A stretch of DNA of 64,000 bases from Myxococcales bacterium (lineage in GTDB: Bacteria; Myxococcota; Myxococcia; Myxococcales; Anaeromyxobacteraceae). Position numbers and translations under genes: made by a program. Below are positions 1-64,000 of the stretch, one piece after another (the first letter of the stretch is position 1; each line of letters starts with the position of its first letter). Location: positions 73,764-137,763 of the forward strand of contig JAJZQX010000012.1 in NCBI GenBank assembly GCA_021806645.1. Direction: 5' to 3'. The notes under the pieces were generated by a model. It made no database searches. It was not told where the DNA came from and saw only the letters and a program-made list of their open reading frames with translations.

Positions 1-757
1 CTCGCAAGGCGACGTTGTGCCACGCCACCGCTCGGCGGGCACCGGCCCTCGTGACGATCAAGTTGTCGTAGTAGTCCGGTAGCTCGCTCTGGCCCGCCAA
101 CACGCGTTCGAAGACTGCCCGGACGGCGACGCGATCCTCAGGGGGAATGGCGAGCTCGAACCAATTCCGCCCAAGCGCCTCCTGGGGTGGAACGCCCAGG
201 AGGTCGCAACCGCGCTTGTTCAGCACCACAACGCGGGCCTCCTCGTCGAGTTCGACGATGATCGCCTCGGCGATCTCCAGGTAGGCCTCGGCCCGCTGCC
301 GCTCGGCCACCGCCAGCGCCTCCGCTGCCCGGCGGTCACCAACCTCCTGGGACAGCTGCCGGGTGCGCTCCTCCACCCGCTGCTCGAGTTCACCCTGGTG
401 GACCTCTTCGAGGGCGCGCCGCCGGCGCTCCTCGAGCATGACTGCCACCATGAAGGCCAGGTTGGTGACGTGCGGCGAGTAGGGGAGGAACTGGGCCGGG
501 TCGCTCACCTGGAGGACCATCTCGCCGTAGTGGTGGGCGTCGAGCCGGACCGGGAAACGCTCCAACCCTGGCTCCGACCCGGCCAGGTCGCCGTGCGCCT
601 CGCTGTGCCAGGCGTGCGCGACGCCCGGCAGTTGCGCCAGCCCCCGGCAGACGAACTCCATCACGCCTGTCGCGGTCGGGAGGTGGCCGGCCGTGCTCTG
701 GATGAGCAGAAGCCGGGCCAGGATGTCGGCGCGCAGCTCTCCCGGGGCTGGGCTCAT
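1..757 (-). CDS. Sensor protein with a GAF-like N-terminus, a coiled coil and a PAS domain. Partial: the 3' end lies beyond the left edge of the window.
   Basis: My own minus-strand translation gives MSPAPGELRADILARLLLIQ...EERTRQLSQE...IIVELDEEARVVVLNKRGCDLLGVPPQEALGRNWFEL, which is PAS-like. The ATG overlaps the stop of the upstream MEDS gene (ATGA). The ORF is open to the window edge. Confidence 0.6.
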   Translation of the reverse strand, partial: MSPAPGELRADILARLLLIQSTAGHLPTATGVMEFVCRGLAQLPGVAHAWHSEAHGDLAGSEPGLERFPVRLDAHHYGEMVLQVSDPAQFLPYSPHVTNLAFMVAVMLEERRRRALEEVHQGELEQRVEERTRQLSQEVGDRRAAEALAVAERQRAEAYLEIAEAIIVELDEEARVVVLNKRGCDLLGVPPQEALGRNWFELAIPPEDRVAVRAVFERVLAGQSELPDYYDNLIVTRAGARRAVAWHNVALR

Positions 758-1368
758 CCGCGGGCGATCGTCTCGGGGGCCACGTAGAAGGGGTTGAGAA
801 CCACCGCGCCCCGGATCACCATCATCGGGTGGACCGTCAGCACGTCCATGATGGTCGCTCCGTCGAAGCAGCGGGCGTCGTACTGGCAAACGGCGGTGAC
901 AGGGTGGGCCTGCAGCAGGTGGTTGACCCGCGACTCGTACTCGAGCAGCCGGGTCCCACCCGGGATAGAGTTGATCTCGGGGCTCATCTCCCCGATGACG
1001 CGTGCGCCAGGTCGGCCCGCCGCGACCGAGGCCAGGTGAAACTGGGTTAGGAGCGCGAGCATCCGGTCCGGATCGAACCGCCCGTCCTGGAAGTAGACCT
1101 GTTTGGTCGGCGAATTGGCGAACCGCCCGGAGGCACGCTCGGCCGCCAACGATAGCCCCTCCTTGGCGAACCAGGCCTCCAACTCCTGCTCGGTGACGTT
1201 CTCCGAGAAGCACGCGGTCGACTCGCCGGCCTGGAGGCCACGCGTGAGGAAGCGGAGCAGCGCGTCGGTGCGCTCGTCCGAGTCGCTGAAGATCTGGCAC
1301 ACGTGGGTCCCGGCAGGGACCTGGGCCTTGGCGAAGCCGAGGTCCACCGAGATCTGCTCACCGTTCAT
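754..1368 (-). CDS. MEDS-domain protein (DcmR-like sensory domain)
   Basis: Internal ATG of ORF 754..1491 (MNGEQISVDLGF...). The pattern HVCQIFSDSDERTDALLRFLTRGL...RVIGEM...AVCQYD is typical of MEDS domains. Confidence 0.7.
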   Translation of the reverse strand: MNGEQISVDLGFAKAQVPAGTHVCQIFSDSDERTDALLRFLTRGLQAGESTACFSENVTEQELEAWFAKEGLSLAAERASGRFANSPTKQVYFQDGRFDPDRMLALLTQFHLASVAAGRPGARVIGEMSPEINSIPGGTRLLEYESRVNHLLQAHPVTAVCQYDARCFDGATIMDVLTVHPMMVIRGAVVLNPFYVAPETIARG

Positions 1369-2156
1369 GGCCTCCTCCCGCGGTTTGGGCCGAGCCAGAA
1401 GCGTGCACCTTCCCGCTGCCGGAGTCCACACGCGGCACGGCTGGCGGGCAGGCCGACCAGGATGAGCGAGAGGAGTGCCCTCGAGTCCCACTCGTAGTTG
1501 AGCAAAAAGTGGAGGTGGGCCAGCATCTCCGGATGGAGGAGGTGCGCCTCGTCGATGAGGAAGACCGGGTGGTCCCGCTCGGCACCCAGCTCCTGAACGT
1601 GGGTGGAGACCGCGTAGAAGACGCCGGCGGCGGAGGCCTTGGGGTCGAGGCCGAGGGTGGCGTTGTGGCAGTAGGTGAGCCGGTAGCCGGAGTCGGGGAG
1701 GCGCTTTCGCAGGGCGCGCAGGACGCAGGTCTTGCCGACGCCGGGGTCGCCGGTGAGGAGCACCGAGGCCCGCTCCCCCACCGCCTCGCAGAGCTCGTCC
1801 ACCACGCCGGCCTTGGAGGAAGGCAGCCAGAGGTCAGCGTCGGCGATCTCCTTCGTGAAGGGGGTTTCCTTCAGGCCAAGGGCGCCGAGGAGGGCCCCGG
1901 CCGGGTCGAAGTCGGGGTGCGGTGCCTCCCCCGGCTCCTCTGGCCGGCCAGGCAGCCCTGGTCTTGCTCCCAGTCCTGCCCGTCCACCGAGACGGTCGTG
2001 TCGGCTCGGACCCGGCGGCGCTCGCGCACGGTGAGCGCTTCCTTCAGCTTCTGCTCGTCGAGGCGAGGCTTCCAATTCCGACCGCGGTGGTCTTGCTGCG
2101 GCGCGAGTACGAAACGCTCTTTCCACCAAGCCTGTGGCGAATGGCCGGAAGGCCAA
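1365..2156 (-). CDS. ExeA/TniB-like AAA+ ATPase. It looks C-terminally truncated relative to the family and may be a transposon remnant. The true start is unclear.
   Basis: GLKETPF...VLLTGDPGVGKTC (Walker A)...VFLIDEAHLL (Walker B)...LILVGLP, followed by an Arg/Gly-rich tail. The N-terminal ~100 aa of the ORF look non-coding. The stop overlaps the MEDS ATG (ATGA). Confidence 0.5.
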   Translation of the reverse strand: MAFRPFATGLVERAFRTRAAARPPRSELEASPRRAEAEGSAHRARAPPGPSRHDRLGGRAGLGARPGLPGRPEEPGEAPHPDFDPAGALLGALGLKETPFTKEIADADLWLPSSKAGVVDELCEAVGERASVLLTGDPGVGKTCVLRALRKRLPDSGYRLTYCHNATLGLDPKASAAGVFYAVSTHVQELGAERDHPVFLIDEAHLLHPEMLAHLHFLLNYEWDSRALLSLILVGLPASRAACGLRQREGARFWLGPNRGRRP

Positions 2157-2537
2157 TTGTCGACATCCGAGGAATCGTGCGCCCGGGGATTCGGGCCGGA
2201 ACTGCCTTCAACGGCGACCCCGAGGGCTCGCGGACGCCAAGGGGGAGATCAGTTCGCGCTTCGTCATGGGGCGCTACAAGCCGACGCTCGATCAACTGGC
2301 ACTGACGCGGATGATTGACTCCTCCGACCTTCGCTCAGTCGGCTTGCCGGCATTCGGGACGCTGGAGCGGGCGCTCCGCTTCCTGGCAAGCGCGCCGGCG
2401 CCTGGCGCCGTGTATCCACCGCCCGCCCTCCAGGAGGAGGGATGAGCCCGAGCGTGTTGGCTGTTGGACGGGCGGAACGCAGTACAGCTGACCCGCGTCC
2501 TGCTTTTCCCGGGTTGCGCCGCCTGAAGGCGGCGCGA

Positions 2538-3398
2538 TCAAGCGAACACCACGGTCTTGTTGCCGTGCACGATGACCCGGTCCTCGCAGTGCCAGCGCAC
2601 CGCGCGCGCCAGCACCCGCCGCTCCAGGTCGCGCCCGAGCCGCTTCAGGTCGTCCACCTCGTCCCGGTGCGAGACGCGGGCCACGTCCTGGTCGATGATG
2701 GGGCCGGCGTCGAGCGCCTCGGTGACGTAGTGGGCGGTGGCGCCGACGATCTTCACGCCGCGCTCGTGGGCCTGGCGGTACGGATCGGCGCCGGCGAAGG
2801 CGGGCAGGAAGCTGTGGTGGATGTTGATGAGCCGCCCGCCGAACCTGGCCACGAAGGGGCCGGACAGGATCTGCATGTAGCGGGCCAGCACCACCACGTC
2901 GGCGGCGCCGTCGAGGAGCGCGGTCATGCTCCGCTCGGCCTGCTCGCGCTGGTCGCGGCCGTTGGGGACGTGCTCGAAGCGGACGCCGAAGCCCTCCACC
3001 GCCGCCCGCAGCTCCGGGTGGTTGGAGATCACCAGCGAGATCTCGGCCGGCAGCTCGCCGCGCCGCCAGGTCCAGAGCAGCTCCAGCAGCGCGTGGTCGT
3101 GGCGCGACACCAGCACCCCGACGCGCTTGCGCGGCGTCGGCGCGGCCAGCCGCCAGTTCATGGCGAAGCGACGGGCCACCTCGGCCTCGAAGGCGCCGCG
3201 CAGCTCGTCGAGCGGCAGGTCCACGCGGCCGGTCTGGAACTCCAGCCGCGTGAAGTAGACGCCGCCGTCGTCGTCGGTCGAGTGCTGGTCGAAGTCGATG
3301 ATGTTGGCGCCGTGCTCGAAGAGGAAGCCGGAGATGGCGGCGATGATCCCGGGCTGGTCGGGGCAGCGGACGAGGAGGATGGCGCGCGGTTCGGACAC
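2538..3398 (-). CDS. purU: Formyltetrahydrofolate deformylase
   Basis: The C-terminal 286 aa of ORF 2538..4580, from a GTG start (VSEPRAILLVRCPDQPGIIA...), show an ACT domain plus a formyltransferase core (INIHHSFLPAF, GATAHYV). The upstream part of the ORF is Arg/Gly-rich junk antisense to the cytochrome gene. Confidence 0.9.
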   Translation of the reverse strand: MSEPRAILLVRCPDQPGIIAAISGFLFEHGANIIDFDQHSTDDDGGVYFTRLEFQTGRVDLPLDELRGAFEAEVARRFAMNWRLAAPTPRKRVGVLVSRHDHALLELLWTWRRGELPAEISLVISNHPELRAAVEGFGVRFEHVPNGRDQREQAERSMTALLDGAADVVVLARYMQILSGPFVARFGGRLINIHHSFLPAFAGADPYRQAHERGVKIVGATAHYVTEALDAGPIIDQDVARVSHRDEVDDLKRLGRDLERRVLARAVRWHCEDRVIVHGNKTVVFA

Positions 3399-3566
3399 GG
3401 CCCGGAAAGGTAGCAGGATCCTGCGCCGGATCAATCCGCCGCCTGCGCGCCTCGACGCGCGGTGATCCGCCGCAGGCGCTAGACGGCGCGCCCTGCTAGG
3501 AATGCCGCACCGTCTTGGACGAACCGGAATCGGTGCCAGCGACCCGTTCGCGGGGTGGGGTTCACG

Positions 3567-4607
3567 ATGAGAAAAATGACGTGGGCGGTGGCATTCCTGC
3601 TGGCGGCGGCGGCCGCGCGCGCGGCGATACCGGCCGAGCAGGACGACTGCCTCGGCTGCCACACCGATCCCGGCCAGACCTTCACCCTGGCCAGCGGCGA
3701 GGGGCTGCCGCTCTGGATCGACCAGGCCGCCTTCGCCAGGTCGGTCCACGGCGAGAACCTGCGCTGCACCGACTGCCACTCCGACAAGAGCAGCGACCAC
3801 GCCACCGGCGAGGTCAAGTTCAAGACGCGCCGCGAGGTCACCCGCGCCTACTACGAGCAGTGCAAGGGTTGCCACTTCGCCAACTACACCAAGACGCTCG
3901 ACGGCGTGCACTACGCCGTCATGTCGAAGGGGAACGACAAGGCGGCGCTCTGCGTGGACTGCCACGGCGCCCACGACATCTCCCGCCCGGCCCAGCCGCG
4001 CACGCGCATCTCCGGCATGTGCAGCCGCTGCCACCACGCCGAGGCCGACGTCTACGCCAGGAGCGTCCACGGCCGCGCCTCGGCCGGCAACCCCGACGTG
4101 CCGGTCTGCACCGACTGCCACAAGGCCCACGACACCACCGACCCGCGCGACGGCGCGCTCGCCATGCGCACGCCGGAGATCTGCGGCCGCTGCCACTCCG
4201 ACGCGAAGCTGATGAAGAAGTACGGCCTCTCCACCGGCGTGGTGGCGACCTACCTCGCCGACTTCCACGGCATGTCGGCCACCTTCCAGAAGGGGCAGCG
4301 CAGGCAGGACGGCAAGCGGCTGGCGGCCGTCTGCACCGACTGCCACGGCGTCCACGACATCCAGAAGGCCGACGACCCCAGGTCGGCGGTGATGTCGGCC
4401 AACCTGCGGAAGACCTGCGCCCGCTGCCACGCCGGGGCCAGCGAGACCTTCCCGCGAGCCTGGCTCTCGCACTACACGCCCAGCCTGGAGAAGGCGCCGC
4501 TGGTCTGGTTCGTCCAGGTCTTCTACCGCCTGCTCATCCCCTTCATGGTGGGCGGCCTGGTCCTGCAGATCGCGCTCCACCTCTGGCGCGTCGTCGTCAA
4601 CCGCTAG
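3567..4607 (+). CDS. Nine-haem c-type cytochrome with an N-terminal signal peptide and a C-terminal transmembrane anchor (CbcL c-domain-like)
   Basis: MRKMTWAVAFLLAAAAARAA signal peptide. Nine CXXCH motifs: CLGCH, CTDCH, CKGCH, CVDCH, CSRCH, CTDCH, CGRCH, CTDCH, CARCH. Hydrophobic C-terminus LIPFMVGGLVLQIALHLW. Confidence 0.85.
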   Translation: MRKMTWAVAFLLAAAAARAAIPAEQDDCLGCHTDPGQTFTLASGEGLPLWIDQAAFARSVHGENLRCTDCHSDKSSDHATGEVKFKTRREVTRAYYEQCKGCHFANYTKTLDGVHYAVMSKGNDKAALCVDCHGAHDISRPAQPRTRISGMCSRCHHAEADVYARSVHGRASAGNPDVPVCTDCHKAHDTTDPRDGALAMRTPEICGRCHSDAKLMKKYGLSTGVVATYLADFHGMSATFQKGQRRQDGKRLAAVCTDCHGVHDIQKADDPRSAVMSANLRKTCARCHAGASETFPRAWLSHYTPSLEKAPLVWFVQVFYRLLIPFMVGGLVLQIALHLWRVVVNR

Positions 4608-4624
4608 CGCGCCGGGAGAACACC

Positions 4625-5359
4625 ATGAACCACGGCCCCCAGATCCTCCGCTTCACCTTCCGGCAGCGCGCCGAGCACTTCATCACCATGGCGGTGTTCG
4701 TGCTGCTCTGCATGACCGGCCTGCCGCAGAAGTTCTTCGAGGCCGGCTGGGCCCACGCCCTGGTGGAGGGCTTCGGCGGCATCGACCGCACCCGCTGGGT
4801 CCACCGCTTCTGCGGCGTGGTGCTGGCGCTCGCGACCGTCATCCACTTCGCCGGCGCCGCCGTCACCATCTGGTCCAGGAAGGCCGGCTTCACCATGGCC
4901 CCGGTCCGGAAGGACTTCGAGGACGCCGTCCTGCAGCTCAAGTTCTACCTGGGGATGACCAACCGGCAGCCGAGGTACGACCGGTACGACTACAAGCAGA
5001 AGTTCGAGTACTGGGGGCTGGTGTTCGGAAACGTCATCATGGTGGTGACCGGGTTCGTCCTCTTCTTCCCGGTGGCCTTCGCGCAGCTGGTGCCCGGCCA
5101 GATCATCCCGGCCGCCAAGGTGGCGCACTCCAACGAGGGACTGATGGCCTTCTTCGTCATCACCATCTGGCACATCTTCAACGCTCACCTCAATCCGGAC
5201 GTCTTCCCCTTCGATGCCTCGATGTTCACGGGTAAGATCAGCCGGGAGCGGATGCTTCACGAGCATCCACTGGAGCTGGCCCGCATCGAGGGCCGTCCGG
5301 TGGAGGAGCTCGCCGGGCATGCCGCGCCCGACCATGGCCCCGAGCACCCTCACGGTTGA
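4625..5359 (+). CDS. Membrane b-type cytochrome of the FdnI/HydC (Ni/Fe-hydrogenase b-subunit) type
   Basis: ATG at 4625 within ORF 3515..5359. It has 4-5 hydrophobic helices with conserved His (AEHFITM, WVHRF, VIHFAG, KVAHSNEG, IWHIFNAH). It starts 18 nt after the 9-haem gene. Confidence 0.8.
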   Translation: MNHGPQILRFTFRQRAEHFITMAVFVLLCMTGLPQKFFEAGWAHALVEGFGGIDRTRWVHRFCGVVLALATVIHFAGAAVTIWSRKAGFTMAPVRKDFEDAVLQLKFYLGMTNRQPRYDRYDYKQKFEYWGLVFGNVIMVVTGFVLFFPVAFAQLVPGQIIPAAKVAHSNEGLMAFFVITIWHIFNAHLNPDVFPFDASMFTGKISRERMLHEHPLELARIEGRPVEELAGHAAPDHGPEHPHG

Positions 5360-6314
5360 CCTCCTCGCGCAGGGCATCTTCCACTCGCTGGTGGCGGCGC
5401 TCTTCATCGAGGCGCTGGTGAGGAGCTGGGCGGTCGAGCACCCGGCCCAGCGGGTGGCCCTGCGGCTGGTGGCGCTGGCCTACCCGCTGCTCGTCTTCCC
5501 GGCGCTGGTGTTGCTCTTCCCGCAGCGCGGGGACGAGGCCTTCCGCGACGCGGCGCTCCTGTCGGGCCGGCGCTGGAGAGACGTGCCCTTCCTCGGTCTC
5601 GACCTCTACCTGGTCTTCGTCATCTGCCTGGCGGCGGCGGGGCTGCTGCTGCTGCTCATCGACGTGGTGGCGCTGCTCCGGACGCTGCGCCGGGGGCGGC
5701 CGCCGCCGGGCCGGCTCGACGCGCCCCGCACCGCCGCGCTCGACGCGGCGCTGGCGCCCCTCTCCCCCGGCGGCGACCGACCGCCGGTGGTCTGCCTCGA
5801 CCGCGACCTTCCCAGCCTCTTCTGCGCCGGGGTGCGCCGTCCGACCATCTACGTCACCCGCGGCGCCATCGACCTGCTCGACGCCGGCGAGCTGCGCGCC
5901 GCGCTGGCCCACGAGCTGGCCCACCTCGGCCGGCGCGACCCGGCGCGGAGCTGGGTGATGCTCGGGCTCCGCTGCGCCATGTGGTGGAACCCCACTTTCC
6001 AGGTGCTGGCGCGGGCGCTGGCGCGTGACGCCGAGCGGCTGGCCGACGAGCGGGGCGTCGGGCTCGGCGGCGACCGGCTGGCGCTGGCCAGCGCGCTGCT
6101 CAAGCTCCACCGGGCCACCGGTGGCCTGGACGCGCGGCGCACGCTCCTCTTCGGCGGCGCGCTGGCGGGGACGCTGCGGCGGGCCCGCTCCCAAGACCTC
6201 GAGGGGCGCGTCCGGGCGCTCATCGAGCCGGCGCCGGCGTTGCTGCCGCTGCCCTGGCTGCGGCTCGGCCTGGCGGCCACCTCGATGACCGGGCTGCTCT
6301 ACTTCGTCACATGA
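5334..6314 (+). CDS. M48/M56-family (BlaR1-like) membrane zinc metallopeptidase
   Basis: HELAH (HEXXH) motif in AALAHELAHLGRRD, preceded by several TM helices. The start could be 5319 or 5334. It overlaps the end of the cytochrome b gene. Confidence 0.65.
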   Translation: MAPSTLTVDLLAQGIFHSLVAALFIEALVRSWAVEHPAQRVALRLVALAYPLLVFPALVLLFPQRGDEAFRDAALLSGRRWRDVPFLGLDLYLVFVICLAAAGLLLLLIDVVALLRTLRRGRPPPGRLDAPRTAALDAALAPLSPGGDRPPVVCLDRDLPSLFCAGVRRPTIYVTRGAIDLLDAGELRAALAHELAHLGRRDPARSWVMLGLRCAMWWNPTFQVLARALARDAERLADERGVGLGGDRLALASALLKLHRATGGLDARRTLLFGGALAGTLRRARSQDLEGRVRALIEPAPALLPLPWLRLGLAATSMTGLLYFVT

Positions 6315-6886
6315 CCGCCTCCGCCCGGACCACGCGGCGCACCGGCCCGGAGCTGCTCCGGTTGCTGGCCGCCCTAGGCTGGGTGGTGGCGATCACGGCC
6401 CTGATCCTGGCCGGGCTGGGGGCGCTGCCCGGCTGGATCGCCGGCGAGCCTCGGGAGGTGCGGACCGTCGCCAGCGTCGAGATCGCCGAGCGGAACCTCG
6501 GCGCCAGGCTGGCGCTGCCCTCCTACTTCCCGGCCCACCTCGGCTGGCCCCCGGCGCGCATCCGCGTGGCGGGAGGCAAGGGTGGGGCGGTCGAGCTGAC
6601 CTTCCGGGACCGGGCCGGCGGCGGCGACCAGCTGCAGCTCCTCCAGGCCACCACCACTGGCGAGCCGATCCCAACGGTGTTCGAGCCGCCGGGGAGCGAG
6701 CTCACCTCGTCGCCGGCCACGGTGGGCGGACGGCCGGCCCGGCTCACCCGGCGGACCATCGGCGGCGAGGTCTGGCAGCAGCTCGCCTGGGAGCGCGACG
6801 GCTGCCGGATGGTGCTGCGCACGCGCGGGGACGTGGACGAGCTGTTCCGGATCGCCCACAGCGCCCACCGGCGGGGGACACCGTGA
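6311..6886 (+). CDS. Hypothetical membrane-anchored (single TM) protein
   Basis: ATGA overlap with the upstream peptidase gene. TM segment LLRLLAALGWVVAITALILAGLGAL. The amino acid composition looks coding. I recognise no domain. Confidence 0.5.
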   Translation: MTASARTTRRTGPELLRLLAALGWVVAITALILAGLGALPGWIAGEPREVRTVASVEIAERNLGARLALPSYFPAHLGWPPARIRVAGGKGGAVELTFRDRAGGGDQLQLLQATTTGEPIPTVFEPPGSELTSSPATVGGRPARLTRRTIGGEVWQQLAWERDGCRMVLRTRGDVDELFRIAHSAHRRGTP

Positions 6887-8754
6887 TCCGGCCGGCCATC
6901 GGCAGGGCCAAGTCGAGCGTGCGGGGCGGCACGGGGCTGCGGCGGCGCGTCTACCTGCTGATGGCCATCGGCATCTTCTTCCCGCTGCTGGTGCTCTCGA
7001 TCGTCTCCTGGTACTGGCTCCGCGACCTCGACGCGCGGCTGCAAGGGTCCCGGGTGCAAGCGGCCGGGACGGTGGCGGCCCACTTCGACGAGGAGCTGAC
7101 CGGCGACCTGGAGCTGCTGCAGCGGCTCGCCGCCCGGATCGGCTCGCGCCTCGAGGCGGCCGATCCGGCGCTGGCGCGGCAAGCGGTCCGCGAGGCCTTC
7201 GGCCACTTCCGCCACCGCGAGGCGGTCTTCCTCCTCGACGCCGGCGGGCGCGTGGTGGCCGAGGAGCCGTACGGCCGGGTCTCGGCCACGCCGCAGGGCG
7301 CCATCCCGCTGGTCGAGGAGGTGCTGGCCAGCGGCCTGCCGCGCCTCACCGGCCTGCAGGTGGGCGGCCGGGGCCCGCTGGTCCACGAGCTGGTGCCGGT
7401 GCGCGACCTGGCCGGCGAGGTGGTCGGTGTGGCCGGGGGGACGTTCGACCCGACCCGGCGCGACTTCCAGAAGATGCTGCGCCACCTGCGCCAGGGGCGG
7501 ACCGGCCGGGCCGAGCTGCTCGACGCGACCGGCCTGGTGGTCGCCTCGTCGGAGCCGCGGCGCGCCGGCGTGAAGAGCGAGTGCAGCGTCAACCTGGCGC
7601 GGCTGGTGGCGGCCAAGGCGAGCCTCTCGTCCCGCTGTGACGACTGCCACGCGGAGCACGGCGTGCGGGCGCGCCCCGGCGAGCTGCTGACCTTCTGGCC
7701 GCTGGCCAGCACCTCGTGGGGGCTGGTGGTGCGCCAGGACGCCAGGGAGGCCTCGCCGACCGGGGGGGCGCTGCCGTGGTTCGCCGTGGCCGTAATGGTG
7801 CTGGCGCAGGTGGCCCTCTCCGGCATCTTCGCCTGGGGGGCGGCGCGCAGCGTGACCCAGCCGGTGGCGGTGCTCACCGCCGAGGCCGAGCGGATCGCCT
7901 CCGGCCAGCTCGACTGGCCCATCCCCGAGCTGGGGCGGGACGAGGTCGGCCAGCTCGGACAGGCGCTCGACCGGATGCGCCAGTCGCTCCAGGCGCTGGT
8001 GGCCCGGGTGGAGCGGGCCAACCTGGAGCTGGAGGGGCGCGTCGAGGAGCGGACCCGCGACCTCAACCAGGCCAACGCGGCGCTCCGGGAGCGCGAGCAG
8101 GCGCGCGGCGAGCTGCTGCGCAAGGTGATCACGGCGCAGGAGGACGAGCGCAAGCGGGTGGCGCGCGAGCTCCACGACGAGACCACCCAGGCGCTGGCGG
8201 CGCTGCTGATGCGGGTGGACCAGGCGGCCGAGGCGGTCCGCGCCGGGAGGCCCCCGGCGCTCGACGAGCTGCGCACGCTGGCCAACCGGGCCCTGGCCGA
8301 CGTCCACCGGCTCATCCTCGACCTGCGCCCGTCGGTGCTCGACGACCTGGGGCTGGCCTCCGCGGTGCAGTGGTACGCCGACCGGGCGCTGGGGTCGCGG
8401 GGCGTGGCGGTGCGCTGCGAGTGCGTCGAGCTGCCCGAGCTGACGCCCGAGCTGGAGACCGCGCTCTTCCGCATCTGCCAGGAGGCGCTCAGCAACGTGG
8501 CCCGCCACGCCCAGGCCTCGCACGTGCTGATCGAGGTGCGCGTCGAGGGGCCGCTGCTCTGCATCGACGTCGAGGACGACGGCGTGGGCTTCGACCAGGC
8601 CGCGGTGGCGCGCCGCGAGGGGCGGCCGCACTGGGGGCTGCTCGGCATCCAGGAGCGGGCCGGCCTGCTGGGCGGGCACGCCCGCTTCGACTCCACCCCC
8701 GGCGCCGGCACGCGCGTCGAGGTCCGCATCCCGCTCTCCGAGGAGCACCCATGA
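6883..8754 (+). CDS. Sensor histidine kinase (NarX/DesK-type HisKA_3 plus HATPase_c, with HAMP) whose periplasmic domain carries a CXXCH motif
   Basis: Two TM segments flank a ~250-aa periplasmic domain containing RCDDCHAEH (nt 7636-7650). Then HAMP, the H-box ELHDETTQAL, and N/G boxes (EALSNVARHA, DDGVGF, GLLGIQERA). Confidence 0.85.
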   Translation: MIRPAIGRAKSSVRGGTGLRRRVYLLMAIGIFFPLLVLSIVSWYWLRDLDARLQGSRVQAAGTVAAHFDEELTGDLELLQRLAARIGSRLEAADPALARQAVREAFGHFRHREAVFLLDAGGRVVAEEPYGRVSATPQGAIPLVEEVLASGLPRLTGLQVGGRGPLVHELVPVRDLAGEVVGVAGGTFDPTRRDFQKMLRHLRQGRTGRAELLDATGLVVASSEPRRAGVKSECSVNLARLVAAKASLSSRCDDCHAEHGVRARPGELLTFWPLASTSWGLVVRQDAREASPTGGALPWFAVAVMVLAQVALSGIFAWGAARSVTQPVAVLTAEAERIASGQLDWPIPELGRDEVGQLGQALDRMRQSLQALVARVERANLELEGRVEERTRDLNQANAALREREQARGELLRKVITAQEDERKRVARELHDETTQALAALLMRVDQAAEAVRAGRPPALDELRTLANRALADVHRLILDLRPSVLDDLGLASAVQWYADRALGSRGVAVRCECVELPELTPELETALFRICQEALSNVARHAQASHVLIEVRVEGPLLCIDVEDDGVGFDQAAVARREGRPHWGLLGIQERAGLLGGHARFDSTPGAGTRVEVRIPLSEEHP

Positions 8755-9404
8755 GCGCCATCCGCATCCTCATCGTGGACGATCACGCCATCCTGCGGGA
8801 GGGGGTGCGCGCCCTGCTCAAGGTGCACGAGGATCTCGAGGTGGTCGGTGAGGCCGGCGACGGGCAGGAGGCGCTGGCGGCGGTGGCCAGGCTCGATCCC
8901 GACGTGGTGGTCATGGACATCGCCATGCCCGGGCTGGGCGGCATCGAGACCAGCCTCGAGCTGAAGAGGCAGGGGCGCCGGGCTCGCGTCCTCATCCTCT
9001 CCCAGTACGACGACCGGGAGTACGTGCGGAGGCTGCTCAAGGCCGGCGTCTCGGGCTACGTGCTGAAGCGGTCGGCCGGCGCCGAGCTGGCCGGGGCCAT
9101 CCGAGCCGTCCACGGGGGCGGGCTGGTGCTCGATCCTGCCGTGGCCCGCGTCGCCATGTCGGAGGGCGGCCCGGTCGCGCCCGGCCAGGCCGACCCGTAC
9201 GACGGGCTGACCGACCGCGAGAAGCAGGTGCTCAAGCTGGTGGCCGACGGCAAGAGCAACAAGGAAGTGGCCGAGGTGCTGGGCATCAGCGTCAAGACCG
9301 CCATGACGCATCGTGAGCACGTCATGGAGAAGCTCGGGCTGCACAACCGCACCGAGCTGGTCCGCTTCGCCATCAAGCGGGGCGTGGTGCGGGTGGACGA
9401 GTAG
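8751..9404 (+). CDS. NarL/FixJ-family response regulator (REC plus LuxR-type HTH)
   Basis: MSAIRILIVDDH...VVVMDIAMPG...LTDREKQVLKLVADGKSNKEVAEVLGISVKTAMTHREHVMEKLG. ATGA overlap with the kinase gene. Confidence 0.9.
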   Translation: MSAIRILIVDDHAILREGVRALLKVHEDLEVVGEAGDGQEALAAVARLDPDVVVMDIAMPGLGGIETSLELKRQGRRARVLILSQYDDREYVRRLLKAGVSGYVLKRSAGAELAGAIRAVHGGGLVLDPAVARVAMSEGGPVAPGQADPYDGLTDREKQVLKLVADGKSNKEVAEVLGISVKTAMTHREHVMEKLGLHNRTELVRFAIKRGVVRVDE

Positions 9405-9795
9405 CCACCCGAAGTGAAGCCCGTCCCTGCAACGGGGGCTGGTGACGCGTGACCGAACGTGGTCGAGTCAGGTCCGCAGATTGAACCAATGCGCTGGGCC
9501 GCAGCGGAATTGACGCGGATCAAGTTCAGGCGATGGGGCGGACGCGCAAAATTTTCGGGTGCGGCTCTGCGTCGGAGTGGGAGAAGGTATGTCGCCACGG
9601 GCGAGTGTGCCGAAACTGGATCTGTGTCAAATCGCACCAGCTTGGGGCATTGGCCCCACTGCGCCGGATTCCGGCGGCCTCGAGCCGGGCCTGGGTGGCC
9701 GGTCAGTACCCCGGATCGACGACGCCATTTGGCCAGAAAGTCCTTTGGCTTCCATGGCGTCGGCGGGGCGCGCCCCTTGCACTTGGACATCGGTC

Positions 9796-12700
9796 ATGAC
9801 GCTCAGGACCTCCGTCTGCGCACTAGTTGCGTCTCTCTTCGCCTTTGCCCCGTCGGCCGCCCAGGCCGCCTGGGTGGCCTCGCTGTCGGTCGGCGCCGGT
9901 GACTGCGCCACGGTGCCGGGGACCTGCTCCGGCATCGCGCCGGGCAGCGCGGTGACGGTGACCTGCACCGCCAGTCAAGGCAGCTCGATGTATACCGCCA
10001 CGCTGGTCTCGCTCGACGTGACGGCCTCGGCCGGCGCGCTCGGTGCGCCGGTGTTCACCAACGGCAACCCGGCCTCGACCGTCGTGACCTGGACCGCGCC
10101 CGCCTCGGGCAGCGCCACCATCACCTGCCGCGGCGTGGACAAGGTCGCCAACACCACCACCGCCACGGTGAGCGCCCAGGTCGCCGCGGCCGCGGCCGGC
10201 AAGCCTGTCATCTCCGCCTTCACCCGGCCCACCGGGCCGGTCGTCGAGGGCGCGGCGGTTCCACTGTCGGTCACTGCGACCGATCCGGCCGGCGGCACGC
10301 TCAGCTACGCCTGGACCGCCACCGGCGGCACCTTCGACGCGACCAGCGCCGCCGCCGTGACCTGGACCGCCCCGGCCACCGAGGGCTCGGTGGACGTGAC
10401 CGTGGCGGTTTCCAGCGCCACCGGGACCACCACCCGCGTCGAGAACTTCCGGGTGGTCATCTCGGTCTTCCAGGGCGATCTCGCCACCCGGCCGCGGGCG
10501 CCGAACCGCCTGGCGGCGGCCGGTGGCGGCGACATCGCCGTGTCCGACGCCGAGGGGAAGCTCTACCTGTTCACGCGCCGCGGCGAGCTGCGCGGCGCCC
10601 CGGCCGTGGACGCGCCCATCGCGTCGGTGGCCGCCGGCGACGGCACGGTCTTCGCCGCCACCCGCACCGGCGTCATCCTCACCATCGACGCCACCACCGG
10701 CCGCGTGCTGCGCCGCCTGCGGCTCGGCACGGCGTCCGGCCCGATCGCCATGGCCTGGGACTCGGCCCATGGCCTGCTCTGGGTGGTCGAGCAGGGGATG
10801 CCCGGCGCGCGCGCCCTGCTCTCCAATGGCACCGTGGCGCGCGAGATCCGGCAGACGCCGGCCGGCCTGCCGCTCGACTTCGCCGCCGACGTGGCGGTGG
10901 ACGGCGCCGGCAACGTCTGGATCGCCCAGGCGTCCATGGACACCGGTCCGATGGTCCACGCCTTCGACGCCGCCACCGGCGCCTGGGTCCGCTCCATCGT
11001 CAGCAGCGGGAGCGGCCCCGGCCAGGTGCGGCGGGTGGGCGGCCTCGGCTTCGACGCGGCCGGACGGCTCTTCGTCTCCGACGCCTTCAACGGCAACGTC
11101 AAGGTGATGAGCCCGGACGGCACGCCGCTCGGCACGCTCGGCTCCTTCGGCGGCGGCCCCGGCCAGCTCCGCCAGCCGGCCGGCCTCGCGCCCATGGCCA
11201 ACGGTGACGTGCTGGTGGCCAACTTCGACGTGGGCCGGCTCGATCGCTTCGGCGCCGGCCTGCCGCTCCCCACCTGCACGGTGAAGGGGCTGCTCGACAG
11301 CGACTGCGACGGCATGTCCGACGAGTGGGAGCTGGCCCACGGCCTCGACCCGCTCGACCCGTCCGACGCCATGCTCGACGCCGACGGCGACGGCCTCGCC
11401 AACCTCGAGGAGTACGCCCACGGCACCGACCCGGGGAAGGCCGACACCGACGGTGACGGTCTCGCCGACGGTGCCGAGGTCCTGGCCGGCACCAATCCGC
11501 TCAACCCGAGCGACGGCGTGGCCGGCTTGATGGCGGCCGGCCCGGCCGGCGCGGTCCGGCCCGGCGAGATCCACCTCTCCGCCACCGTGTCCGGCCCCGG
11601 CGCCTGCACCCTGGGCTGGAAGCAGGTGGGCGGGCCCCCGGTCGTGCTCCGCGCCACCACCTCGCTGACGCCGTCGTTCATCGCGCGGGCCGCCGCCGTC
11701 TACACGTTCGAGGGGCAGGCCCGGTGCGGCAGCTCGGTGAGCACCCCGTCCCGGGTCGCGATCACCGTCCTCAACGTGGCCCCACGGGCCGCCGCCGACC
11801 GGATGGCGGTGGTGGCCGCGGGCGACCGGCTCGAGCTCTCGGCCGCCGCCTCCAGCGACGCCAACGGCGACGCGCTCCGCTTCGCCTGGGAGGTGGACCA
11901 GTCGCCGGTGGGCGCCAGGGCGGCCATCGCGCCGCGCTCCGCCGAGCTCGGGCTCGGCTACCACCCGTTCCGCGCGGTGGTTCGCGACGCCGCCGGCGCC
12001 GCCGACGCCGTCGAGGTGCCGGTCATGGTGGTGGACGAGCGGCTGGTGGCCCCGACCGCCATCGTGGACGCCTCGGTGCTGGCCGGCGAGGTCGGCCAGC
12101 CGGTGCAGCTGAGCGCGGCCGCCAGCATTGGCCCGGCCATCCGCTGGGAGCAGGAGAGCGGCCCGGCCGCCGCGCTCTCGGATCCCGCCGGCGCCATGCC
12201 CACCTTCCTGCCCCCGGTCGCCGGCCGCTACGTCTTCGCCGCCTACGCGGTGGACGGGCTGGTCTGGTCCGCCCCGGCCCGCGTCGAGGTCTACGTGGCC
12301 GGCGGCGGCACCGCCCTGCCGCAGGCCGCGGTCGCCCCGCTCGCCGCCACCGTCCCCGTCAACACCGCCATCGTGCTCGACGGCTCCGGCAGCCTGGCCG
12401 GCGCCGGTGGCGCCATCACCTGGGCCTGGAAGCAGGTGGCCGGCCCGGCCGCCGCCATCGTGGACGAGGACCGGCCGCTGGCCACCGCGGTCGCCTTCGT
12501 GCCCGGCTGGTACCAGTTCGAGCTGACGGTCAACGAGGCGGGGGTCTCCTCGCTGCCGGTCCGGATCGGCTTCGAGGCCCGTGTCGAGGGCGCGCCCATC
12601 CCGGTGGCCAGGGCGGCCGGCCCGGCCGGCGCCGTCACCGGCGAGCTGGTCCGGCTCGACGGCCGCGCCTCCACCGGCGCCCGCCGCTACCACTGGACGC

Positions 12701-12861
12701 AGGTGGCCGGCCCGTGGGTCGCACTGAAGGCGAGCCAGCAGGCGCCCACCTTCGTGCCCCTGGCCGAGGGGAGCTATCGCTTCGAACTGGAGGTGGACGA
12801 CGGCACGGTGCGCAGCCGCCCGGCCTCGGTCACCGTCCTCGTCAACGGGAAGGGGAACTAG
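9796..12861 (+). CDS. Secreted multidomain protein: Ig-like domains, an NHL-repeat beta-propeller, thrombospondin type-3 (Ca-binding) repeats and four PKD-like domains
   Basis: Signal peptide MTLRTSVCALVASLFAFAPSAAQA. NHL-like blades (VWIAQAS.., RLFVSDAFNGNVKVMSPDGT, GDVLVANFDVGRLDRF). TSP3 repeats (DSDCDGMSDEWE, DADGDGLANLEE, DTDGDGLADGAE). Repeated motifs such as LDGSGS...ITWAWKQVAGPAA. Confidence 0.8.
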   Translation: MTLRTSVCALVASLFAFAPSAAQAAWVASLSVGAGDCATVPGTCSGIAPGSAVTVTCTASQGSSMYTATLVSLDVTASAGALGAPVFTNGNPASTVVTWTAPASGSATITCRGVDKVANTTTATVSAQVAAAAAGKPVISAFTRPTGPVVEGAAVPLSVTATDPAGGTLSYAWTATGGTFDATSAAAVTWTAPATEGSVDVTVAVSSATGTTTRVENFRVVISVFQGDLATRPRAPNRLAAAGGGDIAVSDAEGKLYLFTRRGELRGAPAVDAPIASVAAGDGTVFAATRTGVILTIDATTGRVLRRLRLGTASGPIAMAWDSAHGLLWVVEQGMPGARALLSNGTVAREIRQTPAGLPLDFAADVAVDGAGNVWIAQASMDTGPMVHAFDAATGAWVRSIVSSGSGPGQVRRVGGLGFDAAGRLFVSDAFNGNVKVMSPDGTPLGTLGSFGGGPGQLRQPAGLAPMANGDVLVANFDVGRLDRFGAGLPLPTCTVKGLLDSDCDGMSDEWELAHGLDPLDPSDAMLDADGDGLANLEEYAHGTDPGKADTDGDGLADGAEVLAGTNPLNPSDGVAGLMAAGPAGAVRPGEIHLSATVSGPGACTLGWKQVGGPPVVLRATTSLTPSFIARAAAVYTFEGQARCGSSVSTPSRVAITVLNVAPRAAADRMAVVAAGDRLELSAAASSDANGDALRFAWEVDQSPVGARAAIAPRSAELGLGYHPFRAVVRDAAGAADAVEVPVMVVDERLVAPTAIVDASVLAGEVGQPVQLSAAASIGPAIRWEQESGPAAALSDPAGAMPTFLPPVAGRYVFAAYAVDGLVWSAPARVEVYVAGGGTALPQAAVAPLAATVPVNTAIVLDGSGSLAGAGGAITWAWKQVAGPAAAIVDEDRPLATAVAFVPGWYQFELTVNEAGVSSLPVRIGFEARVEGAPIPVARAAGPAGAVTGELVRLDGRASTGARRYHWTQVAGPWVALKASQQAPTFVPLAEGSYRFELEVDDGTVRSRPASVTVLVNGKGN

Positions 12862-12863
12862 CG

Positions 12864-13976
12864 ATGCGTACCCGCTGGCTCGGAATCCTCGCGGTCCTCT
12901 CCACCGTCGTCCCGGTGGCGGCGCTGGGCGTGGACGCCCCGCACGACGGCTCGGCCACCGTCGGCACCTGCGAGAACTGCCACATGATCCACAACGCGCT
13001 GGGCGGCACGCTGATCAACGCGCCGGACAACAACACCGCCTGCTCGTCGTGCCACAACCCCTTGTCCACCACCCCCAGCGGGGCCCGGCTCGGCCTCCCG
13101 TGGCTCACCGAGGACCAGGCGTTCCCGGGCAAGAGCGGCCAGCAGCACCGCTGGGACGCGCTGGCCGATTCGCCGGCGTTCGGCGCGGCGCAGCCCACCG
13201 ACTCCGGGATGCTGAAGCGGATCAAGGACGGCCGGATCCAGTGCGCCGCCTGCCACGACCCGCACGCCGACGTGAAGGCGTTCGACCCGACCGCGCTGCA
13301 CACCTCGATCGCGCCCGGCGTCGCCACGGCCGTGACCGGTGGCACCACCACCATGACCATGACGCTGACGGCGCCCGCCGCCGCCGCCGTGACCAGGGGG
13401 TACCGGGTCCAGGTGGAAGGCATCTCGGGCGCCCAGTTCCGGCTCGCTATCAGCCACAACGCCAAGACCACCGACGGCGCGCCGATCTGGTGGGTCAACA
13501 ACGGGACCAGCTGGGTTCAAGGTGCGCTCGGAACCGGCACGCAGCTCTGGTCCACCGGCGCGGCCATCGCGCTCGACGACGGGACCAGCGTGCAGGTGAC
13601 CTTCACCGGCACCGCCGCCGTCGGCCAGTTCTGGGACTTCTACGTCTCCTACGCCCACCTGCGGGCCAGCAACGTGGCCGACGCCATGTGCCTGCAGTGC
13701 CACGCCTCGCGCAACCAGACCCACGTCACGGTCGAGGGGCCGGGGAACGGCGTGACCATCTTCAGCCACCCGGTCGGCGAGGCGCTCAACGCCAACGGCA
13801 AGGGGTACGACCGGGCCGCCGCCAACGTGCTCGACGCCAACGGCGCGCTCCAGGCCACCGGCGACGGCAACCCCACCAACGATCTCACGCTGGACGGCGG
13901 CACCACGGTCCGCTGCACCACCTGCCACAACGTCCACAACGCCGACTCCAACTCACTCACCACCGATGCTCGGTAG
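12864..13976 (+). CDS. Pentahaem c-type cytochrome with an OmcS-like N-terminus and an inserted non-haem domain
   Basis: Signal peptide MRTRWLGILAVLSTVVPVAALG. Five CXXCH motifs: CENCH, CSSCH, CAACH, CLQCH, CTTCH. First motif is HDGSATVGTCENCHMIHNALGGTLIN. About 140 aa between haem motifs 3 and 4 contain no Cys. Confidence 0.85.
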   Translation: MRTRWLGILAVLSTVVPVAALGVDAPHDGSATVGTCENCHMIHNALGGTLINAPDNNTACSSCHNPLSTTPSGARLGLPWLTEDQAFPGKSGQQHRWDALADSPAFGAAQPTDSGMLKRIKDGRIQCAACHDPHADVKAFDPTALHTSIAPGVATAVTGGTTTMTMTLTAPAAAAVTRGYRVQVEGISGAQFRLAISHNAKTTDGAPIWWVNNGTSWVQGALGTGTQLWSTGAAIALDDGTSVQVTFTGTAAVGQFWDFYVSYAHLRASNVADAMCLQCHASRNQTHVTVEGPGNGVTIFSHPVGEALNANGKGYDRAAANVLDANGALQATGDGNPTNDLTLDGGTTVRCTTCHNVHNADSNSLTTDAR

Positions 13977-14040
13977 CCCCGGGGCGCACGTGAAGACCAC
14001 TCAGCGCAGCTCCCGCATGGTGAACGACATGGCCGCAAGG

Positions 14041-17000
14041 ATGAACTCCGTGAAGACCCTGGCTCGCGCCGTTGCCGCGGTCGCCGTCGCGTTGCTCGCG
14101 GTGCAGGCGGGGCCGGCGGGGGCGGCCGGCACAGCCGGCAAGAGCTACAACATCTCCTGCGACACCGGCACGACCGCCAACGTGTCGCTCTACAACATCA
14201 CCACGGGCACCCAGTTCAAGGTGCGCTGCAAGATCATCGACCAGGCGACTGGTGCGGGGATTACCGGACTCGTCAGCGGTGACATCACCATCAGGCAGAT
14301 CACGGACGTCACCACCAACACCGCGCTCACCAGCGGCACCGACTACACCGCCGGCAACCTCGTGGAGGTTGGAAGTGGCGTTTACGATTTCTTGCTGACC
14401 ATCAGTTCGGGCGTTGCCACGGGTGACATCCTTGAGATCCAGATGCGCGAGGACGGTGGCAATGAGGTCGACACGGAGCGCCTCTTCGTCACCCAGTATG
14501 TACGCGTTGCAACTGCTGGCGTCGCTGGAAACGCCCGCTACATCGAAGTCCAGCCGACGACCAACGCTGACATCAACACGGCGGCGGGGACCTACACAGT
14601 GCGGGTTCGCTTCATCGATGCGCTGGGCAACTACTTCAATCCCGGCACCTTGACCTGGAGCATCAATCGATGGCGCGACAGCACCGGCGCCACCATCACC
14701 ACCGGCACCCCTTCGGCTGCAGCCTACGACACCACCAACAACTGGTACCTGCTCAGCATCCCCTACAGCACGGCACTGACCAACGGCGACCGACAGTACA
14801 TCAACATCGGCGCCAGGATCGGTAACTACCGGTACCTGGCCGGTTTCGGTCTGACCGCGGTCACCGCCCAGACCAATACGCCGCTCGCCGTGCCAACCTT
14901 CACGACGCCTGGCCTATTTGCTCCGGCCAACACCACCACGGTCGGCAACGGCACCGATCCGGCCGGTGGCACGGTCGGCCCCGGGGGCGCGGCCACCATG
15001 GTGGACGCCTTCACGCTGCAGACCAGCGCCGGCACCGACACGATCACGGCGGCCAGCGTGACGCTCTCGACCGTGAGCGGCGTCGGCCTGGTCGAGATCA
15101 CCAACGACGCCGGCACGACCGTCTACGGTTCGACCAGCAACCCCGCGGCCACGCCGGTCGCCGTTTCGCTCACCACCAGCATCTCCGCCACCACCACGCT
15201 GACGCAGTACAGGGTCCGCGTCACGCCGCTGGCGCATGCCGCCATGCCGGCGGTGCCGGGCGGGACCTACGCGGTGACGGCCACGGTGACCGGGCTCACC
15301 TCGACCAACGGCAAGACCTACGCCGACAGCGGCAGCGGCACGCTCACCATCGACAACCTCTCCCCGGGCGACGTGACCGGCCTCTCGGCCACGCCCGGCA
15401 ATACGCAGCTGGTGGTCAACTGGACCAACCCGGCCACCGACTACGCGCGGACCATGGTCCTGTATCGCGCCACCACCGCCATCAGCGACGTGCCCGGCGA
15501 GGGAGCGACCTACACCGCCCCGGGCACGCTCGGAGCGAGCACCATCGCCTACGTGGGCGGCACGGCCGGCGCGGCCGGCACCACCACCATCACCGGCCTG
15601 ACCAACGGCACGCTCTACAACTTGAAGGTCTTCGTCCAGGATGCCTATGGCAACTGGTCCACGCCGGGCGCCACCACCTCGGGCACGCCGACCGCCCCCG
15701 CCAACACCACCACGGTCGGCAACGGCACCGATCCGGCCGGTGGCACGGTCGGCCCCGGGGGCGCGGCCACCATGGTGGACGCGTTCACGCTGCAGACCAG
15801 CGCCGGCACCGACGCGATCACGGCGGCCAGCGTGACGCTCTCCACCGTGAGCGGCGTCGGCCTCGTCGAGATCACCAACGACGCCGGCACGACCGTCTAC
15901 GGTTCGACCAGCAACCCGGCGGCCACGCCGGTCGCCGTGACGCTCACCACCAACATCTCCGCCACCACCACGCTGACGCAGTACAGGGTCCGCGTCACAC
16001 CCCTGTCGCACGCCGCCATGCCGGCTGTGCCGGGCGGGACGTACGCGGTGACGGCCACGGTGACGGGGCTCACCTCGACCAACGGCAAGACCTACAGCGA
16101 CACGGGAAGCGGCACGCTCACCATCGACAACCTCTCCCCGGGCGACGTGACCGGCCTCTCGGCCACGCCCGGCAATACGCAGCTGGTGGTCAACTGGACC
16201 AACCCGGCCACCGACTACGCGCGGACCATGGTCCTGTATCGCGCCACCACCGCAATCAGCGACGTGCCCGGCGAGGGGGCGACCTACACCGCCCCGGGCA
16301 CGCTCGGAGCGAGCACCATCGCCTACGTGGGCGGCACGGCCGGCGCGGCCGGCACCACCACCATCACCGGCCTGACCAACGGCACCCTCTACAACGTGAA
16401 GGTCTTCGTCCAGGATGCCTATGGCAACTGGTCCACGCCGGGCGCCACCACCTCGGGCACGCCCGCCGTCCCGGTCATCAGCCTGGCCGTCGGCAACGGC
16501 ACCAACCCGGCCAACACGGCGCTGCTCTGCCCGTCGCCGACCGCGCCGACCGGCCCCACCATGCTCGACGCCTTCACGCTGCAGGCCCTGGTGGCCGACG
16601 ACGTGGTGACCCGCATCACGGTCCAGCTCGCCCCGGCGGGCGCCTGGATCAACGTGGCCACCGTGGAAATCACAGACGCCGCGGGCGGCACCACGGTCTA
16701 CGGCAGCGCCATCCCCGGCGGCGACCAGGTCAACGTCTACGTCACCGGCATCGCCCCGACCGTGGCCGCCGGCGCGGTCAGCTACAACGTCCGGATCACC
16801 CCCAAGACCCACGCGGCCATGCCGGCCCCCAACACCGGCCAGCAGTACGCCACCACCGGCACCGTGGTCTCGGTCGCCTCCAACAACCCGCGCACCTACG
16901 GCGACGCCTCCAGCGCCACCGTCACCATCGACAACCTGGCGCCGTCAGAGGTGGTCTGGTCCGGGGTCACCACCGGCGCCACCAACATCCAGCTCAACTG

Positions 17001-20000
17001 GGTCACGGCCACCAACGTGGTGGTGCTGCGCAAGCAGGGCGGGCCGGTCACCGACTCGCCGGTCGAGGGGACCACCTACACCGCCGGCGCCACCATCGGC
17101 GCCAGCACCGTGGCCTGCGCCGGAACCATGGCGCTCTGCAACTCGACCGGCCTGACCGCCGGCACCGCCTACTACTTCAAGGTCTTCACCGCCGACGCCT
17201 GCGTCAACTACTCGCTCGGCGGCCCGGTCGGTCCGCTCTTCGCGGGCGGCCTCAACGAGGGCAGCGCCACCGCGAGCACGCTGCTGCCGGTGGTGGGGAT
17301 CATCAACCCGAAGAACCCGGCCACGGTGACCAGCTCCGGTGCCGGCTTCCGGGTCCAGGTCCGCGCCTTCAGCCGGATGAACGCGGGCGTCGCCCAGCCG
17401 TTCGCCGCCGGTGCCGTCCGGCTCAAGGCGGCCACCCCGGCCCAGCCCTTCGTCGCCACCTGCGACGCGGCCAACTACCCGATCGCGCTGGCGCTCAACG
17501 CCAACTACCCGAACAGCACGGTAGCGGCCACCGACAACCACGGCGTCTACGAGGCCACGGTCACGGTCGCCAAGGGGGCGTACACGTTGCGTGCCTGCGC
17601 CACCAACGCCAGCGGCACCGTCCTGTCGGGTCCGGTCGGCATCACCGTCAACGACGGCTCGGCCGGCTCGCCCAGGGGCGACGGCAACCTGCTGGTCCGC
17701 GACAACGGCGCGCAGCTCTGCAACGACTGCCACGCCATCGCCACCCACGCCTCGGAGACGGTCGGCAACAAGTACGGCTCCTGGTACGCGGCCTGCCGCG
17801 ACTGCCACACGCCGCACAGCACCACCAACGTCGAGCTGATCCGCAAGCAGATCACGCCGCCCGGCTACCGCGGCCAGCAGCCGCCCAGGGACGTGGTCTT
17901 CTACGACAGGTCCACCGGCTTCGCCGCGACCGCGTACGCGAATTCCGGCGGCACCGGCGTCTGCCAGGTCTGCCACACCGCCACCACCTACTACCGGAGC
18001 GACGGAACGCTGGCCGGCACCCACAACCCCAACCAGGCCTGCACCGCCTGCCATGCCCACGAAAAGGGGCTCAAGGCCTCGTGCACCACGTGCCACGGCG
18101 ACAAGACCGGGACCTACGCGGCCATCTCCGGGGCCGACACCAACGCCAACGCCGCGCCGCCGACAGCGGCCGACAAGGTGACCACCACCGGCGTGAAGGT
18201 GGGCGCGCACCAGGCCCACGTCAACGGCAACGGCACCGTCGCCACCTACCGGACCAACCCGATCGGCTGCGCCGACTGCCACCCGGTCCCGAACTCGCAC
18301 AACGGCACCACCGACGCGGCCTGGAGCGTGCTGGCCACCAACACCATCGTCAACGGGACGAGCCTCGCCGTCGCCCCGACGCCGGCCGCCGGGCTTGGCG
18401 CCTACAACGCCACCTGGGAGGCGACGCCGACCTGCACCAACGCCTGCCACGGCGCCAACCTCCCCTCCAACGCCGTGAAGCCGGCGCCGAGTTGGACCGC
18501 GGCGGGTGGCCTGACCTGTGCCTCCTGCCACGGCGCTCCGCCTCCGCTCTCGGCCACCGCCAACCAGAACCACCCGCAGAACACCACCTGCGCCACCTGC
18601 CACGGGGCCGGGTACGTCAACGGCGGGCCGCTGGCGGCTGCCGCCAAGTCCACGCACGTCAACGGCACGCTCGACCGGATCACCGCCGGCTGCACCTCCT
18701 GCCATGGTGAGCTGGGCGCGCCGGGCGTGACGCTGACGGCGAACACGGTGAAGGCGGCGCCGGGCGCCTCGGGGAGCGGCACCAACTCCTTCGACACCAC
18801 CGGCCTCGCCACCGGCAACGCCATCGGCGCGCACAAGGCCCACCTGGCCGGTTCCACGGGCACGCCGCGCTGGCGCTCGGCCGTCATCGCCTGCAACGAG
18901 TGCCACCTGTTGCCGCCGAGCGACACCGACATGGCCCACGCCACCGGCGCCGGCACGGGTGGGGCGCGCGCCACCCTGACCTGGACCGGCGGCATCGCGC
19001 AGAGCACGGCCTTCGAGACCAAGACCGCCTCGTACGCGCAGCCGACCTGCACCAACGTCTATTGCCACAACCCCAAGAGCACCGACACGGCGGCGACGAC
19101 CAAGACGCCGGCCTGGAACGGGGCCACCACCCTGGCGCAGTGCGGTTCCTGCCACGGGCTGCCCCCCACCACCGGGACCGCCCACCCGACCGGCGTGACG
19201 GAGTGCGCCAGTTGCCACCCGGGCTACAGCGCCACCATGCCGACCAGCACCAGCACCATCGCGGCGGTGAACACGCTGGCCCACATCAACGGCCAGCTCG
19301 ACGGCGGCGGCGACTGCACCGGCTGCCACGCCAGCGCGCAGGGGCCCCGGCGCCCCATCGTTCCAGAGTTCGCGCTGGCCTGGTCGCACAAGCGCTCCGC
19401 CGGCGGCGCGGTCACCAAGTGGGACTGCGTGGTCTGCCACATGGAAGGGGACCCGACGACCGGGAACACCACGGCGGTCCACAAGGACGGCTTCGTCAAC
19501 CTGAGAGACCCGGACACCGGGGCGAACATCAAGGGCGTGACCTTTGCCGGGACGCCGGGCAGCTACACCGCCACGGCCACCGACGCGACCTTCACCACGT
19601 TCAGCCGCAACCTGGGCAGCGCCACGCTGGAGCCGGCGGTCCAGGCCATCATGATCAACCAGTGCCTCAAGTGCCACGACGCCAACGGCGCGGCCAGCAC
19701 GCTGGCGCGGGTGCCGACCACCGGGACGGCGGAGAAGCCCTTCGGCACCACCATCGCCGGCGCGGCCTACACCGGAGCCGGCGTGACCGCCAACGGAGTG
19801 ACCGGCGGTGTCGCCGACGTCAACGCCGCCTTCGCGACGACCAACTCCTCGTACCACCCGGTGACCGGGAAGCAGAACAACTGGTACGCGAAGGACGTTC
19901 GCATGGTTGCGCCCTGGAACATGGGGGTGACCACCAGGGCCGGGACCGTCAACCTGACCACGTGGGGCCCACTACTCTCCTGCTGGGACTGCCACTCCGA

Positions 20001-20571
20001 CCCCGCCGACACCGGCGTCATCACCAGGACGGTCACGGCCCACGGCGCGGCACAGACGCTTCGCGGCACTCCGACGTATAGCGGAACGCTCACGTCGCGA
20101 CCGGCGAGTTCCACGACCTACCCGGTCACCCGGCCGGCAACGGCGGTGACGCTCTGCATCGTCTGCCACGATCGCTACGACACGTGCGGTGGGGCGGGCA
20201 CCAACAACTGCTCCAGCGCAACGCACGGCGCGGGGTCGGCGGAGTCCAGCAACCTCAACAGCGGCATGACGGGGACCATGCAGTTCGCCTGCAACTGGTG
20301 TCACAGCAGCGGAAGCCTCACGGCCGTGGTGCGGCCGATTCGAGGGCAGGACGTGCACGGCGTGAACACCGTGGCGACCGGCGGCTCGGCCAAGTCGGGC
20401 AGGTGGGCGACGGCCAACCCGAAGCCGTATGCATTCATCCGCAACACCTCCCTCCTGGGTGACCACTCACCCCGCAGTATCCTCGGGACGACGTACTCGC
20501 CCGGATGCGACATGGTGACCAGTCCCTGCAGCCAGGGCTTCAAGACCTACACGGTCGGCGGCACCTACTAG
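14041..20571 (+). CDS. Giant (~2176 aa) secreted multihaem cytochrome. The N-terminal ~1200 aa are Ig/FN3-like repeats; the C-terminal ~1000 aa carry 18 CXXCH motifs plus one CX3CH and one CX4CH.
   Basis: Signal peptide MNSVKTLARAVAAVAVALLAVQAGPAGA (starts at 14017 or 14029 are also possible). Three units each combine a beta-sandwich with an FN3-like domain. Two modules resemble the Geobacter CxxxxCH...CXXCH domain (PTCTNACHG...LTCASCHGAPP and PTCTNVYCHN...AQCGSCHGLPP). Confidence 0.85.
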   Translation: MNSVKTLARAVAAVAVALLAVQAGPAGAAGTAGKSYNISCDTGTTANVSLYNITTGTQFKVRCKIIDQATGAGITGLVSGDITIRQITDVTTNTALTSGTDYTAGNLVEVGSGVYDFLLTISSGVATGDILEIQMREDGGNEVDTERLFVTQYVRVATAGVAGNARYIEVQPTTNADINTAAGTYTVRVRFIDALGNYFNPGTLTWSINRWRDSTGATITTGTPSAAAYDTTNNWYLLSIPYSTALTNGDRQYINIGARIGNYRYLAGFGLTAVTAQTNTPLAVPTFTTPGLFAPANTTTVGNGTDPAGGTVGPGGAATMVDAFTLQTSAGTDTITAASVTLSTVSGVGLVEITNDAGTTVYGSTSNPAATPVAVSLTTSISATTTLTQYRVRVTPLAHAAMPAVPGGTYAVTATVTGLTSTNGKTYADSGSGTLTIDNLSPGDVTGLSATPGNTQLVVNWTNPATDYARTMVLYRATTAISDVPGEGATYTAPGTLGASTIAYVGGTAGAAGTTTITGLTNGTLYNLKVFVQDAYGNWSTPGATTSGTPTAPANTTTVGNGTDPAGGTVGPGGAATMVDAFTLQTSAGTDAITAASVTLSTVSGVGLVEITNDAGTTVYGSTSNPAATPVAVTLTTNISATTTLTQYRVRVTPLSHAAMPAVPGGTYAVTATVTGLTSTNGKTYSDTGSGTLTIDNLSPGDVTGLSATPGNTQLVVNWTNPATDYARTMVLYRATTAISDVPGEGATYTAPGTLGASTIAYVGGTAGAAGTTTITGLTNGTLYNVKVFVQDAYGNWSTPGATTSGTPAVPVISLAVGNGTNPANTALLCPSPTAPTGPTMLDAFTLQALVADDVVTRITVQLAPAGAWINVATVEITDAAGGTTVYGSAIPGGDQVNVYVTGIAPTVAAGAVSYNVRITPKTHAAMPAPNTGQQYATTGTVVSVASNNPRTYGDASSATVTIDNLAPSEVVWSGVTTGATNIQLNWVTATNVVVLRKQGGPVTDSPVEGTTYTAGATIGASTVACAGTMALCNSTGLTAGTAYYFKVFTADACVNYSLGGPVGPLFAGGLNEGSATASTLLPVVGIINPKNPATVTSSGAGFRVQVRAFSRMNAGVAQPFAAGAVRLKAATPAQPFVATCDAANYPIALALNANYPNSTVAATDNHGVYEATVTVAKGAYTLRACATNASGTVLSGPVGITVNDGSAGSPRGDGNLLVRDNGAQLCNDCHAIATHASETVGNKYGSWYAACRDCHTPHSTTNVELIRKQITPPGYRGQQPPRDVVFYDRSTGFAATAYANSGGTGVCQVCHTATTYYRSDGTLAGTHNPNQACTACHAHEKGLKASCTTCHGDKTGTYAAISGADTNANAAPPTAADKVTTTGVKVGAHQAHVNGNGTVATYRTNPIGCADCHPVPNSHNGTTDAAWSVLATNTIVNGTSLAVAPTPAAGLGAYNATWEATPTCTNACHGANLPSNAVKPAPSWTAAGGLTCASCHGAPPPLSATANQNHPQNTTCATCHGAGYVNGGPLAAAAKSTHVNGTLDRITAGCTSCHGELGAPGVTLTANTVKAAPGASGSGTNSFDTTGLATGNAIGAHKAHLAGSTGTPRWRSAVIACNECHLLPPSDTDMAHATGAGTGGARATLTWTGGIAQSTAFETKTASYAQPTCTNVYCHNPKSTDTAATTKTPAWNGATTLAQCGSCHGLPPTTGTAHPTGVTECASCHPGYSATMPTSTSTIAAVNTLAHINGQLDGGGDCTGCHASAQGPRRPIVPEFALAWSHKRSAGGAVTKWDCVVCHMEGDPTTGNTTAVHKDGFVNLRDPDTGANIKGVTFAGTPGSYTATATDATFTTFSRNLGSATLEPAVQAIMINQCLKCHDANGAASTLARVPTTGTAEKPFGTTIAGAAYTGAGVTANGVTGGVADVNAAFATTNSSYHPVTGKQNNWYAKDVRMVAPWNMGVTTRAGTVNLTTWGPLLSCWDCHSDPADTGVITRTVTAHGAAQTLRGTPTYSGTLTSRPASSTTYPVTRPATAVTLCIVCHDRYDTCGGAGTNNCSSATHGAGSAESSNLNSGMTGTMQFACNWCHSSGSLTAVVRPIRGQDVHGVNTVATGGSAKSGRWATANPKPYAFIRNTSLLGDHSPRSILGTTYSPGCDMVTSPCSQGFKTYTVGGTY
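14926..16473 (+). repeat. Near-identical tandem duplication (2 x 774 bp, 2 x 258 aa) inside the giant cytochrome gene. A third, diverged copy follows at about 16474-17230.
   Basis: Copy 1 (14926-15699) and copy 2 (15700-16473) both begin gccaacaccaccacggtcggcaacggcaccgatccggccggtggc. By eye, about 7 aa differ out of 258. Confidence 0.85.
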
Positions 20572-20592
20572 CCGCACCGAGAGCGTCGGGGT

Positions 20593-21894
20593 ATGAACGC
20601 CCCCGCGTCGCACCGGGCTCCAATGCCACGGTGCGGCGCGCCCGCTCCAATGGCCGACCCGTCCATGCCGACGCCCGAAGCACCAGCAGCGCCCGCGCCG
20701 CGCGTTCGCCCCCCACCGAGCCTGGGGCGCCGGGTCTTCAGCGTGGTTTCCTCGCCGCGGCTGGCCATCGCGCTGCTCATCGTCGTGCTGGCCTGCTGCG
20801 TGGTGGGCGTCACAGTCTTCACGCCGGAGCCGGCTTGGCGGCTCATCTTCAACACGCTCTGGTTCAACGGCCTGCTGGTGCTGCTGGCGCTCAGCTCGGG
20901 CGTCACCTTCCTGGCCCGCACCTGGGGCCGGAAGCTCACGCTGGTCTCCGTGGGTATGATCCTGTTCCACGTGAGCTTCATGAGCCTGCTGGGCGGCGTG
21001 GTCTTCAACAGCTTGTTCCACTTCAAGGGCGTGCTGCGGCTCACGGAAGGCGAGATCCTGCCCAACGGCGATCCCGCCAGCTACGACACCGTCGATGCTG
21101 GGCGCTTCTTCGACTTCACCCGCCTCCGCGGCGAGACCACCCTGGTCAAGATGCACCGCGGCTACAAGGTGGACGGGCAGGACAAGCGGGCCGCCTACGA
21201 GATCGCCGTCGGCGAGGGGTCGTCGAAGACGACGGGAATCATCTACATGACGCAGAACCTGGACTACCGCGGCGTGCGGTACCTGGTCTCCAAGGAGGGG
21301 TACTCGATCGGCGTCGTCCTCCACGACAAGCAGGGACGCGAGCTGTACGCGGCCATGGTCCCGCTGCAGAGCCTGCAGCGGGGCGAGAACGCCCACCTCT
21401 ACACCACCGGCTCCGCGCTGGCGCCAGGCGCCTTTCCGTTCCCGCCGCCGCCGGACTCCGCCGCGCTCCTGCTCCAGGTGGGGTACGTGCCCGATCAGCG
21501 GAAGGAGCGGGCCGGGCAGGTCGAGTTCTTCACCTGGCCGGTGAGCCAGGCGGTCGCTGGCCACGACGGTGCCAGGGGCGCGGGGCACGCGTCCGGCCAG
21601 GCCGCGTCGATCGGGGGCGGCAAGGACACGGAGCCTGCCGCCTCGGGCAAGGTGGCCGTCGGCGGCACCTTCGACGCCGGCGACTACAAGCTCGAGGCGA
21701 GAGAGGTGCGGTACTGGGTCGGCATGACGGTACGACGCGACCCCGGTCTGACCGTCATCCTCTCCAGCCTCTGGGCGGGGCTGGCAGGCATGACCATGAC
21801 CTTCATCGGACGGATCGTGCAAGACTCGAAGCGAGGCAAGCGCGAGGCGAGCAGCTCTGAACCGGGCGCGACAGCGCCGAAGGGGGTCCCATGA
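20593..21894 (+). CDS. resB: System II cytochrome c biogenesis protein ResB/Ccs1 (CcsB)
   Basis: VFSVVSSPRLAIALLIVVLACCVVG...WFNGLLVLLALS...LFHFKGVLRLTEGE.. is a typical ResB N-terminus, and there is a C-terminal TM segment. The stop overlaps the ccsA ATG (ATGA). The start could be any of several Met codons between 20593 and 20665. Confidence 0.8.
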   Translation: MNAPASHRAPMPRCGAPAPMADPSMPTPEAPAAPAPRVRPPPSLGRRVFSVVSSPRLAIALLIVVLACCVVGVTVFTPEPAWRLIFNTLWFNGLLVLLALSSGVTFLARTWGRKLTLVSVGMILFHVSFMSLLGGVVFNSLFHFKGVLRLTEGEILPNGDPASYDTVDAGRFFDFTRLRGETTLVKMHRGYKVDGQDKRAAYEIAVGEGSSKTTGIIYMTQNLDYRGVRYLVSKEGYSIGVVLHDKQGRELYAAMVPLQSLQRGENAHLYTTGSALAPGAFPFPPPPDSAALLLQVGYVPDQRKERAGQVEFFTWPVSQAVAGHDGARGAGHASGQAASIGGGKDTEPAASGKVAVGGTFDAGDYKLEAREVRYWVGMTVRRDPGLTVILSSLWAGLAGMTMTFIGRIVQDSKRGKREASSSEPGATAPKGVP

Positions 21895-22715
21895 ACGTCG
21901 AGCAGGTGCTGTTCTGGTGCGCCGTCGGATTCTACGGGCTGAGCGCGTTCGCCTACGTCTTCGGCTTCATCGCCGAGAACGAGAAGCTGCTCTCTGGGGG
22001 GCTGGCCACGGCCGTGCTCGGGTTCGCCGCCCACCTGACCAGCATCGCCCTCCGCTGGGTGACGAGCAGCGTGACGCCGTTCATCACCATCTCCGAGTCG
22101 CTCGCCCTCGGGACCCTCATGGCGATGGCCCTCTTCCTCATCCTCCAGGCCTCGAACAGGAAGGTCCGGCCGCTCGGTGTCTTCGTGCTGCCGGTGGTCT
22201 TCGTGCTCATCGGGTGGGCCGGCACGCTGCGGGCGGCCTCCGGATCCCAGCTCGCCCCGGCGCTGCAGAGCGGCTGGCTCTGGGCGCACATCGTCGGCGC
22301 CACCATCGGCTTCAGCGCGGTGCTGATGGCGGCGGGGCTGGCGATGATGTTCCTGCTCAGGGAGAACCGGTCGGGGGGGATCTACGACCGGCTGCCGTCG
22401 CCGGCCGACCTCGACCGGCTGGCCTACCGGTTCGTCGCCGCCGGTTTCATCATGTACGGCCTCATGATCGTCACCGGGGCGCTCTGGGCCGACCAGGCCA
22501 AGGGCAGCTACTGGAACTGGGACCCGGTCGAGGTCTGGTCGCTGGTCTCCTGGCTCATCTACGGCATCTACCTCCACCTGCGCATCACCATGGGCTGGCG
22601 CGGGCGGAGGCTGGCCTGGTACGCGCTGGCGGCGGTGGCGGTGATGATCGTCAGCTACTGGGGCATCCCGTTCTCGGTCGAGACCTTCCACAAGGGCTTC
22701 CGCGTCGAGCACTAG
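21891..22715 (+). CDS. ccsA: System II cytochrome c biogenesis haem lyase subunit CcsA/ResC
   Basis: Polytopic membrane protein with the W-rich haem-handling motif (WADQAKGSYWNWDPVEVWS) and conserved His residues. Confidence 0.9.
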   Translation: MNVEQVLFWCAVGFYGLSAFAYVFGFIAENEKLLSGGLATAVLGFAAHLTSIALRWVTSSVTPFITISESLALGTLMAMALFLILQASNRKVRPLGVFVLPVVFVLIGWAGTLRAASGSQLAPALQSGWLWAHIVGATIGFSAVLMAAGLAMMFLLRENRSGGIYDRLPSPADLDRLAYRFVAAGFIMYGLMIVTGALWADQAKGSYWNWDPVEVWSLVSWLIYGIYLHLRITMGWRGRRLAWYALAAVAVMIVSYWGIPFSVETFHKGFRVEH

Positions 22716-22728
22716 GCGCCGGGCTTCC

Positions 22729-24075
22729 ATGAACCGCCACCTCACGACGCTCGCCGCCGCGTGTGCCGCCTGGCTGTCGCTCTCGGGCTGCCGCTGCGGG
22801 AAGCCGGAGCCGGTGCGCGGCGCGCCGCCGCTCGCAGCCGCAGCCGCCGTCGCCGCCGTGGCCGTGGCCGACAAGCCCGCCGTGCTCGCAACCCTGCCGG
22901 ACGAGCGGGAGCGGGAGTTCGTCTTCGCCGAGCGCGGGGGCGGCGTCGCCTGGGCCGATGAGAGGGGCGGCCGCTTCCAGGTGGTCCACGACGGCCGCGC
23001 CGGCAAGACCTACGACGCCGTGGGGCCGATCGCCCTCAGCCCGGACGGGCGGCGCTGCGCCCACGGGGCGCAGGCGGACGGCCAGTGGCGAATGGTGGTA
23101 GACGGCGTGGAAGGGCAGGGGTTCGACGAGGTCCAGTCGCCGGTCTTCAGCCCCGACGGAGCGCACCTCGCCTACCAGGCCAGGGCCGGGGAGCGGTGGC
23201 ACCTGGTCGTGGACACGACGGTGGGCCCTGGGACCAGGAGCCGCCTCCTCGGGCCGGAGTTCGGCGCCGACTCCTCCAGGATCGCCCTCATCGACGACGC
23301 CGACGACCAGGGTTTCGGCCGGCTGGTGGTGAGCGACCTGGACTTCAAGGGGCAGACGGTGGTCGAGGCGCGCGCCTCCGAGCTGCTGGTGAACGGGGAC
23401 CGGACCCAAGTCGCAGCCATCGGCGCGAGCGGCGGGAAGCAACGGGTGCTGACCTTCGCCTTCGACCGGCCCGGCCAGGTGAGGCGAGGGCCGGACTTCG
23501 ACGCCGTCTCCCGCCTCGCCTTCGGGCCAGGCGGCCGCTCGCTGGCCTACCTGGCGGAGCGGGCCGGCCAGCGCATGGTGGTGCTGGACGGGAAAGAGGA
23601 GACGGTGCCTCCGGGTGAGCTGTTCGGGCCGCTGGTGGTCCGTCCCGACGGCAAGGCGGTGGGGATCTTCCGGCTGGACGGTGACGCCGTGCGGCTCCAC
23701 CAAGCCTTCGCCGGGGCTGGGCCGGACGAGGTGACCCCAGGGGGAGGTGAGGAGCTCACCTACTCTCCCGGCGGCTTGCACGCCTACGCCTCCAGCCGCA
23801 GGGGACGGCAGCTCGTCGTGGTCGGCGGCAAGGACGGACCGCCCTTCGACCGGGTGGTGTCGCCGTCGTTCAGCCCCGACGGCAGGTTCCTCGTCTACCG
23901 CGCCCGCCAGGACGGGCGGCGCTTCGTGGTGGTGGCGGACCCCAGCGGCAAGACGACCCGCCAGCTGCCGACCTACGAGCAGGTCTTTCCGGTCCGGTTC
24001 ACGGCTGACGGCAAGTCGGTGGCCTACGGGGTGAAGGACGGCAAGAGCCTGCGCTGGGTCGTCGAGCCGCTCTGA
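22729..24075 (+). CDS. Lipoprotein with PD40/WD40-like (TolB-type) beta-propeller repeats
   Basis: Lipobox LSLSGC. Recurrent FSPDG/LSPDG...AY motifs (LSPDGRRCAHGA, FSPDGAHLAYQA, FSPDGRFLVYRA, FTADGKSVAYGV). Confidence 0.7.
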   Translation: MNRHLTTLAAACAAWLSLSGCRCGKPEPVRGAPPLAAAAAVAAVAVADKPAVLATLPDEREREFVFAERGGGVAWADERGGRFQVVHDGRAGKTYDAVGPIALSPDGRRCAHGAQADGQWRMVVDGVEGQGFDEVQSPVFSPDGAHLAYQARAGERWHLVVDTTVGPGTRSRLLGPEFGADSSRIALIDDADDQGFGRLVVSDLDFKGQTVVEARASELLVNGDRTQVAAIGASGGKQRVLTFAFDRPGQVRRGPDFDAVSRLAFGPGGRSLAYLAERAGQRMVVLDGKEETVPPGELFGPLVVRPDGKAVGIFRLDGDAVRLHQAFAGAGPDEVTPGGGEELTYSPGGLHAYASSRRGRQLVVVGGKDGPPFDRVVSPSFSPDGRFLVYRARQDGRRFVVVADPSGKTTRQLPTYEQVFPVRFTADGKSVAYGVKDGKSLRWVVEPL

Positions 24076-24133
24076 TCCGTCGAAGGTCGCTCCCTGGGCC
24101 AGTCCATACCCAATCGAGGTCCCTCAAACGCAA

Positions 24134-24168
24134 CTTTGGGCGCCCAAAGTGGATTTCGGGGGGGGGGG
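24134..24168 (+). repeat. Perfect 16-bp palindrome (CTTTGGGCGCCCAAAG, 24134-24149) followed by a G11 homopolymer (24158-24168)
   Basis: Read directly from the sequence. It lies between the lipoprotein gene and the first TA cassette. The palindrome could form a 6-bp stem with a 4-nt loop and act as a terminator. Confidence 0.7.
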
Positions 24169-24221
24169 CTGGTTTTCCACGCCGGATTGGCGAAGCAGCT
24201 CCGCGCGGATAGTATTGCCAC

Positions 24222-24524
24222 ATGGGTGCGCATCTCGACCTGGATCGCGACCAGCTCGCGGCGTTCTGTCGGCGGCACCACGTGCGCCGGCTGGCACTGT
24301 TCGGCTCCGTGCTGCGCGACGACTTCGGTCCGGACAGCGACATCGACGTGCTGGTGGAGTTCGAGCCCAACCACGTGCCGGGCTTCATCGCGCTTCACGG
24401 CCTTGAAGAGGAACTGGGGCAGTTCATGGCAGGGCACCCTGTCGATCTGGTCACCGCCGGGGCGCTCAACCACCGCATCCGTGATCGAGTCCTGGCGTCG
24501 GCCGAGGTCCAGTTTGCAGCATGA
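24222..24524 (+). CDS. mntA: MntA-type nucleotidyltransferase antitoxin
   Basis: LALFGSVLRDDFGPDSDIDVLVEF is the GS-X10-DxD minimal nucleotidyltransferase signature. Confidence 0.75.
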   Translation: MGAHLDLDRDQLAAFCRRHHVRRLALFGSVLRDDFGPDSDIDVLVEFEPNHVPGFIALHGLEEELGQFMAGHPVDLVTAGALNHRIRDRVLASAEVQFAA

Positions 24525-24670
24525 TGACGGCGTCTACCTCGGCGGCCATCATCGGCATGAGGCACCGGGTCGTCCACGATTACATGAGCGTGGACCAGGA
24601 GGTGGTCTGGAAGACGGCCACGCAGGAGATGGCGCCGCTCCTGGCGATGTTCCAGCGCCTCCGCGGGTGA
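24521..24670 (+). pseudogene. hepT: N-terminally truncated HepT (DUF86) toxin remnant of 49 codons
   Basis: My own translation is MMTASTSAAIIGMRHRVVHDYMSVDQEVVWKTATQEMAPLLAMFQRLRG. It retains the Rx4HxY motif (RHRVVHDY) but lacks the ~60-70 N-terminal residues seen in the intact copy at 25952. ATGA overlap with mntA. Confidence 0.55.
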
Positions 24671-24898
24671 GTGTGATCGCCAGGTAGGGCACCGTGCGGC
24701 ATCCTGACCGCTTATCCCCCGTCCACCTGAGCACGCCCACCCTCGCTGATGGCGGTACCCCGGGGTCCTGAGCACAGACGGTGATGGACGGGGAGCCGCG
24801 CCCCTCGATAAGGGTGGCAGCGGCGAGGGGGCAGGCGCTCCCGGGCTCGCTGCGGCGCCACCGTCTCGGTCCAGACAGCGGGATGGTGCGGCCCTCGC

Positions 24899-24917
24899 TT
24901 GACGTACGTACGTACGC
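24899..24917 (+). promoter_or_regulatory. TTGACG -35-like hexamer fused to an (ACGT)n 14-bp perfect palindrome (CGTACGTACGTACG). Candidate operator/promoter of the phd-vapC cassette.
   Basis: Read directly from the sequence. It ends 18 nt upstream of the antitoxin ATG at 24935. Confidence 0.4.
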
Positions 24918-24934
24918 GCCCAAACGTCCTGGAC

Positions 24935-25168
24935 ATGAAACGCACCGCAACCGACCTCAGGGCCCACCTCTACGAGGTCCTCGACCAGGTCGCCAGGACA
25001 GGGAAGCCGGTCGAGGTGGTGCGCGGAGGGGTCGAGCTGGCGATCGTCCGGAAAAGGGCCGCCCCGCGCCGGAAGAAGGTCCCCCGGACCATCCCTGGCC
25101 TCATCGTCGGAGACCCTGACGATCTGGTCCACATCGAGTGGCCTTGGAGTTCGCGGACGGAAGCGTGA
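24935..25168 (+). CDS. Phd/YefM-like antitoxin
   Basis: MKRTATDLRAHLYEVLDQVARTGKPVEVVRGGVELAIV is a typical Phd/YefM N-terminus. The stop overlaps the downstream PIN gene start (GTGA). Confidence 0.65.
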   Translation: MKRTATDLRAHLYEVLDQVARTGKPVEVVRGGVELAIVRKRAAPRRKKVPRTIPGLIVGDPDDLVHIEWPWSSRTEA

Positions 25169-25545
25169 GCTTCCACCTCGACACCCACGTCGCTCTCTGG
25201 ATGGCCGCGGGCGATGCGCGGCGACGACTGAAGCCGATCGAGGCGATGCTCCGCAAGGGGCCTCTGTATCTCTCCCCGCTGGCCATCCTCGAGCTGCAGT
25301 TCCTCTTCGAACTCGGCCGCCTCGGTACGCGGGTGGTGGAGGTGGTCGGCGTCCTCTTCGAGGATCACGGCGTGGAGGAGGCCCCCGGGGACCTCAGGGA
25401 GATCGGGAGGCAGGCGCAGGGACTGACCTGGACCCCCGACCCGTTCGACCGGTTGATCGTGGCGCATGCGCTCGCCCAGGGAAGCGTCATCCTCACCGCG
25501 GACGAGACGATCCTCGCCCACTGCCCTCGGGCCAGTTGGGGGTGA
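25165..25545 (+). CDS. vapC: PIN-domain ribonuclease toxin (VapC family)
   Basis: LDTHVALW...SPLAILEL...DPFDRLIVAHA...ILTADE supplies the acidic residues of a PIN domain. Best-guess start is GTG at 25165 (the track start is 25138). Confidence 0.7.
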   Translation: MSFHLDTHVALWMAAGDARRRLKPIEAMLRKGPLYLSPLAILELQFLFELGRLGTRVVEVVGVLFEDHGVEEAPGDLREIGRQAQGLTWTPDPFDRLIVAHALAQGSVILTADETILAHCPRASWG

Positions 25546-25664
25546 GTCGAGGCCCTCGCCAACGGCCCCGTGTGCCTTTCCGGTTGGCTCCACTCCGCGG
25601 CGAACCAGCGCGTTGCCGAACGCCAGGGGGGCGCGGTACGATTCGTGTGGACTTGAGGTTCTCC

Positions 25665-25955
25665 ATGCGGCCTTCCGAATCGCTTGAACTTCACCGAACC
25701 GCGGTGCGCGATCTGGTCGCTCGCTATCCCGCGGCCAATCCGCGTGTTTTTGGGTCCGTTGCGCGCGGCACGGATACCGACGCCAGCGACATCGACATCC
25801 TGGTGGACGACCTCCCCGGCTGCACACTCTTCCGGCTAGGTGGATTGCAGATGGACCTCCAAGACCTCCTCGGGGTCAAGGTCGACCTGGTGCTTCCAGA
25901 CGAACTCCCCGAGAAGTACCGGGAGTCCATTCTGTCGGAGGCGAGGGCCGTATGA
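25665..25955 (+). CDS. mntA: MntA-type nucleotidyltransferase antitoxin
   Basis: VFGSVARGTDTDASDIDILVD signature. ATG at 25665 within ORF 25536..25955. Confidence 0.8.
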   Translation: MRPSESLELHRTAVRDLVARYPAANPRVFGSVARGTDTDASDIDILVDDLPGCTLFRLGGLQMDLQDLLGVKVDLVLPDELPEKYRESILSEARAV

Positions 25956-26335
25956 AGGAGCCGAGCCTCCAGGACTACCTGGAAGACATGGTGCAGTACG
26001 GCGGGAAGGCCCGCGAGTTCTGCAAGGGGCTGACGGAAGAGGCTCTGCAGCATGACGACAGAACTCGCTTTGCTGTGGAAAGGCTGCTCGAGATCGTCGG
26101 CGAGGCCGCCGCCAAGGTCGTCGCTCGGCACCCTCGGTTCGTGGACCGCCATCCGGAAGTGCCCTGGCGCGACATGGCCGGTATGAGGAACCGCCTTGCT
26201 CACGCGTACCGGAGCATCAGGCTGCATCTTGTCTGGGAAGCTGCGACGGTGAGCATTCCTGATCTCGAGAAGAAGATGCCTGAGCTTCGCGCGGATGTCC
26301 CGGCATACGAGCGAAGCCGCGGCCCCGCTCTCTAG
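25952..26335 (+). CDS. hepT: HepT (DUF86) toxin
   Basis: Full-length 127-aa protein with MRNRLAHAY (Rx4HxY). ATGA overlap with mntA. Confidence 0.85.
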   Translation: MKEPSLQDYLEDMVQYGGKAREFCKGLTEEALQHDDRTRFAVERLLEIVGEAAAKVVARHPRFVDRHPEVPWRDMAGMRNRLAHAYRSIRLHLVWEAATVSIPDLEKKMPELRADVPAYERSRGPAL

Positions 26336-26512
26336 CCGGGACGCCCGGTCAGTTCGAATGGGTCACGCCCGGGACGGACGCTCCAACACCGAGAAGCGGT
26401 TGGAGCCGAACGCGACCTGAACCCTCGCCGCGCGCCTCGACCGCCCCAGCCCACACATCCAGGACATGACGCGGACCGCCGCCGACCGCGCGGGGACCCC
26501 GCTGGTGGCGTC

Positions 26513-26971
26513 TCAGGCGGAAGTGCCCGGTGGCCCTCCCAGCAGGTAGTCCCGCCAGTCCTGCCAGGCCACGCCGGCGCGCTCCGCCGGAGCCCGACCG
26601 GCGGCGGCGCCCAGCACGAGAGGCTTGAACCTGGGGTGACGGCGATTGAACTCGAGGAGACCGGCGAGTTCGGTGGCCCGGAACGGGCCGGTCTTCACCT
26701 CGATGGCCCAAGCGCCCCAGGTCCCCTCGATCACCCCGTTCACCTCGAATGGCTCCTCGCGCCACGAGGAGACTCGCTGCCCTGAGTTCCAGGCGTGGGC
26801 CAGGCAGGCGTTCTCGACCCAGGCGCCGAACCTGGCCGGGTCGGCCGCGGGGTCCACCGGCCCGCCGGGCGCGCCGGCACCGTCGCCCAGGGGCTGCTGC
26901 TGGGAAAGTTTCCGGCCGCCCAACTCACCGCGCTCCGCCACCGGCGTCGAGCGCGCGGCCGAGACCGGCAT
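26513..26971 (-). pseudogene. C-terminal fragment of a DUF4143/COG1373-type AAA ATPase
   Basis: GAWVENACLAHAW...SWREEPFEVNGVIE...WAIEVKTG matches the C-terminal DUF4143 region. No P-loop domain lies upstream. Confidence 0.5.
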
Positions 26972-27189
26972 GAAGTGGCCGGTGGATTACGCTGCTACGC
27001 GGGAACCGACAGCCCGATCGGCGCGCAGCGGGTTGGCGCCCGGGCGCCGGTTCGCGGAGCCGCCGCGCCAGGGCCTCCCGGCAGTCGGCGAAGTCGAGGC
27101 GGAAGGTGTCGCCGGTCACGGTCGAATAATCATTCGACTACAAGCGAATAGCAACTTCAGGCGGCGGCGTGTGAACGGCGGCTTCAGGG

Positions 27190-27322
27190 GCGTCCTGCGG
27201 GCGCGCCGGCATCTTCTCCTGGAGGTCACGTCGCCAGGACCGGGAAGCCGGTCGAGGTGATGAGTGGCGGTGTCGAGCTGTCCATCGTCCGGAAGACAAC
27301 AAGTGGGTGCCAGCCCGGTTGA
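27190..27322 (+). pseudogene. Frameshifted remnant of a second Phd/YefM-like antitoxin gene
   Basis: gtcgccaggaccgggaagccggtcgaggtgatgagtggcggtgtcgagctgtccatcgtccggaag is about 80% identical over ~75 nt to 24988-25062. It encodes VARTGKPVEVMSGGVELSIVRK out of frame with its upstream part. Confidence 0.45.
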
Positions 27323-27346
27323 CCCCACCTGGTACCGCCGGTAGCC

Positions 27347-27706
27347 TTGACGCCAGGTTGGGAGGTGCGCGCCTTGCTGACACATCCGGAAATCGACGCT
27401 CGCAGCCGTGCCCTCCATCGCCTGGTGGCGGACAAGGTTCGACTGGAGCCGGCGCGGTTCGAGCGGGCCCGCACGATCCTGCGGCATTGGCGCATCGTGG
27501 TCTGCGAGAACTCGCAGCCGTACTTGGCCGAGTGGGAGGGCCTCTTCCGGCAGGGGGTCGAACCGACTCTGGCGGTGGCCGTGGAGGACTCCGAGCGAGC
27601 GGATGCGCTCCGGCAGTGTTCGCCGCTGGCCGGCGTGCTGACGAATCGGGAGCGGTGGGCCTTTCTGCGAGACTGGAGCCGGTCGCATGAGGCGCAAGGA
27701 GCTTGA
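27347..27706 (+). CDS. Hypothetical protein, possibly the partner of the downstream nucleotidyltransferase-fold protein. The start may be the TTG at 27374.
   Basis: Coding-like composition. GGGAGG lies 8 nt before the TTG at 27374. It overlaps the downstream ORF by 20 nt. Confidence 0.45.
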   Translation: MTPGWEVRALLTHPEIDARSRALHRLVADKVRLEPARFERARTILRHWRIVVCENSQPYLAEWEGLFRQGVEPTLAVAVEDSERADALRQCSPLAGVLTNRERWAFLRDWSRSHEAQGA

Positions 27707-28280
27707 GCACATCATTCGAGTGGCGGCCGGACTCGCGGACTCCCTTGAGATCGTGGTCGTCGGTAGCCAGTCCATTCTCGGAGCCCTGCCTGACGCTCCG
27801 GCCGAGCTGCTCGAGTCCATGGAGGCCGACGTCTACGCGCTCCATGCGCCTGAGAAGTCGGAGGTCATCGAGGGGGCGATCGGAGAGGGTTCCCCGTTCG
27901 AGACCATGTACGGCTATCGAGCCCAGGGGGTCGGACCGGAGACCGCCAAGTTGCCGATCGGGTGGGAGAACCGCGTCGTGCGGGTGCAGAACCCCAACAC
28001 GGACAACAAGATCGGCTACTGCCTGGAGCCGCATGACATGGCGGCGGCGAAGCTCGTGGCGAGTCGGGAGAAGGACAAGCCGTTCGTTTCCGCCATGCTT
28101 CGGCTGGGAGTGATCCAGGAAGCGACCCTCGCCGAGCGGCTCACGACGTTGCCGATCGAGCCCGAGCACAGGGAACGGTTGCGGCAGTGGCTGAGCGCGG
28201 AGATGGAACGCCAGAGGTCGATGTCGCCTGGCCGCCCGGGGCTTGGCGGGCGCGGGCGGGATTCCGGGCCTGCACGGTGA
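27687..28280 (+). CDS. DUF6036-like / nucleotidyltransferase-fold protein (candidate TA or Abi component)
   Basis: MRRKELEHIIRVAAGLADSLEIVVVGSQSILG... resembles families I recall as DUF6036. I could not verify this. Confidence 0.5.
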   Translation: MRRKELEHIIRVAAGLADSLEIVVVGSQSILGALPDAPAELLESMEADVYALHAPEKSEVIEGAIGEGSPFETMYGYRAQGVGPETAKLPIGWENRVVRVQNPNTDNKIGYCLEPHDMAAAKLVASREKDKPFVSAMLRLGVIQEATLAERLTTLPIEPEHRERLRQWLSAEMERQRSMSPGRPGLGGRGRDSGPAR

Positions 28281-28383
28281 CGCTCCCGGGCGCCCGGACA
28301 TTTCGTTTACCCGGCAGACCTTTCACTCCGGTTTCCGCATCGAGTACGATCGCGTCTCACGGGGGAAGGTAGGAGGAGAATCG

Positions 28384-29745
28384 TTGAAGCTCTGCATCAT
28401 CAAGCCACCGCTTCCCTTCGGCTGGACGCCGGTGGCGCCGCCCATCCTCGAGTACCTGGCGGCGCTCACCCGCCAGGCCGATCCCAGCATCGACATCGAG
28501 GTCTACAGCGCCAGCGCCACGCCGGACGTCTTCGACACCCTGGAGTGCGATCTGGCGGCCATCAGCCTGCTGACGCCGACCTCCGTCCCCGGCTACCGGA
28601 TCGCCGACGGGCTGCGGGCGCGCGGCATCAAGGTGGTGGTCGGCGGCATGCACGCCACGGCCCTGCCGGAGGAGGCCAAGCTCCACGCCGACGCGGTGGT
28701 GACCGGCGAGGCCGAGTCGGTCTGGCCGCGGGTGCTCGCCGACTTCCGCGCCGGCACGCTGCAGCCCTTCTACAGGGGCGAGCAGCTCCCGCTCGAAGGC
28801 CTGCCCACACCGCTCTACGGCCTGCTGAAGCACGGCCACGACTTCCGCATCGTCAACACCGCCCGCGGCTGCCCGTACCCGTGCAGCTTCTGCACGGTGA
28901 GGAAGGTCTTCGGCTCCAAGATCCGCATGCGCCCCATCGACGACGTGGTGCGCGACGTGGACGCCATGCCGGGCGGCATGTACATCAACGGCGACGAGAA
29001 CATCTGGTGGCTGGGCAAGACCGACCGGGCCATCGAGCTCTTCACCGCGCTGCGGGGGAGCAAGAAGAAGTGGATGGGCTTCGGCAGCCTGGCGCCGGTC
29101 CTCTCTCCCGATGGCTCGCGCATGCTCAAGGCGGCCAGGGCGAGCGGGATGCTGACGGTCTGGGTCGGGTGGGAGTCGATCACCGACGGCGGGCTCGAGG
29201 AGTACCGCGCCGACCGGAAGGTGGGGATCGACCGCGAGCGCGCGGTCCGGACCTTGAAGGACCACGGCATCGACGTCTCGCTCTTCTTCATGCTCGGCTC
29301 GCGCGCCGACTCGCTCGACGACTACCACCGCGCCGTGGACCTGGCCGACCGGCTCGGCGTGAGCATGCACCCGTCGCTGGTGGTCCCGTATCCCGGCACC
29401 GACCTGCGCAAGGAGTACCAGCCCTACCTCTACAAGGAGCTGGGCTGGGAGTACTACACCGGGGCCTACGCGCTCTTCGAGCACCCGGACCCGGGCATGA
29501 CCCCCGAGGTGCGGGAGGAGCGGTTCTACGAGACCTCGCTGGAACTGCTCAAGCTGGGACGGATCTGGAAGCACATGTTCAAGGTCCCGGCCTCGGGCTT
29601 TCCCCACGCCCACATCCTCTCGCTGATGAACCAGCTCCCGGTCCGCAAGGGGATGAAGATCGCCTTCGAGAAGTGGAAGGAATCGAAGCAGGCCGTGCGC
29701 GAGAAGCAGGCACGGCCCGGGGCCGACTCCGCCCTCACCGGATAG
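28384..29745 (+). CDS. B12-binding-domain radical SAM protein (COG1032 class)
   Basis: TTG start with GGAGGAG 4 nt upstream. N-terminal Rossmann-like B12 domain (AISLLTPTSVPGYRIADGLRARGIKVVVGGMHAT). Radical SAM cluster motif CPYPCSFC (CX3CX2C). Confidence 0.85.
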   Translation: MKLCIIKPPLPFGWTPVAPPILEYLAALTRQADPSIDIEVYSASATPDVFDTLECDLAAISLLTPTSVPGYRIADGLRARGIKVVVGGMHATALPEEAKLHADAVVTGEAESVWPRVLADFRAGTLQPFYRGEQLPLEGLPTPLYGLLKHGHDFRIVNTARGCPYPCSFCTVRKVFGSKIRMRPIDDVVRDVDAMPGGMYINGDENIWWLGKTDRAIELFTALRGSKKKWMGFGSLAPVLSPDGSRMLKAARASGMLTVWVGWESITDGGLEEYRADRKVGIDRERAVRTLKDHGIDVSLFFMLGSRADSLDDYHRAVDLADRLGVSMHPSLVVPYPGTDLRKEYQPYLYKELGWEYYTGAYALFEHPDPGMTPEVREERFYETSLELLKLGRIWKHMFKVPASGFPHAHILSLMNQLPVRKGMKIAFEKWKESKQAVREKQARPGADSALTG

Positions 29746-29822
29746 ATCTCCCCGGAGGCGCTGGTGTCGCGGTGCTCGATCGCGCCGCTCCCGCTGGCTC
29801 CCTTCGTGCAAAGGAATCGAGC

Positions 29823-31319
29823 ATGCCGACTCCCACAGCCGCCACCACCGACCTGTCCGGCCCCGCCCTCGAGCGTCACCGGCTCACCGAGGAGGTCCTC
29901 GGCTACATCGAGGCCGGCGTGGACGCCGAGGTCCCCGACTTCAACGGCTCCTGCCTGCGGATGTTCGCCCTGCACTACGAGGTGAACCCGATCTTCCGCG
30001 AGTTCTGTGACGTCAAGAAGGTCCGCCCCGGCGACGTGACGCGCTGGCAGGACGTCCCGCTGGTCTACAACGACATGTTCAAGACCCACCTGGTGGCCTC
30101 CTTCCCGCTGGAGAAGGCGGTCATGGGCTGCCTCACCGGCGGCACCACCAGCCTCACGCAGCGCGGCCGGATCTTCCGCGACGAGGAGGGGAAGAAGCTG
30201 GTCTTCGGCGCCAACAAGCGGATGACCGGCGCCTACCTCTTCCCCGACTTCGAGGAGGGCAAGCGCTGCCGCATCCTCATCCTCGCCCCCAGCCCGGAGA
30301 TGGCCCCGTCGATGGGCATGGCCATCGGCATGGAGCAGACGCGGACCCACTTCGGCACGCCCGACAGCCAGTTCCTGCTGGGCCGGACCGGGATCGACGT
30401 CAACGGTCTCTTGAAGGCGCTGCGAGAGGCGGAGGCGAGCGGCGTGCCGGTGGCGATCATCGGCGCCACCTCCGCGTACGTCTACTTCTTCCAGGCCTGC
30501 AAGCGGAAGAGGTGGAGCTTCAAGCTGCCGAAGGGGAGCCGGGTCTGCGACGGCGGCGGCTACCGCGGTCGCTTCGGGACCGTCACCCGCGACGACTACT
30601 ACGCCATGGTGGAGGCGACGCTCGGGGTCCCGTCCTCCCACTGCGTCAACGTGCTCGGCGAGGCCGAGACCGCCACCAACCTGTTCGACGACGCGCTCCG
30701 CCGCCACGTCCAGGGGCTGCCGCCGCGGGACCGGATCCGCCCGGTGCCGCCCTGGTCGCGCGTGCTGGCCATGGACATCGACACGCTCGAGCCGCTCCCC
30801 GACGGGAAGGTCGGGCTGATGGCCCACTGGGACCTCGCCAACGTCCCCACCGTGCTGGCGGTCATCACCGACAACCTCGGGTACACCGCCGACCAGGGGC
30901 GCGCCTGCGAGATCGTGGGGCGGGCCAAGCTCGAGGGCGGCAAGGTCTCGCCGCTGCCCGACGAGCGCCCGATCGGAGGCATGGGAGACTCGGCCATCTT
31001 CCGGATGCTCGAGACCTACGTGAACTTCTCCATCGACCTGAAGATGCTCACGGCCAAGGCGCCCCCGGCCGAGCCGAGCACGCGCGAGGAGATCGAGGCC
31101 CGTCCGGGCTCGGTCGCCTCCTGCCCGCAGGTGGTGGACGAGATCCTGGTCTCGCAGGGCAACGAGGACGCCGCGCGCCAGCGCGACGCGTCGCTGCGGA
31201 CGTTCAAGGACCAGACCGAGCGTCCCATGGAGTGGTTCGTCGAGCAGGCCAGGAAGCAGAAGCTCGCGGACCACCCGGCCGGTCTCCAGTCGGAGGAGCC
31301 GGGGCCCAACAAGCTGTAG
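29823..31319 (+). CDS. LuxE-like acyl-protein synthetase / adenylate-forming enzyme (ANL/PaaK-like superfamily)
   Basis: N-terminus F..LHYEVNPIFREFCD...RWQDVPLVYNDMFKTH...CLTGGTTSLTQRG matches the LuxE layout as I recall it. There is a ~100-aa C-terminal extension. ATG at 29823 within ORF 28545..31319. Confidence 0.65.
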   Translation: MPTPTAATTDLSGPALERHRLTEEVLGYIEAGVDAEVPDFNGSCLRMFALHYEVNPIFREFCDVKKVRPGDVTRWQDVPLVYNDMFKTHLVASFPLEKAVMGCLTGGTTSLTQRGRIFRDEEGKKLVFGANKRMTGAYLFPDFEEGKRCRILILAPSPEMAPSMGMAIGMEQTRTHFGTPDSQFLLGRTGIDVNGLLKALREAEASGVPVAIIGATSAYVYFFQACKRKRWSFKLPKGSRVCDGGGYRGRFGTVTRDDYYAMVEATLGVPSSHCVNVLGEAETATNLFDDALRRHVQGLPPRDRIRPVPPWSRVLAMDIDTLEPLPDGKVGLMAHWDLANVPTVLAVITDNLGYTADQGRACEIVGRAKLEGGKVSPLPDERPIGGMGDSAIFRMLETYVNFSIDLKMLTAKAPPAEPSTREEIEARPGSVASCPQVVDEILVSQGNEDAARQRDASLRTFKDQTERPMEWFVEQARKQKLADHPAGLQSEEPGPNKL

Positions 31320-31412
31320 GCTTGAGGGACCACCCTCACCTCCCAGGGCCGCTCCAGCCAACCAGCCACCGGCGCGCCGTCGAAGCTCATCTCGTGGGCT
31401 TTCTTCTCCGTC

Positions 31413-32252
31413 TCACCCAGCCAGACCAGCCCGCCGCAGGCTGCGGTGTACGGACCGGAAGACGCCGTCGAACTCGGGCAGCTCGACCATCTGGGCGGCG
31501 AGGCGCGCGCCCCAGAGCTTCTTCAGGCGGGATTCCTTCTTTTGGAACTCCTCGCCGAGCGTCGCCAAGGCTCTGCCCCGGAACTCGAGCTTCCTTTCCA
31601 CCTCGGCCTTGAGGTGGTCGAGGTCCACGTGCCCGCCGGTCGTCAGGTGCCAGATGTCGTAGAGGTCACGGGGCTCGTTGCGCGCGCGGTCGCCGAGCGC
31701 CACGACCTTCTCCACGGAGATCTCATCGAGCGAGTACACACGCACGGTCGCGCCGTCCGGCAAGTCCTCGTACTACCCGTAGCCGCGGACGACGGGTCGA
31801 TCCACGAGCGGGGTTACCAGGCACTCGCGGATGGTGACGTCGACCTTCACCTCGCGGGCCGTGCGCGAGGGGAGCGGTCCGTCGTAGCCCAGGTAGAAAG
31901 TGTGGCTGTTCAGGTGCCGTTGGCGGTCCTCCCGATCGAAGCGGAACAGGAGGCCGGAGGCCCGCCGCACCTCCTTGAAGACTGGCTCGAGCTCGGCGTG
32001 GAGGGCCTCGAAGGGGACCTCCTCCGTCAGCGTGAAGTCGAGGTCCTCGGAGAAGCGGTAGTCGCCGAAGTAGCAGCGCTTGATGGCCGTCCCGCCCTTG
32101 AACGCGAGCCGCTCCCGAAGCGGCGCACGGGACAGGCCCACGAGGAACCACGCCAGGCAGTAATCCCGCTCGAGCACGGCCTCCGGGATTCGTCGGCCGC
32201 CTTCACGCGCGAGCCGGTTGGACAGGAGGGAGATGTTTCGGTGGGGGATCAT
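31413..32252 (-). pseudogene. abiEii: AbiEii/AbiGii-family nucleotidyltransferase toxin (type IV TA) interrupted by one in-frame TAG at 31773-31775
   Basis: ORFs 31773..32252 and 31413..31763 are in the same frame. The junction reads GYG-TAG-YEDLPDGATVRVYSLDE. Motifs: AFKGGTAIKRCY...RFSEDLDF. Confidence 0.8.
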
Positions 32253-32256
32253 CGGC

Positions 32257-33102
32257 TCACGTGCTCCGGACCGCCGTGAGTTCCTCCGTGCTCACGTTGA
32301 GACGGAGCCGCCAGCGAGCCACGCGATGGCCCTCGACCGGAAGGGTGGGATCGAGCAGCTGATACGTGGCGGTGAGCCTCGCGCGCAGCCGTGCGATGGC
32401 TGCCGGCTCGTCGACCCCGCACGTTTCGAGCAGGAAGCCGAGCCGGCGGATGACGGCGCCGACATCGAGACGGATCGCGTAGTCGACGAGCCGCCCGATG
32501 TTCATGTCGCCCCTTCGCATCCAGAAGCCCTTGGCCACTTCGACGATGCCGCCGCAGTATCCGGGCTGCTTGAGGCCGTCGATGACCGTGCGCTCCAGGT
32601 CGCTCACGATGACCTTCTCGGTCTTGTCGACCCAGTGCTCGACCAGGCCGAAGAGGTGCTCCGCCTTGCATCGGACGAAGCGGAACTCGGTGCCGAGAAT
32701 GGTCCGCCGCCGAAGCGGGAGGGGGCTTGTCACGTAGACGACAAACTGTGGCTGCGTGACCATCCGGTGCATGTCCATGGCCGAAGCGTGCGACAGGTAG
32801 TAGTCGCGTCCGCCCGCGAGCGCGCGCGCGACAATGTTCGGGTTGCCGAGGTACTCGCGTTCACGCCCAAGTTCGAAAGGCACCAGTATGAACAGACCGG
32901 GCTTGAGGCGGGTCGCCACACCCCGCCGGACGAGTTTTCCCACGAAGTTCCGCGTGGTCTTGGGCCCGAGGCCCGTGACCTCCTGGACATCGCCGACCGT
33001 GAAGATGGTTCGTCGCTTCTCGTGGAGTGCCGCGAGGAGCCTGGCCGCTTGTGGGCCGAGCGTCTTCTGTTGGCTCAGCCCTTCGTGAGTATTCGTCTGC
33101 AT
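32257..33102 (-). CDS. abiEi: AbiEi-family antitoxin / transcriptional regulator (type IV TA)
   Basis: ATG at 33102 (MQTNTHEGLSQQ...). N-terminal wHTH (IFTVGDVQEVTGLGPKTTRNFVGKLVRRGV) and an AbiEi C-terminal domain. It stops 4 nt before the abiEii start. An AT-richer promoter region lies at 33103-33270. Confidence 0.8.
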   Translation of the reverse strand: MQTNTHEGLSQQKTLGPQAARLLAALHEKRRTIFTVGDVQEVTGLGPKTTRNFVGKLVRRGVATRLKPGLFILVPFELGREREYLGNPNIVARALAGGRDYYLSHASAMDMHRMVTQPQFVVYVTSPLPLRRRTILGTEFRFVRCKAEHLFGLVEHWVDKTEKVIVSDLERTVIDGLKQPGYCGGIVEVAKGFWMRRGDMNIGRLVDYAIRLDVGAVIRRLGFLLETCGVDEPAAIARLRARLTATYQLLDPTLPVEGHRVARWRLRLNVSTEELTAVRST

Positions 33103-33275
33103 CGTGCCCGCCACCAGGATGTAATCTGCGATAGAAGTATCACGACCGCAGAAGAAGAGATAGTTCGATGCTCCAATGCCCTTCCTCAGGGCGACTATTG
33201 CACCCAAGCTATCACCAGGGTTTGGTGAGAGCACCGACGCCAACCGTGGGGCGCGCTGGAGCGTGCGGCCGAAGG

Positions 33276-33626
33276 TCACCCATGGACCAACAGGTACTGG
33301 TACAGCGTGCCGGCCGCGAAGACCACGCCGAGCAGGGCGTGCTTCACCTTGAGGAGCTGGATCCGGCTCCGCTCCATGTCCCCGGTCCAGCCGAAGACCT
33401 TCCAGGTGACCATGCGGACCACGCCGGTGGCCACGATGACGGCCAGGCTCACCCAGGTGACCACCAGGAACTTCCGCTCCAGCCCCGGGACCAGGGGGCC
33501 GGCCAGCAGCCAGGCGGGCCGCTGGGTCTCGCGGTGGAGCATGGTGAGCAGGATGAGCGTGCCGATCCACGTGCCGGTCGCCACGTCGTGGACGAAGGCG
33601 TTGAGGATGGTGAGCCGGTCCCGCAT
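33276..33626 (-). CDS. Small integral membrane protein (3-4 TM helices), function unknown
   Basis: Hydrophobic helices (WIGTLILLTML, FLVVTWVSLAVIVATGVV, ALLGVVFAAGTLYQYLL). Codon usage matches neighbouring genes. It is divergent from radical SAM gene 2. Confidence 0.55.
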   Translation of the reverse strand: MRDRLTILNAFVHDVATGTWIGTLILLTMLHRETQRPAWLLAGPLVPGLERKFLVVTWVSLAVIVATGVVRMVTWKVFGWTGDMERSRIQLLKVKHALLGVVFAAGTLYQYLLVHG

Positions 33627-33806
33627 CGGGCTCGAAGTGTATCACCAGGGTGGGCGGCTGTAGTCTTGACGGTAAGCAACCAGTTGCTCGATGTAGGCCT
33701 AAGCACGGCGTTCTCCACCTGCCGCCGGGATGCCCCGGGCGGGCCGGGCGTGGTAAAGTGATCATCCCCGGTCGAACGGGGTCCGTTACTTCAGGAGAGC
33801 CCGAAG

Positions 33807-35321
33807 ATGACCGCTCGCCGTCCTCGAGTCCTGCTCGTCACCGCGCCGTATCACTCGGGTGTGGTCGAGTCGGCCGGCGTCTGGATGCCACTCAACTTCG
33901 CGTACGTGGCGGGGGCCGCCCGGAAGGCCGGCGCCGAGGTCGAGATCTACGACGCGATGAGCCTCTTCGCCTCGCACGACGACATCCGGAAGAAGATCGA
34001 GGCCTTCAAGCCCGATCTGATCGGCACCACCGCCATCACCGCCACCGAGCCCGACTGCCGCGTCATCTGCGCCACGGCCAAGGCCTGGAACCCGGCGGTG
34101 AAGACCATCATCGGCAACGTCCACGCCACCTTCTGCTGGGAGCAGATCCTCCGCGACGACCCCAACGTGGACTTCGTGGTCCGCGGCGAGGGCGAGCTGA
34201 CCATCATGGAGCTGGTCAAGGCGATCGAGGCGGGCGAGGGCTGGGACCGGATCGACGGCCTGGCCTGGCGCAAGGACGGCCACCCGGTGACCAACGGCCC
34301 GCGCGCGCTGCAGGCCGACATCGACTTCGTCACGCCCGCCTGGGATCTCGTGGACTGGCCGCTCTACTACTACCGGCCCCGGCCGCACGGCCGCCTCGCC
34401 ATCGCCAACTCGGCGCGCGGCTGCTCGTCGCGCTGCAGCTTCTGCTCGCAGCAGAAGTTCTGGGGGCGCAGCTGGCGCGGGCGGGATCCGCTCAAGTTCG
34501 TCTCAGAGCTGGAGCACCTGCGGGACACCTACGGCGTGGCCGTGACCATGCTCTCCGACGAGACGCCCACCTCCGACGGGGCGCGCTGGGAGGCGATCCT
34601 CGACCTGATGATCGAGCGGCAGACCGGCGTCGAGATCCTGATGGAGACCCGCGTGGACGACGTGATCCGCGACGAGCCGGTCCTGTCCAAGTACGTCAAG
34701 GCGGGGATCAGCCACATCTACGTGGGGGTCGAGTCCACCAACCAGTCCACGCTCGACATGTACCACAAGGACATCAAGGTCAACCAGTCGAAGAAGGCCA
34801 TCGATCTCATCAACCAGCACGGCATGGTGAGCGAGACCTCCTTCGTGCTCGGCACGCCCGACGAGACCGCCGCCTCCATCCGCAAGACGGTCGAGCTGGC
34901 CAAGTGGTACGCGCCGGACATGGCCTTCTTCCTGGCGCTGACGCCGTGGCCCTACGCCGAGATCGCCGGCGAGCTCGACGGGCACGTCGCCACCCGCGAC
35001 TACCGGCGCTACAACCTGGTCGAGCCGGTCATGAAGCCGGACAACATGACGATGGAGGAGGTCCAGAGGGAGCTCCACCGCGCCACCGGCCACTTCTTCC
35101 ACGACAAGTTCCAGAACCTTCACAAGCTCTCGCCGGAGAAGCGGGCCTTCATGGTGAGCGTGCTCAAGCTGCTCATCGAGAAGAGCTACCTCGGCCAGGA
35201 GATGAAGCACATGGCCAGCGGCGCCGAGATGCCGGAGTCGGTCCGCAAGATGCTGGCCGAGCTCGGCCCCATCACCGGGCCGGTGGCCGGCGGTCCGGGA
35301 ACCAGCCGGAAGGCGGGGTGA
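33807..35321 (+). CDS. B12-binding-domain radical SAM protein (BchE/HpnJ-like COG1032 class)
   Basis: N-terminal B12-type domain (LIGTTAITATEPDCRVICATAKAWNPAVKTIIGNVHAT). Cluster motif CSSRCSFC (CX3CX2C). Confidence 0.85.
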   Translation: MTARRPRVLLVTAPYHSGVVESAGVWMPLNFAYVAGAARKAGAEVEIYDAMSLFASHDDIRKKIEAFKPDLIGTTAITATEPDCRVICATAKAWNPAVKTIIGNVHATFCWEQILRDDPNVDFVVRGEGELTIMELVKAIEAGEGWDRIDGLAWRKDGHPVTNGPRALQADIDFVTPAWDLVDWPLYYYRPRPHGRLAIANSARGCSSRCSFCSQQKFWGRSWRGRDPLKFVSELEHLRDTYGVAVTMLSDETPTSDGARWEAILDLMIERQTGVEILMETRVDDVIRDEPVLSKYVKAGISHIYVGVESTNQSTLDMYHKDIKVNQSKKAIDLINQHGMVSETSFVLGTPDETAASIRKTVELAKWYAPDMAFFLALTPWPYAEIAGELDGHVATRDYRRYNLVEPVMKPDNMTMEEVQRELHRATGHFFHDKFQNLHKLSPEKRAFMVSVLKLLIEKSYLGQEMKHMASGAEMPESVRKMLAELGPITGPVAGGPGTSRKAG

Positions 35322-35324
35322 CGC

Positions 35325-35771
35325 GTGGCTGGGGCGGGGCGCTGGGGCGCGCGGCGCGCCGTCGCGCTCGCGCTGCTGGGCTCGCTCGGCGCGGTGGCCG
35401 GCTGCGCCGGGATCTTCGGTCCGCGCCGCCCCTGGGTCGAGTTCACGCCCTACCCCGAGTCGCAGGTGGCCGGGGTGCGCGACCCGCACGACTACCTCGG
35501 CAAGCCGCTCTGCCAGCGCTGTCACCTGCCCGGTCGTGGGGGTCTGACCAGCGGCGCCATCTCGCTCTGCGTGAGCTGCCACGCCTTCGGCCACGGCAAC
35601 CACCCGGTGGACGTGGTCCAGAAGGCGCCGGCCACGGGGATCCCGCTGCTGGAGGGCGGGCGGGTGGCCTGCCACAGCTGCCACGATCCGCATGACCTGA
35701 AGCGCAACCGGGCGGGCTTGCGCTTCCCCTTCACCGAGCTCTGCCTCCGCTGCCACACCCGCCACGCGTAG
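35325..35771 (+). CDS. Tetrahaem c-type cytochrome lipoprotein (c3/c7-like)
   Basis: GTG start 3 nt after the radical SAM stop. Lipobox GAVAGC. Four CXXCH motifs: CQRCH, CVSCH, CHSCH, CLRCH. Confidence 0.8.
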   Translation: MAGAGRWGARRAVALALLGSLGAVAGCAGIFGPRRPWVEFTPYPESQVAGVRDPHDYLGKPLCQRCHLPGRGGLTSGAISLCVSCHAFGHGNHPVDVVQKAPATGIPLLEGGRVACHSCHDPHDLKRNRAGLRFPFTELCLRCHTRHA

Positions 35772-35787
35772 CCGGCGTGGCGCTCGC

Positions 35788-38268
35788 TCAACGCTTCTCG
35801 AGCCGGTCGAGCGCCTGCTTGGCCTTGGCCGCCCAGAAGCCCGATGGCTCGAGTTCCATGTAGCGGCGGAAGGCGGCCGCGGCGCCGGCGCGGTCCCCCC
35901 TGGCGGTGAGGGACTCGGCCAGGCCGTACCAGGCCGGGGCGAAGGTGGGAACGAGGGCGATGGCCCGCCGCTGCTGCGTCTCGGCGTCGGCGAACCGGCC
36001 CAGGTCGTAGTAGACGCGGCCCAGGTTGATCCTGACCTGCGGGGTCTCGTTCACCGCCAGCGCCGCCTCGTACCAGGTGATGGCCGCCGGCAGGTTTCCC
36101 TGGTTGACCGCGGCCATCCCCTTGTCCTGGTACTGCACCGCCATCTGTTCGGTCTGGAGCCGCTGCAGGCGGGCCGACCAGGCCGCCGCCTCCTCGGGCC
36201 GGTTGGCGGCCCGCATCAGCTCGACGGCCAGCGCCACGTCGGCCAGGTCCATGCCGCCGCTTCCGAGCGACGGCGCCAGCACCCGCATCGCCTCGCCAAG
36301 GTTGTTGCGCCGCAGGGCCAGCCTGGCCAGGGCGCGGCGCGAGGTGCCCACCTCCTGCCCGAACTCGATCAGCTGGCGGTAGATGGCGGCGGCGTCGTCG
36401 AGCTGGCCCAGCCCCTCGGCGGCCTGGGCGCCCACCAGCATGGCGCCCGACCGCTCCACGATCTTGCTGCCGAGCACCGGGGCCACCGCGTTCCAGGCCT
36501 CGTCCCAGGCGCCGATGGTCAAGGCGGTGGCGCCGAGCAGCTGGCGGCAGCGGACACAGGCCGGGGCGGCGGCGACGCTGCGGCGGAGCTCGGCGAGGAA
36601 CTGGGAGGACTGGGCGCCGGGGACGCTCAGGTAGGTGTTGGCCGGCCGGACCAGCTTGAACTCGTCACGCGCGATCAGCGCGGCGTGGCGGCCGTCGCGG
36701 CGGAGGTAGAGCAGCCCGCCGTCGTCGAAGGCCACCAGCGCCCAGAAGCGCCGGTCGGCGCCCCAGTCGGCGTCGGGGCTCGAGGAGGCCAGCGAGGCGG
36801 CCGTGGCCGCGTCGGGCTGCGGGTAGTTCACCACCAGGGCCTCGAAGTGGTACTTCCGATCCAGGCCGTAGAAGAGGCCGTAGTTCTGCGGGCCGCTCAC
36901 CGCGGCGTCCTCTTCGCCCGGGGAGATGAGCCCGCGGCCGTCCTGGTAGGTCATCCGGTTGGTGCGCCACTCGATGTAGCCACCGAAGTGGAAGGTGTTG
37001 AAGATCGGCCCCTCGATCCGGTTGGCCACCAGGTAGTCCACGGCGCGGACCGGGAAGGCGTACGGCCTGAGCCCGGTCCCGAAGCGGACCACGCTCGGCA
37101 CCGGGAACCAGGCGCAGCCGGCGATGGTGGCGGCCAGCAGCGAGCTGGCCGCGACCGGGCGCGCCCAGCCGGCCCACCAGCGCTCGGGCAGCTGGTCGAG
37201 CGCCTCGCCCAGGTTGCGGGCGGTGATGGGCGCGGCCACCACGGCCATCATCACGGCGAAGCGGCCGGCCGAGAAGCCGAGGTAGGCGAAGGCCGCCACC
37301 GTCAGCAGCTCGCGCGGCCGGATGCGCCGCAGGTTGAGCAGGAACCCCAGCGCGGTGATCCCCAGCACCACGCCGAAGGTGTCGTTGAGCGAGCTCCAGC
37401 CGAGCGGCTGCATCTCCAGCACCATCCGCTTGGCGAACGGCAGCATCCGCTCCATGGCCTCGACGGCCTGCGGGCCGACGTTCTCGAAGCCGAGGCTGGA
37501 GAGCGCGAAGCGCAGCGAGGTGACCAGGGGGTTGAACGGCGACGGGGAGAGCAGGGCGGCCAGCAGCGTCACCGCGCCCACCGCCGTGGCGTAGCCGAGG
37601 GCCCGGAGTGACGGCGCCTCGGCCAGCTCGCGCCCGGTCACCCGGCGCAAGGCGTGCACCAGCAACCCGACCGCGACCATCACGCCGATGGGGACCACCG
37701 CCACCGGGACCGAGGGGTGGAGGTTGGTCCAGAGGATGGCCAGCGCCGGCAGGGCGTAGAGCAGCCGCGGCTGGCCTTCCTCGAAGCGCCGGATGGCCCA
37801 CATCACCAGCGCCAGCAGCACCGTGGCCAGCAGCTCGGGCCGCGCGAAGGCGCGGTAGCGCCCGAAGGAGAGCAGCGGCACCAGCACCGCCGCGGTGGCG
37901 AGGAGCGAGGTGGCGGTCCACGGGCCGTGCCGCGGCCTGGAGTCGAGGAGCAGCAGCAGCGCGATCAGCGCCCCGAAGACGGCCGGGAACCAGGCCATCG
38001 ACCCGTCGCCGAAGGCCGAGGCCCACAGGTAGATGAGGAAGCTCCCCAGCCAGTAGGGCATCGGCCCGGTCTGCGTGCCGCGGAGCGGGAAGAGGAACGG
38101 CTCCGCCGTCCGCAGGCCGTGCTGGGCGATGTCCCGCCCGTAGGCCATGTGGTGGAACATGTCGGGGTCGCGCACCTCGGTGAGGTAGGCCACGAAGCCG
38201 GCGGCGGCGGCCAGCACCGCCGCGGCCACGAACCAGCGGCGGTCGAGCGGTCTCGACAGGACGTTCAC
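35788..38268 (-). CDS. Polytopic membrane protein with C-terminal TPR repeats. Candidate GT-C-fold (PMT/TMTC-like) glycosyltransferase.
   Basis: GTG start at 38268 (VNVLSRPLDRRWF...) overlaps the upstream stop (GTGA). More than 10 TM helices, with an acidic DPDMFHH loop after TM1. The C-terminal ~300 aa are TPR-like (AWYGLAESL..., AITWYEAALAVN...). Confidence 0.7.
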   Translation of the reverse strand: MNVLSRPLDRRWFVAAAVLAAAAGFVAYLTEVRDPDMFHHMAYGRDIAQHGLRTAEPFLFPLRGTQTGPMPYWLGSFLIYLWASAFGDGSMAWFPAVFGALIALLLLLDSRPRHGPWTATSLLATAAVLVPLLSFGRYRAFARPELLATVLLALVMWAIRRFEEGQPRLLYALPALAILWTNLHPSVPVAVVPIGVMVAVGLLVHALRRVTGRELAEAPSLRALGYATAVGAVTLLAALLSPSPFNPLVTSLRFALSSLGFENVGPQAVEAMERMLPFAKRMVLEMQPLGWSSLNDTFGVVLGITALGFLLNLRRIRPRELLTVAAFAYLGFSAGRFAVMMAVVAAPITARNLGEALDQLPERWWAGWARPVAASSLLAATIAGCAWFPVPSVVRFGTGLRPYAFPVRAVDYLVANRIEGPIFNTFHFGGYIEWRTNRMTYQDGRGLISPGEEDAAVSGPQNYGLFYGLDRKYHFEALVVNYPQPDAATAASLASSSPDADWGADRRFWALVAFDDGGLLYLRRDGRHAALIARDEFKLVRPANTYLSVPGAQSSQFLAELRRSVAAAPACVRCRQLLGATALTIGAWDEAWNAVAPVLGSKIVERSGAMLVGAQAAEGLGQLDDAAAIYRQLIEFGQEVGTSRRALARLALRRNNLGEAMRVLAPSLGSGGMDLADVALAVELMRAANRPEEAAAWSARLQRLQTEQMAVQYQDKGMAAVNQGNLPAAITWYEAALAVNETPQVRINLGRVYYDLGRFADAETQQRRAIALVPTFAPAWYGLAESLTARGDRAGAAAAFRRYMELEPSGFWAAKAKQALDRLEKR

Positions 38269-38660
38269 GGGTGCTGCTCCCCGCCGTCGGCGGCCCGTTC
38301 GGCCGGCGCGGCGGCCTGGCCGGCGCGACCGCGCTCCGCCTGCAGGATGGCCAGCTCCTGCGTCAGCCGGCGGACCTGGACGGTGAGGCGGGAGATGACG
38401 GTGGTGAAGTGGACGCTGATGAGGAGCAGGAAGATGAGCGCGAAGATGAAGACGGTGGTGGTGACGGTGACGGCGCCGATGACGCGGGTGATCCACTCGA
38501 TCAGCCCGTACCAGGTGGCCAGCAGCATCATGCCGACCGTGGTGAGCACCCAGAGCAAGGCGTACTCCTCCCGCAGGCGGCGGCGGCGGATCAGCTCCAT
38601 GACCACGAGGAAGGTGGTGATGGAGATGACGATGGCGAAGACGCGTTGGGTGGGGGTCAT
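38265..38660 (-). CDS. DUF2304-like small membrane protein
   Basis: MTPTQRVFAIVISITTFLVVMELIRRRRLREEYALLWVL... I recall this family as commonly following GT2 genes. ATGA overlap with the upstream GT2 gene. Confidence 0.65.
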   Translation of the reverse strand: MTPTQRVFAIVISITTFLVVMELIRRRRLREEYALLWVLTTVGMMLLATWYGLIEWITRVIGAVTVTTTVFIFALIFLLLISVHFTTVISRLTVQVRRLTQELAILQAERGRAGQAAAPAERAADGGEQHP

Positions 38661-39364
38661 GGCCGTTCGTTCCGCAGGGGGACCAGCGCCAGGGCGAGGG
38701 TCATCCGGAAGACGTAGTAGAGCGGCCGGAGGACGCCGCCGTGCATGCTCTTGCCGCCGGGGGAGCCGAGCATGCGGACCGGCACCTCGGTGAGCTTCAT
38801 GCCGGAACGGGCCACCATGGCCAGCACGTCGGCGTCCGGGTAGTCGTGGGGCCAGCGGTCGTGGGCGTAGAACTCGAGGGCCCGGCGGGAGATGGCCTGG
38901 AAGCCGCTGGTCGGGTCGGTGAGCCGCTGGCCGGAGAGGTGGCTGGCGACGGCGCCGAAGAGGGTCATGCCGAGCCGGCGCGAGAGCGGCGGTTTGTAGG
39001 AGCCGGGGTGGAGGAAGCGTGAGCCGACCACCACGTCGTGGCCGGCGAGCGCCGCCAGCAGCGGCGGGATCGAGGCCGGATCGTGCTGGCCGTCGGCGTC
39101 GAGCTGGAGCACCGCGTCGTAGGCGTGGCGCAGGGCGTAGCGGTACCCGGTCTGGAGCGCCGAGCCGTACCCCAGGTTGACCGGGTGCGTCGCCACGATG
39201 GCGCCCCCGGCCCAGGCCTCGGCGGCGGTGGCGTCGAGCGAGCCGTCGTCCACCACCAGCACGTCGGCGGCCACCTGGCCGCGCACCGCCTCGACCACGC
39301 CGCGGATGCGGAGGGCCTCGTTGAAGGCGGGGATGACGACGAGGAGCTTGGTGGGGACGGGCAT
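38657..39364 (-). CDS. GT2-family glycosyltransferase (polyprenol-phosphate sugar synthase, Dpm1/GtrB-like)
   Basis: ATG at 39364 (MPVPTKLLVVIPAFNE...). VVDDGSLD, QLDADGQHDP, TDPTSGFQA motifs. Confidence 0.85.
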   Translation of the reverse strand: MPVPTKLLVVIPAFNEALRIRGVVEAVRGQVAADVLVVDDGSLDATAAEAWAGGAIVATHPVNLGYGSALQTGYRYALRHAYDAVLQLDADGQHDPASIPPLLAALAGHDVVVGSRFLHPGSYKPPLSRRLGMTLFGAVASHLSGQRLTDPTSGFQAISRRALEFYAHDRWPHDYPDADVLAMVARSGMKLTEVPVRMLGSPGGKSMHGGVLRPLYYVFRMTLALALVPLRNERP

Positions 39365-39481
39365 GGAAGCTGCGATTCCGAGGGCGGATCCGGACTTGCG
39401 GCGGGCCGAACCATAGCCCAAGGCGGGCGCTGCGTGAACGAGGCGGCGGCCCGGCGACCCGGCGGGTCGCCGGCGCGGCGG

Positions 39482-40651
39482 TCAAGGAGGCCGGGGTGCG
39501 CCGCGGCCGGCACGAGCCGCCTCGACGAGCGCCAGCAGCTCGCCCTCGGCCTCCTCGGCGATCCGGTCCCAGGTGAACCGCTCCGCGACCAGCCGCCGGG
39601 CGGCGTCGCCGAGCCGGGCCCGAAGCGCCGGATGGTTCACCAGCCGGGCCATGGCGTCGGCCAGCGCCGCGGCGTCGCCAGGTGGCACCAGCAGGCCGTG
39701 GTCGGGGGACCGGACCACCTCGACCGTCCCGCCCTGCGGTGTGGCCACGATGGCCACGCCGGCGGCGGCCGCCTCGAGGATGGAGCTGGGGAGCCCCTCG
39801 GCGCAGCAGGACGGGTGGACGAAGAGATCGGCGGCGGTGAGGAGCCGCAAGACCTCGGACGGCGCGACCTGGCCCAGCAGGTGGAGCCGCGGCAGCCGGC
39901 CGGCCCGCCGGCGGAGCTCCCCGAGGGCCTGGCCGTCGCCGGCCACGGCCAGGTGGAGCGCCGGCAGCCGCGCCAGCGCGTCGAGCAGCACCAGCATCCC
40001 CTTGTCTGCGGTGACGCGCCCCGCGTAGAGCGCCAGCGGCTCGCCCGCGCCGACCCGGAGCTGCGCGCGCACCGCGGCGCGGTCGCCGCCCGGTCCCGGC
40101 AGGTCCACGCCGTTGGTCAGGAGACCGGCGCCGGGCCGCCCGAGGTGGGCCAGGAATTCCACCACCGCGCCGGAGACGCCGACGCAGTGGGTGGCGCGCC
40201 GGATCACCCAGCGGCCGGGACCGTGATCGACCGCGGCCGAGAGCCGGTCGGCCAGCGGACCGCCCAGCTTGACGTGGCCGGAGCCGTGCTCGACGTGGAG
40301 GTGGGGGAGAGCCTGGGCGCCCGCGAACCAGCCGCCCAGCCAGCTCGCGCTGAAGAAGCGGGTGTTGGTGACCACCACGTCGGGCTGGAAGTCGCGGAGC
40401 CAGGCCACGCCGCGCGCCAGGCGGAGGCCGGGGAGGAGCACCGGGAAGCGGGCGCTGAAGAGCGGCAGCACCGGCAGCCGCGCCACCTCGATGCCGTCCA
40501 CCGTCTCGCGGGGCTCGCCGCCACCCGTCGCCGAGGTGACCAGCGCCACGGCGTGGCCGCGCTTCACCAGCCGTGAGAAGATGGCGCGGGTGTACCGCTC
40601 CACCCCGCCGACGTGCGGGTGGAAGTGGCCGGTGAAGACGGCGATGCGCAC
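39482..40651 (-). CDS. GT4-family (GT-B fold) glycosyltransferase
   Basis: GTG at 40651 (VRIAVFTGHFHPHVGGVERY...). C-terminal EGLPSSILEAAAAGVAIVAT (EX7E-type region). Confidence 0.85.
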   Translation of the reverse strand: MRIAVFTGHFHPHVGGVERYTRAIFSRLVKRGHAVALVTSATGGGEPRETVDGIEVARLPVLPLFSARFPVLLPGLRLARGVAWLRDFQPDVVVTNTRFFSASWLGGWFAGAQALPHLHVEHGSGHVKLGGPLADRLSAAVDHGPGRWVIRRATHCVGVSGAVVEFLAHLGRPGAGLLTNGVDLPGPGGDRAAVRAQLRVGAGEPLALYAGRVTADKGMLVLLDALARLPALHLAVAGDGQALGELRRRAGRLPRLHLLGQVAPSEVLRLLTAADLFVHPSCCAEGLPSSILEAAAAGVAIVATPQGGTVEVVRSPDHGLLVPPGDAAALADAMARLVNHPALRARLGDAARRLVAERFTWDRIAEEAEGELLALVEAARAGRGAPRPP

Positions 40652-40688
40652 TGAACCTCGGCGACGAGAGACGAAGCCCGCGCTCCCG

Positions 40689-42590
40689 TCAGTAGGAGAG
40701 CGAGCTGTGCGGCTTGCCGTGGCAGACCAGGGCGCAGGAACCCCCGCGCCCACCGCTGGCGGTGTAGCGCGGAGCGGCCTGGCCGGGCAACGCCTTCACC
40801 ACGTCGAGGTCGAAGTCCACGAGGTGGGCGTTGTTGGCCGGGGAGCCGACCAGCGAGGAGACGCCGTGGGCGTTGTGGCAGGCCGAGCATGGGGTGGGGA
40901 TGGCGCCGGCCAGCGTCGCGGAGGCGCCGGGCGAGACGTGGCCCTGGTGGAGCGGGAAGGAGGACTGCGTCGAGAGGACGGTCTCGCGCCTGTGGCACTT
41001 GTAGCAGAGCGCGTAGGCGACGGGGCTCTCCGGCGTGCCGTCCTGCGTCTGGTAGTTCCGCTCCAGCAAGGGGCGGTAGATGGAGCCGTGCGGCCCGCGC
41101 GGACCGGTGCCGCCGCTGGCCCGCGTGTCGTCGGAGGCGTGGCAGTCGGAGCAGTAGATGACCGATGACGCCGTGAGCGGGGCGATCAGGCTCGGCACCA
41201 CCGGGTTGCGGCCGGGTCCGATGACCGGGTGGGCGGAAGCGCCGCTCGGCTCGAAGACGCGGCGCAGGTTCACCTCGGCCACGGCCCGCCGCGGGGAGCC
41301 GGCGCCCAGCGCGGCGCGCGCCTGCGGCTGGTTGGCGCTGTCGGCGTGGCACTTGAAGCAGACCTCGTATTCGTACCTGGCGGGGTCGGCCCGGCGCCCG
41401 GTCCGATCGACGCCCCAGGTGCCGGCCATGGCACCCTGGATGGCCGGGGCGACCGCCGCCCTGGCTCCGGTGGCCTGGTGCGGTTCGTGGCAATCGACGC
41501 AGGTGACGTGGCGAGCGGCCGACGGCGAGGTCTCTGGGAGGCGGACGGCACGGTCCGGTCCCTCGGCCCGGTCGTGGACGGTCGTGCCGGTGATGGGGGC
41601 GGCGTGGGCGGATGGGCGGAGCGTGGCGCCGCGGATGTCGGCCCTGGCGTGCTGGCCGTCGTGGCACGCCAGGCACATGCCGTCGTCGCCGAGATCGGTC
41701 GGGCGCACCAGCCGGCCGCGCTTGTCTCCATTGTGCGGCACGTGGCACGCGGCGCAGCGCAGGTCGGCCAGCGTGGTGGAGGCTCCGGTCACGGGATCGC
41801 TGATGGTCCTGGTCGAGGTCAGGTGGGACGCGTCGGGCGACTCCAGGCGCGCGGCGTCGTGGCAGGTGAGGCAGAGCTCGGCGCGGCGCATGCTCTTGAC
41901 CAGGAACTGGCCCTCGCCGGTCACCGGGAGCCGCTCCCGGTGAGGGTCGTGGCAGGCGACGCACTGCAACTGGTTGGTCCGGTCGAGCCGGACCGGATCG
42001 TCCGGCGGCGGCGGGTGGGAGGTCGCCGACGGCGCCGGCACGAAGGAGACGGGGTGGGTCCCGCGCAGGTCGGTGCCGAGGTTGGCGCGGTGGCCGGCAG
42101 GGAGCCTGCCGCCGGGAGCGTTGCCGCGCAGCTGGATCAGCCGGGTGCGGGTCTGGCCGAGGGCGATGGTCCCGTCGTGGCACGAGAGGCAGATCCGCGA
42201 GGCTCCGGTGGGGCGGGAGGTGGTGCGGGCGCTGGTGGTGCTGCTCGTGTAGGGGATGATCGGAGCGGACTCGGCCGGGCGCCCATCGGCATGCTCGCCG
42301 CCGTGCGGCACATGGCAGAAGACGCAGGCGTTGGCCTCCACGTCCGACTTGAAGGGGCCAGGGCCGCTGGTCGAGAGGTCGTGCTTGCTGCCGATGACGC
42401 CGAGCGGCGCCGCGCCGGCGCGCGGCGCGACCTGTTGGGCCGCCGGCGAGGGGGGGCGCCGGGGTCGGGCGGAGGCGCCGGCCGGCGCGGGGGACGCCGT
42501 GGCGGGCGGGCGCGGCGCGACGGGCTCGCGGGCCGGAAGGTCCGGGTTGATCGGCGCCGCGAGGGCGGTCAGCAGGATCAGCAGCTTCAT
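40689..42590 (-). CDS. Multihaem c-type cytochrome (11 CXXCH plus a C-terminal CX3CH) with a Pro/Ala-rich N-terminal linker
   Basis: Signal-like MKLLILLTALAA. First motif GSKHDLS...CVFCHVPHGG, then CLSCH, CVACH, CLTCH, CAACH, CLACH, CVDCH, CFKCH, CSDCH, CYKCH, CSACH, and CALVCH (nt 40719-40736). Confidence 0.85.
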   Translation of the reverse strand: MKLLILLTALAAPINPDLPAREPVAPRPPATASPAPAGASARPRRPPSPAAQQVAPRAGAAPLGVIGSKHDLSTSGPGPFKSDVEANACVFCHVPHGGEHADGRPAESAPIIPYTSSTTSARTTSRPTGASRICLSCHDGTIALGQTRTRLIQLRGNAPGGRLPAGHRANLGTDLRGTHPVSFVPAPSATSHPPPPDDPVRLDRTNQLQCVACHDPHRERLPVTGEGQFLVKSMRRAELCLTCHDAARLESPDASHLTSTRTISDPVTGASTTLADLRCAACHVPHNGDKRGRLVRPTDLGDDGMCLACHDGQHARADIRGATLRPSAHAAPITGTTVHDRAEGPDRAVRLPETSPSAARHVTCVDCHEPHQATGARAAVAPAIQGAMAGTWGVDRTGRRADPARYEYEVCFKCHADSANQPQARAALGAGSPRRAVAEVNLRRVFEPSGASAHPVIGPGRNPVVPSLIAPLTASSVIYCSDCHASDDTRASGGTGPRGPHGSIYRPLLERNYQTQDGTPESPVAYALCYKCHRRETVLSTQSSFPLHQGHVSPGASATLAGAIPTPCSACHNAHGVSSLVGSPANNAHLVDFDLDVVKALPGQAAPRYTASGGRGGSCALVCHGKPHSSLSY

Positions 42591-43603
42591 GGCCTGTCTC
42601 CAGTGAACCTGTACGTTTCGACGCGGCGGTGCTGGCCGTCGGCTACCACCAGCAGGTCGCCGGCGATGGCCACCCCGGCCGGCATGGACAGCTGGCCCGG
42701 GCCGTCACCGATCCCCCCGGCGGCATAGATGAACCTGCCGTCAGCCTCGAACGCCAGCACCAGGCCGCGCTGCGTGTCGGTCACGTAGATCCGGCCAGCG
42801 GCGTCCACCGCCACGGCCTTGGGGCGGGAGAACCGGCCGCCGTCGTCGCCGGCCTCGCCGAAGCTGGAGAGCAGGGTGCCGTCCGGCCCGAACCGCTTCA
42901 CCTTGTAGTTGAGGGCGTCGATCACCAGCAGCGTGCCGTCGGGGGCCGCCGCCAGGCCGGTGGGGAAGTTGAAGCCGGCGTCGCCGTCGCCGCGGGCTCC
43001 GAAGCGCAGGACCTCCGCGCCCGAGGCGTCGTAGGCCACCACCTGGTGGCGCGGGGGGTCGGCGACGTAGAGCCGCTCGCCGAGGAGGGCCAGGGCGGTG
43101 GGACGCTCCAGCGTGCCGCTGCCCCAGCGGTCGCAGCGGCCGTCGGGCGCGATCCGGACCACCACGGCGAGGCCGGCGTCGGCCACGTAGACGACGCCGC
43201 CGGGGCCGATGGTCACGGCCATGGGCGCGCCCCACTCTCCGTCGCGGCAGCGGACCGGCTCGAAGGCCCCGCTGGCCAGGTCGGCGCGGAGCACGCCCGG
43301 TGCGTCGGGATCGGCCACGTAGACCGCGCCGGGGAGGGCCGCCACGCCGAAGGGACGGACCAGCACCGGCTCGCCGGCGCCCGGCTCGAGGCCCAGGATG
43401 GCGTCCACGACGCGGCGGAAGCCGGAGCGCTGGTCGGGCCGATCCGGGTCCGGGAGCGAGCGTTCGAAGATCAGGCGGGCGGCGGCCGGCGGCCGGGGCC
43501 AGGCCGGAGGGGGCCCGGGCGCGACGCGCGGGGTCGTGGTGCCGGCGCAGGCGGTCGCCCACAGGGCGAAGGCGATGACGGCCGGGAGGAGGGGTGCGCG
43601 CAT
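42587..43603 (-). CDS. NHL-repeat six-bladed beta-propeller lipoprotein
   Basis: Lipobox LWATAC. Blades such as AVYVADPDAPGVLRADL, VVYVADAGLAVVVRI, RLYVADPPRHQVVAYD, TLLVIDALNYKVKRF, RIYVTDTQRGLVLAFE, DLLVVADGQHRRVETY. ATGA-type overlap with the downstream cytochrome gene. Confidence 0.8.
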   Translation of the reverse strand: MRAPLLPAVIAFALWATACAGTTTPRVAPGPPPAWPRPPAAARLIFERSLPDPDRPDQRSGFRRVVDAILGLEPGAGEPVLVRPFGVAALPGAVYVADPDAPGVLRADLASGAFEPVRCRDGEWGAPMAVTIGPGGVVYVADAGLAVVVRIAPDGRCDRWGSGTLERPTALALLGERLYVADPPRHQVVAYDASGAEVLRFGARGDGDAGFNFPTGLAAAPDGTLLVIDALNYKVKRFGPDGTLLSSFGEAGDDGGRFSRPKAVAVDAAGRIYVTDTQRGLVLAFEADGRFIYAAGGIGDGPGQLSMPAGVAIAGDLLVVADGQHRRVETYRFTGDRP

Positions 43604-43607
43604 GTGG

Positions 43608-45338
43608 CTAGCGCCGGAACGACCTCGTGACCGAGAAGAAGAGCAGGTTCTGGTTGCCGGTGGCCCCGCCCCGGGTGCCTCCGCTGGAGAGCTGGTCGTA
43701 GAGGGAGAACTGGAAGGCGCCGATGTAGTAGGCCAGGTTGAGGCTGAGGCCGCGTTCCCACTGGGTCGGGCGGCCGGGCGTCGTCACCGACGAGTACCGG
43801 CCCGCCAGGGAGAGGAAGAGATTGAAGGCGGTGGGGACCGTGGCGGTGATGGTCCCGTAGGTGGCCCTGGTGTTGAAGTCCAGCGGCACCAGGGAGCCGG
43901 GCACGGAACCCGGAGTCAGGAACTCCGAGGCCTGGTCGTTCATGCCCGCGTTGAGCGCGAGCGCATATCCACTCCGGTAGGCCTGCGCCGTGAGCAGGGC
44001 GCTGGTGTAGCCGCTGGTGCCGAAGGTCGGGGATTCGCTGCGGGAGTAACCGACGTCGAGCCGGGAGGTGAACGACCAGCCGAAGGGGAGGCCGGAGGCG
44101 CTGGCGGTGCCCCGGAGCGAGGTGCGGGTGCCGGCGGCGGCGTTGGAGTTGTCGTCGTGGCTGGCGCTGAATCCGGCGCTGCCGTACCAGGACCCGATTG
44201 GCCGCGAAACGTCGATGCCACCGCCGACGCCGTAGGCGGCCTGGCTGCCCCCGGCCTCGGGCTGGAGGAGGCCGGCGCTCGCGGCGGCCGTGGCCGAGAT
44301 CAGGTACCCGCCACCCTGCCTGGCCCAGCGCGCGCTGGCGCCCACCGCCTCGCCGCGGTCTCTCGTCGCCACCGTCCCGACGCGCGAGTCCGCGACCGAC
44401 ACCGATGCGCTGAGGCCGTAGCCCCACGCCGGCGTGAGCTGGTGGTTCCCGTACGCGCTGACCGAATGGCCGATATTCTGGCGCAGCAGGCCGCCAGGGG
44501 CCTCGAAGAGCGAGTTGGAGTAGGAGTAGCCACCGCCGGCGCTCAGGCTCTGGCTGGCCTTCCACTGCGTCCAGGCCGAGACGTACTCGTTGTCCACTCT
44601 TGGGTTGAGCGGGTTCTCCACCGTGGGAAGGCGCAGCGTGTATGAGGCCGCCACCTGGGCGGTGGCGTTGGTGGCGAGCTGGGCCTGGGCGCGGACCGAG
44701 CCGACGTGGGTGCGGTAGTTGGTCTCGGCGTAGTCGCCGGCGGCCCACCGGGTATCGTAGGTCAGCGAGTAGTTGAGCCCTTCGACTGATTGTGAGAGAT
44801 CGGCTCTCAGGGTGGTGTCGCTCGACCTGACCGGGGCCACCCCGATGCTCCGGTTGGTAGAATCGGTCTGGGAAGCCGAGGTGGTCAAGGTCGGCGTGCC
44901 GACGGTGCCGATGATCACCATCCCGGATCGAGAGTCAACCCGGGTCGAGCCGGTCCGGCCGCCGGCCCGGTCAGCGGAGAAGTCGATGGTGGTGCGGCTC
45001 GCCCCTGCGTTCACGTTCACCGGCGTGTTGCGGAGGGCGCCCAGCGACAGCCGGTAGTTGAGGGCGTCGCTGGCGCTGCCCCCCTGGGCCCGGTAGCCCA
45101 GGTAGGAGGCCGAGGCGCCGAGGTCGAGGACGCCCGGACCGAAGACGGTGGCGTCGAGGGCCAGGCTCCCCGTGAACCAGAGCTGGTCGTGGCCGGAGCG
45201 TGGCATGGTGTCGGACCATGCGTCAATTCGCTGCAGGCTGAGGCCGGCCGAGCCGGACAGGCCGACGCCGGCGGCGGCCGGCCCAGCCGCGGCGAGCAGG
45301 GTGAGCCACAGCAGCGCTCGCGGGGTCATGGCCCTCAT
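43608..45338 (-). CDS. Large (~576 aa) predicted outer-membrane beta-barrel protein
   Basis: ATG at 45338 (MRAMTPRALLWLTLLAAAGPAAAG signal). G/S/T/Y/A-rich sequence with alternating hydrophobic pattern. ATGA overlap with the upstream gene. No domain recognised with certainty. Confidence 0.6.
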   Translation of the reverse strand: MRAMTPRALLWLTLLAAAGPAAAGVGLSGSAGLSLQRIDAWSDTMPRSGHDQLWFTGSLALDATVFGPGVLDLGASASYLGYRAQGGSASDALNYRLSLGALRNTPVNVNAGASRTTIDFSADRAGGRTGSTRVDSRSGMVIIGTVGTPTLTTSASQTDSTNRSIGVAPVRSSDTTLRADLSQSVEGLNYSLTYDTRWAAGDYAETNYRTHVGSVRAQAQLATNATAQVAASYTLRLPTVENPLNPRVDNEYVSAWTQWKASQSLSAGGGYSYSNSLFEAPGGLLRQNIGHSVSAYGNHQLTPAWGYGLSASVSVADSRVGTVATRDRGEAVGASARWARQGGGYLISATAAASAGLLQPEAGGSQAAYGVGGGIDVSRPIGSWYGSAGFSASHDDNSNAAAGTRTSLRGTASASGLPFGWSFTSRLDVGYSRSESPTFGTSGYTSALLTAQAYRSGYALALNAGMNDQASEFLTPGSVPGSLVPLDFNTRATYGTITATVPTAFNLFLSLAGRYSSVTTPGRPTQWERGLSLNLAYYIGAFQFSLYDQLSSGGTRGGATGNQNLLFFSVTRSFRR

Positions 45339-47761
45339 GGCTTCGCTCCACCGCCGACGACCGTGATGGGCACGTCGACCACGTACTCGGCGTCGGCCGG
45401 GGGGAACAGCCAGGACGCCGAGCTGGCCTTGAGACAGGCCTCCAGCTCGTCGCCCCCGAGGTCGCCGTTGCCGACCTTGGTCCCGGTGACCTTGCCGGTC
45501 GGGGCGAGGTTGACCCGAAGCCTCCCCTCGGCGCCGGTCAGTCCCCGGCGCACCATCTGCTCCGAGACGCACCGCTCGATGGCCGGCTGGACCGCCACCA
45601 CCGCGTCGCGGAGCTGGCGCCTGGCGGTCTCGCCGCCCGCCAGCATGTCGCCGGCCGCCACCTCGCCGCCGCGGTCTCCGCGGGCCTGGCCGGCGGCGCG
45701 CAGCGCGGAGACCACCACGTCCACGCCTTGCGCGCCGGGCCGGGTGGTGATGCGCGTGACCACCTGCTTCGCCGGCAGCTTGCCGATGCCGACGACCAGG
45801 GCCTTCACCTCCTGGGCGCGCCGGTTGGCCTCGTTCATCAGGCCCGGCTCCCTGGCGCGGGCCCAGACCAGCACCTCGCAGTTCTCGCGGGCTGCCAGCC
45901 TGGCGATGCCGTCGATGGCCTCGCGGTCCAGCTCGGAGAGCGCGGAGGCCGGGGTGGCGAAGGTCACCACGGTGGCGGCGGCCACGACCTTCTCGACGGC
46001 GCCGCCGGGGTCGTACGTCTCGCGCCGGGCGTTGCCGGCGCCGGTCGCGGCGCCGCCCGCCTTCATGATCGCGGTGGGTGACTTGACGACCATGACGAAG
46101 ACCGACCTGTCCTTCGGGACCGGTGGGAGCGGCACGCCCGGCGCCGGCGCCCTGGTGGCGCCGCGCCGCTGCTCGGCGGCGCGCTGCTCGAGCAGGGTGA
46201 GCCGCTCGGCGCGGACGTCGAGGCGGCGCTGCCAGGTGTCGAGGCGCTGTGCGCGGGCATGGAGCTGGCGGGTGCTGGCGTCCACGCGCTCGCCGCGCGC
46301 GACCAGGCGGCTCTCCATGGCGGCCAGCATCCGCTGGCGCGCGGCCAGGGCCTTTCGGCGGAACTCGCCCTGGCGCGCCGGGGTCTTCTCGGCGCCGGCC
46401 TGGGCCAGCAGCCGCTCGGCCTCCTTCCGCTCGGCCTGTTCGCGGGCCTGGGCGTCACGCTCGGAGCCCAGCGCGGCCTCCCTGGTCGGGTTGAAGCCGC
46501 GCTCCTGGGCCGCCAGTTGCCGCTCGGCCGCGCCCAGCTCGGACTCCTGCGACTCGAGCTGGCGCTGCGGGCCGGTGGGGGCGCCGCGGACCACGATGCG
46601 CCGCTCGCGGGCCTCGAGCTGGGCCTCACGGGCCGCCAGCGCCCGCTCGCGCTCGTCGAGCTTGCGGGCGTCGGCGTCGAGGGTGGCCTCGTCGGCGTCG
46701 AGCGACTCCTCGGTGGCGCGGAGCCGCTTCAGCCGGGCCTCGGCCTGGAGTTCCTGGTCGCGAAGCTGGGCGGCGAGGACGTCGTCGGCGCTCGGGACGG
46801 GGACGCGTGGTGGCGCCGCCGCCAGCGAGCCGGCCTGCGCGGGCGGCGTGTACGGAGCGTACTGCCGGTGGCGAGGCTGGCCCAGTCGGCCCGGGTCGGC
46901 GCCGTGGATCCTGAGCCGGAACCGGGGGCGGTCGCCGAGGGCGAGGGACGGCGCGGCCTCCTCTTCGTCGGGCGGTGGCGCGACCGGCGCGGCGGCCGCC
47001 ACGGTGGCGCGGCGCTTCGGCACCCCATGGAACCCGAACCCGAGCGAGACCCGGACCCCCTGCTCGTCGGGGAGGTAGCTGGCGCCGAGCGACAGGCCGA
47101 CCCGCTCGGACAGGTCCCAGCGGATGGCGGCGCCAAGCAGGCTGCCCCGCGGGTTGCGGACCGCCTCGATCACCGCTTCCAGCCCGCTCCGGTGCCGGAG
47201 CTGGGCGGCCAGGCCGGCGGTCGGGCCGGCGGGGCCGGCGGCCTGCTTCTCGTAACCGGCGAAGCCGGCCAGCTTGAGGAGGCCCACCTGCGCGGTGGAG
47301 AGGATGAGGCGGCCGCCGCCGGCGCCGTTGTCGTTGAAGCGATCGAGGTAGCCGTCCACGGCCAGCCCGGGGCGCCAGCCAGAGGCGGCGACGAGGCCGG
47401 CCTTGAGGGCGGCGCCGAAGAGCATGGGGGCCGGGCGGGGATCGCCGGGGAAGCCGGACTCGCGCGCCGACACGCCCAGCTCCAGGCGGCCCAGGCCGAC
47501 GCCGAGTGAAAGAGGCAAGGGGCCGACGCGGTCCGTGGAGCCGGCGGCGTGGTCCCAGCCGAGCTCGAAGCCCAGCATGGCCGTCGAGGGTTCGATCACC
47601 TCGGCGGAGGGCACGTCGAGGAGGCCCGCCTCGCCCTGCCGGGTCGGGAAGTGGCCGGCCAGCGCCGCTTGCGGCGCCACCAGCAAGGCGAGGACGACGA
47701 GAGGTCCAGCGGTCGGGAGGCGGCTCAACTCACGCCCTCCCGTCGCCGCCACGCTCGCCAT
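45335..47761 (-). CDS. Large envelope protein: N-terminal barrel-like domain, long Glu/Arg/Ala coiled coil, OmpA-like region and an AgmX/PglI-type C-terminal domain
   Basis: Signal LVVLALLVAPQAALAG. Coiled-coil repeats (EARLKRLRATEESLDADEATLDADARKLDERERALAAREAQLEARERR...). C-terminus ...VQPAIERCVSEQM...GKVTGTKV...LEACLKASSASWLFPP. Confidence 0.65.
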   Translation of the reverse strand: MASVAATGGRELSRLPTAGPLVVLALLVAPQAALAGHFPTRQGEAGLLDVPSAEVIEPSTAMLGFELGWDHAAGSTDRVGPLPLSLGVGLGRLELGVSARESGFPGDPRPAPMLFGAALKAGLVAASGWRPGLAVDGYLDRFNDNGAGGGRLILSTAQVGLLKLAGFAGYEKQAAGPAGPTAGLAAQLRHRSGLEAVIEAVRNPRGSLLGAAIRWDLSERVGLSLGASYLPDEQGVRVSLGFGFHGVPKRRATVAAAAPVAPPPDEEEAAPSLALGDRPRFRLRIHGADPGRLGQPRHRQYAPYTPPAQAGSLAAAPPRVPVPSADDVLAAQLRDQELQAEARLKRLRATEESLDADEATLDADARKLDERERALAAREAQLEARERRIVVRGAPTGPQRQLESQESELGAAERQLAAQERGFNPTREAALGSERDAQAREQAERKEAERLLAQAGAEKTPARQGEFRRKALAARQRMLAAMESRLVARGERVDASTRQLHARAQRLDTWQRRLDVRAERLTLLEQRAAEQRRGATRAPAPGVPLPPVPKDRSVFVMVVKSPTAIMKAGGAATGAGNARRETYDPGGAVEKVVAAATVVTFATPASALSELDREAIDGIARLAARENCEVLVWARAREPGLMNEANRRAQEVKALVVGIGKLPAKQVVTRITTRPGAQGVDVVVSALRAAGQARGDRGGEVAAGDMLAGGETARRQLRDAVVAVQPAIERCVSEQMVRRGLTGAEGRLRVNLAPTGKVTGTKVGNGDLGGDELEACLKASSASWLFPPADAEYVVDVPITVVGGGAKP

Positions 47762-48170
47762 CGCTGGCGGCGCCGCGGGTGAGGCCGAACTGGTTGAGGG
47801 TCCGTTCGACCGACCGGACGCTCACGGCGTGGCCGAGCCGAAGGAGGTCGCCGGCGATCAGCGCGGCGCTGCGGTTGGGCTCGTGGAGGCGGGCCCGGAC
47901 GATGAACCGGACCACCTCGAGCGGACGGCGCCAGGCCGTCCGCGGGCCGGGTGGGCGCGAGAAGAGCCCTTCGAGCCCCTCTTCGCGGAACCGGCGGAGC
48001 TTTTCGTAGTAGGTGCTGCGGGACCGCCCGAACTCGGAGAGGACCTCGTCAAGCGGCCGCCCGCTCGTCTCCCCTTCCATGAGCATGAGGAGATCCGACC
48101 CGGCCTCGTCGTCGCGACGGAGCGGGAGCAGTCCCCCGGGACCTCGAATGGCGTGGAGTTCGGTCTTCAC
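47730..48170 (-). CDS. Helix-turn-helix protein resembling the N-terminal DNA-binding domain of IS481/IS630-type transposases. No catalytic domain is present.
   Basis: LDEVLSEFGRSRSTYYEKLRRFREEGLEGL...AALIAGDLLRLGHAVSVRSVERTL. It overlaps the start of the next gene by 32 nt. Confidence 0.55.
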   Translation of the reverse strand: MKTELHAIRGPGGLLPLRRDDEAGSDLLMLMEGETSGRPLDEVLSEFGRSRSTYYEKLRRFREEGLEGLFSRPPGPRTAWRRPLEVVRFIVRARLHEPNRSAALIAGDLLRLGHAVSVRSVERTLNQFGLTRGAASDGERGGDGRA

Positions 48171-48229
48171 GGTCAGGACAGAGGGGTTGGGGTGGGGCGA
48201 CGATATCCAGCGGATTGTGGCGGGCGCTG

Positions 48230-48271
48230 GAGCGGAAAGAAGCGCGGGGCGCCGGTTGCACGCCCCGCGCT
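48230..48271 (-). terminator. Intrinsic terminator downstream of the tetrahaem cytochrome gene
   Basis: Perfect 10-bp GC stem (GCGCGGGGCG, 48242-48251, pairing with CGCCCCGCGC, 48261-48270), 9-nt loop, followed on the minus strand by TTCTTTCC. Confidence 0.6.
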
Positions 48272-48281
48272 CGGGTGCCGC

Positions 48282-49046
48282 CTACTTGATGTGGCAGCCG
48301 CCGCAGCGGCCGTTGGTGACCGAGGTCGGGACGCGGAGGAAGAACGGGTTCGCGCTGGCCACGTTCTCGGTGTGGGGCTCGTGGCAGGTGCCGCACTCCA
48401 CCTGGAAGGCTCCGCCGGAATTGGCGAAGAGCTTCAGGTAGGCGCCGCCTGCCGACGCGCCGGACACGCACTCCGGGATGCCGGCCTGACAGCCGGCGGC
48501 GGTGGCCGTGCCGTACTGCGCGGTGACGGCGCTGGAGCCGACTTGCCCGGCGAAGGGGATGCCGACCGGGTGCTGGCCGTTGAGGTTGGTGTACGCGAGG
48601 TTGCTGGCGAGGAAAACGTTGCCGCCTGACACGGTCACGTTGCCGGTCGCGGTCGCGCTGATGGTGGCGGCGACCTGCGTGTAGGTGCCGAACTTGTTGA
48701 CGGTGGTGTTCATGGCCACCGAACCGTCATGGCAGGAGAGGCACTTCTGCGAGGCGGAGCCGAGGGCGGCGTTGGTGGCCGGAAGCGGCGTGCCGTTCGC
48801 GGTTGCGGTCGGAGACGTGAAGCCGGTCCCGGTCGGCGCCGGGCGGGCCCAGAGCGTGCCCTGGGTGGTGTTGGCGTTGTGCGGCATGTGGCAGAAGCGG
48901 CACATGTCCACGCCGGCGTCGGTGAAGTAGACGTTGCCCTGAGTGTTGGTCGAGGTCAGGTTGTGCTTGGTGTTGGAGATGGCGGCGGTGGCCATGGTCG
49001 GGATGGCGAGGGCCACCACGAAGAGGACCTTGAGAGCGTTGCGCAT
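48282..49046 (-). CDS. Small (254 aa) tetrahaem c-type cytochrome, OmcE/OmcS-like candidate filament subunit
   Basis: Signal MRNALKVLFVVALAIPTMATA. Four CXXCH motifs: CRFCH, CLSCH, CGTCH, CGGCH. Exactly 8 His in the mature part. First motif SNTKHNLTS...CRFCHMPHNA. The last motif sits at the extreme C-terminus (RCGGCHIK*). The protein is T/A/G/N-rich. Confidence 0.85.
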   Translation of the reverse strand: MRNALKVLFVVALAIPTMATAAISNTKHNLTSTNTQGNVYFTDAGVDMCRFCHMPHNANTTQGTLWARPAPTGTGFTSPTATANGTPLPATNAALGSASQKCLSCHDGSVAMNTTVNKFGTYTQVAATISATATGNVTVSGGNVFLASNLAYTNLNGQHPVGIPFAGQVGSSAVTAQYGTATAAGCQAGIPECVSGASAGGAYLKLFANSGGAFQVECGTCHEPHTENVASANPFFLRVPTSVTNGRCGGCHIK

Positions 49047-49170
49047 GAGAGACTTCCTCCGTTGTTCGGGGTGATCCCCGGCTGACCGGGCCGGGAGGCG
49101 ATGGACTCCCGCCCGGACCGTTGATTCGTGGGCGCCATGCTGGCCGCGCTGTCGGTGATGGCCTGGACCT

Positions 49171-49187
49171 TAGCAACCCCGATGCCA
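49171..49187 (-). promoter_or_regulatory. Sigma54 (-24/-12) promoter candidate for the tetrahaem cytochrome gene
   Basis: The minus strand reads TGGCAT-CGGGG-TTGCTA, with consensus spacing for TGGCAC-N5-TTGCW. The predicted leader is ~115 nt and ends in GGAGGAAG before the ATG. Confidence 0.6.
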
Positions 49188-49287
49188 GCCTTGCCGCGCG
49201 AAACTCCTCGGCTTTTCGCTTCCCGCCGGCGACCCGATTGGGCTCGAACACCCATCGATGGGGCATCTGCCCCACGCGAAGAGGACG

Positions 49288-50319
49288 CTATTGCTGGGCC
49301 GGGACCTCGACGAACTCGTAGACGTTGATGCGGGGCAACTGGGCGCTCTGCTCCCCGACGAAGATCCGCTTCCCGTCCGGGTGGATGGCGATGGGGCCCG
49401 GCATGTCGAGGTACTCGAGCATGTTGACCTTGCCGCCGAAGTACATCAGCAGCTGGTTCTTCTGGTTGAACATCTGGACGGTCGCGGTCTCGCCGTCCAC
49501 GACGTAGAGGATGCCGCGCGGGTCCACGGCCACGCCCTTGGGCCGGGCGAACTGCCCCGGGCCGATGCCGGACTCGCCGAAGAAGCGGATCAGGCCGCCT
49601 TCCGGGTCGAAGACCTGGATCCTGAAGTTGAGCATGTCCGAGACGTAGAGGTTGCCGTCCTTGTCGAGCGCCAGGTAGCCGGGGAAGTTGAACTGGCCTG
49701 GCGCGGTGCCGCGCGCGCCGATGGTCCGCAGCAGCTTCCCGGCCGTGCTGTACACCAGCACCCGGTGGTTCTGCGACTCGGGGAAGGAGCCGTCGGTCAC
49801 GTAGACCAGCTGCCGCTTGCGATCGAGGGCCAGGGCCGTGGGGCGCTCGGCGTCGCCGCCGAACTCGCGGAGGAACCGGCCGTCTGTGGAGAAGACCCGG
49901 ACCCGCCGCGCCGGGGGCTCGGAGACGTAGACGTTCCCCTCCTGGTCCACCGCCACGCCGAACGGCTGCATCATGCCGAAGTCGGGGGCGAAGCGATCGG
50001 CCCGGCCCTGGGCGAAGTCGAAGCGGACCACCTGGCCTCGCGGCTGGTCGGTCACGTAGAGGAGCTGCCCGTCCGGCGAGAAGGCGAAGCCGGAGGGCTG
50101 CTCGAAGGTGATGGGCTGGGTGCCGAGCAGGGCGCGCTGGAAGCCGCCCCAGCCGGTCTTCTCGATGTCGGCCCCCGAGGTGATGGCCTGTACGAAGCGG
50201 ATCCGGGCCGGGTCCGGGGGTGGGGGCCAGCGGACCTTGGCGCCCTTGAGCGGGGCCACCGCGCAGGCCGAGGCGATGAGCATCAGGGAGACGGCGGTGA
50301 GGCGCAGATCACGCGGCAT
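49288..50319 (-). CDS. NHL-repeat six-bladed beta-propeller lipoprotein (paralog of 42587..43603)
   Basis: Lipobox LIASAC. Blades LLYVTDQPRGQVVRFDF, NVYVSEPPARRVRVFS, LVYVTDGS...HRVLVYS, NLYVSDMLNFRIQVFD, ILYVVDGETATVQMFN. It shares the N-terminal WPPPP..ARIRF motif with the other NHL lipoprotein. Confidence 0.85.
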   Translation of the reverse strand: MPRDLRLTAVSLMLIASACAVAPLKGAKVRWPPPPDPARIRFVQAITSGADIEKTGWGGFQRALLGTQPITFEQPSGFAFSPDGQLLYVTDQPRGQVVRFDFAQGRADRFAPDFGMMQPFGVAVDQEGNVYVSEPPARRVRVFSTDGRFLREFGGDAERPTALALDRKRQLVYVTDGSFPESQNHRVLVYSTAGKLLRTIGARGTAPGQFNFPGYLALDKDGNLYVSDMLNFRIQVFDPEGGLIRFFGESGIGPGQFARPKGVAVDPRGILYVVDGETATVQMFNQKNQLLMYFGGKVNMLEYLDMPGPIAIHPDGKRIFVGEQSAQLPRINVYEFVEVPAQQ

Positions 50320-50342
50320 GGGGCGGTGCTCCTTGGGACGGG

Positions 50343-51953
50343 CTACGGATGGCCGGACGAGGAGGCGCGCCGGACGGCCTCCTCGTCGATGGAGATCCTG
50401 GCGGAGGCTCGGAGCCGGGCGAGGAGCTGCTCAACCGCGCGCTGGCCGGCCTCGGCCCGCCAGCGGGCCTCGACGCCGGCGCGGACCTCGGCGAGGTCGG
50501 GGGTCCTCTCCGGCCGGATGGTCTCGCAGCGGAAGAGGTACTGCACCGGTCCGGCCGCGACCGGGCCAACCAGCTCGCCGGCCGGCGCGGTCTTGACCGC
50601 GCGGGCCAGGGCGGATTGAGCCGCGTCCCTCTCCATGGCGGCGAGGGCGGCCCATGAGACGTCGCCCAGGTCACCGCCCAGGGCGGCGCTGGCCTGGTCG
50701 ATGCTGGCGGCGCGGGCCACGGCCGGGAAGGGCTCGCCGGCCTCCAGCCGCCGGCGCACGGCCGCGGCCGCGGCGGCGTCGGCGACCACCACGGCGCGGC
50801 ACCGCCGGGTGGTGGGGATCCGGTAGTCGGCGGCGTGGCGGCGCAGGTACTCGGCCTCCTCGGGCCCGGTGGGCGCCTTGACAGCGGCCCGCATCGAGAG
50901 GGTCAGGGCCGCCGCCATCGCCTCGCGGCCGGCCGGCGCCAGCTCGGCCAGCACGGCCGGGCTCCGATCGGTGCCGGCGCGCACGGCATCCGCCTTCAAC
51001 ACCAGGTCGTCCACGAGCGCCCCGGCCATCTCCACCTTCACCGCCCCGCCGAAGGCGTGCCCCTGGGGCCGCCCGCGGAAGGCGTCGTCGATGAAGTCGA
51101 GCAGCTCCCCGTACCGAACCTGGCGCTTGCCGACGGTGGCCACCACCCGGTCCGACCGGGCGCGGTCCACGGAGGGGCCGGTGGAGAGGATGAAGGCGTC
51201 GTCGATGGTCACCTTCTCGCGGGCCCGCAGCTGGTCGAGGTAATGGCGGCGCGCTGAACCGCGGAGCTGCTGCCTGGCGAAGCCCGTCAACCGCTCGCGG
51301 TTGGCCTGGAACTCGGCCTCGGTCCCGATTGCGCGGGCGGAGACCTGCAGCACGGCCCACCCCAGCTCGAGCGGCACCGGCCCCACCACCTGGTCGAGCG
51401 GCGCCTCGAAGGCGGCCCTGGCCACGCCCTTGTCGAGCTGGGCGCGGCTGCGCAGCCCGAGCTCGCCGCCGGTGCGGACCGTCTCCGGGTCGAGCGAGGC
51501 CGTGGCCTCGGCGGTGAAGGTGCCGCCGGCCTTGAGGCGATCGCGGGCCCGCTCCGCCGCGACCTTGGTGGGCAGCACCAGGAGGCGGAGACGGACCGAG
51601 TCGGCGCCCATGTGGAACACCTCGCGAAGGGTGGCGTCGTCGGGGTTGATCCCCTCCATAGCCGCGTCGAGGTGGCGCCGGGCGGCGATCCGCAGGCGGG
51701 TCTCGTCGAGCTGGCCCGCCAGCATCGGAGGCAGCGATAGCCGGAGCCGCTCCGCCTCGGCGGCCAGCAGCACCTCGTCCACCAGGCCTTGCGTGACGAC
51801 CTCGGCGGAGACCTGCTCGCCGCGCTGGCGGCGGGCCTCGAGCCGGGCCCGCAGTTCCCTCGCGGAGATGGAGACGCCGTCCACGGTGGCCACCGGGGCG
51901 CCGCCGGCGGGCGCCGCGGCCAGCAGCAGCGAGAGCAGCAGGGTGAAGCTCAA
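50343..51953 (-). CDS. SurA-like periplasmic chaperone / peptidyl-prolyl isomerase with two parvulin-like domains
   Basis: Signal MSFTLLLSLLLAAAPAGGA. SurA-N-like region (ATVDGVSISARELRARLE). Two rotamase-like segments (...GGELGLRSRAQLDKGVARAAFEAP...GWAVLQV and ...GGDLGDVSWAAL...VQYLFRCE). Confidence 0.7.
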   Translation of the reverse strand: MSFTLLLSLLLAAAPAGGAPVATVDGVSISARELRARLEARRQRGEQVSAEVVTQGLVDEVLLAAEAERLRLSLPPMLAGQLDETRLRIAARRHLDAAMEGINPDDATLREVFHMGADSVRLRLLVLPTKVAAERARDRLKAGGTFTAEATASLDPETVRTGGELGLRSRAQLDKGVARAAFEAPLDQVVGPVPLELGWAVLQVSARAIGTEAEFQANRERLTGFARQQLRGSARRHYLDQLRAREKVTIDDAFILSTGPSVDRARSDRVVATVGKRQVRYGELLDFIDDAFRGRPQGHAFGGAVKVEMAGALVDDLVLKADAVRAGTDRSPAVLAELAPAGREAMAAALTLSMRAAVKAPTGPEEAEYLRRHAADYRIPTTRRCRAVVVADAAAAAAVRRRLEAGEPFPAVARAASIDQASAALGGDLGDVSWAALAAMERDAAQSALARAVKTAPAGELVGPVAAGPVQYLFRCETIRPERTPDLAEVRAGVEARWRAEAGQRAVEQLLARLRASARISIDEEAVRRASSSGHP

Positions 51954-51991
51954 GGTGTTTCTCCTCGACCTGGAAGCGGAGCGGCTGGAGC

Positions 51992-53698
51992 CTAGCGCGT
52001 CGGCGGCGCGCCGTCGCCGGATCCGGGACCAGCACCTCCCGAGCCCGAACCGCCGGAGCCGCCACCGGTCCCGGAGCCCGCGCCACCCCCAGCGGCGCCG
52101 GCCGCCGGGCCGGTGCCGGGCTTGCGGGAGCGCGAGATGACGTTCTTGAGCCCCGGGTTCTTGCCGGTCTTGTCGCCGTGGCAGCCGTCACACGACTCCA
52201 TGGTGGTGTTCCCCATGTAGAAGAAGTTGGGGAAGTCGGAGCCGTGCGGGTTGTGGCAGCTGGCGCAGGAGAACGGCCGGTCCGGCTTGCGCGGGTCGTT
52301 CAGGCCTGGGCCGCCGACGGTGTGGCCGCGCGCGACGATGGTGGTGACGTGCCTTCCGTCCTTCTGCTCGGCGTGGCAGCCGGTGCAGAGGTCGTTGGTC
52401 TTCTTGGCCAGCAGGAAGCGGTTGGCGGAGCCGTGCGGGTCGTGGCAGCCGGTGCAGCCGTACCGCTCCAGCGCCGCGTGCTTCACCTTGCCCGAGTCAA
52501 CGGGCGTCTGGTGGCAGGCGTAGCAGGCCTTCTTGCCCTCGCCGCCCTTCAGCAGGTTCCGGTTGGCCCCGCCGTGAGGGAGGTGGCACTGGTCGCACCC
52601 CTTCTCCAGCGGCTTGTGGATCACCTTGCGGCCGGTCAGGTCGTCCTGGTGGCAGGTGAAGCAGGTGCCGGCCGAGGTCGCCGCGGAGATCAGCTTGGGC
52701 CGGTCGGAGCTGTGCGGGTCGTGGCAGACGGCGCAGTCCCCCGCGATGACCGCGGTGTGCGGGAACTTCGCCTTGTCCTGCCGCTCGTGGCAGCCGTAGC
52801 AGAGGTCGCGCGCGCTCTTCTTGAGCAGCTTGAGGTTGTCGCCGGAGTGGCCGACCACGTGGCAGACGCCACAGTCGTTCTTCTGCGTGATGACCTTGTG
52901 GACCACCGGCCTGGAGAGGTCCAGCCGGTATCCGGCCGAGGGGGTGCCCGTGCCAGAAGGGGCCTTGGTGTCGTGGCACTTCAGGCAGAAGGCGGCGCCG
53001 GCGGCGCGGGTCGAGAACGGGTTCTCGCTGCCGTGCGGGCTGTGGCAGCCGAGGCAGCGCCCCTCGGCGACCGGCGCGTGGTGGACCGGCTTTGGCAGCA
53101 GCGGCTCGATCTCGTGGCACTCCAGGCAGAGTTCCTGGCTGGGCAGCCGGACCAGCTTCGGGTAGGCCGACGAGTGGGCCTCGTGGCAGGAGAGGCAGGA
53201 CCCCTGGCGGACCGCGGTGTGGACCGACTTCGACTGGTCCAGCCGCTTGTGGCAGTTGTAGCAGAGGTCCGGCTCGGTCTTGACCAGCGACCACGCGGTC
53301 GAGGTCTTCGACAGGCACTTGCCGCGCTCGGCCGGCGAGGGGCGGTGACAGGCGGTGCAGTCGTTCTTCACCAGCGCCGGGTGCAGGTAGCGCTTGGCCG
53401 CGACGGCGGCGTGGCAGCTGGAGCAGCGCTCGGCGGTCGGGGCGGGGGCGATGGCGCCGGCCGGCTTGGCCACCGTGCCGTCGCGGAGGACCGGCGGTGG
53501 AGGCAGGGGCACGCTGGTGTCGCGGACTCCCGGCGGGGGTGGCGTGGTGGCCGGAGCGGATCTGGCGGCGACCGGGGTCTTCGACTCCCTGCTCGGCGCT
53601 TGGGCCATGGCCGCGGGTACGATCGCGAACGAGGCGGCGAGGAGGACCGCCCTGCGAGCGGAAACGGCGAGCGAAACGGGGCTCTTGACGAAGCTCAT
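51992..53698 (-). CDS. 17-haem c-type cytochrome built from c7/c3-like repeats, with a Gly/Ser-rich C-terminal tail
   Basis: Signal MSFVKSPVSLAVSARRAVLLAASFAIVPAAMA. I counted 17 CXXCH motifs (CSSCH ... CDGCH) spaced every ~25-35 aa. The tail is GAAGGGAGSGTGGGSGGSGSGGAGPGSGDG. Confidence 0.85.
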   Translation of the reverse strand: MSFVKSPVSLAVSARRAVLLAASFAIVPAAMAQAPSRESKTPVAARSAPATTPPPPGVRDTSVPLPPPPVLRDGTVAKPAGAIAPAPTAERCSSCHAAVAAKRYLHPALVKNDCTACHRPSPAERGKCLSKTSTAWSLVKTEPDLCYNCHKRLDQSKSVHTAVRQGSCLSCHEAHSSAYPKLVRLPSQELCLECHEIEPLLPKPVHHAPVAEGRCLGCHSPHGSENPFSTRAAGAAFCLKCHDTKAPSGTGTPSAGYRLDLSRPVVHKVITQKNDCGVCHVVGHSGDNLKLLKKSARDLCYGCHERQDKAKFPHTAVIAGDCAVCHDPHSSDRPKLISAATSAGTCFTCHQDDLTGRKVIHKPLEKGCDQCHLPHGGANRNLLKGGEGKKACYACHQTPVDSGKVKHAALERYGCTGCHDPHGSANRFLLAKKTNDLCTGCHAEQKDGRHVTTIVARGHTVGGPGLNDPRKPDRPFSCASCHNPHGSDFPNFFYMGNTTMESCDGCHGDKTGKNPGLKNVISRSRKPGTGPAAGAAGGGAGSGTGGGSGGSGSGGAGPGSGDGAPPTR

Positions 53699-53713
53699 GT
53701 GCAGCGCGCCATG

Positions 53714-53729
53714 TGCAAGCCGGGTGCCG
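53714..53729 (-). promoter_or_regulatory. Sigma54-type promoter candidate for the 17-haem operon. It implies a very short leader.
   Basis: The minus strand reads CGGCAC-CCGGC-TTGCA with correct GG/GC spacing. The predicted transcription start is only ~5 nt upstream of the ATG at 53698, which lowers confidence. Confidence 0.4.
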
Positions 53730-53870
53730 CTAAGCCCCTGTAGGGACTGCGCGGCTTCGGGCGGCCGCGGAGCGCCAGTCCACGAGGGGATGAGCGGTCT
53801 TGGGCCGGAAGGTCGCGCACCGTCACCCCTCGTCCCTCACGCAGCGGTTTCGCCGGGCGGAGTCGCCGGG

Positions 53871-53901
53871 GTGAAATCACGCAAGCGTTGCGTGTTTTCA
53901 C
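53871..53901. promoter_or_regulatory. 31-bp near-perfect palindrome. Candidate enhancer (UAS) for the adjacent NtrC-family activator.
   Basis: GTGAAATCACGCAAG-C-GTTGCGTGTTTTCAC, with 13 of 15 arm positions complementary. It sits ~158 bp upstream of the -24 element at 53728, in the divergent intergenic region. Confidence 0.5.
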
Positions 53902-53999
53902 CCGCTTGTCCTGGGGAATCTGGCGCCCGCGACGGCGGGCTTCCAACAGGCCGGTGTCTCTGAGAAGATGGCGGTGTTCCTTAGCAGACCAGCCCCGGG

Positions 54000-55501
54000 A
54001 TGCCCACCCTGAGATCGCTCTTCGGCCGGCTCGACGCCAGCCTTCGCGCTCGCATTCTGATTCCAACCGCCGTCCTCTTCGGCCTGACGCTTACGGCCAT
54101 GGTGATCGGCGCCGTCCAGTCGTACGGCACCGGCATCGAGCGAGGACGGCAGGAGCGGGCCGAGATCTTCGCCCACATGGTGGCGTCCGGCGTCTCCAAC
54201 GTGATGCTCTCGGGCCAGCCGCAGGCGGTGCCGCGGCTGCTCGAGTCGCTGGTCTCCCACCGCGGCGACCTGGTGACTGCCTCGCTGATCGCGCCGAGCG
54301 GCCTGGTCTCCATCTCCTCGGATGCCAGCTACATCGGGGCCCGCCCGTGGGGCCGGCCCGATCGGTTCGCCGACACCACCGTGGTGACCGAGCCGGGCGG
54401 CCTCGAGAACCAGTACGCGGTGATCCAGCCGGTCGTCAACGCCGTCTCCTGCAACCGCTGCCACGAGGGGACGGCACCGGTGCGCGGCTGGCTGGAGCTC
54501 CGCTTCTCGCGTGACCCGGTGGCGGAGGCGAAGCGGGAGCTGGCCGGGACGCTGGCGCTCGCCGCTGGCGCCGCGCTGGTGGCCCTGCTCGCCATCGCGC
54601 TCTGGCTGCTGGGGCGGGAGGCGGTCGGGCCGCTGCAGCGGCTGGTGGCGGTCATGCGGCGCGCCGAGGCCGGTGAGCTGACGGTCGTGGCCGACGAGGG
54701 GAGGACCGACGAGCTGGGCGTGGCGGCTCGCGGCTTCGACGCCACGCTGGCCGCGCTGCGGCGCAGCCAGGCCGAGCTGGAGGCCTTCTACCAGGAGCGG
54801 ATGGTCCGGGCCGATCGCTTCGCGGCCGTCGGCGAGGTGGCCACCGGCCTGGCGCACGAGATCAAGAACCCGCTGGCGGGCCTCTCCGGCGCGCTGGAGC
54901 TGCTGGCCGAGGACCTGGCCACGCACCCGCGTCACGCCGAGGTGGTGGGCGAGATGCGCCACCAGGTGCACCGGCTAACCCACACCATGGAGAGCCTGCT
55001 CTCCTTCGCCCGCCCACCCAAGGCGACGCTCCGCTCCACCGAGGTGAACGCCACGCTGGAGAAGGTGCTCTTCCTCATCCGCCAGCAGTGCCGCGGCACG
55101 CCGGTGGAGGTGGAGGCCAGGCTGGCCGGCGCGCTGCCGCTGGTGCTGGCCGACCCCTCGCAGCTGGAGCAGGTCTTCCTCAACCTCTGCCTCAACGCGG
55201 TGCAGGCCATGAGCGGCCGCGCCGGCTCGCTCCGCGTCGGCTCCAGGCTCGGCGAGGCCGGGCTGGTGGTGGTGGAGGTCGCCGACGACGGGCCGGGCAT
55301 CCCGGCCGATCTGCGCGAGCAGCTCTTCAAGCCGTTCTTCACCACCAAGCGGGAGGGGAACGGCCTCGGCCTGGCCATCTCGGCGCGGATCATTGCGGAA
55401 CATGGCGGCCACATCGGGTATAGGTGCCCGCCGGAAGGCGGTACCATCTTCACCGTGACCCTCCAGGAATCCCAGGCGCCCCGGGGCGCCGACCAGGTCG
55501 C

Positions 55502-55505
<4 letters not shown>
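54000..55505 (+). CDS. NtrB-type sensor histidine kinase (HAMP, HisKA, HATPase_c) with a periplasmic CXXCH motif
   Basis: Two TM segments flank a ~130-aa periplasmic domain containing SCNRCHEG (nt 54450-54464). H-box GLAHEIKNPLAG. N/G boxes (NLCLNAVQAM, DDGPGI, GNGLGLAI). Confidence 0.85.
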
Positions 55506-56881
<1,376 letters not shown>

Positions 56882-56941
56882 AGCACACCCCACGACCCCC
56901 AGCCTGCTGCTGCTAGACTCACGGGGCAGCCGGGAGGTGCA

Positions 56942-57625
56942 GTGTCCGAGGAACGGGAGCCGCCAGCCAAGTCGCCCGAGGTGACCCCGTCACGCCCCCT
57001 CCAGCCGGCGGGCCTCGACCGGGGCCTCCACCTCGGGTTCGTGGCCCATGAGTTCCGCAACCCCTTGTCCACGGCCCTCTGGAGCGCCGAGCTGCTGGCC
57101 CGTCTCCGGCCAGAAGAACGGGCTGGCGAGCGAGGGGGCAAGCTGGCCAAGCTCATGGCCCGGGCGCTGGGTCGGGTCCAGCTGCTGATGGAGGACCACC
57201 TGCTCTGCGAGCGGCTCGACGCCGGCGGTTACCTGCTCCGGCTCGGGCCGATCGACGTCGCGGCGCTGCTCCGGGCGGTGCTGGAGCGGCTCGCGCTTGA
57301 GCCCGTCCCTGAACTCCGACTGGCGCCGGGGCTGGCGGCGCGCGGTGACCGGGCGCTCCTCGAGCGGGCGGTCGAGGGGGTGTTGGCCGTGGCCGGGCGT
57401 GGTGGCGGCCCGGTCCATGTCGCCGGCGAGGCCTCCGCGGGACTGGTCCGGCTGACGGTCCGGGGCGCGCCGGTCGAGCGGCTGTCCGATCCAGTCAAGG
57501 GTTCACTCTCCGATCCGACCGGCCGGGCGCTGGCGTTGCCGATGGCGCGAAGGGTCGCCGAGGTGCATGGCGGGGCCCTGACCGCGGACGAGGATGGGTA
57601 CCTCCTAGTCTTTCCGGCCACTTGA
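56942..57625 (+). CDS. Soluble histidine-kinase-like protein (HisKA plus a degenerate HATPase domain), with no sensor domain
   Basis: H-box FVAHEFRNPLSTAL. The C-terminal ATPase-like region lacks clear N/G boxes. GTG start. Confidence 0.55.
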   Translation: MSEEREPPAKSPEVTPSRPLQPAGLDRGLHLGFVAHEFRNPLSTALWSAELLARLRPEERAGERGGKLAKLMARALGRVQLLMEDHLLCERLDAGGYLLRLGPIDVAALLRAVLERLALEPVPELRLAPGLAARGDRALLERAVEGVLAVAGRGGGPVHVAGEASAGLVRLTVRGAPVERLSDPVKGSLSDPTGRALALPMARRVAEVHGGALTADEDGYLLVFPAT

Positions 57626-57721
57626 CAGGTACTTGCGGCACCTGTAGAACCCGCGCCCTCACAACGGCACGTCCTCCGTGGTCGATGGTGACGCACGGCG
57701 GACCAATGCGAGGTCACACAC

Positions 57722-58432
57722 ATGGCTACGGGTCTGTTGGCGAAGAAGGTGGGGATGACGCAGATCTTCACCCCCGAGGGTGACTGCAAGGCGGTCACGG
57801 TCCTCGAGGTCGGTCCCTGCACCGTCATCCGGCGCAAGACGAAGGAGAAGGACGGCTACGACGCCGTCGTCCTCGGCTTCGGGGCCATCGACGAGAAGCA
57901 CGCGCACCGGATCTCCAAGGGCGAGATCGGCGTCTTCAAGAAGGCCGGCACCGGCCTGTTCCGGCACCTCCAGGAGGTCCGGGTCAAGGACGCCAAGCTG
58001 CTCGGCGACCTCAAGCCTGGCGACGTCCTCACCGTGGACAAGGTCTTCAAGCTGGACCAGCGGGTGGACGTCACCGGCGTCACCAAGGGCCGCGGCTTCG
58101 CCGGCGTCTTCAAGCGCTGGGGGATGAGGGGCGCCGCGCGTGACAGCTCCACCGCGCACGAGCACCACCGCCACCCGGGCGCGATCGGCCAGCGCAAGAC
58201 GCCCGGCAAGGTCTGGAAGGGCAAGCACCTCCCCGGCCACTACGGCGTGGACATCCAGACCGTCCAGAACCTCTTCGTCGAGGGGATCGAGGCCGAGAAG
58301 AACATCATGCTGGTGACCGGCGCCGTGCCGGGCCACGCCGACGGCCTGCTCTTCGTGGGCACCGCGGCGAAGGGGCAGCCCCGCGCCAAGCAGAAGCAGC
58401 TGGTCCGCGAGCGCTCGAAGCCGAAGGTCTAG
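57722..58432 (+). CDS. rplC: Ribosomal protein uL3, as a stand-alone paralog outside an S10 operon
   Basis: MATGLLAKKVGMTQIFTPEG...VTVLEVGPC...GYDAVVLGFG...VDVTGVTKGRGFAGVFKRWG...HPGAIGQRKTPGKVWKGKHLPGHYG...TVQNL. No rpsJ or rplD flanks it. Confidence 0.85.
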   Translation: MATGLLAKKVGMTQIFTPEGDCKAVTVLEVGPCTVIRRKTKEKDGYDAVVLGFGAIDEKHAHRISKGEIGVFKKAGTGLFRHLQEVRVKDAKLLGDLKPGDVLTVDKVFKLDQRVDVTGVTKGRGFAGVFKRWGMRGAARDSSTAHEHHRHPGAIGQRKTPGKVWKGKHLPGHYGVDIQTVQNLFVEGIEAEKNIMLVTGAVPGHADGLLFVGTAAKGQPRAKQKQLVRERSKPKV

Positions 58433-58461
58433 GCTTCAGCCACCACGCCCGCTTCACCGCG

Positions 58462-58492
58462 ACGCGCCGGTCCGAGAGGGCTGGCGCGTTTC
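58462..58492 (+). terminator. Intrinsic terminator candidate after the L3 paralog
   Basis: ACGCGCC (58462-58468) pairs with GGCGCGT (58483-58489), followed by TTTC. Confidence 0.5.
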
Positions 58493-58565
58493 AGTTGGTG
58501 GGGTCCTCGGCCCTTCTCGGCGTGGCGGCGTGGCTGGGGTCGATCCCGCGTGCTAGAATTTCCAA

Positions 58566-58982
58566 ATGGCACCCGTGAAGGTCCACAGGTTCCCCCTCCA
58601 CATCGTCATCGACCGCTGCCGAGAGATCCCCGGCCGGTGGAACGCCCACTGCCTCGAGCTGGATGTGATGAGCTGGCACGACACCGTCCAGGGCGCGTTC
58701 GACATGATTCGCGAGGCGGTCGAGGTGACCCTCGTTCACGAGGTGTCGCAGGGAAGAGACCCGTCGTGGCGGAGCGCTCCCCAGGAGGACTGGGACGCGA
58801 TGTGGGCTCGGATGCGGTCGGCCAGGATGAATCCCGCTCCTCTGGCCGCGGGGGTCGAGCCGGAGTTCGTCATCATCGAGACGATGCTTCAGCTCGCGCA
58901 CGTCGTTGGCGACGCGCCGGCCCAGGTGCCGGAGTTCACGCCCGAGGTCACCTTCCTGCCGGCGCTGGCCCTCTCCGCGTAG
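58566..58982 (+). CDS. hicB: HicB-like antitoxin (UPF0150 fold)
   Basis: The pattern IDRCREIPGRWNAHCLELDVMSWHDTVQGAFDMIREAVEV is typical of HicB N-domains. It lies immediately upstream of a HicA-like gene. Confidence 0.55.
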   Translation: MAPVKVHRFPLHIVIDRCREIPGRWNAHCLELDVMSWHDTVQGAFDMIREAVEVTLVHEVSQGRDPSWRSAPQEDWDAMWARMRSARMNPAPLAAGVEPEFVIIETMLQLAHVVGDAPAQVPEFTPEVTFLPALALSA

Positions 58983-58991
58983 ACCCTGTGG

Positions 58992-59213
58992 ATGGCGCCT
59001 CGCCTTCGAGACCTCATCCGGGAACTGGGACCGTTGGGGATCCGACACGAGCCGCCCAACAGCGGATCGCACTGGAAGTTCTTCAACCCCGCCGGGGAGG
59101 TCTACCCTATCAGCGCCCACAACGGGTTGAAGGAAGAGATCCCCTACCTCTACGTCCGGCGTCTCTGCCGCGCCTTCGGCCTAGACTACGACGAGCTGAA
59201 GAGGCGCCTGTAG
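58992..59213 (+). CDS. hicA: HicA-like mRNA interferase toxin
   Basis: A 73-aa protein: RLRDLIRELGPLGIRHEPPNSGSHWKFFNPAGEVYPISAHNG..EIPYLYVRRLCRAFG. This matches HicA with a GSH motif. Confidence 0.65.
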   Translation: MAPRLRDLIRELGPLGIRHEPPNSGSHWKFFNPAGEVYPISAHNGLKEEIPYLYVRRLCRAFGLDYDELKRRL

Positions 59214-59391
59214 ACGCGCACGAGCATCGCGTCACCGAGACGCGCCGGTCCGAAGTGCCGCGGGCTGGTTGATAGACCAAAATGCTCGCGGCGAGGAGAC
59301 CCGTCTCGCCAAAAGCAGCCAGCCGGCTCGCCCGGCGGTCGAGGTGGCGCGTCAGGGGTGGTGCCTGGTGCTTGGTGCCTAGTCCGGCAGG

Positions 59392-60549
59392 TCAGCCTTT
59401 CTTCGCGGCCCTGGAGCGGGACAGGCCCTGGTCAAGCAGGGGACGAATGACCTCGACGAAACTCTCGATCATGCGTTCCATGCCCCAGTGTTCGAGGGCA
59501 TAGGCCCGGGCCGCCGAGCCCATTGTTGTTTGGGCCTCCAGGGCGGCCGCCAGCCCAGCGGCCATTCCCTCCTGCGAGCGCGGCGCGCCCTGGCAGACTC
59601 GCCTGGCGAGCAGGTCCTCGGCATAGACCTCGTCGTCGGAGATGACGGCGGGAAGGCCGCACGCCATCGCCTCCTGCACGAAGAGCGGAAGTCCCTCGCC
59701 CCGCGAGGGCAGGAGCACGGCGTCGGATGCCCGGTAGAGTTGCTGCATGCCATTGATGTCGACGTAGCCGATTTTGCGCACGTTGGAAGGCGCCGATTCG
59801 AGGAGCGGGCTAAGCGGGCCGTCGCCGGCGAGCAGGAAGGTGACGTCGGGGATCAGGCCGGCGGCAGCCAGGACCAGCGGGACGCCCTTCTTCTCGACCA
59901 GGCGTCCAGCGAAGAGTGCCACCCGGGCGCGAGGCGAGATCCCCAGCGCCGCCCGGGCTTCCCCTCGCTCCGAAGGCGTCGCGGGTCGAAAGGTCTCGGT
60001 GTCGATCCCGATCGGGAAGGTCGAGGCGTTCCGAAGGCGATCGCCGAGCAAGCGGCGGACGAACCGGTCGGCGGTCGGGGTGGCCAGCACGACATGGGAT
60101 GCCGAGAGCAACACCCAGCGCCCGAGGGTGGCGTACGCCGCCTGCTCGATCCACTCAAGGATCCGTAGCCGATATGGGATGAAGCCCACGTTCTGGCAGA
60201 GCACCACGGGCTTCCTGGCGCGCCGGCCTGCCCAGACCGCCATGGCACAGGGGAGGTAGAGCGCCTCGACCACGTGAACCACATCGGCCCAGTCGGCCGC
60301 CTCCCGCAGGTCGCGAAGCGCGCCCGGTCCCCAGATCGGGACGGGGACGCCGAGCCAGTCCTCGACCAAGTTGAAGGTGGGTACTCGGACGAAGGGCCCT
60401 TCGCGCCGCGGCAGTGTCCTCGGGACACGGCTCGTGACCCAGCGCACCTCATGGCCGGCTCGCTGGTAACCCTTGAAGAGGTTGCCTGCGACATGCTCGA
60501 TGCCGCCGGGATGGGGCGGCATGTAGGTGCTGACCAAGGCAATCCTCAT
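59392..60549 (-). CDS. GT4-family glycosyltransferase
   Basis: ATG at 60549 (MRIALVSTYMPPHPGGIEHV...). PSRGEGLPLFVQEAMACGLPAVIS. ATGA overlap with the upstream methyltransferase gene. Confidence 0.85.
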   Translation of the reverse strand: MRIALVSTYMPPHPGGIEHVAGNLFKGYQRAGHEVRWVTSRVPRTLPRREGPFVRVPTFNLVEDWLGVPVPIWGPGALRDLREAADWADVVHVVEALYLPCAMAVWAGRRARKPVVLCQNVGFIPYRLRILEWIEQAAYATLGRWVLLSASHVVLATPTADRFVRRLLGDRLRNASTFPIGIDTETFRPATPSERGEARAALGISPRARVALFAGRLVEKKGVPLVLAAAGLIPDVTFLLAGDGPLSPLLESAPSNVRKIGYVDINGMQQLYRASDAVLLPSRGEGLPLFVQEAMACGLPAVISDDEVYAEDLLARRVCQGAPRSQEGMAAGLAAALEAQTTMGSAARAYALEHWGMERMIESFVEVIRPLLDQGLSRSRAAKKG

Positions 60550-61529
60550 CGGCGGCTGGCCTCGCGTCGATCGGCCGCCGCAGGGGGCGTGGCCGTGGGC
60601 GGGCGGCGCAGCACCACCGTGAGTTGGTCCCCAAGCCCGGTCGCGCGCAATAGCACGTTGATCACGGACTGCACCAGCCCGAAAGCGCCAGCGGCGGTGA
60701 TCCGCCTGTAGGTTTCCAGGTAGTCGGCACGAACCTGGGCGGCGCCTCGCGAAGGAGGTCCGGCCGAGGGCGCTCGGGGGCCGAGACGCTTCCCCACGTC
60801 GAGCCACTCGCGCAGCCGCACATCGGTCGTCTCGGCCCGCACGGTGTCGAGGCCGGCGCGATCGGTTGCCGCCCGGAGGCCTCGCCTGCTCGGCAGGAAC
60901 AGGTGCTCGGGAGGCATGACGATCAATGACCGGGAACCGAAGACCCTGAGCGTGATCCCGTGCCGATGCGGAACGCCGAGCAGCAGGACACCTCCGGGCC
61001 TGACCAGCCGCGCCAGGCGTCGCAGTGCCGCTGCCGGTTCCGGCAGGTGCTCCAGGACATCCCAGAGGCTCACCACGGCGTAGCGATCGTCCACAAGGGA
61101 CGCACTCTCCAGCGTCGCTTCCTGTACCGCGGCGCCCGAGACCCTTCGAGCAGTTGCGGCCACGTCGGGCGCCACTTCCAACCCCTCCAACTCGGCCCAG
61201 CCGAGAGTTCGGGCGTAGGCCAGGAACTGGCCAGCGCCACAGCCGACGTCGAGCAATGGCCCAGTTCCTGCCAGCTTTGCGGCTGTCGCCAGTGCACGGC
61301 ACCAGCTGGCGTGAGCGTGCTGGTTGCCGCCTTCCCAGCAGAGGCGGGAGTTCTGGTCGGCGCTCGACCGCCGGTAGAAGTCAGCCAACGCCTCGGGCGA
61401 TGGCACTGGTTCCAGGTACAAGGAGGCGCAACGGTCACACTGGTGGTGGAGGTACCCGTTCTTTTCGAAGGCGCCGTGGCCAGTGCCCCCACAGAGCGGG
61501 CAGAGAGACGAGGCGGCGTTGGTCTTCAC
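60546..61529 (-). CDS. Class I SAM-dependent methyltransferase with an N-terminal Cys4 zinc ribbon
   Basis: GTG at 61529 (MKTNAASSLCPLCGG...HHQCDRCASLY). LLDVGCGAGQF SAM motif. GTGA overlap with the upstream gene. Confidence 0.8.
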   Translation of the reverse strand: MKTNAASSLCPLCGGTGHGAFEKNGYLHHQCDRCASLYLEPVPSPEALADFYRRSSADQNSRLCWEGGNQHAHASWCRALATAAKLAGTGPLLDVGCGAGQFLAYARTLGWAELEGLEVAPDVAATARRVSGAAVQEATLESASLVDDRYAVVSLWDVLEHLPEPAAALRRLARLVRPGGVLLLGVPHRHGITLRVFGSRSLIVMPPEHLFLPSRRGLRAATDRAGLDTVRAETTDVRLREWLDVGKRLGPRAPSAGPPSRGAAQVRADYLETYRRITAAGAFGLVQSVINVLLRATGLGDQLTVVLRRPPTATPPAAADRREASRR

Positions 61530-62371
61530 GAGGCGAGCCTCACAACGGACCCAATCGGCTTGCGGGCCACCAGCATGTGATTCACCGCAAAGGCGCCGGG
61601 CTGGGGCAAGGCATCCAGCGCCGCGAAGGCGAGGTTGAAGAGAGCCATCGGGGCGCGGAGCGGCCAGAGCAGGCGGCGCCATCCTGGGACCGCTTCATTC
61701 GCCTGCGGCGCCGACGTCGTCGGTGCCCCCTGCTCTCCCAGCCAGCGGGCGTAGCTGCCGAGTTGCATGATGATGGAGATCCCGGCCACGGCCCAGAACC
61801 CGCCCTGGGGACGAACCTCGATCGGGTCCAGCCCAGCTCCGGTGGCCAGCCGCTCGAGGCCAAAGCGCGTGAAGCGGAAGAAGTCGAACGGCTCCTCGTG
61901 GAGGCACCAGGTCTGGGGCGCGGTGAGCACCAGCACCCCACCTGGCCGAAGCACACGAGCCATCTCCCCCGTGGCCACAGCCGGATCCTGGAGGTGCTCG
62001 AGCACCTGAGTACACAGGACGAGGTCGTAGCTTCCCTCGGCGAACGGGAGTCTTTCCGCTAGCGCCCAAGTGTCGGGGTGCGAAGCGCGGCTGGCAGGAA
62101 CGTCTACGCCTACGTAGCGAACGCCGGGCGGCAACCGGTTCTCGTACGGGCGCCCGCCGCAGCCGACATCGAGGACCCGCCCTACGGCGAAACTGGCCAG
62201 CGCGCGGGAGAGATCGCGGACGAGGTGACGCTGCAGGAGCCAATCCGGCTCGAACGGCGAGGTGACACCTTTGGTGCGTCGAGCTAGGTGGTGCCGGTAT
62301 TGGTCGGGCCGGACCGGTCCGGAACTGGTCGCGACCGCGACCTGCGCCGGTGGAAGGGCGGGGGGCTTCAT
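61526..62371 (-). CDS. Class I SAM-dependent methyltransferase (Methyltransf_11-like)
   Basis: VLDVGCGGRPY...YDLVLCTQVLEHLQDP...LRPGGVLVLTAP. Confidence 0.8.
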   Translation of the reverse strand: MKPPALPPAQVAVATSSGPVRPDQYRHHLARRTKGVTSPFEPDWLLQRHLVRDLSRALASFAVGRVLDVGCGGRPYENRLPPGVRYVGVDVPASRASHPDTWALAERLPFAEGSYDLVLCTQVLEHLQDPAVATGEMARVLRPGGVLVLTAPQTWCLHEEPFDFFRFTRFGLERLATGAGLDPIEVRPQGGFWAVAGISIIMQLGSYARWLGEQGAPTTSAPQANEAVPGWRRLLWPLRAPMALFNLAFAALDALPQPGAFAVNHMLVARKPIGSVVRLAS

Positions 62372-62467
62372 CGCCGCTCATGCTAGCCGACGTACGTCGC
62401 CCAGTCATCTTGCGGAAATACTCGCCATGCTCCTCCCATCACAGCCTGTGTGCTAAACGGGAGCGTA

Positions 62468-63445
62468 ATGGAACTCGGCAGTCAGCCGCAGATCGTGGTG
62501 GTCATACCTTGCCTCGACGAGGCCTTGACCATCGGAACGGTGGTCGCCGACTTCCGGCGCTCGCTTCCTGGAGCCATGGTGGTGGTGGTGGACAACGCCT
62601 CCACAGACGACACCGCTGCGGTGGCTGCGGCCGCGGGGGCGACCGTGCTCAAGGAACGGCGTCGCGGCAAGGGGAACGCGGTTCGCAAGGCCTTCAACTC
62701 GATCGAGGCCGATGTCTACCTGCTCGTCGATGGGGACGGTACCTACCCCGCCTCCGAGGCGCCGCGCCTCGTGGCACCGGTGATTGCCGGGGATGCCGAT
62801 GTCGTCATCGGAGGGCGCCTTGACCAAGCATCCCGCAGCGAATTCCGAAAGGCCAACAGGCTCGGGAACCATTTCTTCCTCGCCGTGGTCAACCTGATCT
62901 TCGGTGCCCAGGTGAGTGACCTGCTCACCGGCTACCGGGTCATGTCGCGGGAGTTCGTGAAGCGGACCCCCATCCTCGCGGCCGGTTTTGAACTGGAGAC
63001 CGAGTTGACCATTCTCGCGTTGGAGCGCGGCTTCTTGACCATCGAGGTGCCGGTGCAGTTGGCGACGAGGCCTGAAGGCAGCCACTCCAAGATCCGCGTG
63101 ATCGGCGATGGGTGGCGAATCCTCTCGGCCATCGTGACGCTGCTGCGCGACTATCGGCCCTTCACCTTCTTCGGAGGCCTCGGTTTGGGCGCGTGCCTCA
63201 TCGGTTTGGTCCCTGGCCTCTTCGTGACCTGGGAGTTCATCCACACCGGGGCCGTCCGCATACCCACCGCGGTCCTGGCCACCGGACTGGAACTGGCCGG
63301 ACTCACGTTCATCCTGGTGGGGGTGGTCCTGACGACCTTGGCCCGGCGCTTCCGCGAGTTGGACCATCAGCTGGCGGTAGTGCAGAGGAGCCTGGAGCGC
63401 TTGTCCGCGGCGACGGGCCCGGCGGATCGCCGCGCGCCCCGGTAG
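62468..63445 (+). CDS. GT2-family glycosyltransferase with two C-terminal TM helices (GtrB/Dpm1-like polyprenol-phosphate sugar synthase)
   Basis: ATG at 62468 preceded by GGGAGCG. IVVVIPCLDE, VVVDNASTDDT, LVDGDGTY, DLLTGYRVMS. C-terminal helices FFGGLGLGACLIGLV and LELAGLTFILVGVVL. Confidence 0.85.
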   Translation: MELGSQPQIVVVIPCLDEALTIGTVVADFRRSLPGAMVVVVDNASTDDTAAVAAAAGATVLKERRRGKGNAVRKAFNSIEADVYLLVDGDGTYPASEAPRLVAPVIAGDADVVIGGRLDQASRSEFRKANRLGNHFFLAVVNLIFGAQVSDLLTGYRVMSREFVKRTPILAAGFELETELTILALERGFLTIEVPVQLATRPEGSHSKIRVIGDGWRILSAIVTLLRDYRPFTFFGGLGLGACLIGLVPGLFVTWEFIHTGAVRIPTAVLATGLELAGLTFILVGVVLTTLARRFRELDHQLAVVQRSLERLSAATGPADRRAPR

Positions 63446-63466
63446 CGATCGCGCCGTCGCGGCACC

Positions 63467-64000
63467 TCAGGGCGCCGGCGCGGGCGGTGCCAGCAGCGTG
63501 ATCGGCAGGAGCAACGTGGCCAGCACGCACCACCAGAGGTAGCGGAAGTCGGCGGAGGGGGCCGCGAAGAAGTAAGGGCCTGCGTAGGCGAAGCTGCTGG
63601 CGAGTACCGCCAGGGCCGGCCACCAGGGTCGCCGGAGCGCCAACCCGAGCGGGAGCATGGCGAGGCTGGCCAGCAGGTAGATCCAGCCGCGGAAGAAGAG
63701 ACTCTGGCCGAGCGCGTCCAGCAATCGCTGCACGGCGATATTCAAGGGACTCCGCTCCAGGGCCACGCCGAGGTCGTTGGGATCGATGCCGGTGTGGAAA
63801 GGGTACCGTACGTACGGCGGGTTCCAGGCCAACACGAACGCCATCATGGCCCACCGCTTCTCCAGGTAAGCGCCCGGGTGCTCAGCGATGGCCCGGAGCC
63901 AGGCCGCCCGCAGTGTCGCCAGCCTGGCCGGATCGCTGGTGAGCTGCAGGTTCATTGGGTCGTAGAAGATGCCGCCCAGGTCGAGCGGGTGGTACAGGGC
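63467..64000 (-). CDS. Integral membrane protein, C-terminal part only (possibly a GT-C-type glycosyltransferase). The 5' end lies beyond the right edge of the window.
   Basis: The reading frame is open to the window edge (ALYHPLDLGGIFYDPMNLQLTS...). C-terminal TM helices are present. It is convergent with the GT2 gene. Confidence 0.55.
   Translation of the reverse strand, partial: ALYHPLDLGGIFYDPMNLQLTSDPARLATLRAAWLRAIAEHPGAYLEKRWAMMAFVLAWNPPYVRYPFHTGIDPNDLGVALERSPLNIAVQRLLDALGQSLFFRGWIYLLASLAMLPLGLALRRPWWPALAVLASSFAYAGPYFFAAPSADFRYLWWCVLATLLLPITLLAPPAPAP

Follow-up and report, generated by a model that had tools for sequence, protein, structure and literature searches.

A short ResB and an altered CcsA encoded behind a giant TIGR01904 cytochrome gene: a candidate dedicated cytochrome c synthase in a Myxococcales genome

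In Geobacter, Anaeromyxobacter and their relatives, multihaem cytochromes are the proteins behind metal reduction and extracellular electron transfer, and the locus studied here touches on how proteins with 20 to 50 haems and non-standard attachment sites are matured. In a stretch of 64,000 nucleotides from a Myxococcales bacterium (the window; positions are counted from its first letter), a ResB/CcsA pair follows a giant cytochrome gene with CX3CH and CX4CH motifs. By analogy with the dedicated lyases of Wolinella succinogenes, the initial annotation proposed that the pair may be a substrate-specific lyase for these sites rather than the housekeeping system. Here, we ask what this pair is for, considering its presumed substrate, the two proteins themselves and their gene neighbourhood in other genomes.

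The giant cytochrome and its operon

The giant cytochrome gene (13966 to 20571, plus strand) encodes an exported protein of 2,201 amino acids with 18 CXXCH motifs plus one CTNACH and one CTNVYCH. Fn3-type repeats make up its N-terminal part, and the multihaem C-terminal part contains units of the TIGR01904/PF09698 type, in which a CX4CH motif is followed ca. 20 to 30 residues later by CXXCH (haem at these sites is predicted). The protein scored above the cut-offs of both PF09698 in Pfam (27.9 versus 21.7 bits) and TIGR01904 in NCBIfam (47.3 versus 27 bits, over three stretches); a PDB search found no solved structure for the TIGR01904 region. CTNVYCH (19048 to 19068, plus strand), with CGSCHGLPP 31 residues further on, is a canonical CX4CH first site of such a unit, for which the consensus in this cytochrome family is C[ST][NTA][VTI][YS]CH. 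CTNACH (18433 to 18450, plus strand) is a CX3CH variant of the first site (WEATPTCTNACHG...CASCHGAPPP). In the unit alignment, it is one residue shorter and sits at the CX4CH position, and the equivalent unit of the closest relative (L005) carries CTNYCH. Both motifs lie exactly where the initial annotation had placed them. They represent only 2 of the 20 sites, a proportion that weighs against a dedicated maturase.

Seven cytochrome genes lie within the 64-kb window. The first of the operon encodes a 5-haem cytochrome with a signal peptide (12864 to 13976, plus strand; ATG at 12864, ribosome-binding site GAAGGGGA; five CXXCH) and has no non-standard sites. In contrast to the giant cytochrome, the cytochromes of the window with 9, 5, 4, 4 and 17 haems contain no CX3CH or CX4CH.

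The giant cytochrome gene ends with TAG at 20569 to 20571 and the ResB gene begins with ATG at 20593, so that the 21-nt distance given in the initial annotation was correct to the base. The ResB stop and the CcsA start overlap in ATGA (21891 to 21894), and 13 nt past the CcsA stop begins the gene of a PD40/TolB-like beta-propeller lipoprotein (22729 to 24075, plus strand; lipobox LSLSGC), a candidate substrate adaptor or chaperone. The same annotation spoke of a complete System II maturation pair. The ResB/CcsA pair is indeed complete, but System II is not, since CcdA and ResA/CcsX were not found among the window ORFs scanned. There is no second ResB/CcsA pair within the 64 kb.

Further downstream, we found a B12-binding radical-SAM enzyme (rSAM1; 28243 to 29745, plus strand), which in most relatives directly follows CcsA and in the window is displaced by an insertion, and a LuxE-like acyl-adenylate-forming enzyme (29823 to 31319, plus strand; 72 bits to Pfam LuxE). 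These are followed by a 116-amino-acid CopD-like membrane protein (33276 to 33626, minus strand) with two invariant histidines (H13 in FxHD and H96 in KH), a BchE-like B12-binding radical-SAM enzyme (33807 to 35321, plus strand; full-length match of 392.7 bits to TIGR02026 BchE, cut-off 481) and a tetrahaem cytochrome (35325 to 35771, plus strand) kept in the Myxococcota loci only. The CopD-like protein was considered as a tetrapyrrole-enzyme fold and rejected: members matched CopD only (10 of 12), with no match to HemJ/UPF0093, so that a fold-based tie to tetrapyrrole enzymes is not supported.

A short ResB and a CcsA with an altered WWD site

The ResB/CcsB protein (20593 to 21894, plus strand) is short and divergent. 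Since homology to its orthologues begins only at about residue 46, translation probably starts at the Met at nt 20650 or further downstream. Hydropathy and alignment indicate three N-terminal transmembrane (TM) helices, a periplasmic domain of ca. 250 amino acids, shorter than the canonical one, and a C-terminal TM helix. The match to PF05140 was above the cut-off (28.8 versus 24.6 bits) and covered residues 119 to 405 only; NCBIfam gave no match, and neither did a phmmer search of the single sequence for CcsBA in the PDB. The orthologue profile, however, matched the CcsB half of Helicobacter hepaticus CcsBA (7S9Y; residues 2 to 115, E value of 8e-6). In this profile, the TM3 histidine of GMILFHVSF, invariant in 19 orthologues, is aligned to the histidine of LLLHASF in 7S9Y.

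The CcsA protein (21891 to 22715, plus strand) scored 130.1 bits against PF01578 (cut-off, 29.9) and narrowly missed the CcsB equivalog TIGR03144 (178.5 versus 187.6 bits), which is consistent with a divergent subfamily. Among 1.84 billion representatives searched, the nearest 50%-identity cluster representative had 64% identity (404 bits), and the next full-length CcsA family had 41% (224 bits). By these sequence comparisons, the protein forms a discrete orthogroup. Aligned to residues 675 to 896 of 7S9Y, its H133 (P-His1), H229 (TM-His) and H267 (P-His2) fall on the histidines of that structure; each is conserved within the orthogroup and occurs in no fewer than 85% of 115 other CcsA representatives. 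Between them, ResB and CcsA retain the full set of four haem-ligand histidines.

The WWD domain WADQAKGSYWNWDPVEVW (22485 to 22538, plus strand) departs from the canonical motif WAxx(A/S)WGx(F/Y)WxWDxKE in that the second conserved Trp is replaced by Lys (K204, nt 22500 to 22502), while W199, W208, W210, D211, E214 and W216 are kept. This Trp corresponds to W833 of H. hepaticus CcsBA, found by mutagenesis to be essential for activity (PMC6299221). The position is Lys in every orthogroup member examined, whereas among the 115 other CcsA representatives it is Trp in 94% and Lys in 0%. All other synthase residues of CcsA and ResB are kept. Other changes near the haem ligands are G136 beside P-His1 and a C-terminal tail, GFRxEH in the orthogroup (GFRVEH in the window), after P-His2. 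The pair therefore shares with H. hepaticus CcsBA the four ligand histidines and the overall WWD architecture; it differs in the Lys at W833, in a Val at K842 (essential there, variable among CcsA proteins), in the much shorter ResB periplasmic domain and in the additional His-containing tail of CcsA.

Anammox bacteria have a second CcsA/CcsB pair beside the canonical one, with a CcsA of ca. 257 amino acids, a CcsB of ca. 322 to 335 and a modified WWD (PMC4222556). The resemblance to the window pair extends to the small CcsA, the short CcsB, for the most part missed by the Pfam ResB model, the altered Trp-rich motif and the unusual haem sites. However, the anammox motif, WGxxAWGxYFLWDAK(V/L)(V/L)W, keeps the W833 equivalent that is lost from WAxQxKGxYWNWDPVEVW in the window, and the substrates and gene neighbourhoods are different.

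Gene neighbourhood across three phyla

We compared 37 loci among the matches listed, belonging to Myxococcota, Nitrospirota and Geobacterales; these matches did not include A. oryzae and did include unrelated Bacteroidota sequences. For ResB, PD40 and the cytochrome we counted the 22 loci with 6 kb or more of upstream sequence, and for the LuxE-like, CopD-like and BchE-like genes the 24 with 8 kb or more on the downstream side. Among the matches listed, ResB occurred in 17 of the 22 loci, the PD40 lipoprotein, which is co-inherited with ResB, in 17 and a cytochrome upstream of CcsA in 15. All 15 of these listed cytochromes are homologues of the C-terminal part of the giant cytochrome and carry CX3CH or CX4CH sites, bearing out the co-occurrence with TIGR01904-type domains that had been suggested as a check. 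The linked cytochromes at these listed loci have 101 CX3CH/CX4CH versus 401 CXXCH motifs (about one in five), and CX3CH and CX4CH share one position in the repeat unit.

On the downstream side, again among the matches listed, rSAM1 follows CcsA in 29 of 34 loci, often at a distance of 17 to 47 nt, and the LuxE-like, CopD-like and BchE-like genes are present in 23, 21 and 19 of 24 loci, respectively. Across the three phyla, rSAM1 is 63 to 88% identical to the window protein, and LuxE is 75 to 88% identical in most loci, both being more conserved than CcsA. What is new here is that, among the matches listed, the closest linkage of CcsA is not to ResB or the cytochrome but to the B12-radical-SAM and LuxE-like ligase genes, together with the CopD-like and BchE-like radical-SAM genes; our literature search found no paper tying radical-SAM, LuxE or BchE-like genes to CcsA. 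In several loci (L002, L009, L022 and L033), CcsA stands beside the radical-SAM and LuxE genes, with ResB, PD40 and cytochrome absent from the available 4 to 10 kb upstream, a point against a dedicated maturase. BchE-like genes also lie next to more remote paralogues of CcsA, namely in Geomonas (34% identity) and at L045.

One of the four ResB/ResC pairs described in Geobacter, GSU2891-GSU2890 (Gmet_0592 to Gmet_0594), shares its cluster with a 27-haem cytochrome as well as with the LuxE and radical-SAM genes (PMC2700814). Our match to it is one of gene order in the published table, not of sequence: both loci have an acyl-protein synthetase (LuxE), a radical-SAM enzyme, a conserved hypothetical protein, very large cytochromes of ambiguous haem count and unfused ResB and CcsA. 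They differ in that the window genome is a Myxococcota (Anaeromyxobacter-like) and that PD40 comes after CcsA in the window and before ResB in Geobacter. The pair that almost all Desulfuromonadia have in common is a different resB-ccsB, located beside purHDE (bioRxiv 2025.10.22.684050). Aklujkar et al. proposed in 2009 that each Geobacter pair is dedicated to the cytochromes nearby (PMC2700814), so that the general idea is already published; what goes beyond it is the TIGR01904 CX4CH link, the Trp-to-Lys signature in WWD and the conservation of the enzyme set across phyla. We found no function in the literature for GSU2888 to GSU2893.

Possible roles of the pair

Taken together, the short ResB and CcsA, the altered motif and the co-travel with CX4CH/CX3CH cytochromes and with a set of enzymes suggest a dedicated rather than a general maturase. 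On balance, we favour the reading that the pair is an accessory System II cytochrome c synthase dedicated to one cytochrome family. Of the four histidines, the one in TM3, which belongs to the membrane haem channel, comes from the short ResB and three come from CcsA, which also contributes the altered external WWD haem site, where Lys stands for the near-universal Trp. The ResB, CcsA and PD40 genes are co-transcribed with the giant secreted cytochrome, and the pair and PD40 are inherited with the TIGR01904 family across phyla. Haem would be exported by the pair and ligated to this family, in which about one-fifth of the sites are CX4CH or CX3CH and to which the altered WWD site may adapt haem presentation; other parts of the genome would provide thiol reduction through CcdA/ResA as well as the general maturation of cytochromes.

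The PD40 propeller may act as the substrate adaptor, in the manner of NrfG in Escherichia coli. There, the lyase NrfEFG attaches haem at the CXXCK site of NrfA, and NrfG is a TPR periplasmic adaptor encoded with the substrate. The likeness, a paralogous haem lyase with a dedicated periplasmic repeat protein, is a functional analogy only, given that NrfEFG belongs to System I and the window pair, whose adaptor would be a beta-propeller, to System II. Closer in type are the W. succinogenes isoenzymes NrfI (CXXCK), CcsA1 (CX15CH of MccA) and CcsA2 (CXXCH), System II paralogues encoded beside a substrate with non-standard sites and sharing their thiol-reduction components. They are, however, fused CcsBA proteins from Campylobacterota with demonstrated specificity, while the window has separate proteins, a short ResB and a predicted specificity; furthermore, CX3-4CH sites are repeated many times per substrate here, and the module includes a beta-propeller lipoprotein and radical-SAM/LuxE enzymes.

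The proposal of a substrate-specific lyase is partly upheld, by the discrete orthogroup, the Trp-to-Lys change at an essential WWD residue, the linkage in 15 of 15 loci among the matches listed and the position of the gene-order-matched Geobacter pair as one among four. It falls short in that the strongest linkage, that to radical-SAM and LuxE genes, is left unexplained by a lyase for odd motifs. Nor need spacing alone call for a special lyase, since the CX4CH sites of Desulfovibrio cytochrome c3 are matured by the general machinery of System I. Kern et al. (2010, as cited in PMC12285233) reportedly found unusual motifs alone to be insufficient for recognition by NrfI or CcsA1 in W. succinogenes. 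We found no paper testing CX3CH or CX4CH with CcsBA.

Should the orthogroup be the TIGR01904 maturase, it would be the third defined substrate-specific System II synthase after NrfI and CcsA1. KGxYWNWDPVEVW would then be a diagnostic signature for finding such systems in genomes, and a natural variant at a supposedly indispensable WWD residue would shed light on haem positioning during thioether formation. Heterologous expression of the giant cytochromes would probably require the accessory genes. The coupling to BchE-like, B12-radical-SAM and LuxE-like genes also raises the question of whether the haem in TIGR01904 cytochromes is chemically ordinary.

This leads to the alternative that survives best, which we nevertheless consider improbable: a modified-haem or haem-chaperoning pathway in which the cytoplasmic radical-SAM and LuxE-like enzymes and the CopD-like membrane protein alter or deliver a tetrapyrrole that CcsA, through its changed WWD pocket, exports and attaches to TIGR01904 cytochromes. 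The specialisation would then concern the haem and not the CXnCH spacing. The linkage and conservation described above argue for it: CcsA is closest to rSAM1, LuxE, CopD-like and BchE-like genes (among the matches listed), this persists in the loci with no ResB or cytochrome in the flanks, the distant paralogues also have BchE-like neighbours, and rSAM1 and LuxE exceed CcsA in conservation. Likewise, the second radical-SAM protein matches BchE, a tetrapyrrole-modifying enzyme, over its full length, the changed CcsA residues cluster at the haem pocket, and the CopD-like protein has its two invariant histidines. On the other hand, no chemistry is known for any enzyme of the module, and lipids and peptides, too, are substrates of B12-radical-SAM and LuxE-type enzymes, with TIGR04072 and HpnR/HpnJ among the weaker matches. 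The BchE score does not reach the equivalog cut-off, our literature search found no report of haem c modification in the TIGR01904 cytochromes of Geobacter, and the linkage could reflect co-regulation, for instance of surface-protein modification with nearby glycosyltransferases. Less probable again is the fuller version, in which an unrecognised tetrapyrrole pathway (BchE-like, B12-radical-SAM, LuxE-type and bis-His CopD-like proteins) modifies haem or hands over a special one, with the pair at its end for export and ligation, and the Trp-to-Lys CcsA attaches this haem to TIGR01904 cytochromes. It would imply a new covalently bound haem in metal-reducing Geobacterales, Anaeromyxobacter and Nitrospirota.

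We hold it just as doubtful as that fuller version that the pair is a redundant paralogue of ordinary CXXCH specificity, kept for haem-ligation capacity when a protein with 20 to 50 haems is expressed, an idea that follows the "efficient expression" of Aklujkar et al. 2009 (PMC2700814). The four Geobacter pairs each adjoin large multihaem cytochromes (PMC2700814), ordinary CXXCH motifs, which must be matured as well, make up ca. 80% of sites in the linked cytochromes, and the catalytic histidines are all canonical. However, one would hardly expect a mere dosage copy to have Lys fixed at a Trp that is essential in canonical CcsBA, and to hold it invariant across three phyla, and the CX3/4CH link in all 15 loci (among the matches listed), with no such sites in the window's 4-, 5-, 9- and 17-haem cytochromes, points to specificity for a family.

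The least probable reading is that the organism has no ResB/CcsA pair besides this one, a housekeeping System II that matures all c-type cytochromes from an incidental position: it would fit a single pair in a window with seven cytochrome genes and a CcsA nearly at the TIGR03144 equivalog score, but it is opposed by the accessory status of the orthogroup in Geobacter and other Desulfuromonadia (gene-order match), the synteny with one cytochrome family only (among the matches listed), the aberrant WWD signature, the lack of CcdA/ResA nearby (among the window ORFs scanned) and a module that looks laterally mobile, with proteins 63 to 88% identical between phyla. Also opposed to it, the best 120 relatives of the A. 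oryzae protein (down to 72% identity) name only A. oryzae and one MAG for Anaeromyxobacter, a weak hint that the orthogroup is patchily distributed in that genus. Ten high-GC CcsA cluster representatives included no Anaeromyxobacter names, and the high-GC representative P0127, when searched with, turned out to belong to a Planctomycetota family; the literature on Anaeromyxobacter cytochrome c biogenesis yielded nothing usable.

The initial annotation had also connected the pair with a cytochrome ending in CALVCH. The CX3CH motif is where it was reported (40719 to 40736, minus strand), 15 residues from the C terminus of a 633-amino-acid protein with 11 CXXCH, but its link to the pair is not supported. 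The gene is ca. 18 kb away, on the opposite strand and in a different operon, and we rejected this cytochrome as a substrate or main support of the pair, to which it is probably unrelated. Its gene belongs to a distinct cytochrome/NHL/OmcE-type cluster, similar to the genes that accompany the other (core) pair in Geobacter.

The ResB/CcsA operon and the giant cytochrome

The window (G+C content of ca. 70%) encodes a giant exported cytochrome of 2,201 amino acids (nt 13966-20571, +), with Fn3-type repeats in its N-terminal half and 18 CXXCH sites plus CTNACH (CX3CH, nt 18433-18450) and CTNVYCH (CX4CH, nt 19048-19068) in its C-terminal half. Both non-standard sites were confirmed where the initial annotation had placed them, as was the distance of 21 nt from the stop codon to the ResB-like open reading frame (ORF). 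The protein passed two models of the Geobacter CxxxxCH...CxxCH domain, PF09698 of Pfam (27.9 bits) and TIGR01904 of NCBIfam (47.3 bits, three stretches). Leaving aside the CALVCH cytochrome described below, the other cytochromes of the window (9, 5, 4, 4, and 17 haems) had no CX3CH or CX4CH sites. The Fn3 part contains a tandem duplication (14920-15219 and 15694-15993, +; spacing of 774 nt, i.e., 258 amino acids). The two copies are 97% identical over 300 nt or more, which suggests a recent internal event.

The ResB-like ORF (20593-21894, +) and the CcsA ORF (21891-22715, +) overlap by ATGA, and a PD40 lipoprotein gene begins 13 nt after the latter. ResB, the true start of which is probably at nt 20650 or later, gave a weak Pfam match (28.8 bits; cut-off, 24.6), and CcsA reached 178.5 bits on TIGR03144, slightly below the equivalog cut-off of 187.6. 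The best named relative of this CcsA was found in Anaeromyxobacter oryzae (67% identity). Neither CcdA nor ResA was detected among the window ORFs scanned.

Judging from alignments, both proteins appear to be functional synthase subunits. CcsA aligned to the CcsA half of H. hepaticus CcsBA (7S9Y), with H133, H229, and H267 at the positions of P-His1, the TM His, and P-His2, respectively. These residues, together with W199, W208, W210, D211, E214, and W216, were conserved not only in the orthogroup of related CcsA proteins but also in 85% or more of the 115 other CcsA cluster representatives. The single ResB sequence had no recognisable match in the PDB; a profile of 19 ResB orthologues matched the CcsB half of 7S9Y (E value of 8e-6), aligning the invariant His in GMILFHVSF with the TM3 His in LLLHASF. 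The hydropathy profile of ResB agreed with the expected topology, and its periplasmic domain spans only ca. 250 amino acids.

The WWD domain of the CcsA orthogroup

Among 1.84 billion cluster representatives, the orthogroup comprised one full-length representative (64% identity, 404 bits), and the next full-length CcsA family was found at 41% identity and 224 bits. By these comparisons, the window CcsA belongs to a discrete orthogroup. Its WWD domain, WADQAKGSYWNWDPVEVW, has Lys204 at the position of W833 in H. hepaticus CcsBA, one of the residues (W828, W833, K842, and E843) that Cys and Ala scanning showed to be needed for synthase activity (PMC6299221). Lys occupied this position in every orthogroup member examined and in 0% of the 115 other representatives, 94% of which had Trp. 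Further orthogroup-specific residues, G136 and the tail GFRxEH with its terminal His, adjoin both periplasmic His ligands. Together, these changes indicate that the external haem pocket was remodelled, with the haem ligands kept.

The tail, GFR[IV]EH (nt 22696-22712), is invariant in the orthogroup; most other CcsA representatives have a gap there (89% do at the terminal His). Outside the orthogroup, the nearest representative (P0123, 41% identity) has the tail and His, not Lys, at the W833 position; His was likewise present in locus L020, so that a wider clade has a residue other than Trp here. Five loci from a Nitrospirae MAG and Desulfuromonadaceae/Geobacter-type MAGs (L009, L022, L031, L033, and L038) carry two Lys-containing orthogroup CcsA genes each, the second copy being, in several of them, directly upstream of a gene for a CopD-like protein.

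Conserved gene neighbourhood across three phyla

A one-genome-per-species scan with the orthogroup alignment, plus two look-ups, gave at least 37 non-redundant loci from Myxococcota, Nitrospirota, and Geobacterales/Desulfuromonadales, with CcsA proteins 49 to 90% identical to that of the window. In the 22 listed loci with an upstream flank of 6 kb or more, ResB and a PD40 homologue were each present in 17, and a multihaem cytochrome in 15. All 15 of these loci had CX3CH/CX4CH sites in the cytochromes, a positive outcome of the co-occurrence check that the initial annotation had proposed. Counted by protein, such sites were found in 25 of 28 upstream cytochromes (the three exceptions have 3 to 5 haems), with totals of 84 CX4CH and 17 CX3CH versus 401 CXXCH sites. 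The non-standard sites have the consensus C[ST][NTA][VTI][YS]CH and open a repeated unit in which CxxCHG comes ca. 20 to 30 residues later. CTNACH, CTNYCH, and CATYCH are CX3CH variants at the unit position of CX4CH, and the closest relative (L005) has CTNYCH at the exact place of the window CTNACH.

The window synthase thus combines intact haem ligands, a remodelled pocket, and an operon structure with cross-phylum co-inheritance with the TIGR01904 cytochrome family. The best-supported reading, to which we give somewhat more credence than doubt, is an accessory synthase module (short ResB, CcsA with an altered WWD site, and PD40 lipoprotein) dedicated to TIGR01904 giant cytochromes. Such a module would be non-redundant, its altered WWD pocket would serve the CX4CH/CX3CH geometry, and the PD40 propeller would act as a substrate adaptor.

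Downstream of CcsA, the loci showed a linkage that the initial annotation had not noted: a B12-binding radical-SAM enzyme (rSAM1) was encoded next in 29 of 34 listed loci, often 17 to 47 nt away. Of the 24 listed loci for which 8 kb or more of downstream sequence was available, 23 encoded a LuxE-like adenylating enzyme, 21 a 116-amino-acid CopD-like membrane protein, and 19 a second B12-radical-SAM enzyme. The latter matched, over its full length, the model of BchE, the anaerobic Mg-protoporphyrin cyclase (392.7 bits; cut-off, 481). Identities to the window proteins were 63 to 88% across three phyla for rSAM1 and 75 to 88% in most loci for the LuxE-like enzyme, both being better conserved than CcsA. 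Moreover, four loci (L002, L009, L022, and L033) had the five-gene core without ResB, PD40, or cytochrome within the available flank. A modified-haem or haem-delivery pathway that runs through this enzyme set is the sole reading to account for the tighter linkage of CcsA to these enzymes than to ResB, and we consider it unlikely. Overall, the evidence partly supports a dedicated System II synthase isoenzyme with a specific active-site signature and a deeply conserved enzyme module.

The window has the same genes, spaced apart by insertions: rSAM1 (28243-29745, +), LuxE-like (29823-31319, +), CopD-like (33276-33626, -), and BchE-like (33807-35321, +). One insertion (24100-28280; G+C dip to 0.667) carries a PIN gene (25138-25545) and a DUF6036 gene (27687-28280); the other (31413-33228) carries an AbiEii toxin split in two ORFs (31413-31763 and 31773-32252) and its partner AbiEi (32257-33228). 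The CopD-like protein, with CopD as its sole family match, has invariant H13 (F-x-H-D), H96 (K-H), one Arg, and one Glu in 12 aligned orthologues; the two His could form a bis-His metal or haem site.

In L002 (9736-9915; also in L003 and L004), a 59-amino-acid ORF directly 5' of the orthologous CcsA matched only ResB residues 360 to 416, the last TM helix (61% identity), and a full ResB was not found within 10 kb in L002; this ORF represents either a remnant or a minimal partner for CcsA. Distant Geomonas CcsA paralogues (34% identity) precede a BchE-like gene as well, and they have additional ResB genes and a gene for a WG-repeat beta protein around them. The order in Geomonas silvestris (L039, 2623-12776) is ResB, CcsA, ResB, WG-repeat beta protein, two ORFs, CcsA, and BchE-like radical-SAM enzyme, so the theme of ResB/CcsA, beta-repeat protein, and B12-radical-SAM enzyme recurs in a distant paralogue group.

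Known systems and the OmcE-type cluster

Aklujkar et al. suggested that each of the four ResB/ResC pairs in Geobacter may be dedicated to cytochromes encoded nearby (PMC2700814). GSU2893 (acyl-protein synthetase), GSU2891 (ResB), GSU2890 (ResC), GSU2889, GSU2888 (radical SAM), and GSU2887 (27 haems) appear in their Table S5. This Geobacter neighbourhood is the same as the window module, with orthology inferred from gene order only. Substrate-specific System II synthases have their experimental precedents in NrfI and CcsA1 of W. succinogenes (PMC12285233). In anammox bacteria, a second, short CcsA/CcsB pair carries a modified WWD motif (PMC4222556), which differs from that of the window CcsA. 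The motifs CX3CH and CX4CH are both recognised as haem-binding (PMC11492766). Our literature search found no paper tying this ResB/CcsA pair to TIGR01904 units, the Trp-to-Lys change, or radical-SAM/LuxE genes.

Nearly all Desulfuromonadia share a resB-ccsB pair beside purHDE (preprint, bioRxiv 2025.10.22.684050), a neighbourhood unlike every orthogroup locus seen, and therefore the orthogroup is accessory in Desulfuromonadia. An accessory pair might also be a capacity paralogue of ordinary specificity, which seems improbable to us next to the constant Lys and the cytochrome co-occurrence. No second ResB/CcsA pair was found within the 64-kb window. It is improbable that this is the organism's only, housekeeping pair.

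The proposal of the initial annotation, a lyase specific to CX3-4CH sites, stands in part: the co-occurrence with CX3CH/CX4CH cytochromes favours it, and the CALVCH cytochrome lends it weak support, since it sits in a separate minus-strand cluster (cytochrome, NHL propeller, and OmcE homologue). CALVCH itself was found as described (40719-40736, -), near the C-terminus of a 633-amino-acid cytochrome with 11 CXXCH sites. By gene order, this cluster resembles the genes adjoining the other (core) ResB/CcsA pair in Geobacter. The C-terminus of the 12-site CALVCH cytochrome, SCALVCHGKPHSSLSY (40689-40736, -), resembles that of TIGR01904 cytochromes, TCSNISCHFSTTPVWSAY (L014 and L017), and an L027 homologue terminates in CFLSCH; a terminal non-standard site may be common to both families.

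Over its full length, a 254-amino-acid tetrahaem protein (48282-49046, -) is homologous to OmcE, a nanowire subunit of G. sulfurreducens (7TFS; E value of 1e-17). Its neighbours are an NHL propeller, a SurA/PPIase-like protein, and a 17-haem cytochrome, with GT2, GT4, and TPR genes near; the genes grouped with it are at 49288-50319, 50343-51953, and 51992-53698 (-) and also at 35788-40753 (-). This region matches the OmcE-plus-glycosylation cluster pattern of Desulfuromonadia, here in an Anaeromyxobacter-like genome.

Follow-up and report, generated by a model that had tools for sequence, protein, structure and literature searches.

In the myxobacterial DNA explored here, genes for a B12-binding radical SAM enzyme (rSAM_A) and for a LuxE-like adenylating enzyme sit side by side in a conserved chromosomal cluster, together with cytochrome c biogenesis genes. 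Tentatively, we propose that the pair is part of a module coupled to a dedicated System II cytochrome c synthase, most plausibly a haem-tailoring one: a carboxylate would be activated and tethered, tailored by B12 radical SAM chemistry, and the product exported by CcsBA. The window (the whole stretch of 64,000 nucleotides that was analysed; Table 1) had been the subject of a preliminary description, which correctly recognized a two-gene unit with good ribosome-binding sites. The intergenic gap is exactly 77 nt. An AGGAGG lies 5 nt before the TTG start codon of rSAM_A (28384, stop at 29745), and AAGGA precedes the ATG of the LuxE-like gene (29823, stop at 31319). Both domain assignments made at the time were also correct. 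That description missed a second radical SAM gene (rSAM_B), a CopD-like gene and the cytochrome biogenesis genes, all located just beyond toxin-antitoxin (TA) and Abi insertions. Lying there, these genes make up the real context of the pair.

Table 1. Features of the window, with positions counted from its first nucleotide.
Feature	Position	Strand	Basis or remark
Giant secreted multihaem cytochrome, 2201 aa	13966..20571	+	Motif count; Pfam/NCBIfam matches
ResB-like (CcsB) subunit, System II cytochrome c synthase	20593..21894	+	Pfam ResB, 28.8 bits (cut-off 24.6)
CcsA/ResC-like haem-handling subunit	21891..22715	+	Pfam Cytochrom_C_asm, E = 1.2e-37
PD40/TolB-like beta-propeller lipoprotein	22729..24075	+	Pfam PD40; lipobox LSGC
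TA block, interrupting insertion	24222..28280	+	Pfam, PADLOC
MNT	24222-24524		In TA block
Phd	24899-25168		In TA block
PIN	25138-25545		In TA block
MNT (second)	25536-25955		In TA block
HepT	25952-26335		In TA block
PDC-S01-like ORF	26513-26971	-	In TA block
Phd relic	27227-27337		In TA block
DUF6036 nucleotidyltransferase	27687-28280		In TA block
rSAM_A, class-B (B12-binding) radical SAM enzyme, 453 aa	28384..29745	+	Pfam B12-binding and Radical_SAM
rSAM_A cluster motif, C163-P-Y-P-C167-S-F-C170	28870-28893		CX3CX2C
LuxE/PaaK-family adenylating enzyme, 498 aa	29823..31319	+	Pfam LuxE PF04443, 72.4 bits (cut-off 24.9), E = 4.4e-20; PDB; AlphaFold2/Foldseek
LuxE-like P-loop, T105-T109	30135-30149
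LuxE-like R248	30564-30566		Position of LuxE catalytic K238
LuxE-like R367	30921-30923		Equivalent to LuxE R355
LuxE-like subfamily insertion, residues ~370-430	30930-31112
LuxE-like C434, predicted acyl acceptor	31122-31124		Equivalent to LuxE C364
LuxE-like helical tail, residues 435-498
AbiE cassette, interrupting insertion	31413..33102	-	Pfam, PADLOC, translations
AbiEii pseudogene	31413-32252	-	One in-frame stop at 31773-31775
AbiEi	32257-33102	-
CopD-like small membrane protein, 116 aa, ~3 TM helices	33276..33626	-	CopD profiles; GC3 = 0.98
rSAM_B, BchE-like B12-binding radical SAM enzyme, 504 aa	33807..35321	+	NCBIfam BchE TIGR02026
Small multihaem cytochrome lipoprotein	35325..35771	+	Paired_CXXCH_1
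Polytopic membrane protein with C-terminal TPR repeats	35788..38496	-	Pfam, sequence

A System II synthase is recognized by a CcsA protein bearing a WWD motif and paired with a ResB-like protein, and both are present here, the motif reading YWNWDPVEVWS. With 178.5 bits against NCBIfam TIGR03144, this CcsA falls just below the cut-off of 187.6, as expected of a divergent dedicated paralogue. The adjoining giant cytochrome, which matches Cytochrome_C7, fn3 and GSu_C4xC__C2xCH in Pfam and NCBIfam, begins with ~1250 haem-free, Fn3-like residues, and its C-terminal part carries 18 CXXCH motifs, one CX3CH and one CX4CH. Its last ~420 residues form a conserved six-haem module (residues ~1780-2201), 40-57% identical to cytochromes adjoining ResB/PD40 in other phyla. 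The small multihaem cytochrome lipoprotein is a lineage-specific neighbour, found only in Anaeromyxobacteraceae (loci L002, L007 and L012). TPR membrane proteins are encoded close to the cluster in ~20 loci; the one encoded at the end of Table 1 is not orthologous to those.

The cluster is syntenic in 82 related independent loci belonging to five phyla, Myxococcota, Desulfobacterota, Nitrospirota, Chloroflexota and Actinomycetota. In 42 of these 82, again spread over the five phyla, rSAM_A lies at most 600 bp from the LuxE-like gene. Frequencies within 10 kb could be established for the 44 full-length loci, those in which 8 kb or more of sequence is available on each side: rSAM_B and the CopD-like gene each occur in 89% of them, rSAM_A in 82%, CcsA in 75% (median identity 64%), ResB in 55% (49%) and the PD40 lipoprotein in 45%, with TA genes near zero. 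The association of rSAM_A with the LuxE-like gene is thus far beyond chance. The preliminary description knew of no characterised pathway with this pairing, and our literature search likewise retrieved no functional study of it. At the actinobacterial locus L079 the set consists of the genes for ResB, CcsA, rSAM_B, the LuxE-like enzyme and the CopD-like protein alone. Some Nitrospirota loci (L003, L017) have only the LuxE-like gene, an rSAM_A paralogue, the CopD-like gene and rSAM_B. The minimal core comprises ResB, CcsA, the LuxE-like enzyme, the BchE-like B12 radical SAM enzyme and the CopD-like protein; it persists even in Actinomycetota. To this core rSAM_A adds a very frequent fifth enzyme, and the PD40 lipoprotein and giant multihaem cytochromes with the six-haem C-terminal module are the usual neighbours. 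Fourfold-degenerate sites are saturated, yet the LuxE-like proteins remain 72-80% identical and rSAM_A 70-84% (median across phyla 73%), when the other members of the cluster share only 33-64% identity in those loci. This combination points to an ancient divergence under strong purifying selection rather than to recent transfer; the genes of the cluster are moreover adapted to the GC3 of each host.

An apparently orthologous cluster exists in a model organism. Aklujkar et al. (2009; PMC2700814, Table S5) placed in a single cytochrome c biogenesis cluster an acyl-protein synthetase (GSU2893), ResB (GSU2891), ResC (GSU2890), a hypothetical protein (GSU2889), a radical SAM protein (GSU2888) and a 27-haem cytochrome (GSU2887), and they proposed that each ResB/ResC pair is dedicated to nearby cytochromes. 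Judged by annotation and gene order in that table, GSU2887-GSU2893 of G. sulfurreducens and Gmet_0592-0597 of G. metallireducens have the same gene content as the cluster described here, including the small hypothetical protein and the giant cytochrome. The GSU2887-GSU2893 table has a single radical SAM gene where there are two here, so that rSAM_A seems absent there. It assigns no function to the cluster, and we found no functional study of GSU2887-GSU2893 in the literature.

What, then, would such a set of enzymes be doing next to a cytochrome c synthase? With its N-terminal B12-binding Rossmann domain (PF02310, 38.2 bits for a cut-off of 32.1) followed by a CX3CX2C core (PF04055, 35.4 bits for 29.5), rSAM_A has the architecture of class B radical SAM enzymes. 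It is below the cut-off of every named NCBIfam family, including the QCMT, HpnR, BchE, TsrM and PhpK types, the best being TIGR04013 with 71.5 bits for 251, and public sources give it generic names only.

The AlphaFold2 model of the LuxE-like protein (pLDDT 86.4) has an ANL/PaaK fold, the top Foldseek match being the phenylacetate-CoA ligase PaaK1 (PDB 2y27, E = 2.7e-12, TM ~0.5; see also 2y4n). Identity to PaaK is only 13-16%, and PaaK relies on CoA and on a mobile C-terminal subdomain, whereas the acceptor predicted here is the enzyme's own cysteine. In this respect the protein resembles LuxE (PDB 7xc6; PMC9157457), where C364 is the acylation site and K238 and R355 form the catalytic pair. 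Both have an ANL-type N-terminal adenylation domain that lacks the usual C-terminal subdomain, and motif positions mapped by alignment show that the P-loop, R367 and the family acyl-accepting cysteine C434 have all been retained, this last residue aligning with a C-terminal cysteine present in 67 of 72 outgroup sequences. However, the similarity is remote (E = 1.6e-13 against 7xc6_E, identity ~20%), the score against the LuxE equivalog NF052244 (long-chain-fatty-acid--protein ligase) is 56.9 bits for a cut-off of 550, and the catalytic lysine, conserved in 64 of the 72 outgroup sequences, is replaced by an arginine (R248) invariant in this subfamily. The GR motif is separated from the cysteine by 67 residues instead of 9. 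The length of ~498 aa given in the preliminary description was right, but its ~100-aa C-terminal extension resolves into two subfamily-specific elements, an insertion of ~60 aa and a helical tail of ~64 aa. Placed after the insertion and linkers modelled with low confidence, C434 would thus sit on a lengthened arm.

As for rSAM_B, it is homologous over its full length, B12-binding and radical SAM domains alike, to BchE, the metalloporphyrin propionate-ester cyclase that is its closest characterised family (TIGR02026, E = 2.6e-117, model positions 1-457 of 497). The score of 392.7 bits is under the equivalog cut-off of 481.35, with HpnR the next-best NCBIfam family at 145 bits. BchE is the best match for all 20 orthologues examined (best E = 4.2e-123), and rSAM_B, whose median identity across loci is 54%, shares 34-37% identity with annotated bchE genes of phototrophs across 90% of its length. 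Nothing of a photosynthesis context was found among its hosts (Anaeromyxobacter, Geobacteraceae, Nitrospirota and others) or its neighbours (ResB, CcsA, cytochromes). In these comparisons rSAM_B behaves as a sister family of BchE. To be sure, predicting substrates from homology is unreliable for B12 radical SAM enzymes. The 116-aa membrane protein is matched to CopD in NCBIfam (E = 7.8e-6), and 20 of 25 homologues hit CopD (best E = 1.2e-6). Its conserved polar residues H13, D14, R71, K95 and H96 are placed by prediction on the cytoplasmic side of the membrane.

The chemistry already suggested in the preliminary description, activation of a carboxylate and then B12-dependent radical steps, is still the most sensible for this set of proteins, and it can be given a more explicit form. 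The cytoplasmic LuxE-like enzyme would adenylate a carboxylate, for which a propionate of haem or of a porphyrin precursor is the likeliest candidate, and pass the acyl group to its own C434 as LuxE does, here on a much longer flexible arm. The thioester-tethered substrate would then be presented to the B12 radical SAM partners, which would take the place of the LuxC reductase: rSAM_B may oxidise the activated propionate, or carry out C-C chemistry on it, in the manner of BchE, and rSAM_A may add a further methylation or radical step. This would happen at the membrane, beside the CopD-like protein, before the dedicated CcsBA takes the tailored haem across the membrane and links it to particular sites in the extracellular cytochromes encoded nearby.

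In the anaerobic synthesis of (bacterio)chlorophyll, BchE acts only once BchM has methyl-esterified the C13 propionate. The logic proposed here, a porphyrin propionate derivatised before B12 radical SAM chemistry, would be the same, but activation would proceed by adenylation and thioester formation instead of methyl esterification, in hosts that are not phototrophs and with no bch genes nearby. CfbE, the Mur-ligase-like enzyme of coenzyme F430 synthesis, similarly activates a propionate with ATP to close a carbocycle. The parallel, ATP-dependent activation of a tetrapyrrole propionate leading to new C-C chemistry, is one of analogy, as the fold is unrelated and the intermediate is an acyl-phosphate rather than an acyl-adenylate. 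As for the export step, dedicated haem lyases that serve special cytochrome c sites are known in NrfEFG and in the Wolinella CcsA paralogues NrfI and CcsA1. There, as here, an extra CcsA/ResB paralogue is encoded beside the cytochromes it presumably matures; those systems, however, have no cytoplasmic tailoring enzymes, whereas the present one brings in an adenylating enzyme together with B12 radical SAM enzymes, two or three in number. Counting against haem tailoring are the score of rSAM_B below the BchE cut-off, the replacement of K238 of LuxE by R248, the quarter of full-length loci that have no CcsA within 10 kb, and the reduced gene set of L003 and L017.

The object of the chemistry might instead be a protein, with the radical SAM enzymes C-methylating or cross-linking residues of apocytochromes or of ResB/CcsA in the cytoplasm, and the LuxE-like enzyme acylating a protein. 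We see this as unlikely, yet worth keeping in mind. QCMT and Mmp10 modify methyl-coenzyme M reductase, and QCMT, a protein glutamine C-methyltransferase, is the best solved-structure relative of both rSAM_A and rSAM_B (9ccb, E = 4.4e-11 for rSAM_A). In NCBIfam the MJ_1487 and MJ_0865 families score highest for rSAM_A, LuxE itself is defined as an acyl-protein synthetase, and the synteny with cytochromes applies to this reading too. However, these matches are weak (E ~1e-11 to 1e-20, far under cut-offs) and mostly reflect the shared radical SAM core; for rSAM_B, BchE is better by ~250 bits than any protein- or peptide-modifying family, and the actinobacterial minimal locus has ResB and CcsA with no obvious substrate cytochrome nearby. 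Less likely still is the tailoring of some envelope component, a lipid (hopanoid-like, for example), an acyl chain, or a glycoconjugate such as a polysaccharide, that would be needed to anchor or secrete the extracellular cytochromes. Relatives of LuxE do activate fatty acids, rSAM_B also matches the HpnR, HpnJ and 'ladderane' lipid families, and the surroundings of the cluster repeatedly include glycosyltransferases, TPR/GT-C-like membrane proteins, a carbamoyltransferase and polysaccharide genes. But these neighbours are variable and not part of the core, HpnR and HpnJ score 2.7 to 3.8 times lower than BchE, and genes for hopanoid or fatty-acid synthesis do not accompany the cluster, whose invariant partners are the haem-handling ResB and CcsA. 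Improbable as well is a role in haem traffic or quality check with no chemical change, where the LuxE-like enzyme would hold haem transiently as a propionyl thioester before passing it to CcsBA, leaving repair, sensing or degradation to the radical SAM enzymes. The long cysteine arm points to many protein contacts, as does the extreme degree to which the LuxE-like protein is conserved, and the linkage to CcsA and to a membrane protein facing the cytoplasm is tight; yet a chaperone role would come at a high cost with two or three B12 radical SAM enzymes, and their conservation argues for a defined chemical step.

The immediate flanks of the pair had suggested something quite different. A TA block of ~4 kb upstream and an AbiE cassette downstream are indeed present, and a part in conflict systems had been considered. 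The related loci tell otherwise. Elsewhere, the TA block is found at this position in just two loci, L005 and L006, from the closest Anaeromyxobacter MAGs, and all other loci are devoid of it; no intact AbiE cassette was found in any other related locus, and in A. oryzae a mere 22 bp separate the LuxE-like gene from the CopD-like gene. Both cassettes were inserted in this Anaeromyxobacter lineage alone, they are foreign to the system they interrupt, and they are decaying, as witnessed by the Phd relic and the nonsense codon in AbiEii. Whether the pair travels with defence islands or with lipid and cytochrome genes had been asked: in the related loci it travels with cytochrome c biogenesis genes and multihaem cytochromes, and no recurrent placement in defence islands or mobile elements was seen. 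This is the outcome that the preliminary description had itself named as refuting its proposal, and it goes against the conflict role. In PADLOC-DB 2.0 the LuxE-like protein has no match and rSAM_A only a generic radical SAM match of 18.7 bits to PDC-M51A, while no close relatives of the pair were found on plasmids or phages. An anti-phage system gathered in a defence island with MNT/HepT, Phd/PIN and AbiE modules is thus most improbable, given stable synteny with respiratory genes and adaptation to host GC3. Just as hard to credit is a classical Lux-type branch reducing an activated fatty acid to its aldehyde, despite Pfam LuxE membership and the short relatives that adjoin a LuxC-like acyl-CoA reductase gene (e.g. 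in Pantoea), since tblastn with a LuxC-like protein found no such gene in the window or in 84 fetched loci, LuxD is likewise missing from the partners, the score against the LuxE equivalog is far below its cut-off, and the insertion and tail are specific to this subfamily.

To return to haem tailoring, it also counts against it that we know of no report of a modified c-type haem from Geobacter or Anaeromyxobacter cytochromes, although we are likewise aware of no structural study of the giant cytochromes linked to the cluster. A more daring form of the proposal, less likely than not, is that metal-reducing and related anaerobes of five phyla make a new tailored haem c. Its propionate would be tethered by the LuxE-like thioester arm and remodelled by BchE-like and other B12 radical SAM enzymes, for example through oxidation, ring closure or methylation, and the haem would be installed by the dedicated CcsBA. 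If this is true, the tailored haem, placed at specific sites of giant extracellular cytochromes, would tune their redox or conductive properties.

The B12-binding radical SAM protein rSAM_A and the LuxE-like enzyme encoded next to it are part of a conserved module, physically linked to dedicated machinery for haem export and attachment and to giant cytochromes. Genes were called by third-position GC, because the G+C content of the window is about 70%. Together with Pfam domains, these calls bear out the two-gene unit of the preliminary description, a B12-radical SAM gene and a LuxE-type gene 77 nt apart, and place toxin-antitoxin (TA) and Abi cassettes on both its sides, as had been proposed. 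In rSAM_A the B12-binding and radical SAM domains each score over the Pfam cut-off, with the motif C163-PYP-C167-SF-C170, and the second gene matches the Pfam LuxE family at E = 4.4e-20. An Rfam scan of the window (for a cobalamin riboswitch, for example) gave no match, the window holds no tRNA, and a scan for promoters and terminators gave no signal exceeding shuffled expectation.

Features of the cluster and its surroundings in the window. Occurrence refers to 44 loci with at least 8 kb on each side of the LuxE-like gene; median identity is to the window proteins, closest relatives left out.
Feature	Position	Strand	Remarks	Occurrence (% of loci)	Median identity (%)
Secreted multihaem (giant) cytochrome	13966-20571		2201 aa; 20 haem motifs, all within the C-terminal 950 aa	50	
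ResB	20593-21894		outside TA block	55	49
CcsA	21891-22715		outside TA block	75	64
PD40 lipoprotein	22729-24075		outside TA block	45	42
TA block	24222-28280		MNT nucleotidyltransferase, Phd/PIN, MNT/HepT, DUF6036 nucleotidyltransferase		
rSAM_A (gene 1)	28384-29745		TTG start, preceded by GGTAGGAGGAG; 453 aa	82 (at least 65% identity)	73
LuxE-like (gene 2)	29823-31319		ATG start; 498 aa		77
AbiEii + AbiEi	31413-33102		downstream of the pair		
CopD-like membrane protein	33276-33626	minus	116 aa; beyond AbiE cassette	89	33
rSAM_B, second B12 radical SAM protein	33807-35321		beyond AbiE cassette	89	54
Small multihaem cytochrome	35325-35771		followed by TPR membrane protein		

Homologues of the LuxE-like protein number in the hundreds and are 73-96% identical over their full length, in Anaeromyxobacter, Geobacteraceae/Desulfuromonadales, Nitrospirota, one Chloroflexota MAG and Coriobacteriia/Actinomycetes MAGs; among 15 aligned sequences from three phyla, mean column identity is 85%, the tail included. 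The gene set of the cluster recurs throughout, in several orders, as seen in gene maps of C. bemidjiense, A. oryzae and one Nitrospirota contig and by tblastn of all window proteins against 84 fetched loci. In 42 of 82 loci rSAM_A immediately adjoins the LuxE-like gene. Two cultured strains, Citrifermentans bemidjiense Bem and Anaeromyxobacter oryzae Red232, have the complete set, rSAM_A included. Even in comparison with A. oryzae, the LuxE-like and rSAM_A genes agree at fourfold-degenerate sites no more than at random (about 0.5 where the GC3 of both genes is near 0.97), and the GC3 of these genes is that of their own host, ranging from 0.49 to 0.98. The high protein identity is therefore the mark of strong purifying selection, and recent horizontal transfer was rejected as its cause. 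An actinobacterial MAG (locus L079) has five genes of the cluster only, coding for ResB, the CopD-like protein, rSAM_B, CcsA and the LuxE-like enzyme, with polysaccharide genes around them; judging from gene content, these five would be the minimal core of the module. De novo clustering of the ORFs of all loci added a secreted protein of 170 aa (28 loci) and TPR membrane proteins as conserved neighbours, with an ABC ATPase, a pseudopilin, a response regulator, a carbamoyltransferase, GT2 and NikR as sporadic ones. The secreted protein (12972-13484 in L001, and 27 other loci) has no Pfam family and is missing from the window; in many Geobacteraceae and Nitrospirota loci its gene lies between those of CcsA and rSAM_A, and 'GSU0703 conserved hypothetical' stands at a similar position in the table of Aklujkar et al. 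(2009; PMC2700814).

A role of the pair in conflict systems, raised in the preliminary description, was not borne out. Among the 84 fetched loci searched by tblastn, TA genes are confined to L005 and L006, the two Anaeromyxobacter MAGs closest to the window, where their site is the same; no other fetched locus has an AbiEi homologue, and AbiEii gave short partial matches only, in L015 and L049. In A. oryzae, 22 bp separate the LuxE-like and CopD-like genes, where the window has the 1.9-kb AbiE cassette. The AbiEii gene (31413-32252, minus strand) contains one in-frame stop at 31773-31775 (…VVRGYG*YEDLPDG…) in an otherwise intact frame of 279 aa, reflecting either a recent pseudogene or a sequencing error; the AbiEi antitoxin gene (32257-33102) is uninterrupted. 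A Phd relic of 37 aa (27227-27337), 57% identical to the Phd at 24899-25168, lies in the TA block, and L006 has a full second Phd/PIN pair at that position, immediately 5' of rSAM_A, so the TA block is turning over. The AbiEii stop and the relic, taken at face value, indicate that both cassettes are decaying. Since this TA and Abi neighbourhood is absent from the other loci and appears to be in decay, it is a lineage-specific insertion. When we asked whether the pair travels with defence islands in related genomes, it was found instead with ResB/CcsA and cytochromes. For rSAM_A the PADLOC match is trivial, and the LuxE-like protein has none; on plasmids and phages there are only relatives of at most 31% identity, which match the core alone. 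The module is not a defence system, and this reading was dropped from the live rivals; the practical lesson is that adjoining TA/Abi cassettes are weak evidence of a defence role for a gene pair. A search of the AbiE cassette boundaries for flanking repeats or att-like sites found short chance repeats only. Inside the TA block, a 152-aa ORF (26513-26971, minus strand) without Pfam match resembles the PADLOC candidate family PDC-S01 (E = 1.1e-8) and has a homologue at the same place in L006.

Relatives of the LuxE-like protein number 1463 among 1.84 billion representative proteins that were searched exhaustively; most of them are 360-400 aa long, 30-45% identical and matched over residues 20-369 only. 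Against solved structures, the sole match of the subfamily profile is LuxE (7xc6_E; E = 1.6e-13, residues 43-355). LuxE is devoid of the ANL C-terminal subdomain; its adenylation involves the pair K238/R355, and the acyl group is transferred to C364 in a flexible C-terminal motif, TRxxKGCxLS, which swings into LuxC (LuxC-LuxE structure, PMC9157457). When aligned with its short relatives, the LuxE-like protein retains the P-loop T105-G-G-T-T109 as well as GGGY(R248)G, E282, W311, R313, D337, N340, T349-D350 and G366-R367. R367 aligns with R355 of LuxE and C434 with C364, whereas R248 stands in place of K238. The short relatives end in 'GRAxGAExRGCSxxxDE'; in the LuxE-like protein about 60 residues are inserted between G366-R367 and 'S-C434-PQVVDE', followed by a tail of 64 aa. 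Of 72 outgroup sequences, 67 have the cysteine equivalent to C434. AlphaFold2 gave an unusable model from a shallow alignment of 15 sequences (pLDDT 44). With a deep alignment of 89 sequences, including representatives at 50% identity or less, it reached pLDDT 86.4 and pTM 0.85, with a confident core (10-375), linkers of low confidence (382-393 and 411-428) and helices at 391-410, 434-443, 448-466 and 469-478. Foldseek groups the core with PaaK1/PaaK2 and other adenylate-forming enzymes. The enzyme has probably retained a self-acylating 'swinging cysteine' mechanism, with a lengthened arm and a changed acceptor enzyme. There is no LuxC-like gene in the window or in the 84 fetched loci, and the classical Lux fatty-acid reductase is off the list of rivals. 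On a plasmid of Pantoea sp. SO10 (L085, 5950-9358), the gene of a LuxE-family protein of about 360 aa, annotated as 'long-chain fatty acid--CoA ligase', overlaps that of a LuxC-type acyl-CoA reductase, with an SDR gene next in line; this LuxE/LuxC pair, from a non-luminous setting, shows which partner the family has by default.

The two radical SAM proteins of the cluster are only 24% identical. Almost all of rSAM_B aligns with the BchE equivalog model (E = 2.6e-117, 392.7 bits for a cut-off of 481), and its orthologues behave likewise in 20 of 20 cases tested, so that it forms a sister family of BchE. Annotated bchE products of purple bacteria and cyanobacteria share 34-37% identity with rSAM_B over 90% of its length. 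The next family is HpnR at 145 bits, and a hopanoid methylase or ladderane-type lipid enzyme was rejected, BchE scoring about 250 bits higher. In a Thermodesulfovibrio MAG (L067, 12335-13846) the rSAM_B orthologue has an internal stop, from pseudogenization or an assembly error. rSAM_A falls in no named family (best, TIGR04013 with 71.5 bits against a cut-off of 251), its nearest PDB relative is QCMT 9ccb (E = 4.4e-11), and public sources give it generic names only. A third B12 radical SAM paralogue, 45-52% identical to rSAM_A, is found in about 25% of the loci (L003, 11515-13314; also L018, L046, L055 and L083); in L003 it has 599 aa, with a hydrophobic C-terminal extension of about 150 aa that suggests membrane anchoring. 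The paralogue with such an extension, an addition in some genomes, is 46% identical. Some loci have a second CcsA paralogue, of about 57% identity. The CopD-like protein has about three transmembrane helices and (near-)invariant polar residues, H13, D14, R71, K95 and H96, which the positive-inside rule would place at the cytoplasmic face of the membrane; a sequence search for a relative of solved structure gave none.

The existence of the cluster is already on record as annotation. Table S5 of Aklujkar et al. (2009; PMC2700814), where it deals with 'cytochrome c biogenesis gene clusters', has GSU2888-GSU2893 of G. sulfurreducens and Gmet_0592-0597 of G. metallireducens, which by annotation and gene order have the five-gene content of L079. 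On this basis GSU2893 would be the LuxE-like, GSU2888 the BchE-like and GSU2889 the CopD-like gene. These authors remarked on the orthologous conservation of GSU2891-GSU2890 and suggested that ResB/ResC pairs are each dedicated to nearby cytochromes; in G. sulfurreducens GSU2888-GSU2893 adjoins GSU2887, with 27 haems (PMC2700814). GSU2887 is described in the literature as a large predicted extracellular cytochrome, of function not known, expressed under low-potential conditions. That table is the sole record of the cluster that we found in the literature, with no functional study of it and no functional work on GSU2888, GSU2889 or GSU2893, and a 2026 preprint on peat multihaem cytochromes uses radical SAM only as an exclusion filter. 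No description seems to exist of the function of the cluster, of its five-phylum spread and extreme conservation, of the BchE-like nature of its radical SAM partner or of the re-engineered arm of the LuxE-like enzyme.

Elsewhere, too, the window has many genes for multihaem cytochromes, NHL propellers, peptidyl-prolyl isomerases and glycosyltransferases. As a whole it resembles a cytochrome island in a genome of Anaeromyxobacter type. The giant cytochrome ends in a conserved six-haem module of about 420 aa (residues ~1780-2201; 19300-20571) without Pfam domain, recognized by LRDPD, FSRNL, NSSYHPVxGKQNN, TVTAHG, YAFIRN and a terminal GGTY; in Geobacteraceae, Nitrospirota and Archangiaceae, cytochromes adjoining ResB and PD40 have this module at 40-57% identity. 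Its first ~1250 aa (13966-17700) form a haem-free stalk with Fn3-like and NDNF-like domains, not conserved in other phyla, and the haem part includes one CX3CH (CTNACH) and one CX4CH (CTNVYCH) motif. Part of the PD40 lipoprotein, residues 81-201, is matched by NCBIfam TmcD_fam, an electron-transfer complex subunit of sulfate reducers (E = 2.8e-23, far under the family cut-off). At 35788-40753, GT2 and GT4 glycosyltransferases come after a polytopic membrane protein (at least eight TM segments, C-terminal TPR repeats); about 20 other loci have TPR membrane proteins (TMTC/DUF1736-like) and glycosyltransferases close to the cluster, which might glycosylate cytochromes or the envelope. Further genes in the style of extracellular electron transfer (49288-53698, minus strand, and 3555-4607) code for an NHL beta-propeller, a double PPIase-domain protein, a 568-aa cytochrome with eight paired-CXXCH domains and a 350-aa MtrC-like multihaem cytochrome. 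An 808-aa ORF (45335-47761, minus strand) has a strong coding signal (GC3 = 0.94) and no Pfam family at E of 1e-4 or less.

The module is very probably tied in function to cytochrome c biogenesis. We infer that its chemistry concerns a tetrapyrrole, because haem-handling ResB and CcsA are its only invariant non-enzymatic partners, because haem offers two carboxylates to an adenylating enzyme, and because its best-conserved radical SAM partner resembles BchE, whose substrate is a metalloporphyrin with a derivatised propionate. The site of BchE action on Mg-protoporphyrin IX is its C13 propionate in esterified form, and a thioester would take over the activating role of the methyl ester. The LuxE-like enzyme would thus activate a haem or porphyrin propionate as thioester, BchE-type radical chemistry would act on it, and the tailored haem would be exported and installed by the dedicated CcsBA, the candidate recipient being the conserved six-haem module of neighbouring cytochromes. 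In F430 biosynthesis CfbE uses ATP to activate a propionate for ring closure, a likeness by analogy only to the activation proposed here. Haem or a porphyrin as the substrate is a tentative choice that may well prove wrong, and the specific order, propionyl thioester first and BchE-type chemistry second, is rather unlikely to hold as it stands. Modification directed at a protein, covalent chaperoning of haem without modification, and tailoring of an envelope lipid or glycan are live rivals to haem tailoring.

Even if the substrate has been wrongly guessed, about 77% identity of the LuxE-like protein across phyla with saturated synonymous sites is the signature of an important unstudied function, open to direct test in a genetically tractable model via GSU2888-GSU2893. 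If haem tailoring is true, System II cytochrome c maturation would have an unrecognised cytoplasmic tailoring branch, and a new type of reaction would be added both to the LuxE/PaaK family and to the BchE-like B12 radical SAM family. In Geobacter, Anaeromyxobacter and Nitrospirota, a non-standard haem would then be present in some of the largest extracellular cytochromes, which would bear on the tuning of electron transfer to minerals and electrodes.

Follow-up and report, generated by a model that had tools for sequence, protein, structure and literature searches.

The locus described here lies in a window of 64,000 nt, the whole stretch of DNA that was analysed, and its features are collected in Table 1. 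It is built around a gene for a B12-binding radical SAM protein (hereafter the enzyme), which is present as a single copy in the genome and is preceded by the sequence AGGAGA 7–12 nt 5′ of its ATG. A small membrane protein is encoded divergently on the 5′ side, and a tetrahaem c-type cytochrome lipoprotein follows on the same strand, with 3 nt between the stop codon of the enzyme gene and the GTG of the cytochrome gene. Both of these co-oriented reading frames were confirmed as the first-pass annotation had drawn them, including the position of the stop codon, the GTG start, the 148-aa length and the four CXXCH motifs of the lipoprotein, and the divergent histidine-containing protein was likewise found to be real and conserved.

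Table 1. Coordinates of the genes and other features of the window discussed in the text
Feature	Position	Strand	Basis or remark
ResB-like protein, accessory System II pair	20593..21894	+	PF05140, 28.8 bits (cutoff 24.6)
Variant CcsA (haem exporter/lyase)	21891..22715	+	PF01578, 130 bits
First B12 radical SAM gene	28384..29745	+	domain matches
LuxE-like adenylating enzyme	29850..31319	+	domain matches
AbiEii/AbiEi cassette	31413..33150	-	PF08843 in two pieces and PF13338
Three-helix membrane protein, 116 aa	33276..33626	-	real, conserved; divergent from enzyme gene
Divergent intergenic region, 180 nt	33627..33806	.	TTGACG 33666-33671; inverted repeat 33675-33688
B12-binding radical SAM enzyme, 504 aa	33807..35321	+	ATG 33807, TGA 35319-35321
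Tetrahaem c-type cytochrome lipoprotein, 148 aa	35325..35771	+	GTG 35325, 4 CXXCH

The enzyme matches the B12-binding domain PF02310 (88.3 bits) and the Radical_SAM domain PF04055 (66 bits), in agreement with its first-pass annotation as a cobalamin radical SAM enzyme, and its CX3CX2C motif, present as CSSRCSFC at aa 206–213, is invariant in 20 relatives. With the B12 domain, the SAM core and the cluster motif all in place, it is classified from its domain content as a cytoplasmic class B (cobalamin-binding) radical SAM enzyme with a [4Fe-4S] cluster. The alignment of 20 homologues from at least nine phyla contains 76 invariant columns. The best family match was TIGR02026 (BchE), with 392.7 bits over model positions 1–457 of 497, and BchE was also the top match for all 20 sampled homologues (at least nine phyla), the second-best family for the enzyme being HpnR with 144.9 bits. 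The enzyme was rejected as a BchE equivalog, its score being below the curated cutoff of 481.35, and also as HpnR (cutoff 650) and as HpnJ (104.1 bits against a cutoff of 577.6); the nearest lipid model, TIGR04072, gave 95.5 bits against a cutoff of 360, and the HemW model gave 19 bits. The 99%-complete genome yielded no match to the Mg-chelatase BchH, and the best match to the methyltransferase BchM reached 47.9 bits, below its cutoff of 158.9, which means that the substrate of BchE, Mg-protoporphyrin IX monomethyl ester, is not made; no squalene-hopene cyclase was found in the genome either. The enzyme is thus neither BchE nor a hopanoid enzyme, and the similarity to HpnJ and BchE that had been proposed for examination does not extend to membership of those families. 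A sequence search of the PDB returned remote class B matches alone (best E = 7e-13). Judged from these comparisons, the enzyme represents an uncharacterised family that stands closest, among described proteins, to the chlorophyll cyclase BchE, its probable sister, with which it shares the order of an N-terminal B12-binding domain and a following radical SAM core (class B), the difference being that its genomic context is cytochrome c maturation and not photosynthesis. The database label ‘BchE cyclase’ for this gene is wrong in non-phototrophs.

The residues H13-D14, G68, R71, K95-H96 and G106 are invariant in the membrane protein. It was rejected as a CopD copper-resistance protein, falling below both the Pfam cutoff (PF05425, 17.2 bits against 32.1) and the NCBIfam cutoff (NF033808, 25.7 bits against 195), and no precomputed Pfam domain is annotated on its homologues, which number at least 1374 at 90% clustering and fall into 411 representative clusters at 50%. 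The AlphaFold2 model consists of three long helices with a mean pLDDT of 90.5, and the fold search with it gave no significant match, the best being SdhC with E = 0.5. Fusions to NHL/PKD, SurA-PPIase and PsbP/DcrB-like domains occur at this protein, and such domains place its C-terminus outside the cell; with an external C-terminus and three helices, H13/D14, R71 and K95/H96 would lie in the inner leaflet. The resulting His/His site is similar to the TM-haem site that CcsBA forms with two histidines (PMC10663686). This protein is the most faithful small partner of the enzyme: its gene adjoins the enzyme gene in 31–39 of 80 loci, it is present in 11 of the 12 family genomes that have the enzyme, and in a reciprocal test two distant relatives of it (25–27% identity) were also found to adjoin B12 radical SAM and CcsA genes.

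In the intergenic region that separates the two divergent genes, the TTGACG and the perfect inverted repeat (AGCAAC-CA-GTTGCT) of the first-pass annotation are both present, the repeat lying 14 nt from the position it had been given (about 33689–33702). The repeat is no more than chance would produce, since 41% of shuffled versions of the 180-nt spacer contain a comparable one, and it is just partly retained in the two nearest relatives; a consensus scan of the region gave no match to a sigma-70-type promoter, and no Rfam element was found there. The sole intergenic elements kept in the homologous loci L001 and L002 are TGGTAAAGTGA, at 33751–33761, and GATGTAGG. A 12-nt direct repeat was considered as a mark of the AbiE insertion and rejected, both of its copies flanking the membrane-protein gene and not the cassette.

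The ResB-like and CcsA genes of the window fit the description of a System II cytochrome c synthase in their predicted domains, with a variant WWD motif. This CcsA is one of five CcsA-family paralogues in the genome, and its WWD motif reads AKGSYWNWDPVE, the other genomic copies having the canonical WG..W.WDPKE. The same kind of replacement, WDP[I/V/M/L]E for WDPKE, was observed in 35 of the 37 CcsA genes that adjoin the enzyme, and the two exceptions are second, more distant CcsA genes. The window contains the set of conserved partners, interrupted by toxin-antitoxin and AbiE insertions. The AbiE cassette, whose AbiEii gene is interrupted by an in-frame stop, is a local insertion between the LuxE and membrane-protein genes, and it is absent from this position in L035, L046 and L086. 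In L035 the order ResB-CcsA-rSAM1-LuxE-membrane protein-enzyme runs on with no gaps, and in L046, L086, G004 and G014 no more than 400 nt separate the LuxE gene from the gene of the membrane protein. The expectation that the locus would directly adjoin the first radical SAM and LuxE pair wherever AbiE is lacking was borne out in L035, L046, L086 and G004. The cultured Anaeromyxobacter oryzae Red232 carries LuxE, the membrane protein, the enzyme (80% identity) and the tetrahaem gene at NZ_AP025591.1:6665395-6678876.

The neighbours of the enzyme were counted in 80 homologous loci (44–92% identity, about 10 phyla), where CcsA was present in 42, the membrane protein in 39, ResB in 28 and 11-haem-type cytochromes in 32. 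A second ranking, by unbiased clustering of all neighbouring ORFs, placed CcsA at the top of the list with 39 loci in 10 phyla, along with the membrane protein (31 loci, seven phyla), ResB (31 loci, eight phyla), the 11-haem cytochrome (21 loci, eight phyla) and an NHL protein (17 loci, eight phyla). In 13 loci the CcsA gene ends at most 100 nt from the start of the enzyme gene. The enzyme is thus tied to a cytochrome and EET gene set, as had been supposed, by its CcsA, ResB and multihaem neighbours. About 15 homologues of the Thermodesulfovibrio type have no cytochrome or CcsA neighbours, and within the genus of the window the co-occurrence of the enzyme with the window-type CcsA or with LuxE is not strict. 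Genomes of this genus without the enzyme still keep their cytochromes, so that the step it carries out is either dispensable or serves some cytochromes only. All 11 haem motifs of the 11-haem partner family are ordinary CXXCH, and a single lone Cys is conserved. Unusual haem motifs were considered as the reason for a dedicated CcsA and rejected, the 11-haem partners showing no conserved atypical motif; the client sequences contain nothing that demands special chemistry. Full-text literature searches returned no paper that describes an association of a BchE-like radical SAM protein with CcsA, ResB and multihaem cytochromes.

In our reading, to which we give a probability of roughly 0.55, the enzyme is cytoplasmic, tailors or handles haem or some related hydrophobic molecule, and works for a dedicated System II module of cytochrome c maturation. 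The closeness of all 20 sampled members to BchE speaks for an enzyme of the tetrapyrrole type; haem or another tetrapyrrole as the substrate is a candidate assignment to which we would give slightly less than even odds, and it draws on family resemblance and gene context only. The enzyme would work from the cytoplasmic side of the membrane, and its substrate would be a small hydrophobic molecule, with haem or a late tetrapyrrole as the likeliest choice, which the small membrane protein may hold through its inner-leaflet His/His and Arg/Lys site, and the variant CcsA/ResB would then export this molecule and attach it to the cytochromes of the cluster. This would be an accessory haem tailoring or handling step, and not a partnership with the tetrahaem cytochrome. 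Among the roles offered by the first-pass annotation, a haem-related cofactor fits best, with the link running through CcsA/ResB and the membrane protein instead of the tetrahaem lipoprotein. A more specific version, in which the enzyme alters a haem held in the inner leaflet by the three-helix protein, and the variant CcsA/ResB exports the altered haem and attaches it to a subset of the EET cytochromes, is speculative and in our estimate rather unlikely to hold. Candidate alterations would be C-methylation, or oxidation or cyclisation of a side chain, and the WDP[I/V/M/L]E of the variant CcsA would stand where the protein touches the haem edge; an altered haem, if true, would add a hitherto unrecognised branch to cytochrome c biogenesis and a new type of haem c.

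The enzyme could instead join the LuxE-like enzyme and the first radical SAM protein in tailoring a membrane lipid, a lipid anchor or a quinone of the EET apparatus, its adjacency to CcsA then reflecting co-regulation only. With HpnJ/HpnR and Tes/Grs it shares the B12-binding radical SAM type and, on this reading, a hydrophobic substrate in the membrane. Its weaker matches include HpnR, HpnJ and a lipid radical SAM family of the ladderane type, a membrane protein partners it, and some loci have a LuxE-like gene next to it. In a sister subfamily of about 650 aa an SRPBCC ligand-binding (START-like) domain is fused to the protein, and at L081 a separate SRPBCC gene adjoins a B12 radical SAM gene, which favours a small hydrophobic substrate; the SRPBCC domain and the membrane partner would also be compatible with a lipid or quinone substrate. 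However, the ORF clustering revealed no lipid or quinone genes among the conserved neighbours, LuxE occurs in just 4 of the 80 loci, and the BchE score (393 bits) stands against at most 145 bits for any lipid-related family. The enzyme also differs from HpnJ/HpnR in falling far below their cutoffs and in residing in a genome without hopene cyclase. The known menaquinone C-methylases are, to our knowledge, class C and not class B radical SAM enzymes. We therefore consider modification of a lipid or quinone, which the first-pass annotation had also proposed, unlikely.

HemJ is a small b-haem CopD-like membrane protein that works with coproporphyrinogen oxidase, and its example favours a reading in which the enzyme supplies haem, either as a HemW-like chaperone for the variant CcsA or through an oxygen-independent late step of haem synthesis beside the exporter. 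The genomic context would be the same as for haem tailoring, HemW itself is described as a haem chaperone of the radical SAM family (NCBIfam TIGR00539), and the HemW and HemJ/HemN systems would resemble the present one in linking a radical SAM protein with haem delivery or with late tetrapyrrole chemistry, in the company of a small His-bearing CopD-like membrane protein. HemW and HemN differ from the enzyme in being class C (HemN-like) proteins without the B12 domain that it has. This supply role appears improbable to us: close relatives lost the enzyme and yet retain haem sites by the dozen, which speaks against an essential step of haem synthesis, and the strict conservation of the cluster cysteines and of the 76 columns suggests catalysis and not mere binding.

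The tetrahaem lipoprotein has its CXXCH motifs at aa 63–67, 82–86, 116–120 and 140–144 and a signal peptide that ends in the lipobox AVAG|C (Cys27), and it matches Paired_CXXCH_1 with 29.2 bits (cutoff 20.6). In 14 homologues the four CXXCH motifs as well as H55, H93 and H123 are invariant and H117 is nearly so. On the strength of its CXXCH motifs, distal histidines and export signal, the ORF is a predicted multihaem cytochrome c. A PDB sequence search with it gave nothing significant, and its AlphaFold model (mean pLDDT 61) was too poor for a fold search. Being co-oriented and 3 nt downstream, its gene is probably co-transcribed with that of the enzyme here, and a gap of this size is nothing unusual within an operon of a compact, high-GC genome.

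That the two form a dedicated pair, with the cytochrome as client or redox partner of the enzyme and their ratio set by translational coupling, is very unlikely. The gap is short on the same strand here and at most 5 nt in L002, L027 and L045, and the arrangement recurs in 11 loci that include a Binatota genome and groundwater Deltaproteobacteria. These 11 all belong to one Myxococcota-type clade (loci with an enzyme of ≥60% identity) with 35 evaluable loci, and the cytochrome gene is missing from the position directly downstream in the other 24 and in all 36 more distant loci. Among 25 family genomes, five have both genes, seven the enzyme only, seven the cytochrome only and six neither, and the presence of one is not associated with that of the other. 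Within the genus each gene was lost alone: G001 and G006 lack exactly the enzyme gene, with the membrane protein intact and the cytochrome kept at 79% and 65% aa identity, respectively (tblastn), and G012 retains the enzyme, its cytochrome gene being deleted, absent from the genome and represented by an 85-nt remnant of its 5′ end. Haem potentials are moreover far too high for reducing a radical SAM cluster, which counts against a redox pair. The tetrahaem lipoprotein is a clade-limited passenger, gained and lost independently of the enzyme; it is not the key partner of the enzyme in the window, and the pairing, as far as gene content tells, is not a conserved functional unit. Conservation of the radical SAM and tetrahaem neighbourhood had been the expectation of the first-pass annotation, and the patchy occurrence found in relatives is the outcome it had named as speaking against the coupling.

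The EET island is a mosaic in which insertions and deletions (TA and AbiE cassettes, gene losses) are common, and some homologues lie in unrelated contexts. An adjacency without functional meaning, the enzyme merely lying inside a large, rearranging island, is nevertheless hardly credible, since about 10 phyla show the same immediate order of CcsA, (membrane protein) and enzyme at gaps of 0–100 nt, and placement within 6 kb of one of a few CcsA genes in a genome of 4–5 Mb has by our own estimate a chance below about 1%. It is probable, in our judgement, that the enzyme belongs to the module of CcsA, ResB and the membrane protein and that its pairing with the tetrahaem lipoprotein is incidental.

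Metal respiration, ‘nanowire’ conduction and electrode-based biotechnology all depend on multihaem cytochromes, whose maturation is usually ascribed to the Ccm or CcsBA machinery alone. A strongly conserved B12 radical SAM enzyme and a new two-His membrane protein in dedicated CcsBA operons of about 10 phyla would imply an overlooked extra step, possibly a haem-modifying one, which could explain the difficult heterologous expression of such cytochromes and their unexpected redox properties. We know of no System II set that includes a radical SAM enzyme or a three-helix two-His protein. The locus is otherwise similar to System II (CcsBA/ResBC; Wolinella CcsA) in having an extra ResB/CcsA pair beside presumed client cytochromes and several CcsA paralogues, and it differs in its WWD site, which reads WDP[I/V/M/L]E and not WDPKE, and in its 11-haem partners without a conserved atypical motif. 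Specialised CcsBA types have been described, and CcsBA has a two-His TM-haem site and a WWD site next to the haem vinyls (PMC10663686). The named specialised CcsA paralogues of Wolinella are for CXXCK and CX15CH sites.

Several genomes of the same genus that lack the enzyme contain BchE-like paralogues of 38–41% identity. Replacement of the lost enzyme by such a paralogue was considered and rejected, given that the contexts in G001 and G006 are unrelated and that one of the paralogues carries two in-frame stops.

The gene layout described by the first-pass annotation, namely a B12-binding radical SAM gene (encoding the enzyme), a tetrahaem lipoprotein gene 3 nt behind it and a divergent membrane ORF, was confirmed in every part. 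The enzyme carries a PF02310 B12-binding domain (88 bits) and a PF04055 radical SAM core (66 bits), with the cluster motif CSSRCSFC at aa 206–213. Its top NCBIfam match, by a wide margin, was BchE (TIGR02026) at 392.7 bits, which falls under the curated cutoff of 481 bits, followed by HpnR (145 bits) and HpnJ (104 bits). The source genome (4.14 Mb, 99% complete) contains this single BchE-like gene, with no BchH, no BchM match above cutoff and no squalene-hopene cyclase found, so the protein can be assigned neither to BchE nor to the hopanoid enzymes. Its family, a sister to BchE, is uncharacterised, and yet public sources often label it 'anaerobic Mg-protoporphyrin IX monomethyl ester cyclase'. 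All 20 relatives compared, from at least nine phyla, score best against BchE and share 76 invariant columns, and the branching of the enzyme tree largely matches phyla. A second BchE-like paralogue, 38–41% identical to the enzyme, was observed in several genomes of the same genus, in contexts unrelated to cytochromes in G001 and G006; one copy (L088, G001 contig C10 133225–134754) contains two in-frame TAG codons.

Coordinates of the features in the window
Feature	Position	Strand	Details
ResB gene	20593–21894		Pfam-confirmed
CcsA gene	21891–22715		Pfam-confirmed
Radical SAM 1 gene	28384–29745		
LuxE-like gene	29850–31319		
AbiEii toxin gene	31413–32252	−	one in-frame stop; ORFs 31773–32252 and 31413–31763
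AbiEi gene	32257–33150	−	intact in appearance
Direct repeat TATCACCAGGGT	33210–33221 and 33640–33651		exact, 12 nt; either side of the membrane-protein gene
Membrane-protein gene	33276–33626	−	116 aa; divergent to the enzyme gene
TTGACG	33666–33671		
Inverted repeat AGCAAC-CA-GTTGCT	33675–33688		perfect
Enzyme gene	33807–35321	+	504 aa; ATG start, TGA stop at 35319–35321; AGGAGA ahead of start
Tetrahaem lipoprotein gene	35325–35771	+	148 aa; GTG start; signal peptide, lipobox AVAG↓C
11-haem cytochrome gene	40689–42590	−	

The lipoprotein contains four CXXCH motifs and scores 29.2 bits against Paired_CXXCH_1, above the cutoff of 20.6. Its pairing with the enzyme was assessed in 80 loci encoding enzyme homologues at 44–92% identity, from Anaeromyxobacteraceae and other Myxococcota, Acidobacteriota, Lentisphaerota, Binatota, Nitrospirota, Elusimicrobiota, Ignavibacteriota/Bacteroidota, Bacillota and Geobacter. 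Of the loci that could be evaluated, 11 of 35 in the ≥60% identity clade and none of 36 outside it have a tetrahaem homologue directly downstream of the enzyme gene; where present, the gap is 0–60 nt (≤5 nt in L002, L027 and L045). Whole-genome searches in 40 relatives revealed natural deletion experiments within the genus. G001 and G006 lack the enzyme gene (window ~33756–35331), but the sequence on either side of it still matches the window, at 82–85% and 70–83% nucleotide identity, respectively; in each the tetrahaem and membrane-protein genes are intact and now adjacent. Conversely, G012 (locus L001), whose enzyme is 92% identical, has lost the cytochrome gene (35410 to 35772), retaining an 85-nt piece of its 5′ end and no other copy in the genome. 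The 25 family genomes show no association between the two genes: five have both genes, seven the enzyme only, seven the cytochrome only and six neither. The patchy loci, the single-gene losses and this lack of association refute a conserved enzyme–tetrahaem pairing by the standard that the first-pass annotation itself had set. The tetrahaem gene is a passenger restricted to one clade, and its product probably serves the EET cluster as an ordinary lipid-anchored electron carrier in the periplasm.

The conserved neighbours of the enzyme are different genes. A tblastn survey of all 80 loci detected a CcsA-family gene in 42, the membrane protein in 39, ResB in 28, 11-haem-type cytochromes in 32 and NHL-repeat proteins in 20. 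When all adjoining ORFs were clustered against one another without preselection, the ranking was the same, with CcsA in 39 loci (10 phyla), the membrane protein in 31 (seven phyla), ResB in 31 (eight phyla), 11-haem cytochromes in 21 (eight phyla) and NHL proteins in 17 (eight phyla), and no lipid or quinone genes in the ranking. The typical order is NHL protein, multihaem cytochrome, ResB, CcsA, (membrane protein), enzyme, and 13 loci have a CcsA gene whose end lies within 100 nt of the enzyme start. Since the window has its own ResB and CcsA, it carries the same set, split by TA modules and the AbiE cassette. On the question raised by the first-pass annotation, the locus does adjoin the radical SAM 1/LuxE pair where the AbiE insertion is absent: locus L035 has the unbroken order ResB, CcsA, radical SAM 1, LuxE, membrane protein, enzyme, and LuxE abuts the membrane-protein gene in L046, L086, G004 and G014. 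Reciprocally, two distant membrane-protein relatives (25–27% identity) again adjoin B12 radical SAM and CcsA genes, near ResB halves, a MacB-type ABC transporter and FtrD-like proteins. We therefore place the enzyme in a CcsA/ResB/membrane-protein module with a probability of about 0.8; our literature searches found no published account of an association between this enzyme and cytochrome maturation.

The CcsA of the module is a variant. Five CcsA-family genes occur in the genome of the window, three with the usual WDPKE, whereas the window copy reads AKGSYWNWDPVE. Among CcsA genes beside the enzyme across loci, 35 of 37 have WDP[I/V/M/L]E, and the sole two with WDPKE are second, more distant copies. 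Solved CcsBA structures show the WWD residues next to the vinyl edge of the haem (PMC10663686).

The two-His membrane protein, present in 11 of the 12 family genomes having the enzyme, is new; it has no Pfam domain, and clustering its homologues at 50% identity gives at least 411 groups. It falls below the cutoff of both CopD models. H13, D14, G68, R71, K95, H96 and G106 are invariant. The AlphaFold2 model has three long helices (mean pLDDT 90.5), and a fold search returned nothing significant, the best hit being SdhC (E = 0.5). Natural C-terminal fusions to NHL/PKD, SurA-like PPIase or PsbP/DcrB-like domains, all extracytoplasmic, argue for an N-in, C-out topology, which would put the His/His and Arg/Lys cluster in the inner leaflet, resembling the two-His TM-haem site of CcsBA (PMC10663686). 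Examples among P0249, P0250 and P0279 are fusions to NHL/PKD/TSP3 domains (1083 aa), a SurA-like PPIase (434 aa) and a PsbP/DcrB-like domain (296 aa), and the fused families also exist as separate genes in EET clusters.

In the mechanism that seems likeliest, the enzyme would tailor or handle haem or a related molecule at the cytoplasmic face of the membrane, and the variant CcsA would then export it. Sequence resemblance to BchE suggests an enzyme of the tetrapyrrole type, and a sister subfamily of ~650 aa (Thermodesulfovibrio type) has a C-terminal fused SRPBCC/Polyketide_cyc2 ligand-binding domain, at least one such fusion adjoining the membrane protein and ResB/CcsA; in L081 a standalone SRPBCC gene adjoins a B12 radical SAM gene. 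Such features make a small hydrophobic substrate more likely than a protein one, without separating haem from a lipid or a quinone. A haem or tetrapyrrole substrate is proposed only tentatively. The SRPBCC fusion was observed in L053, L052, L072, L050, L076, L083 and L084. Several findings complicate this picture: cytochrome genes are missing next to many homologues of the Thermodesulfovibrio type, enzyme-less relatives retain their cytochromes, the 11-haem partner family has nothing beyond ordinary CXXCH sites and a single conserved lone Cys, and enzyme, LuxE and window-type CcsA were each lost alone within the genus. Whatever its chemistry, the step is accessory, not essential to cytochrome maturation in general. 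The interpretation given in the first-pass annotation is partly supported: the enzyme is linked to cytochromes, through a variant System II module and the two-His membrane protein rather than the tetrahaem lipoprotein.

In the 11-haem family the lone Cys lies near the C-terminus, often as N-C-Y, beside 11 CXXCH, and the sixth site of one member reads CX7CH. The distant module versions L081 and L083 have no cytochrome gene within 8 kb; both contain a MacB-type ABC transporter, half-size ResB-like proteins and FtrD-like membrane proteins with N-terminal FTR1-like (R/K)EG(L/F)(E/K) motifs, and L081 alone a thioredoxin-like protein. A TldD/PmbA metalloprotease pair comes immediately after the enzyme gene in two loci from Bacillota (L068 7485–10401, L073 7499–10218).

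The inverted repeat ahead of the enzyme gene exists, ~14 nt before the place first given. Shuffling the 180-nt spacer yields a comparable repeat 41% of the time, so its presence does not exceed chance expectation; the two nearest relatives conserve it only in part. No promoter was found by consensus scan and no RNA element by Rfam. The two copies of the direct repeat are the only matches in the window (0.12 expected by chance); the AbiE cassette does not lie between them. Owing to its in-frame stop, the AbiEii toxin gene is probably a pseudogene. Radical SAM 1 in G006 (L086 13785–14999) and LuxE in G012 (contig C14 179725–181187) and G023 (contig C55 74044–75406) align in two or three pieces, which suggests frameshifts or module decay, with MAG assembly errors as an alternative. 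Five more B12-binding radical SAM paralogues, 31–35% identical to radical SAM 1, cluster on G000 contig C2 at ~6.5–19.6 kb, 54–67 kb upstream of the window start.
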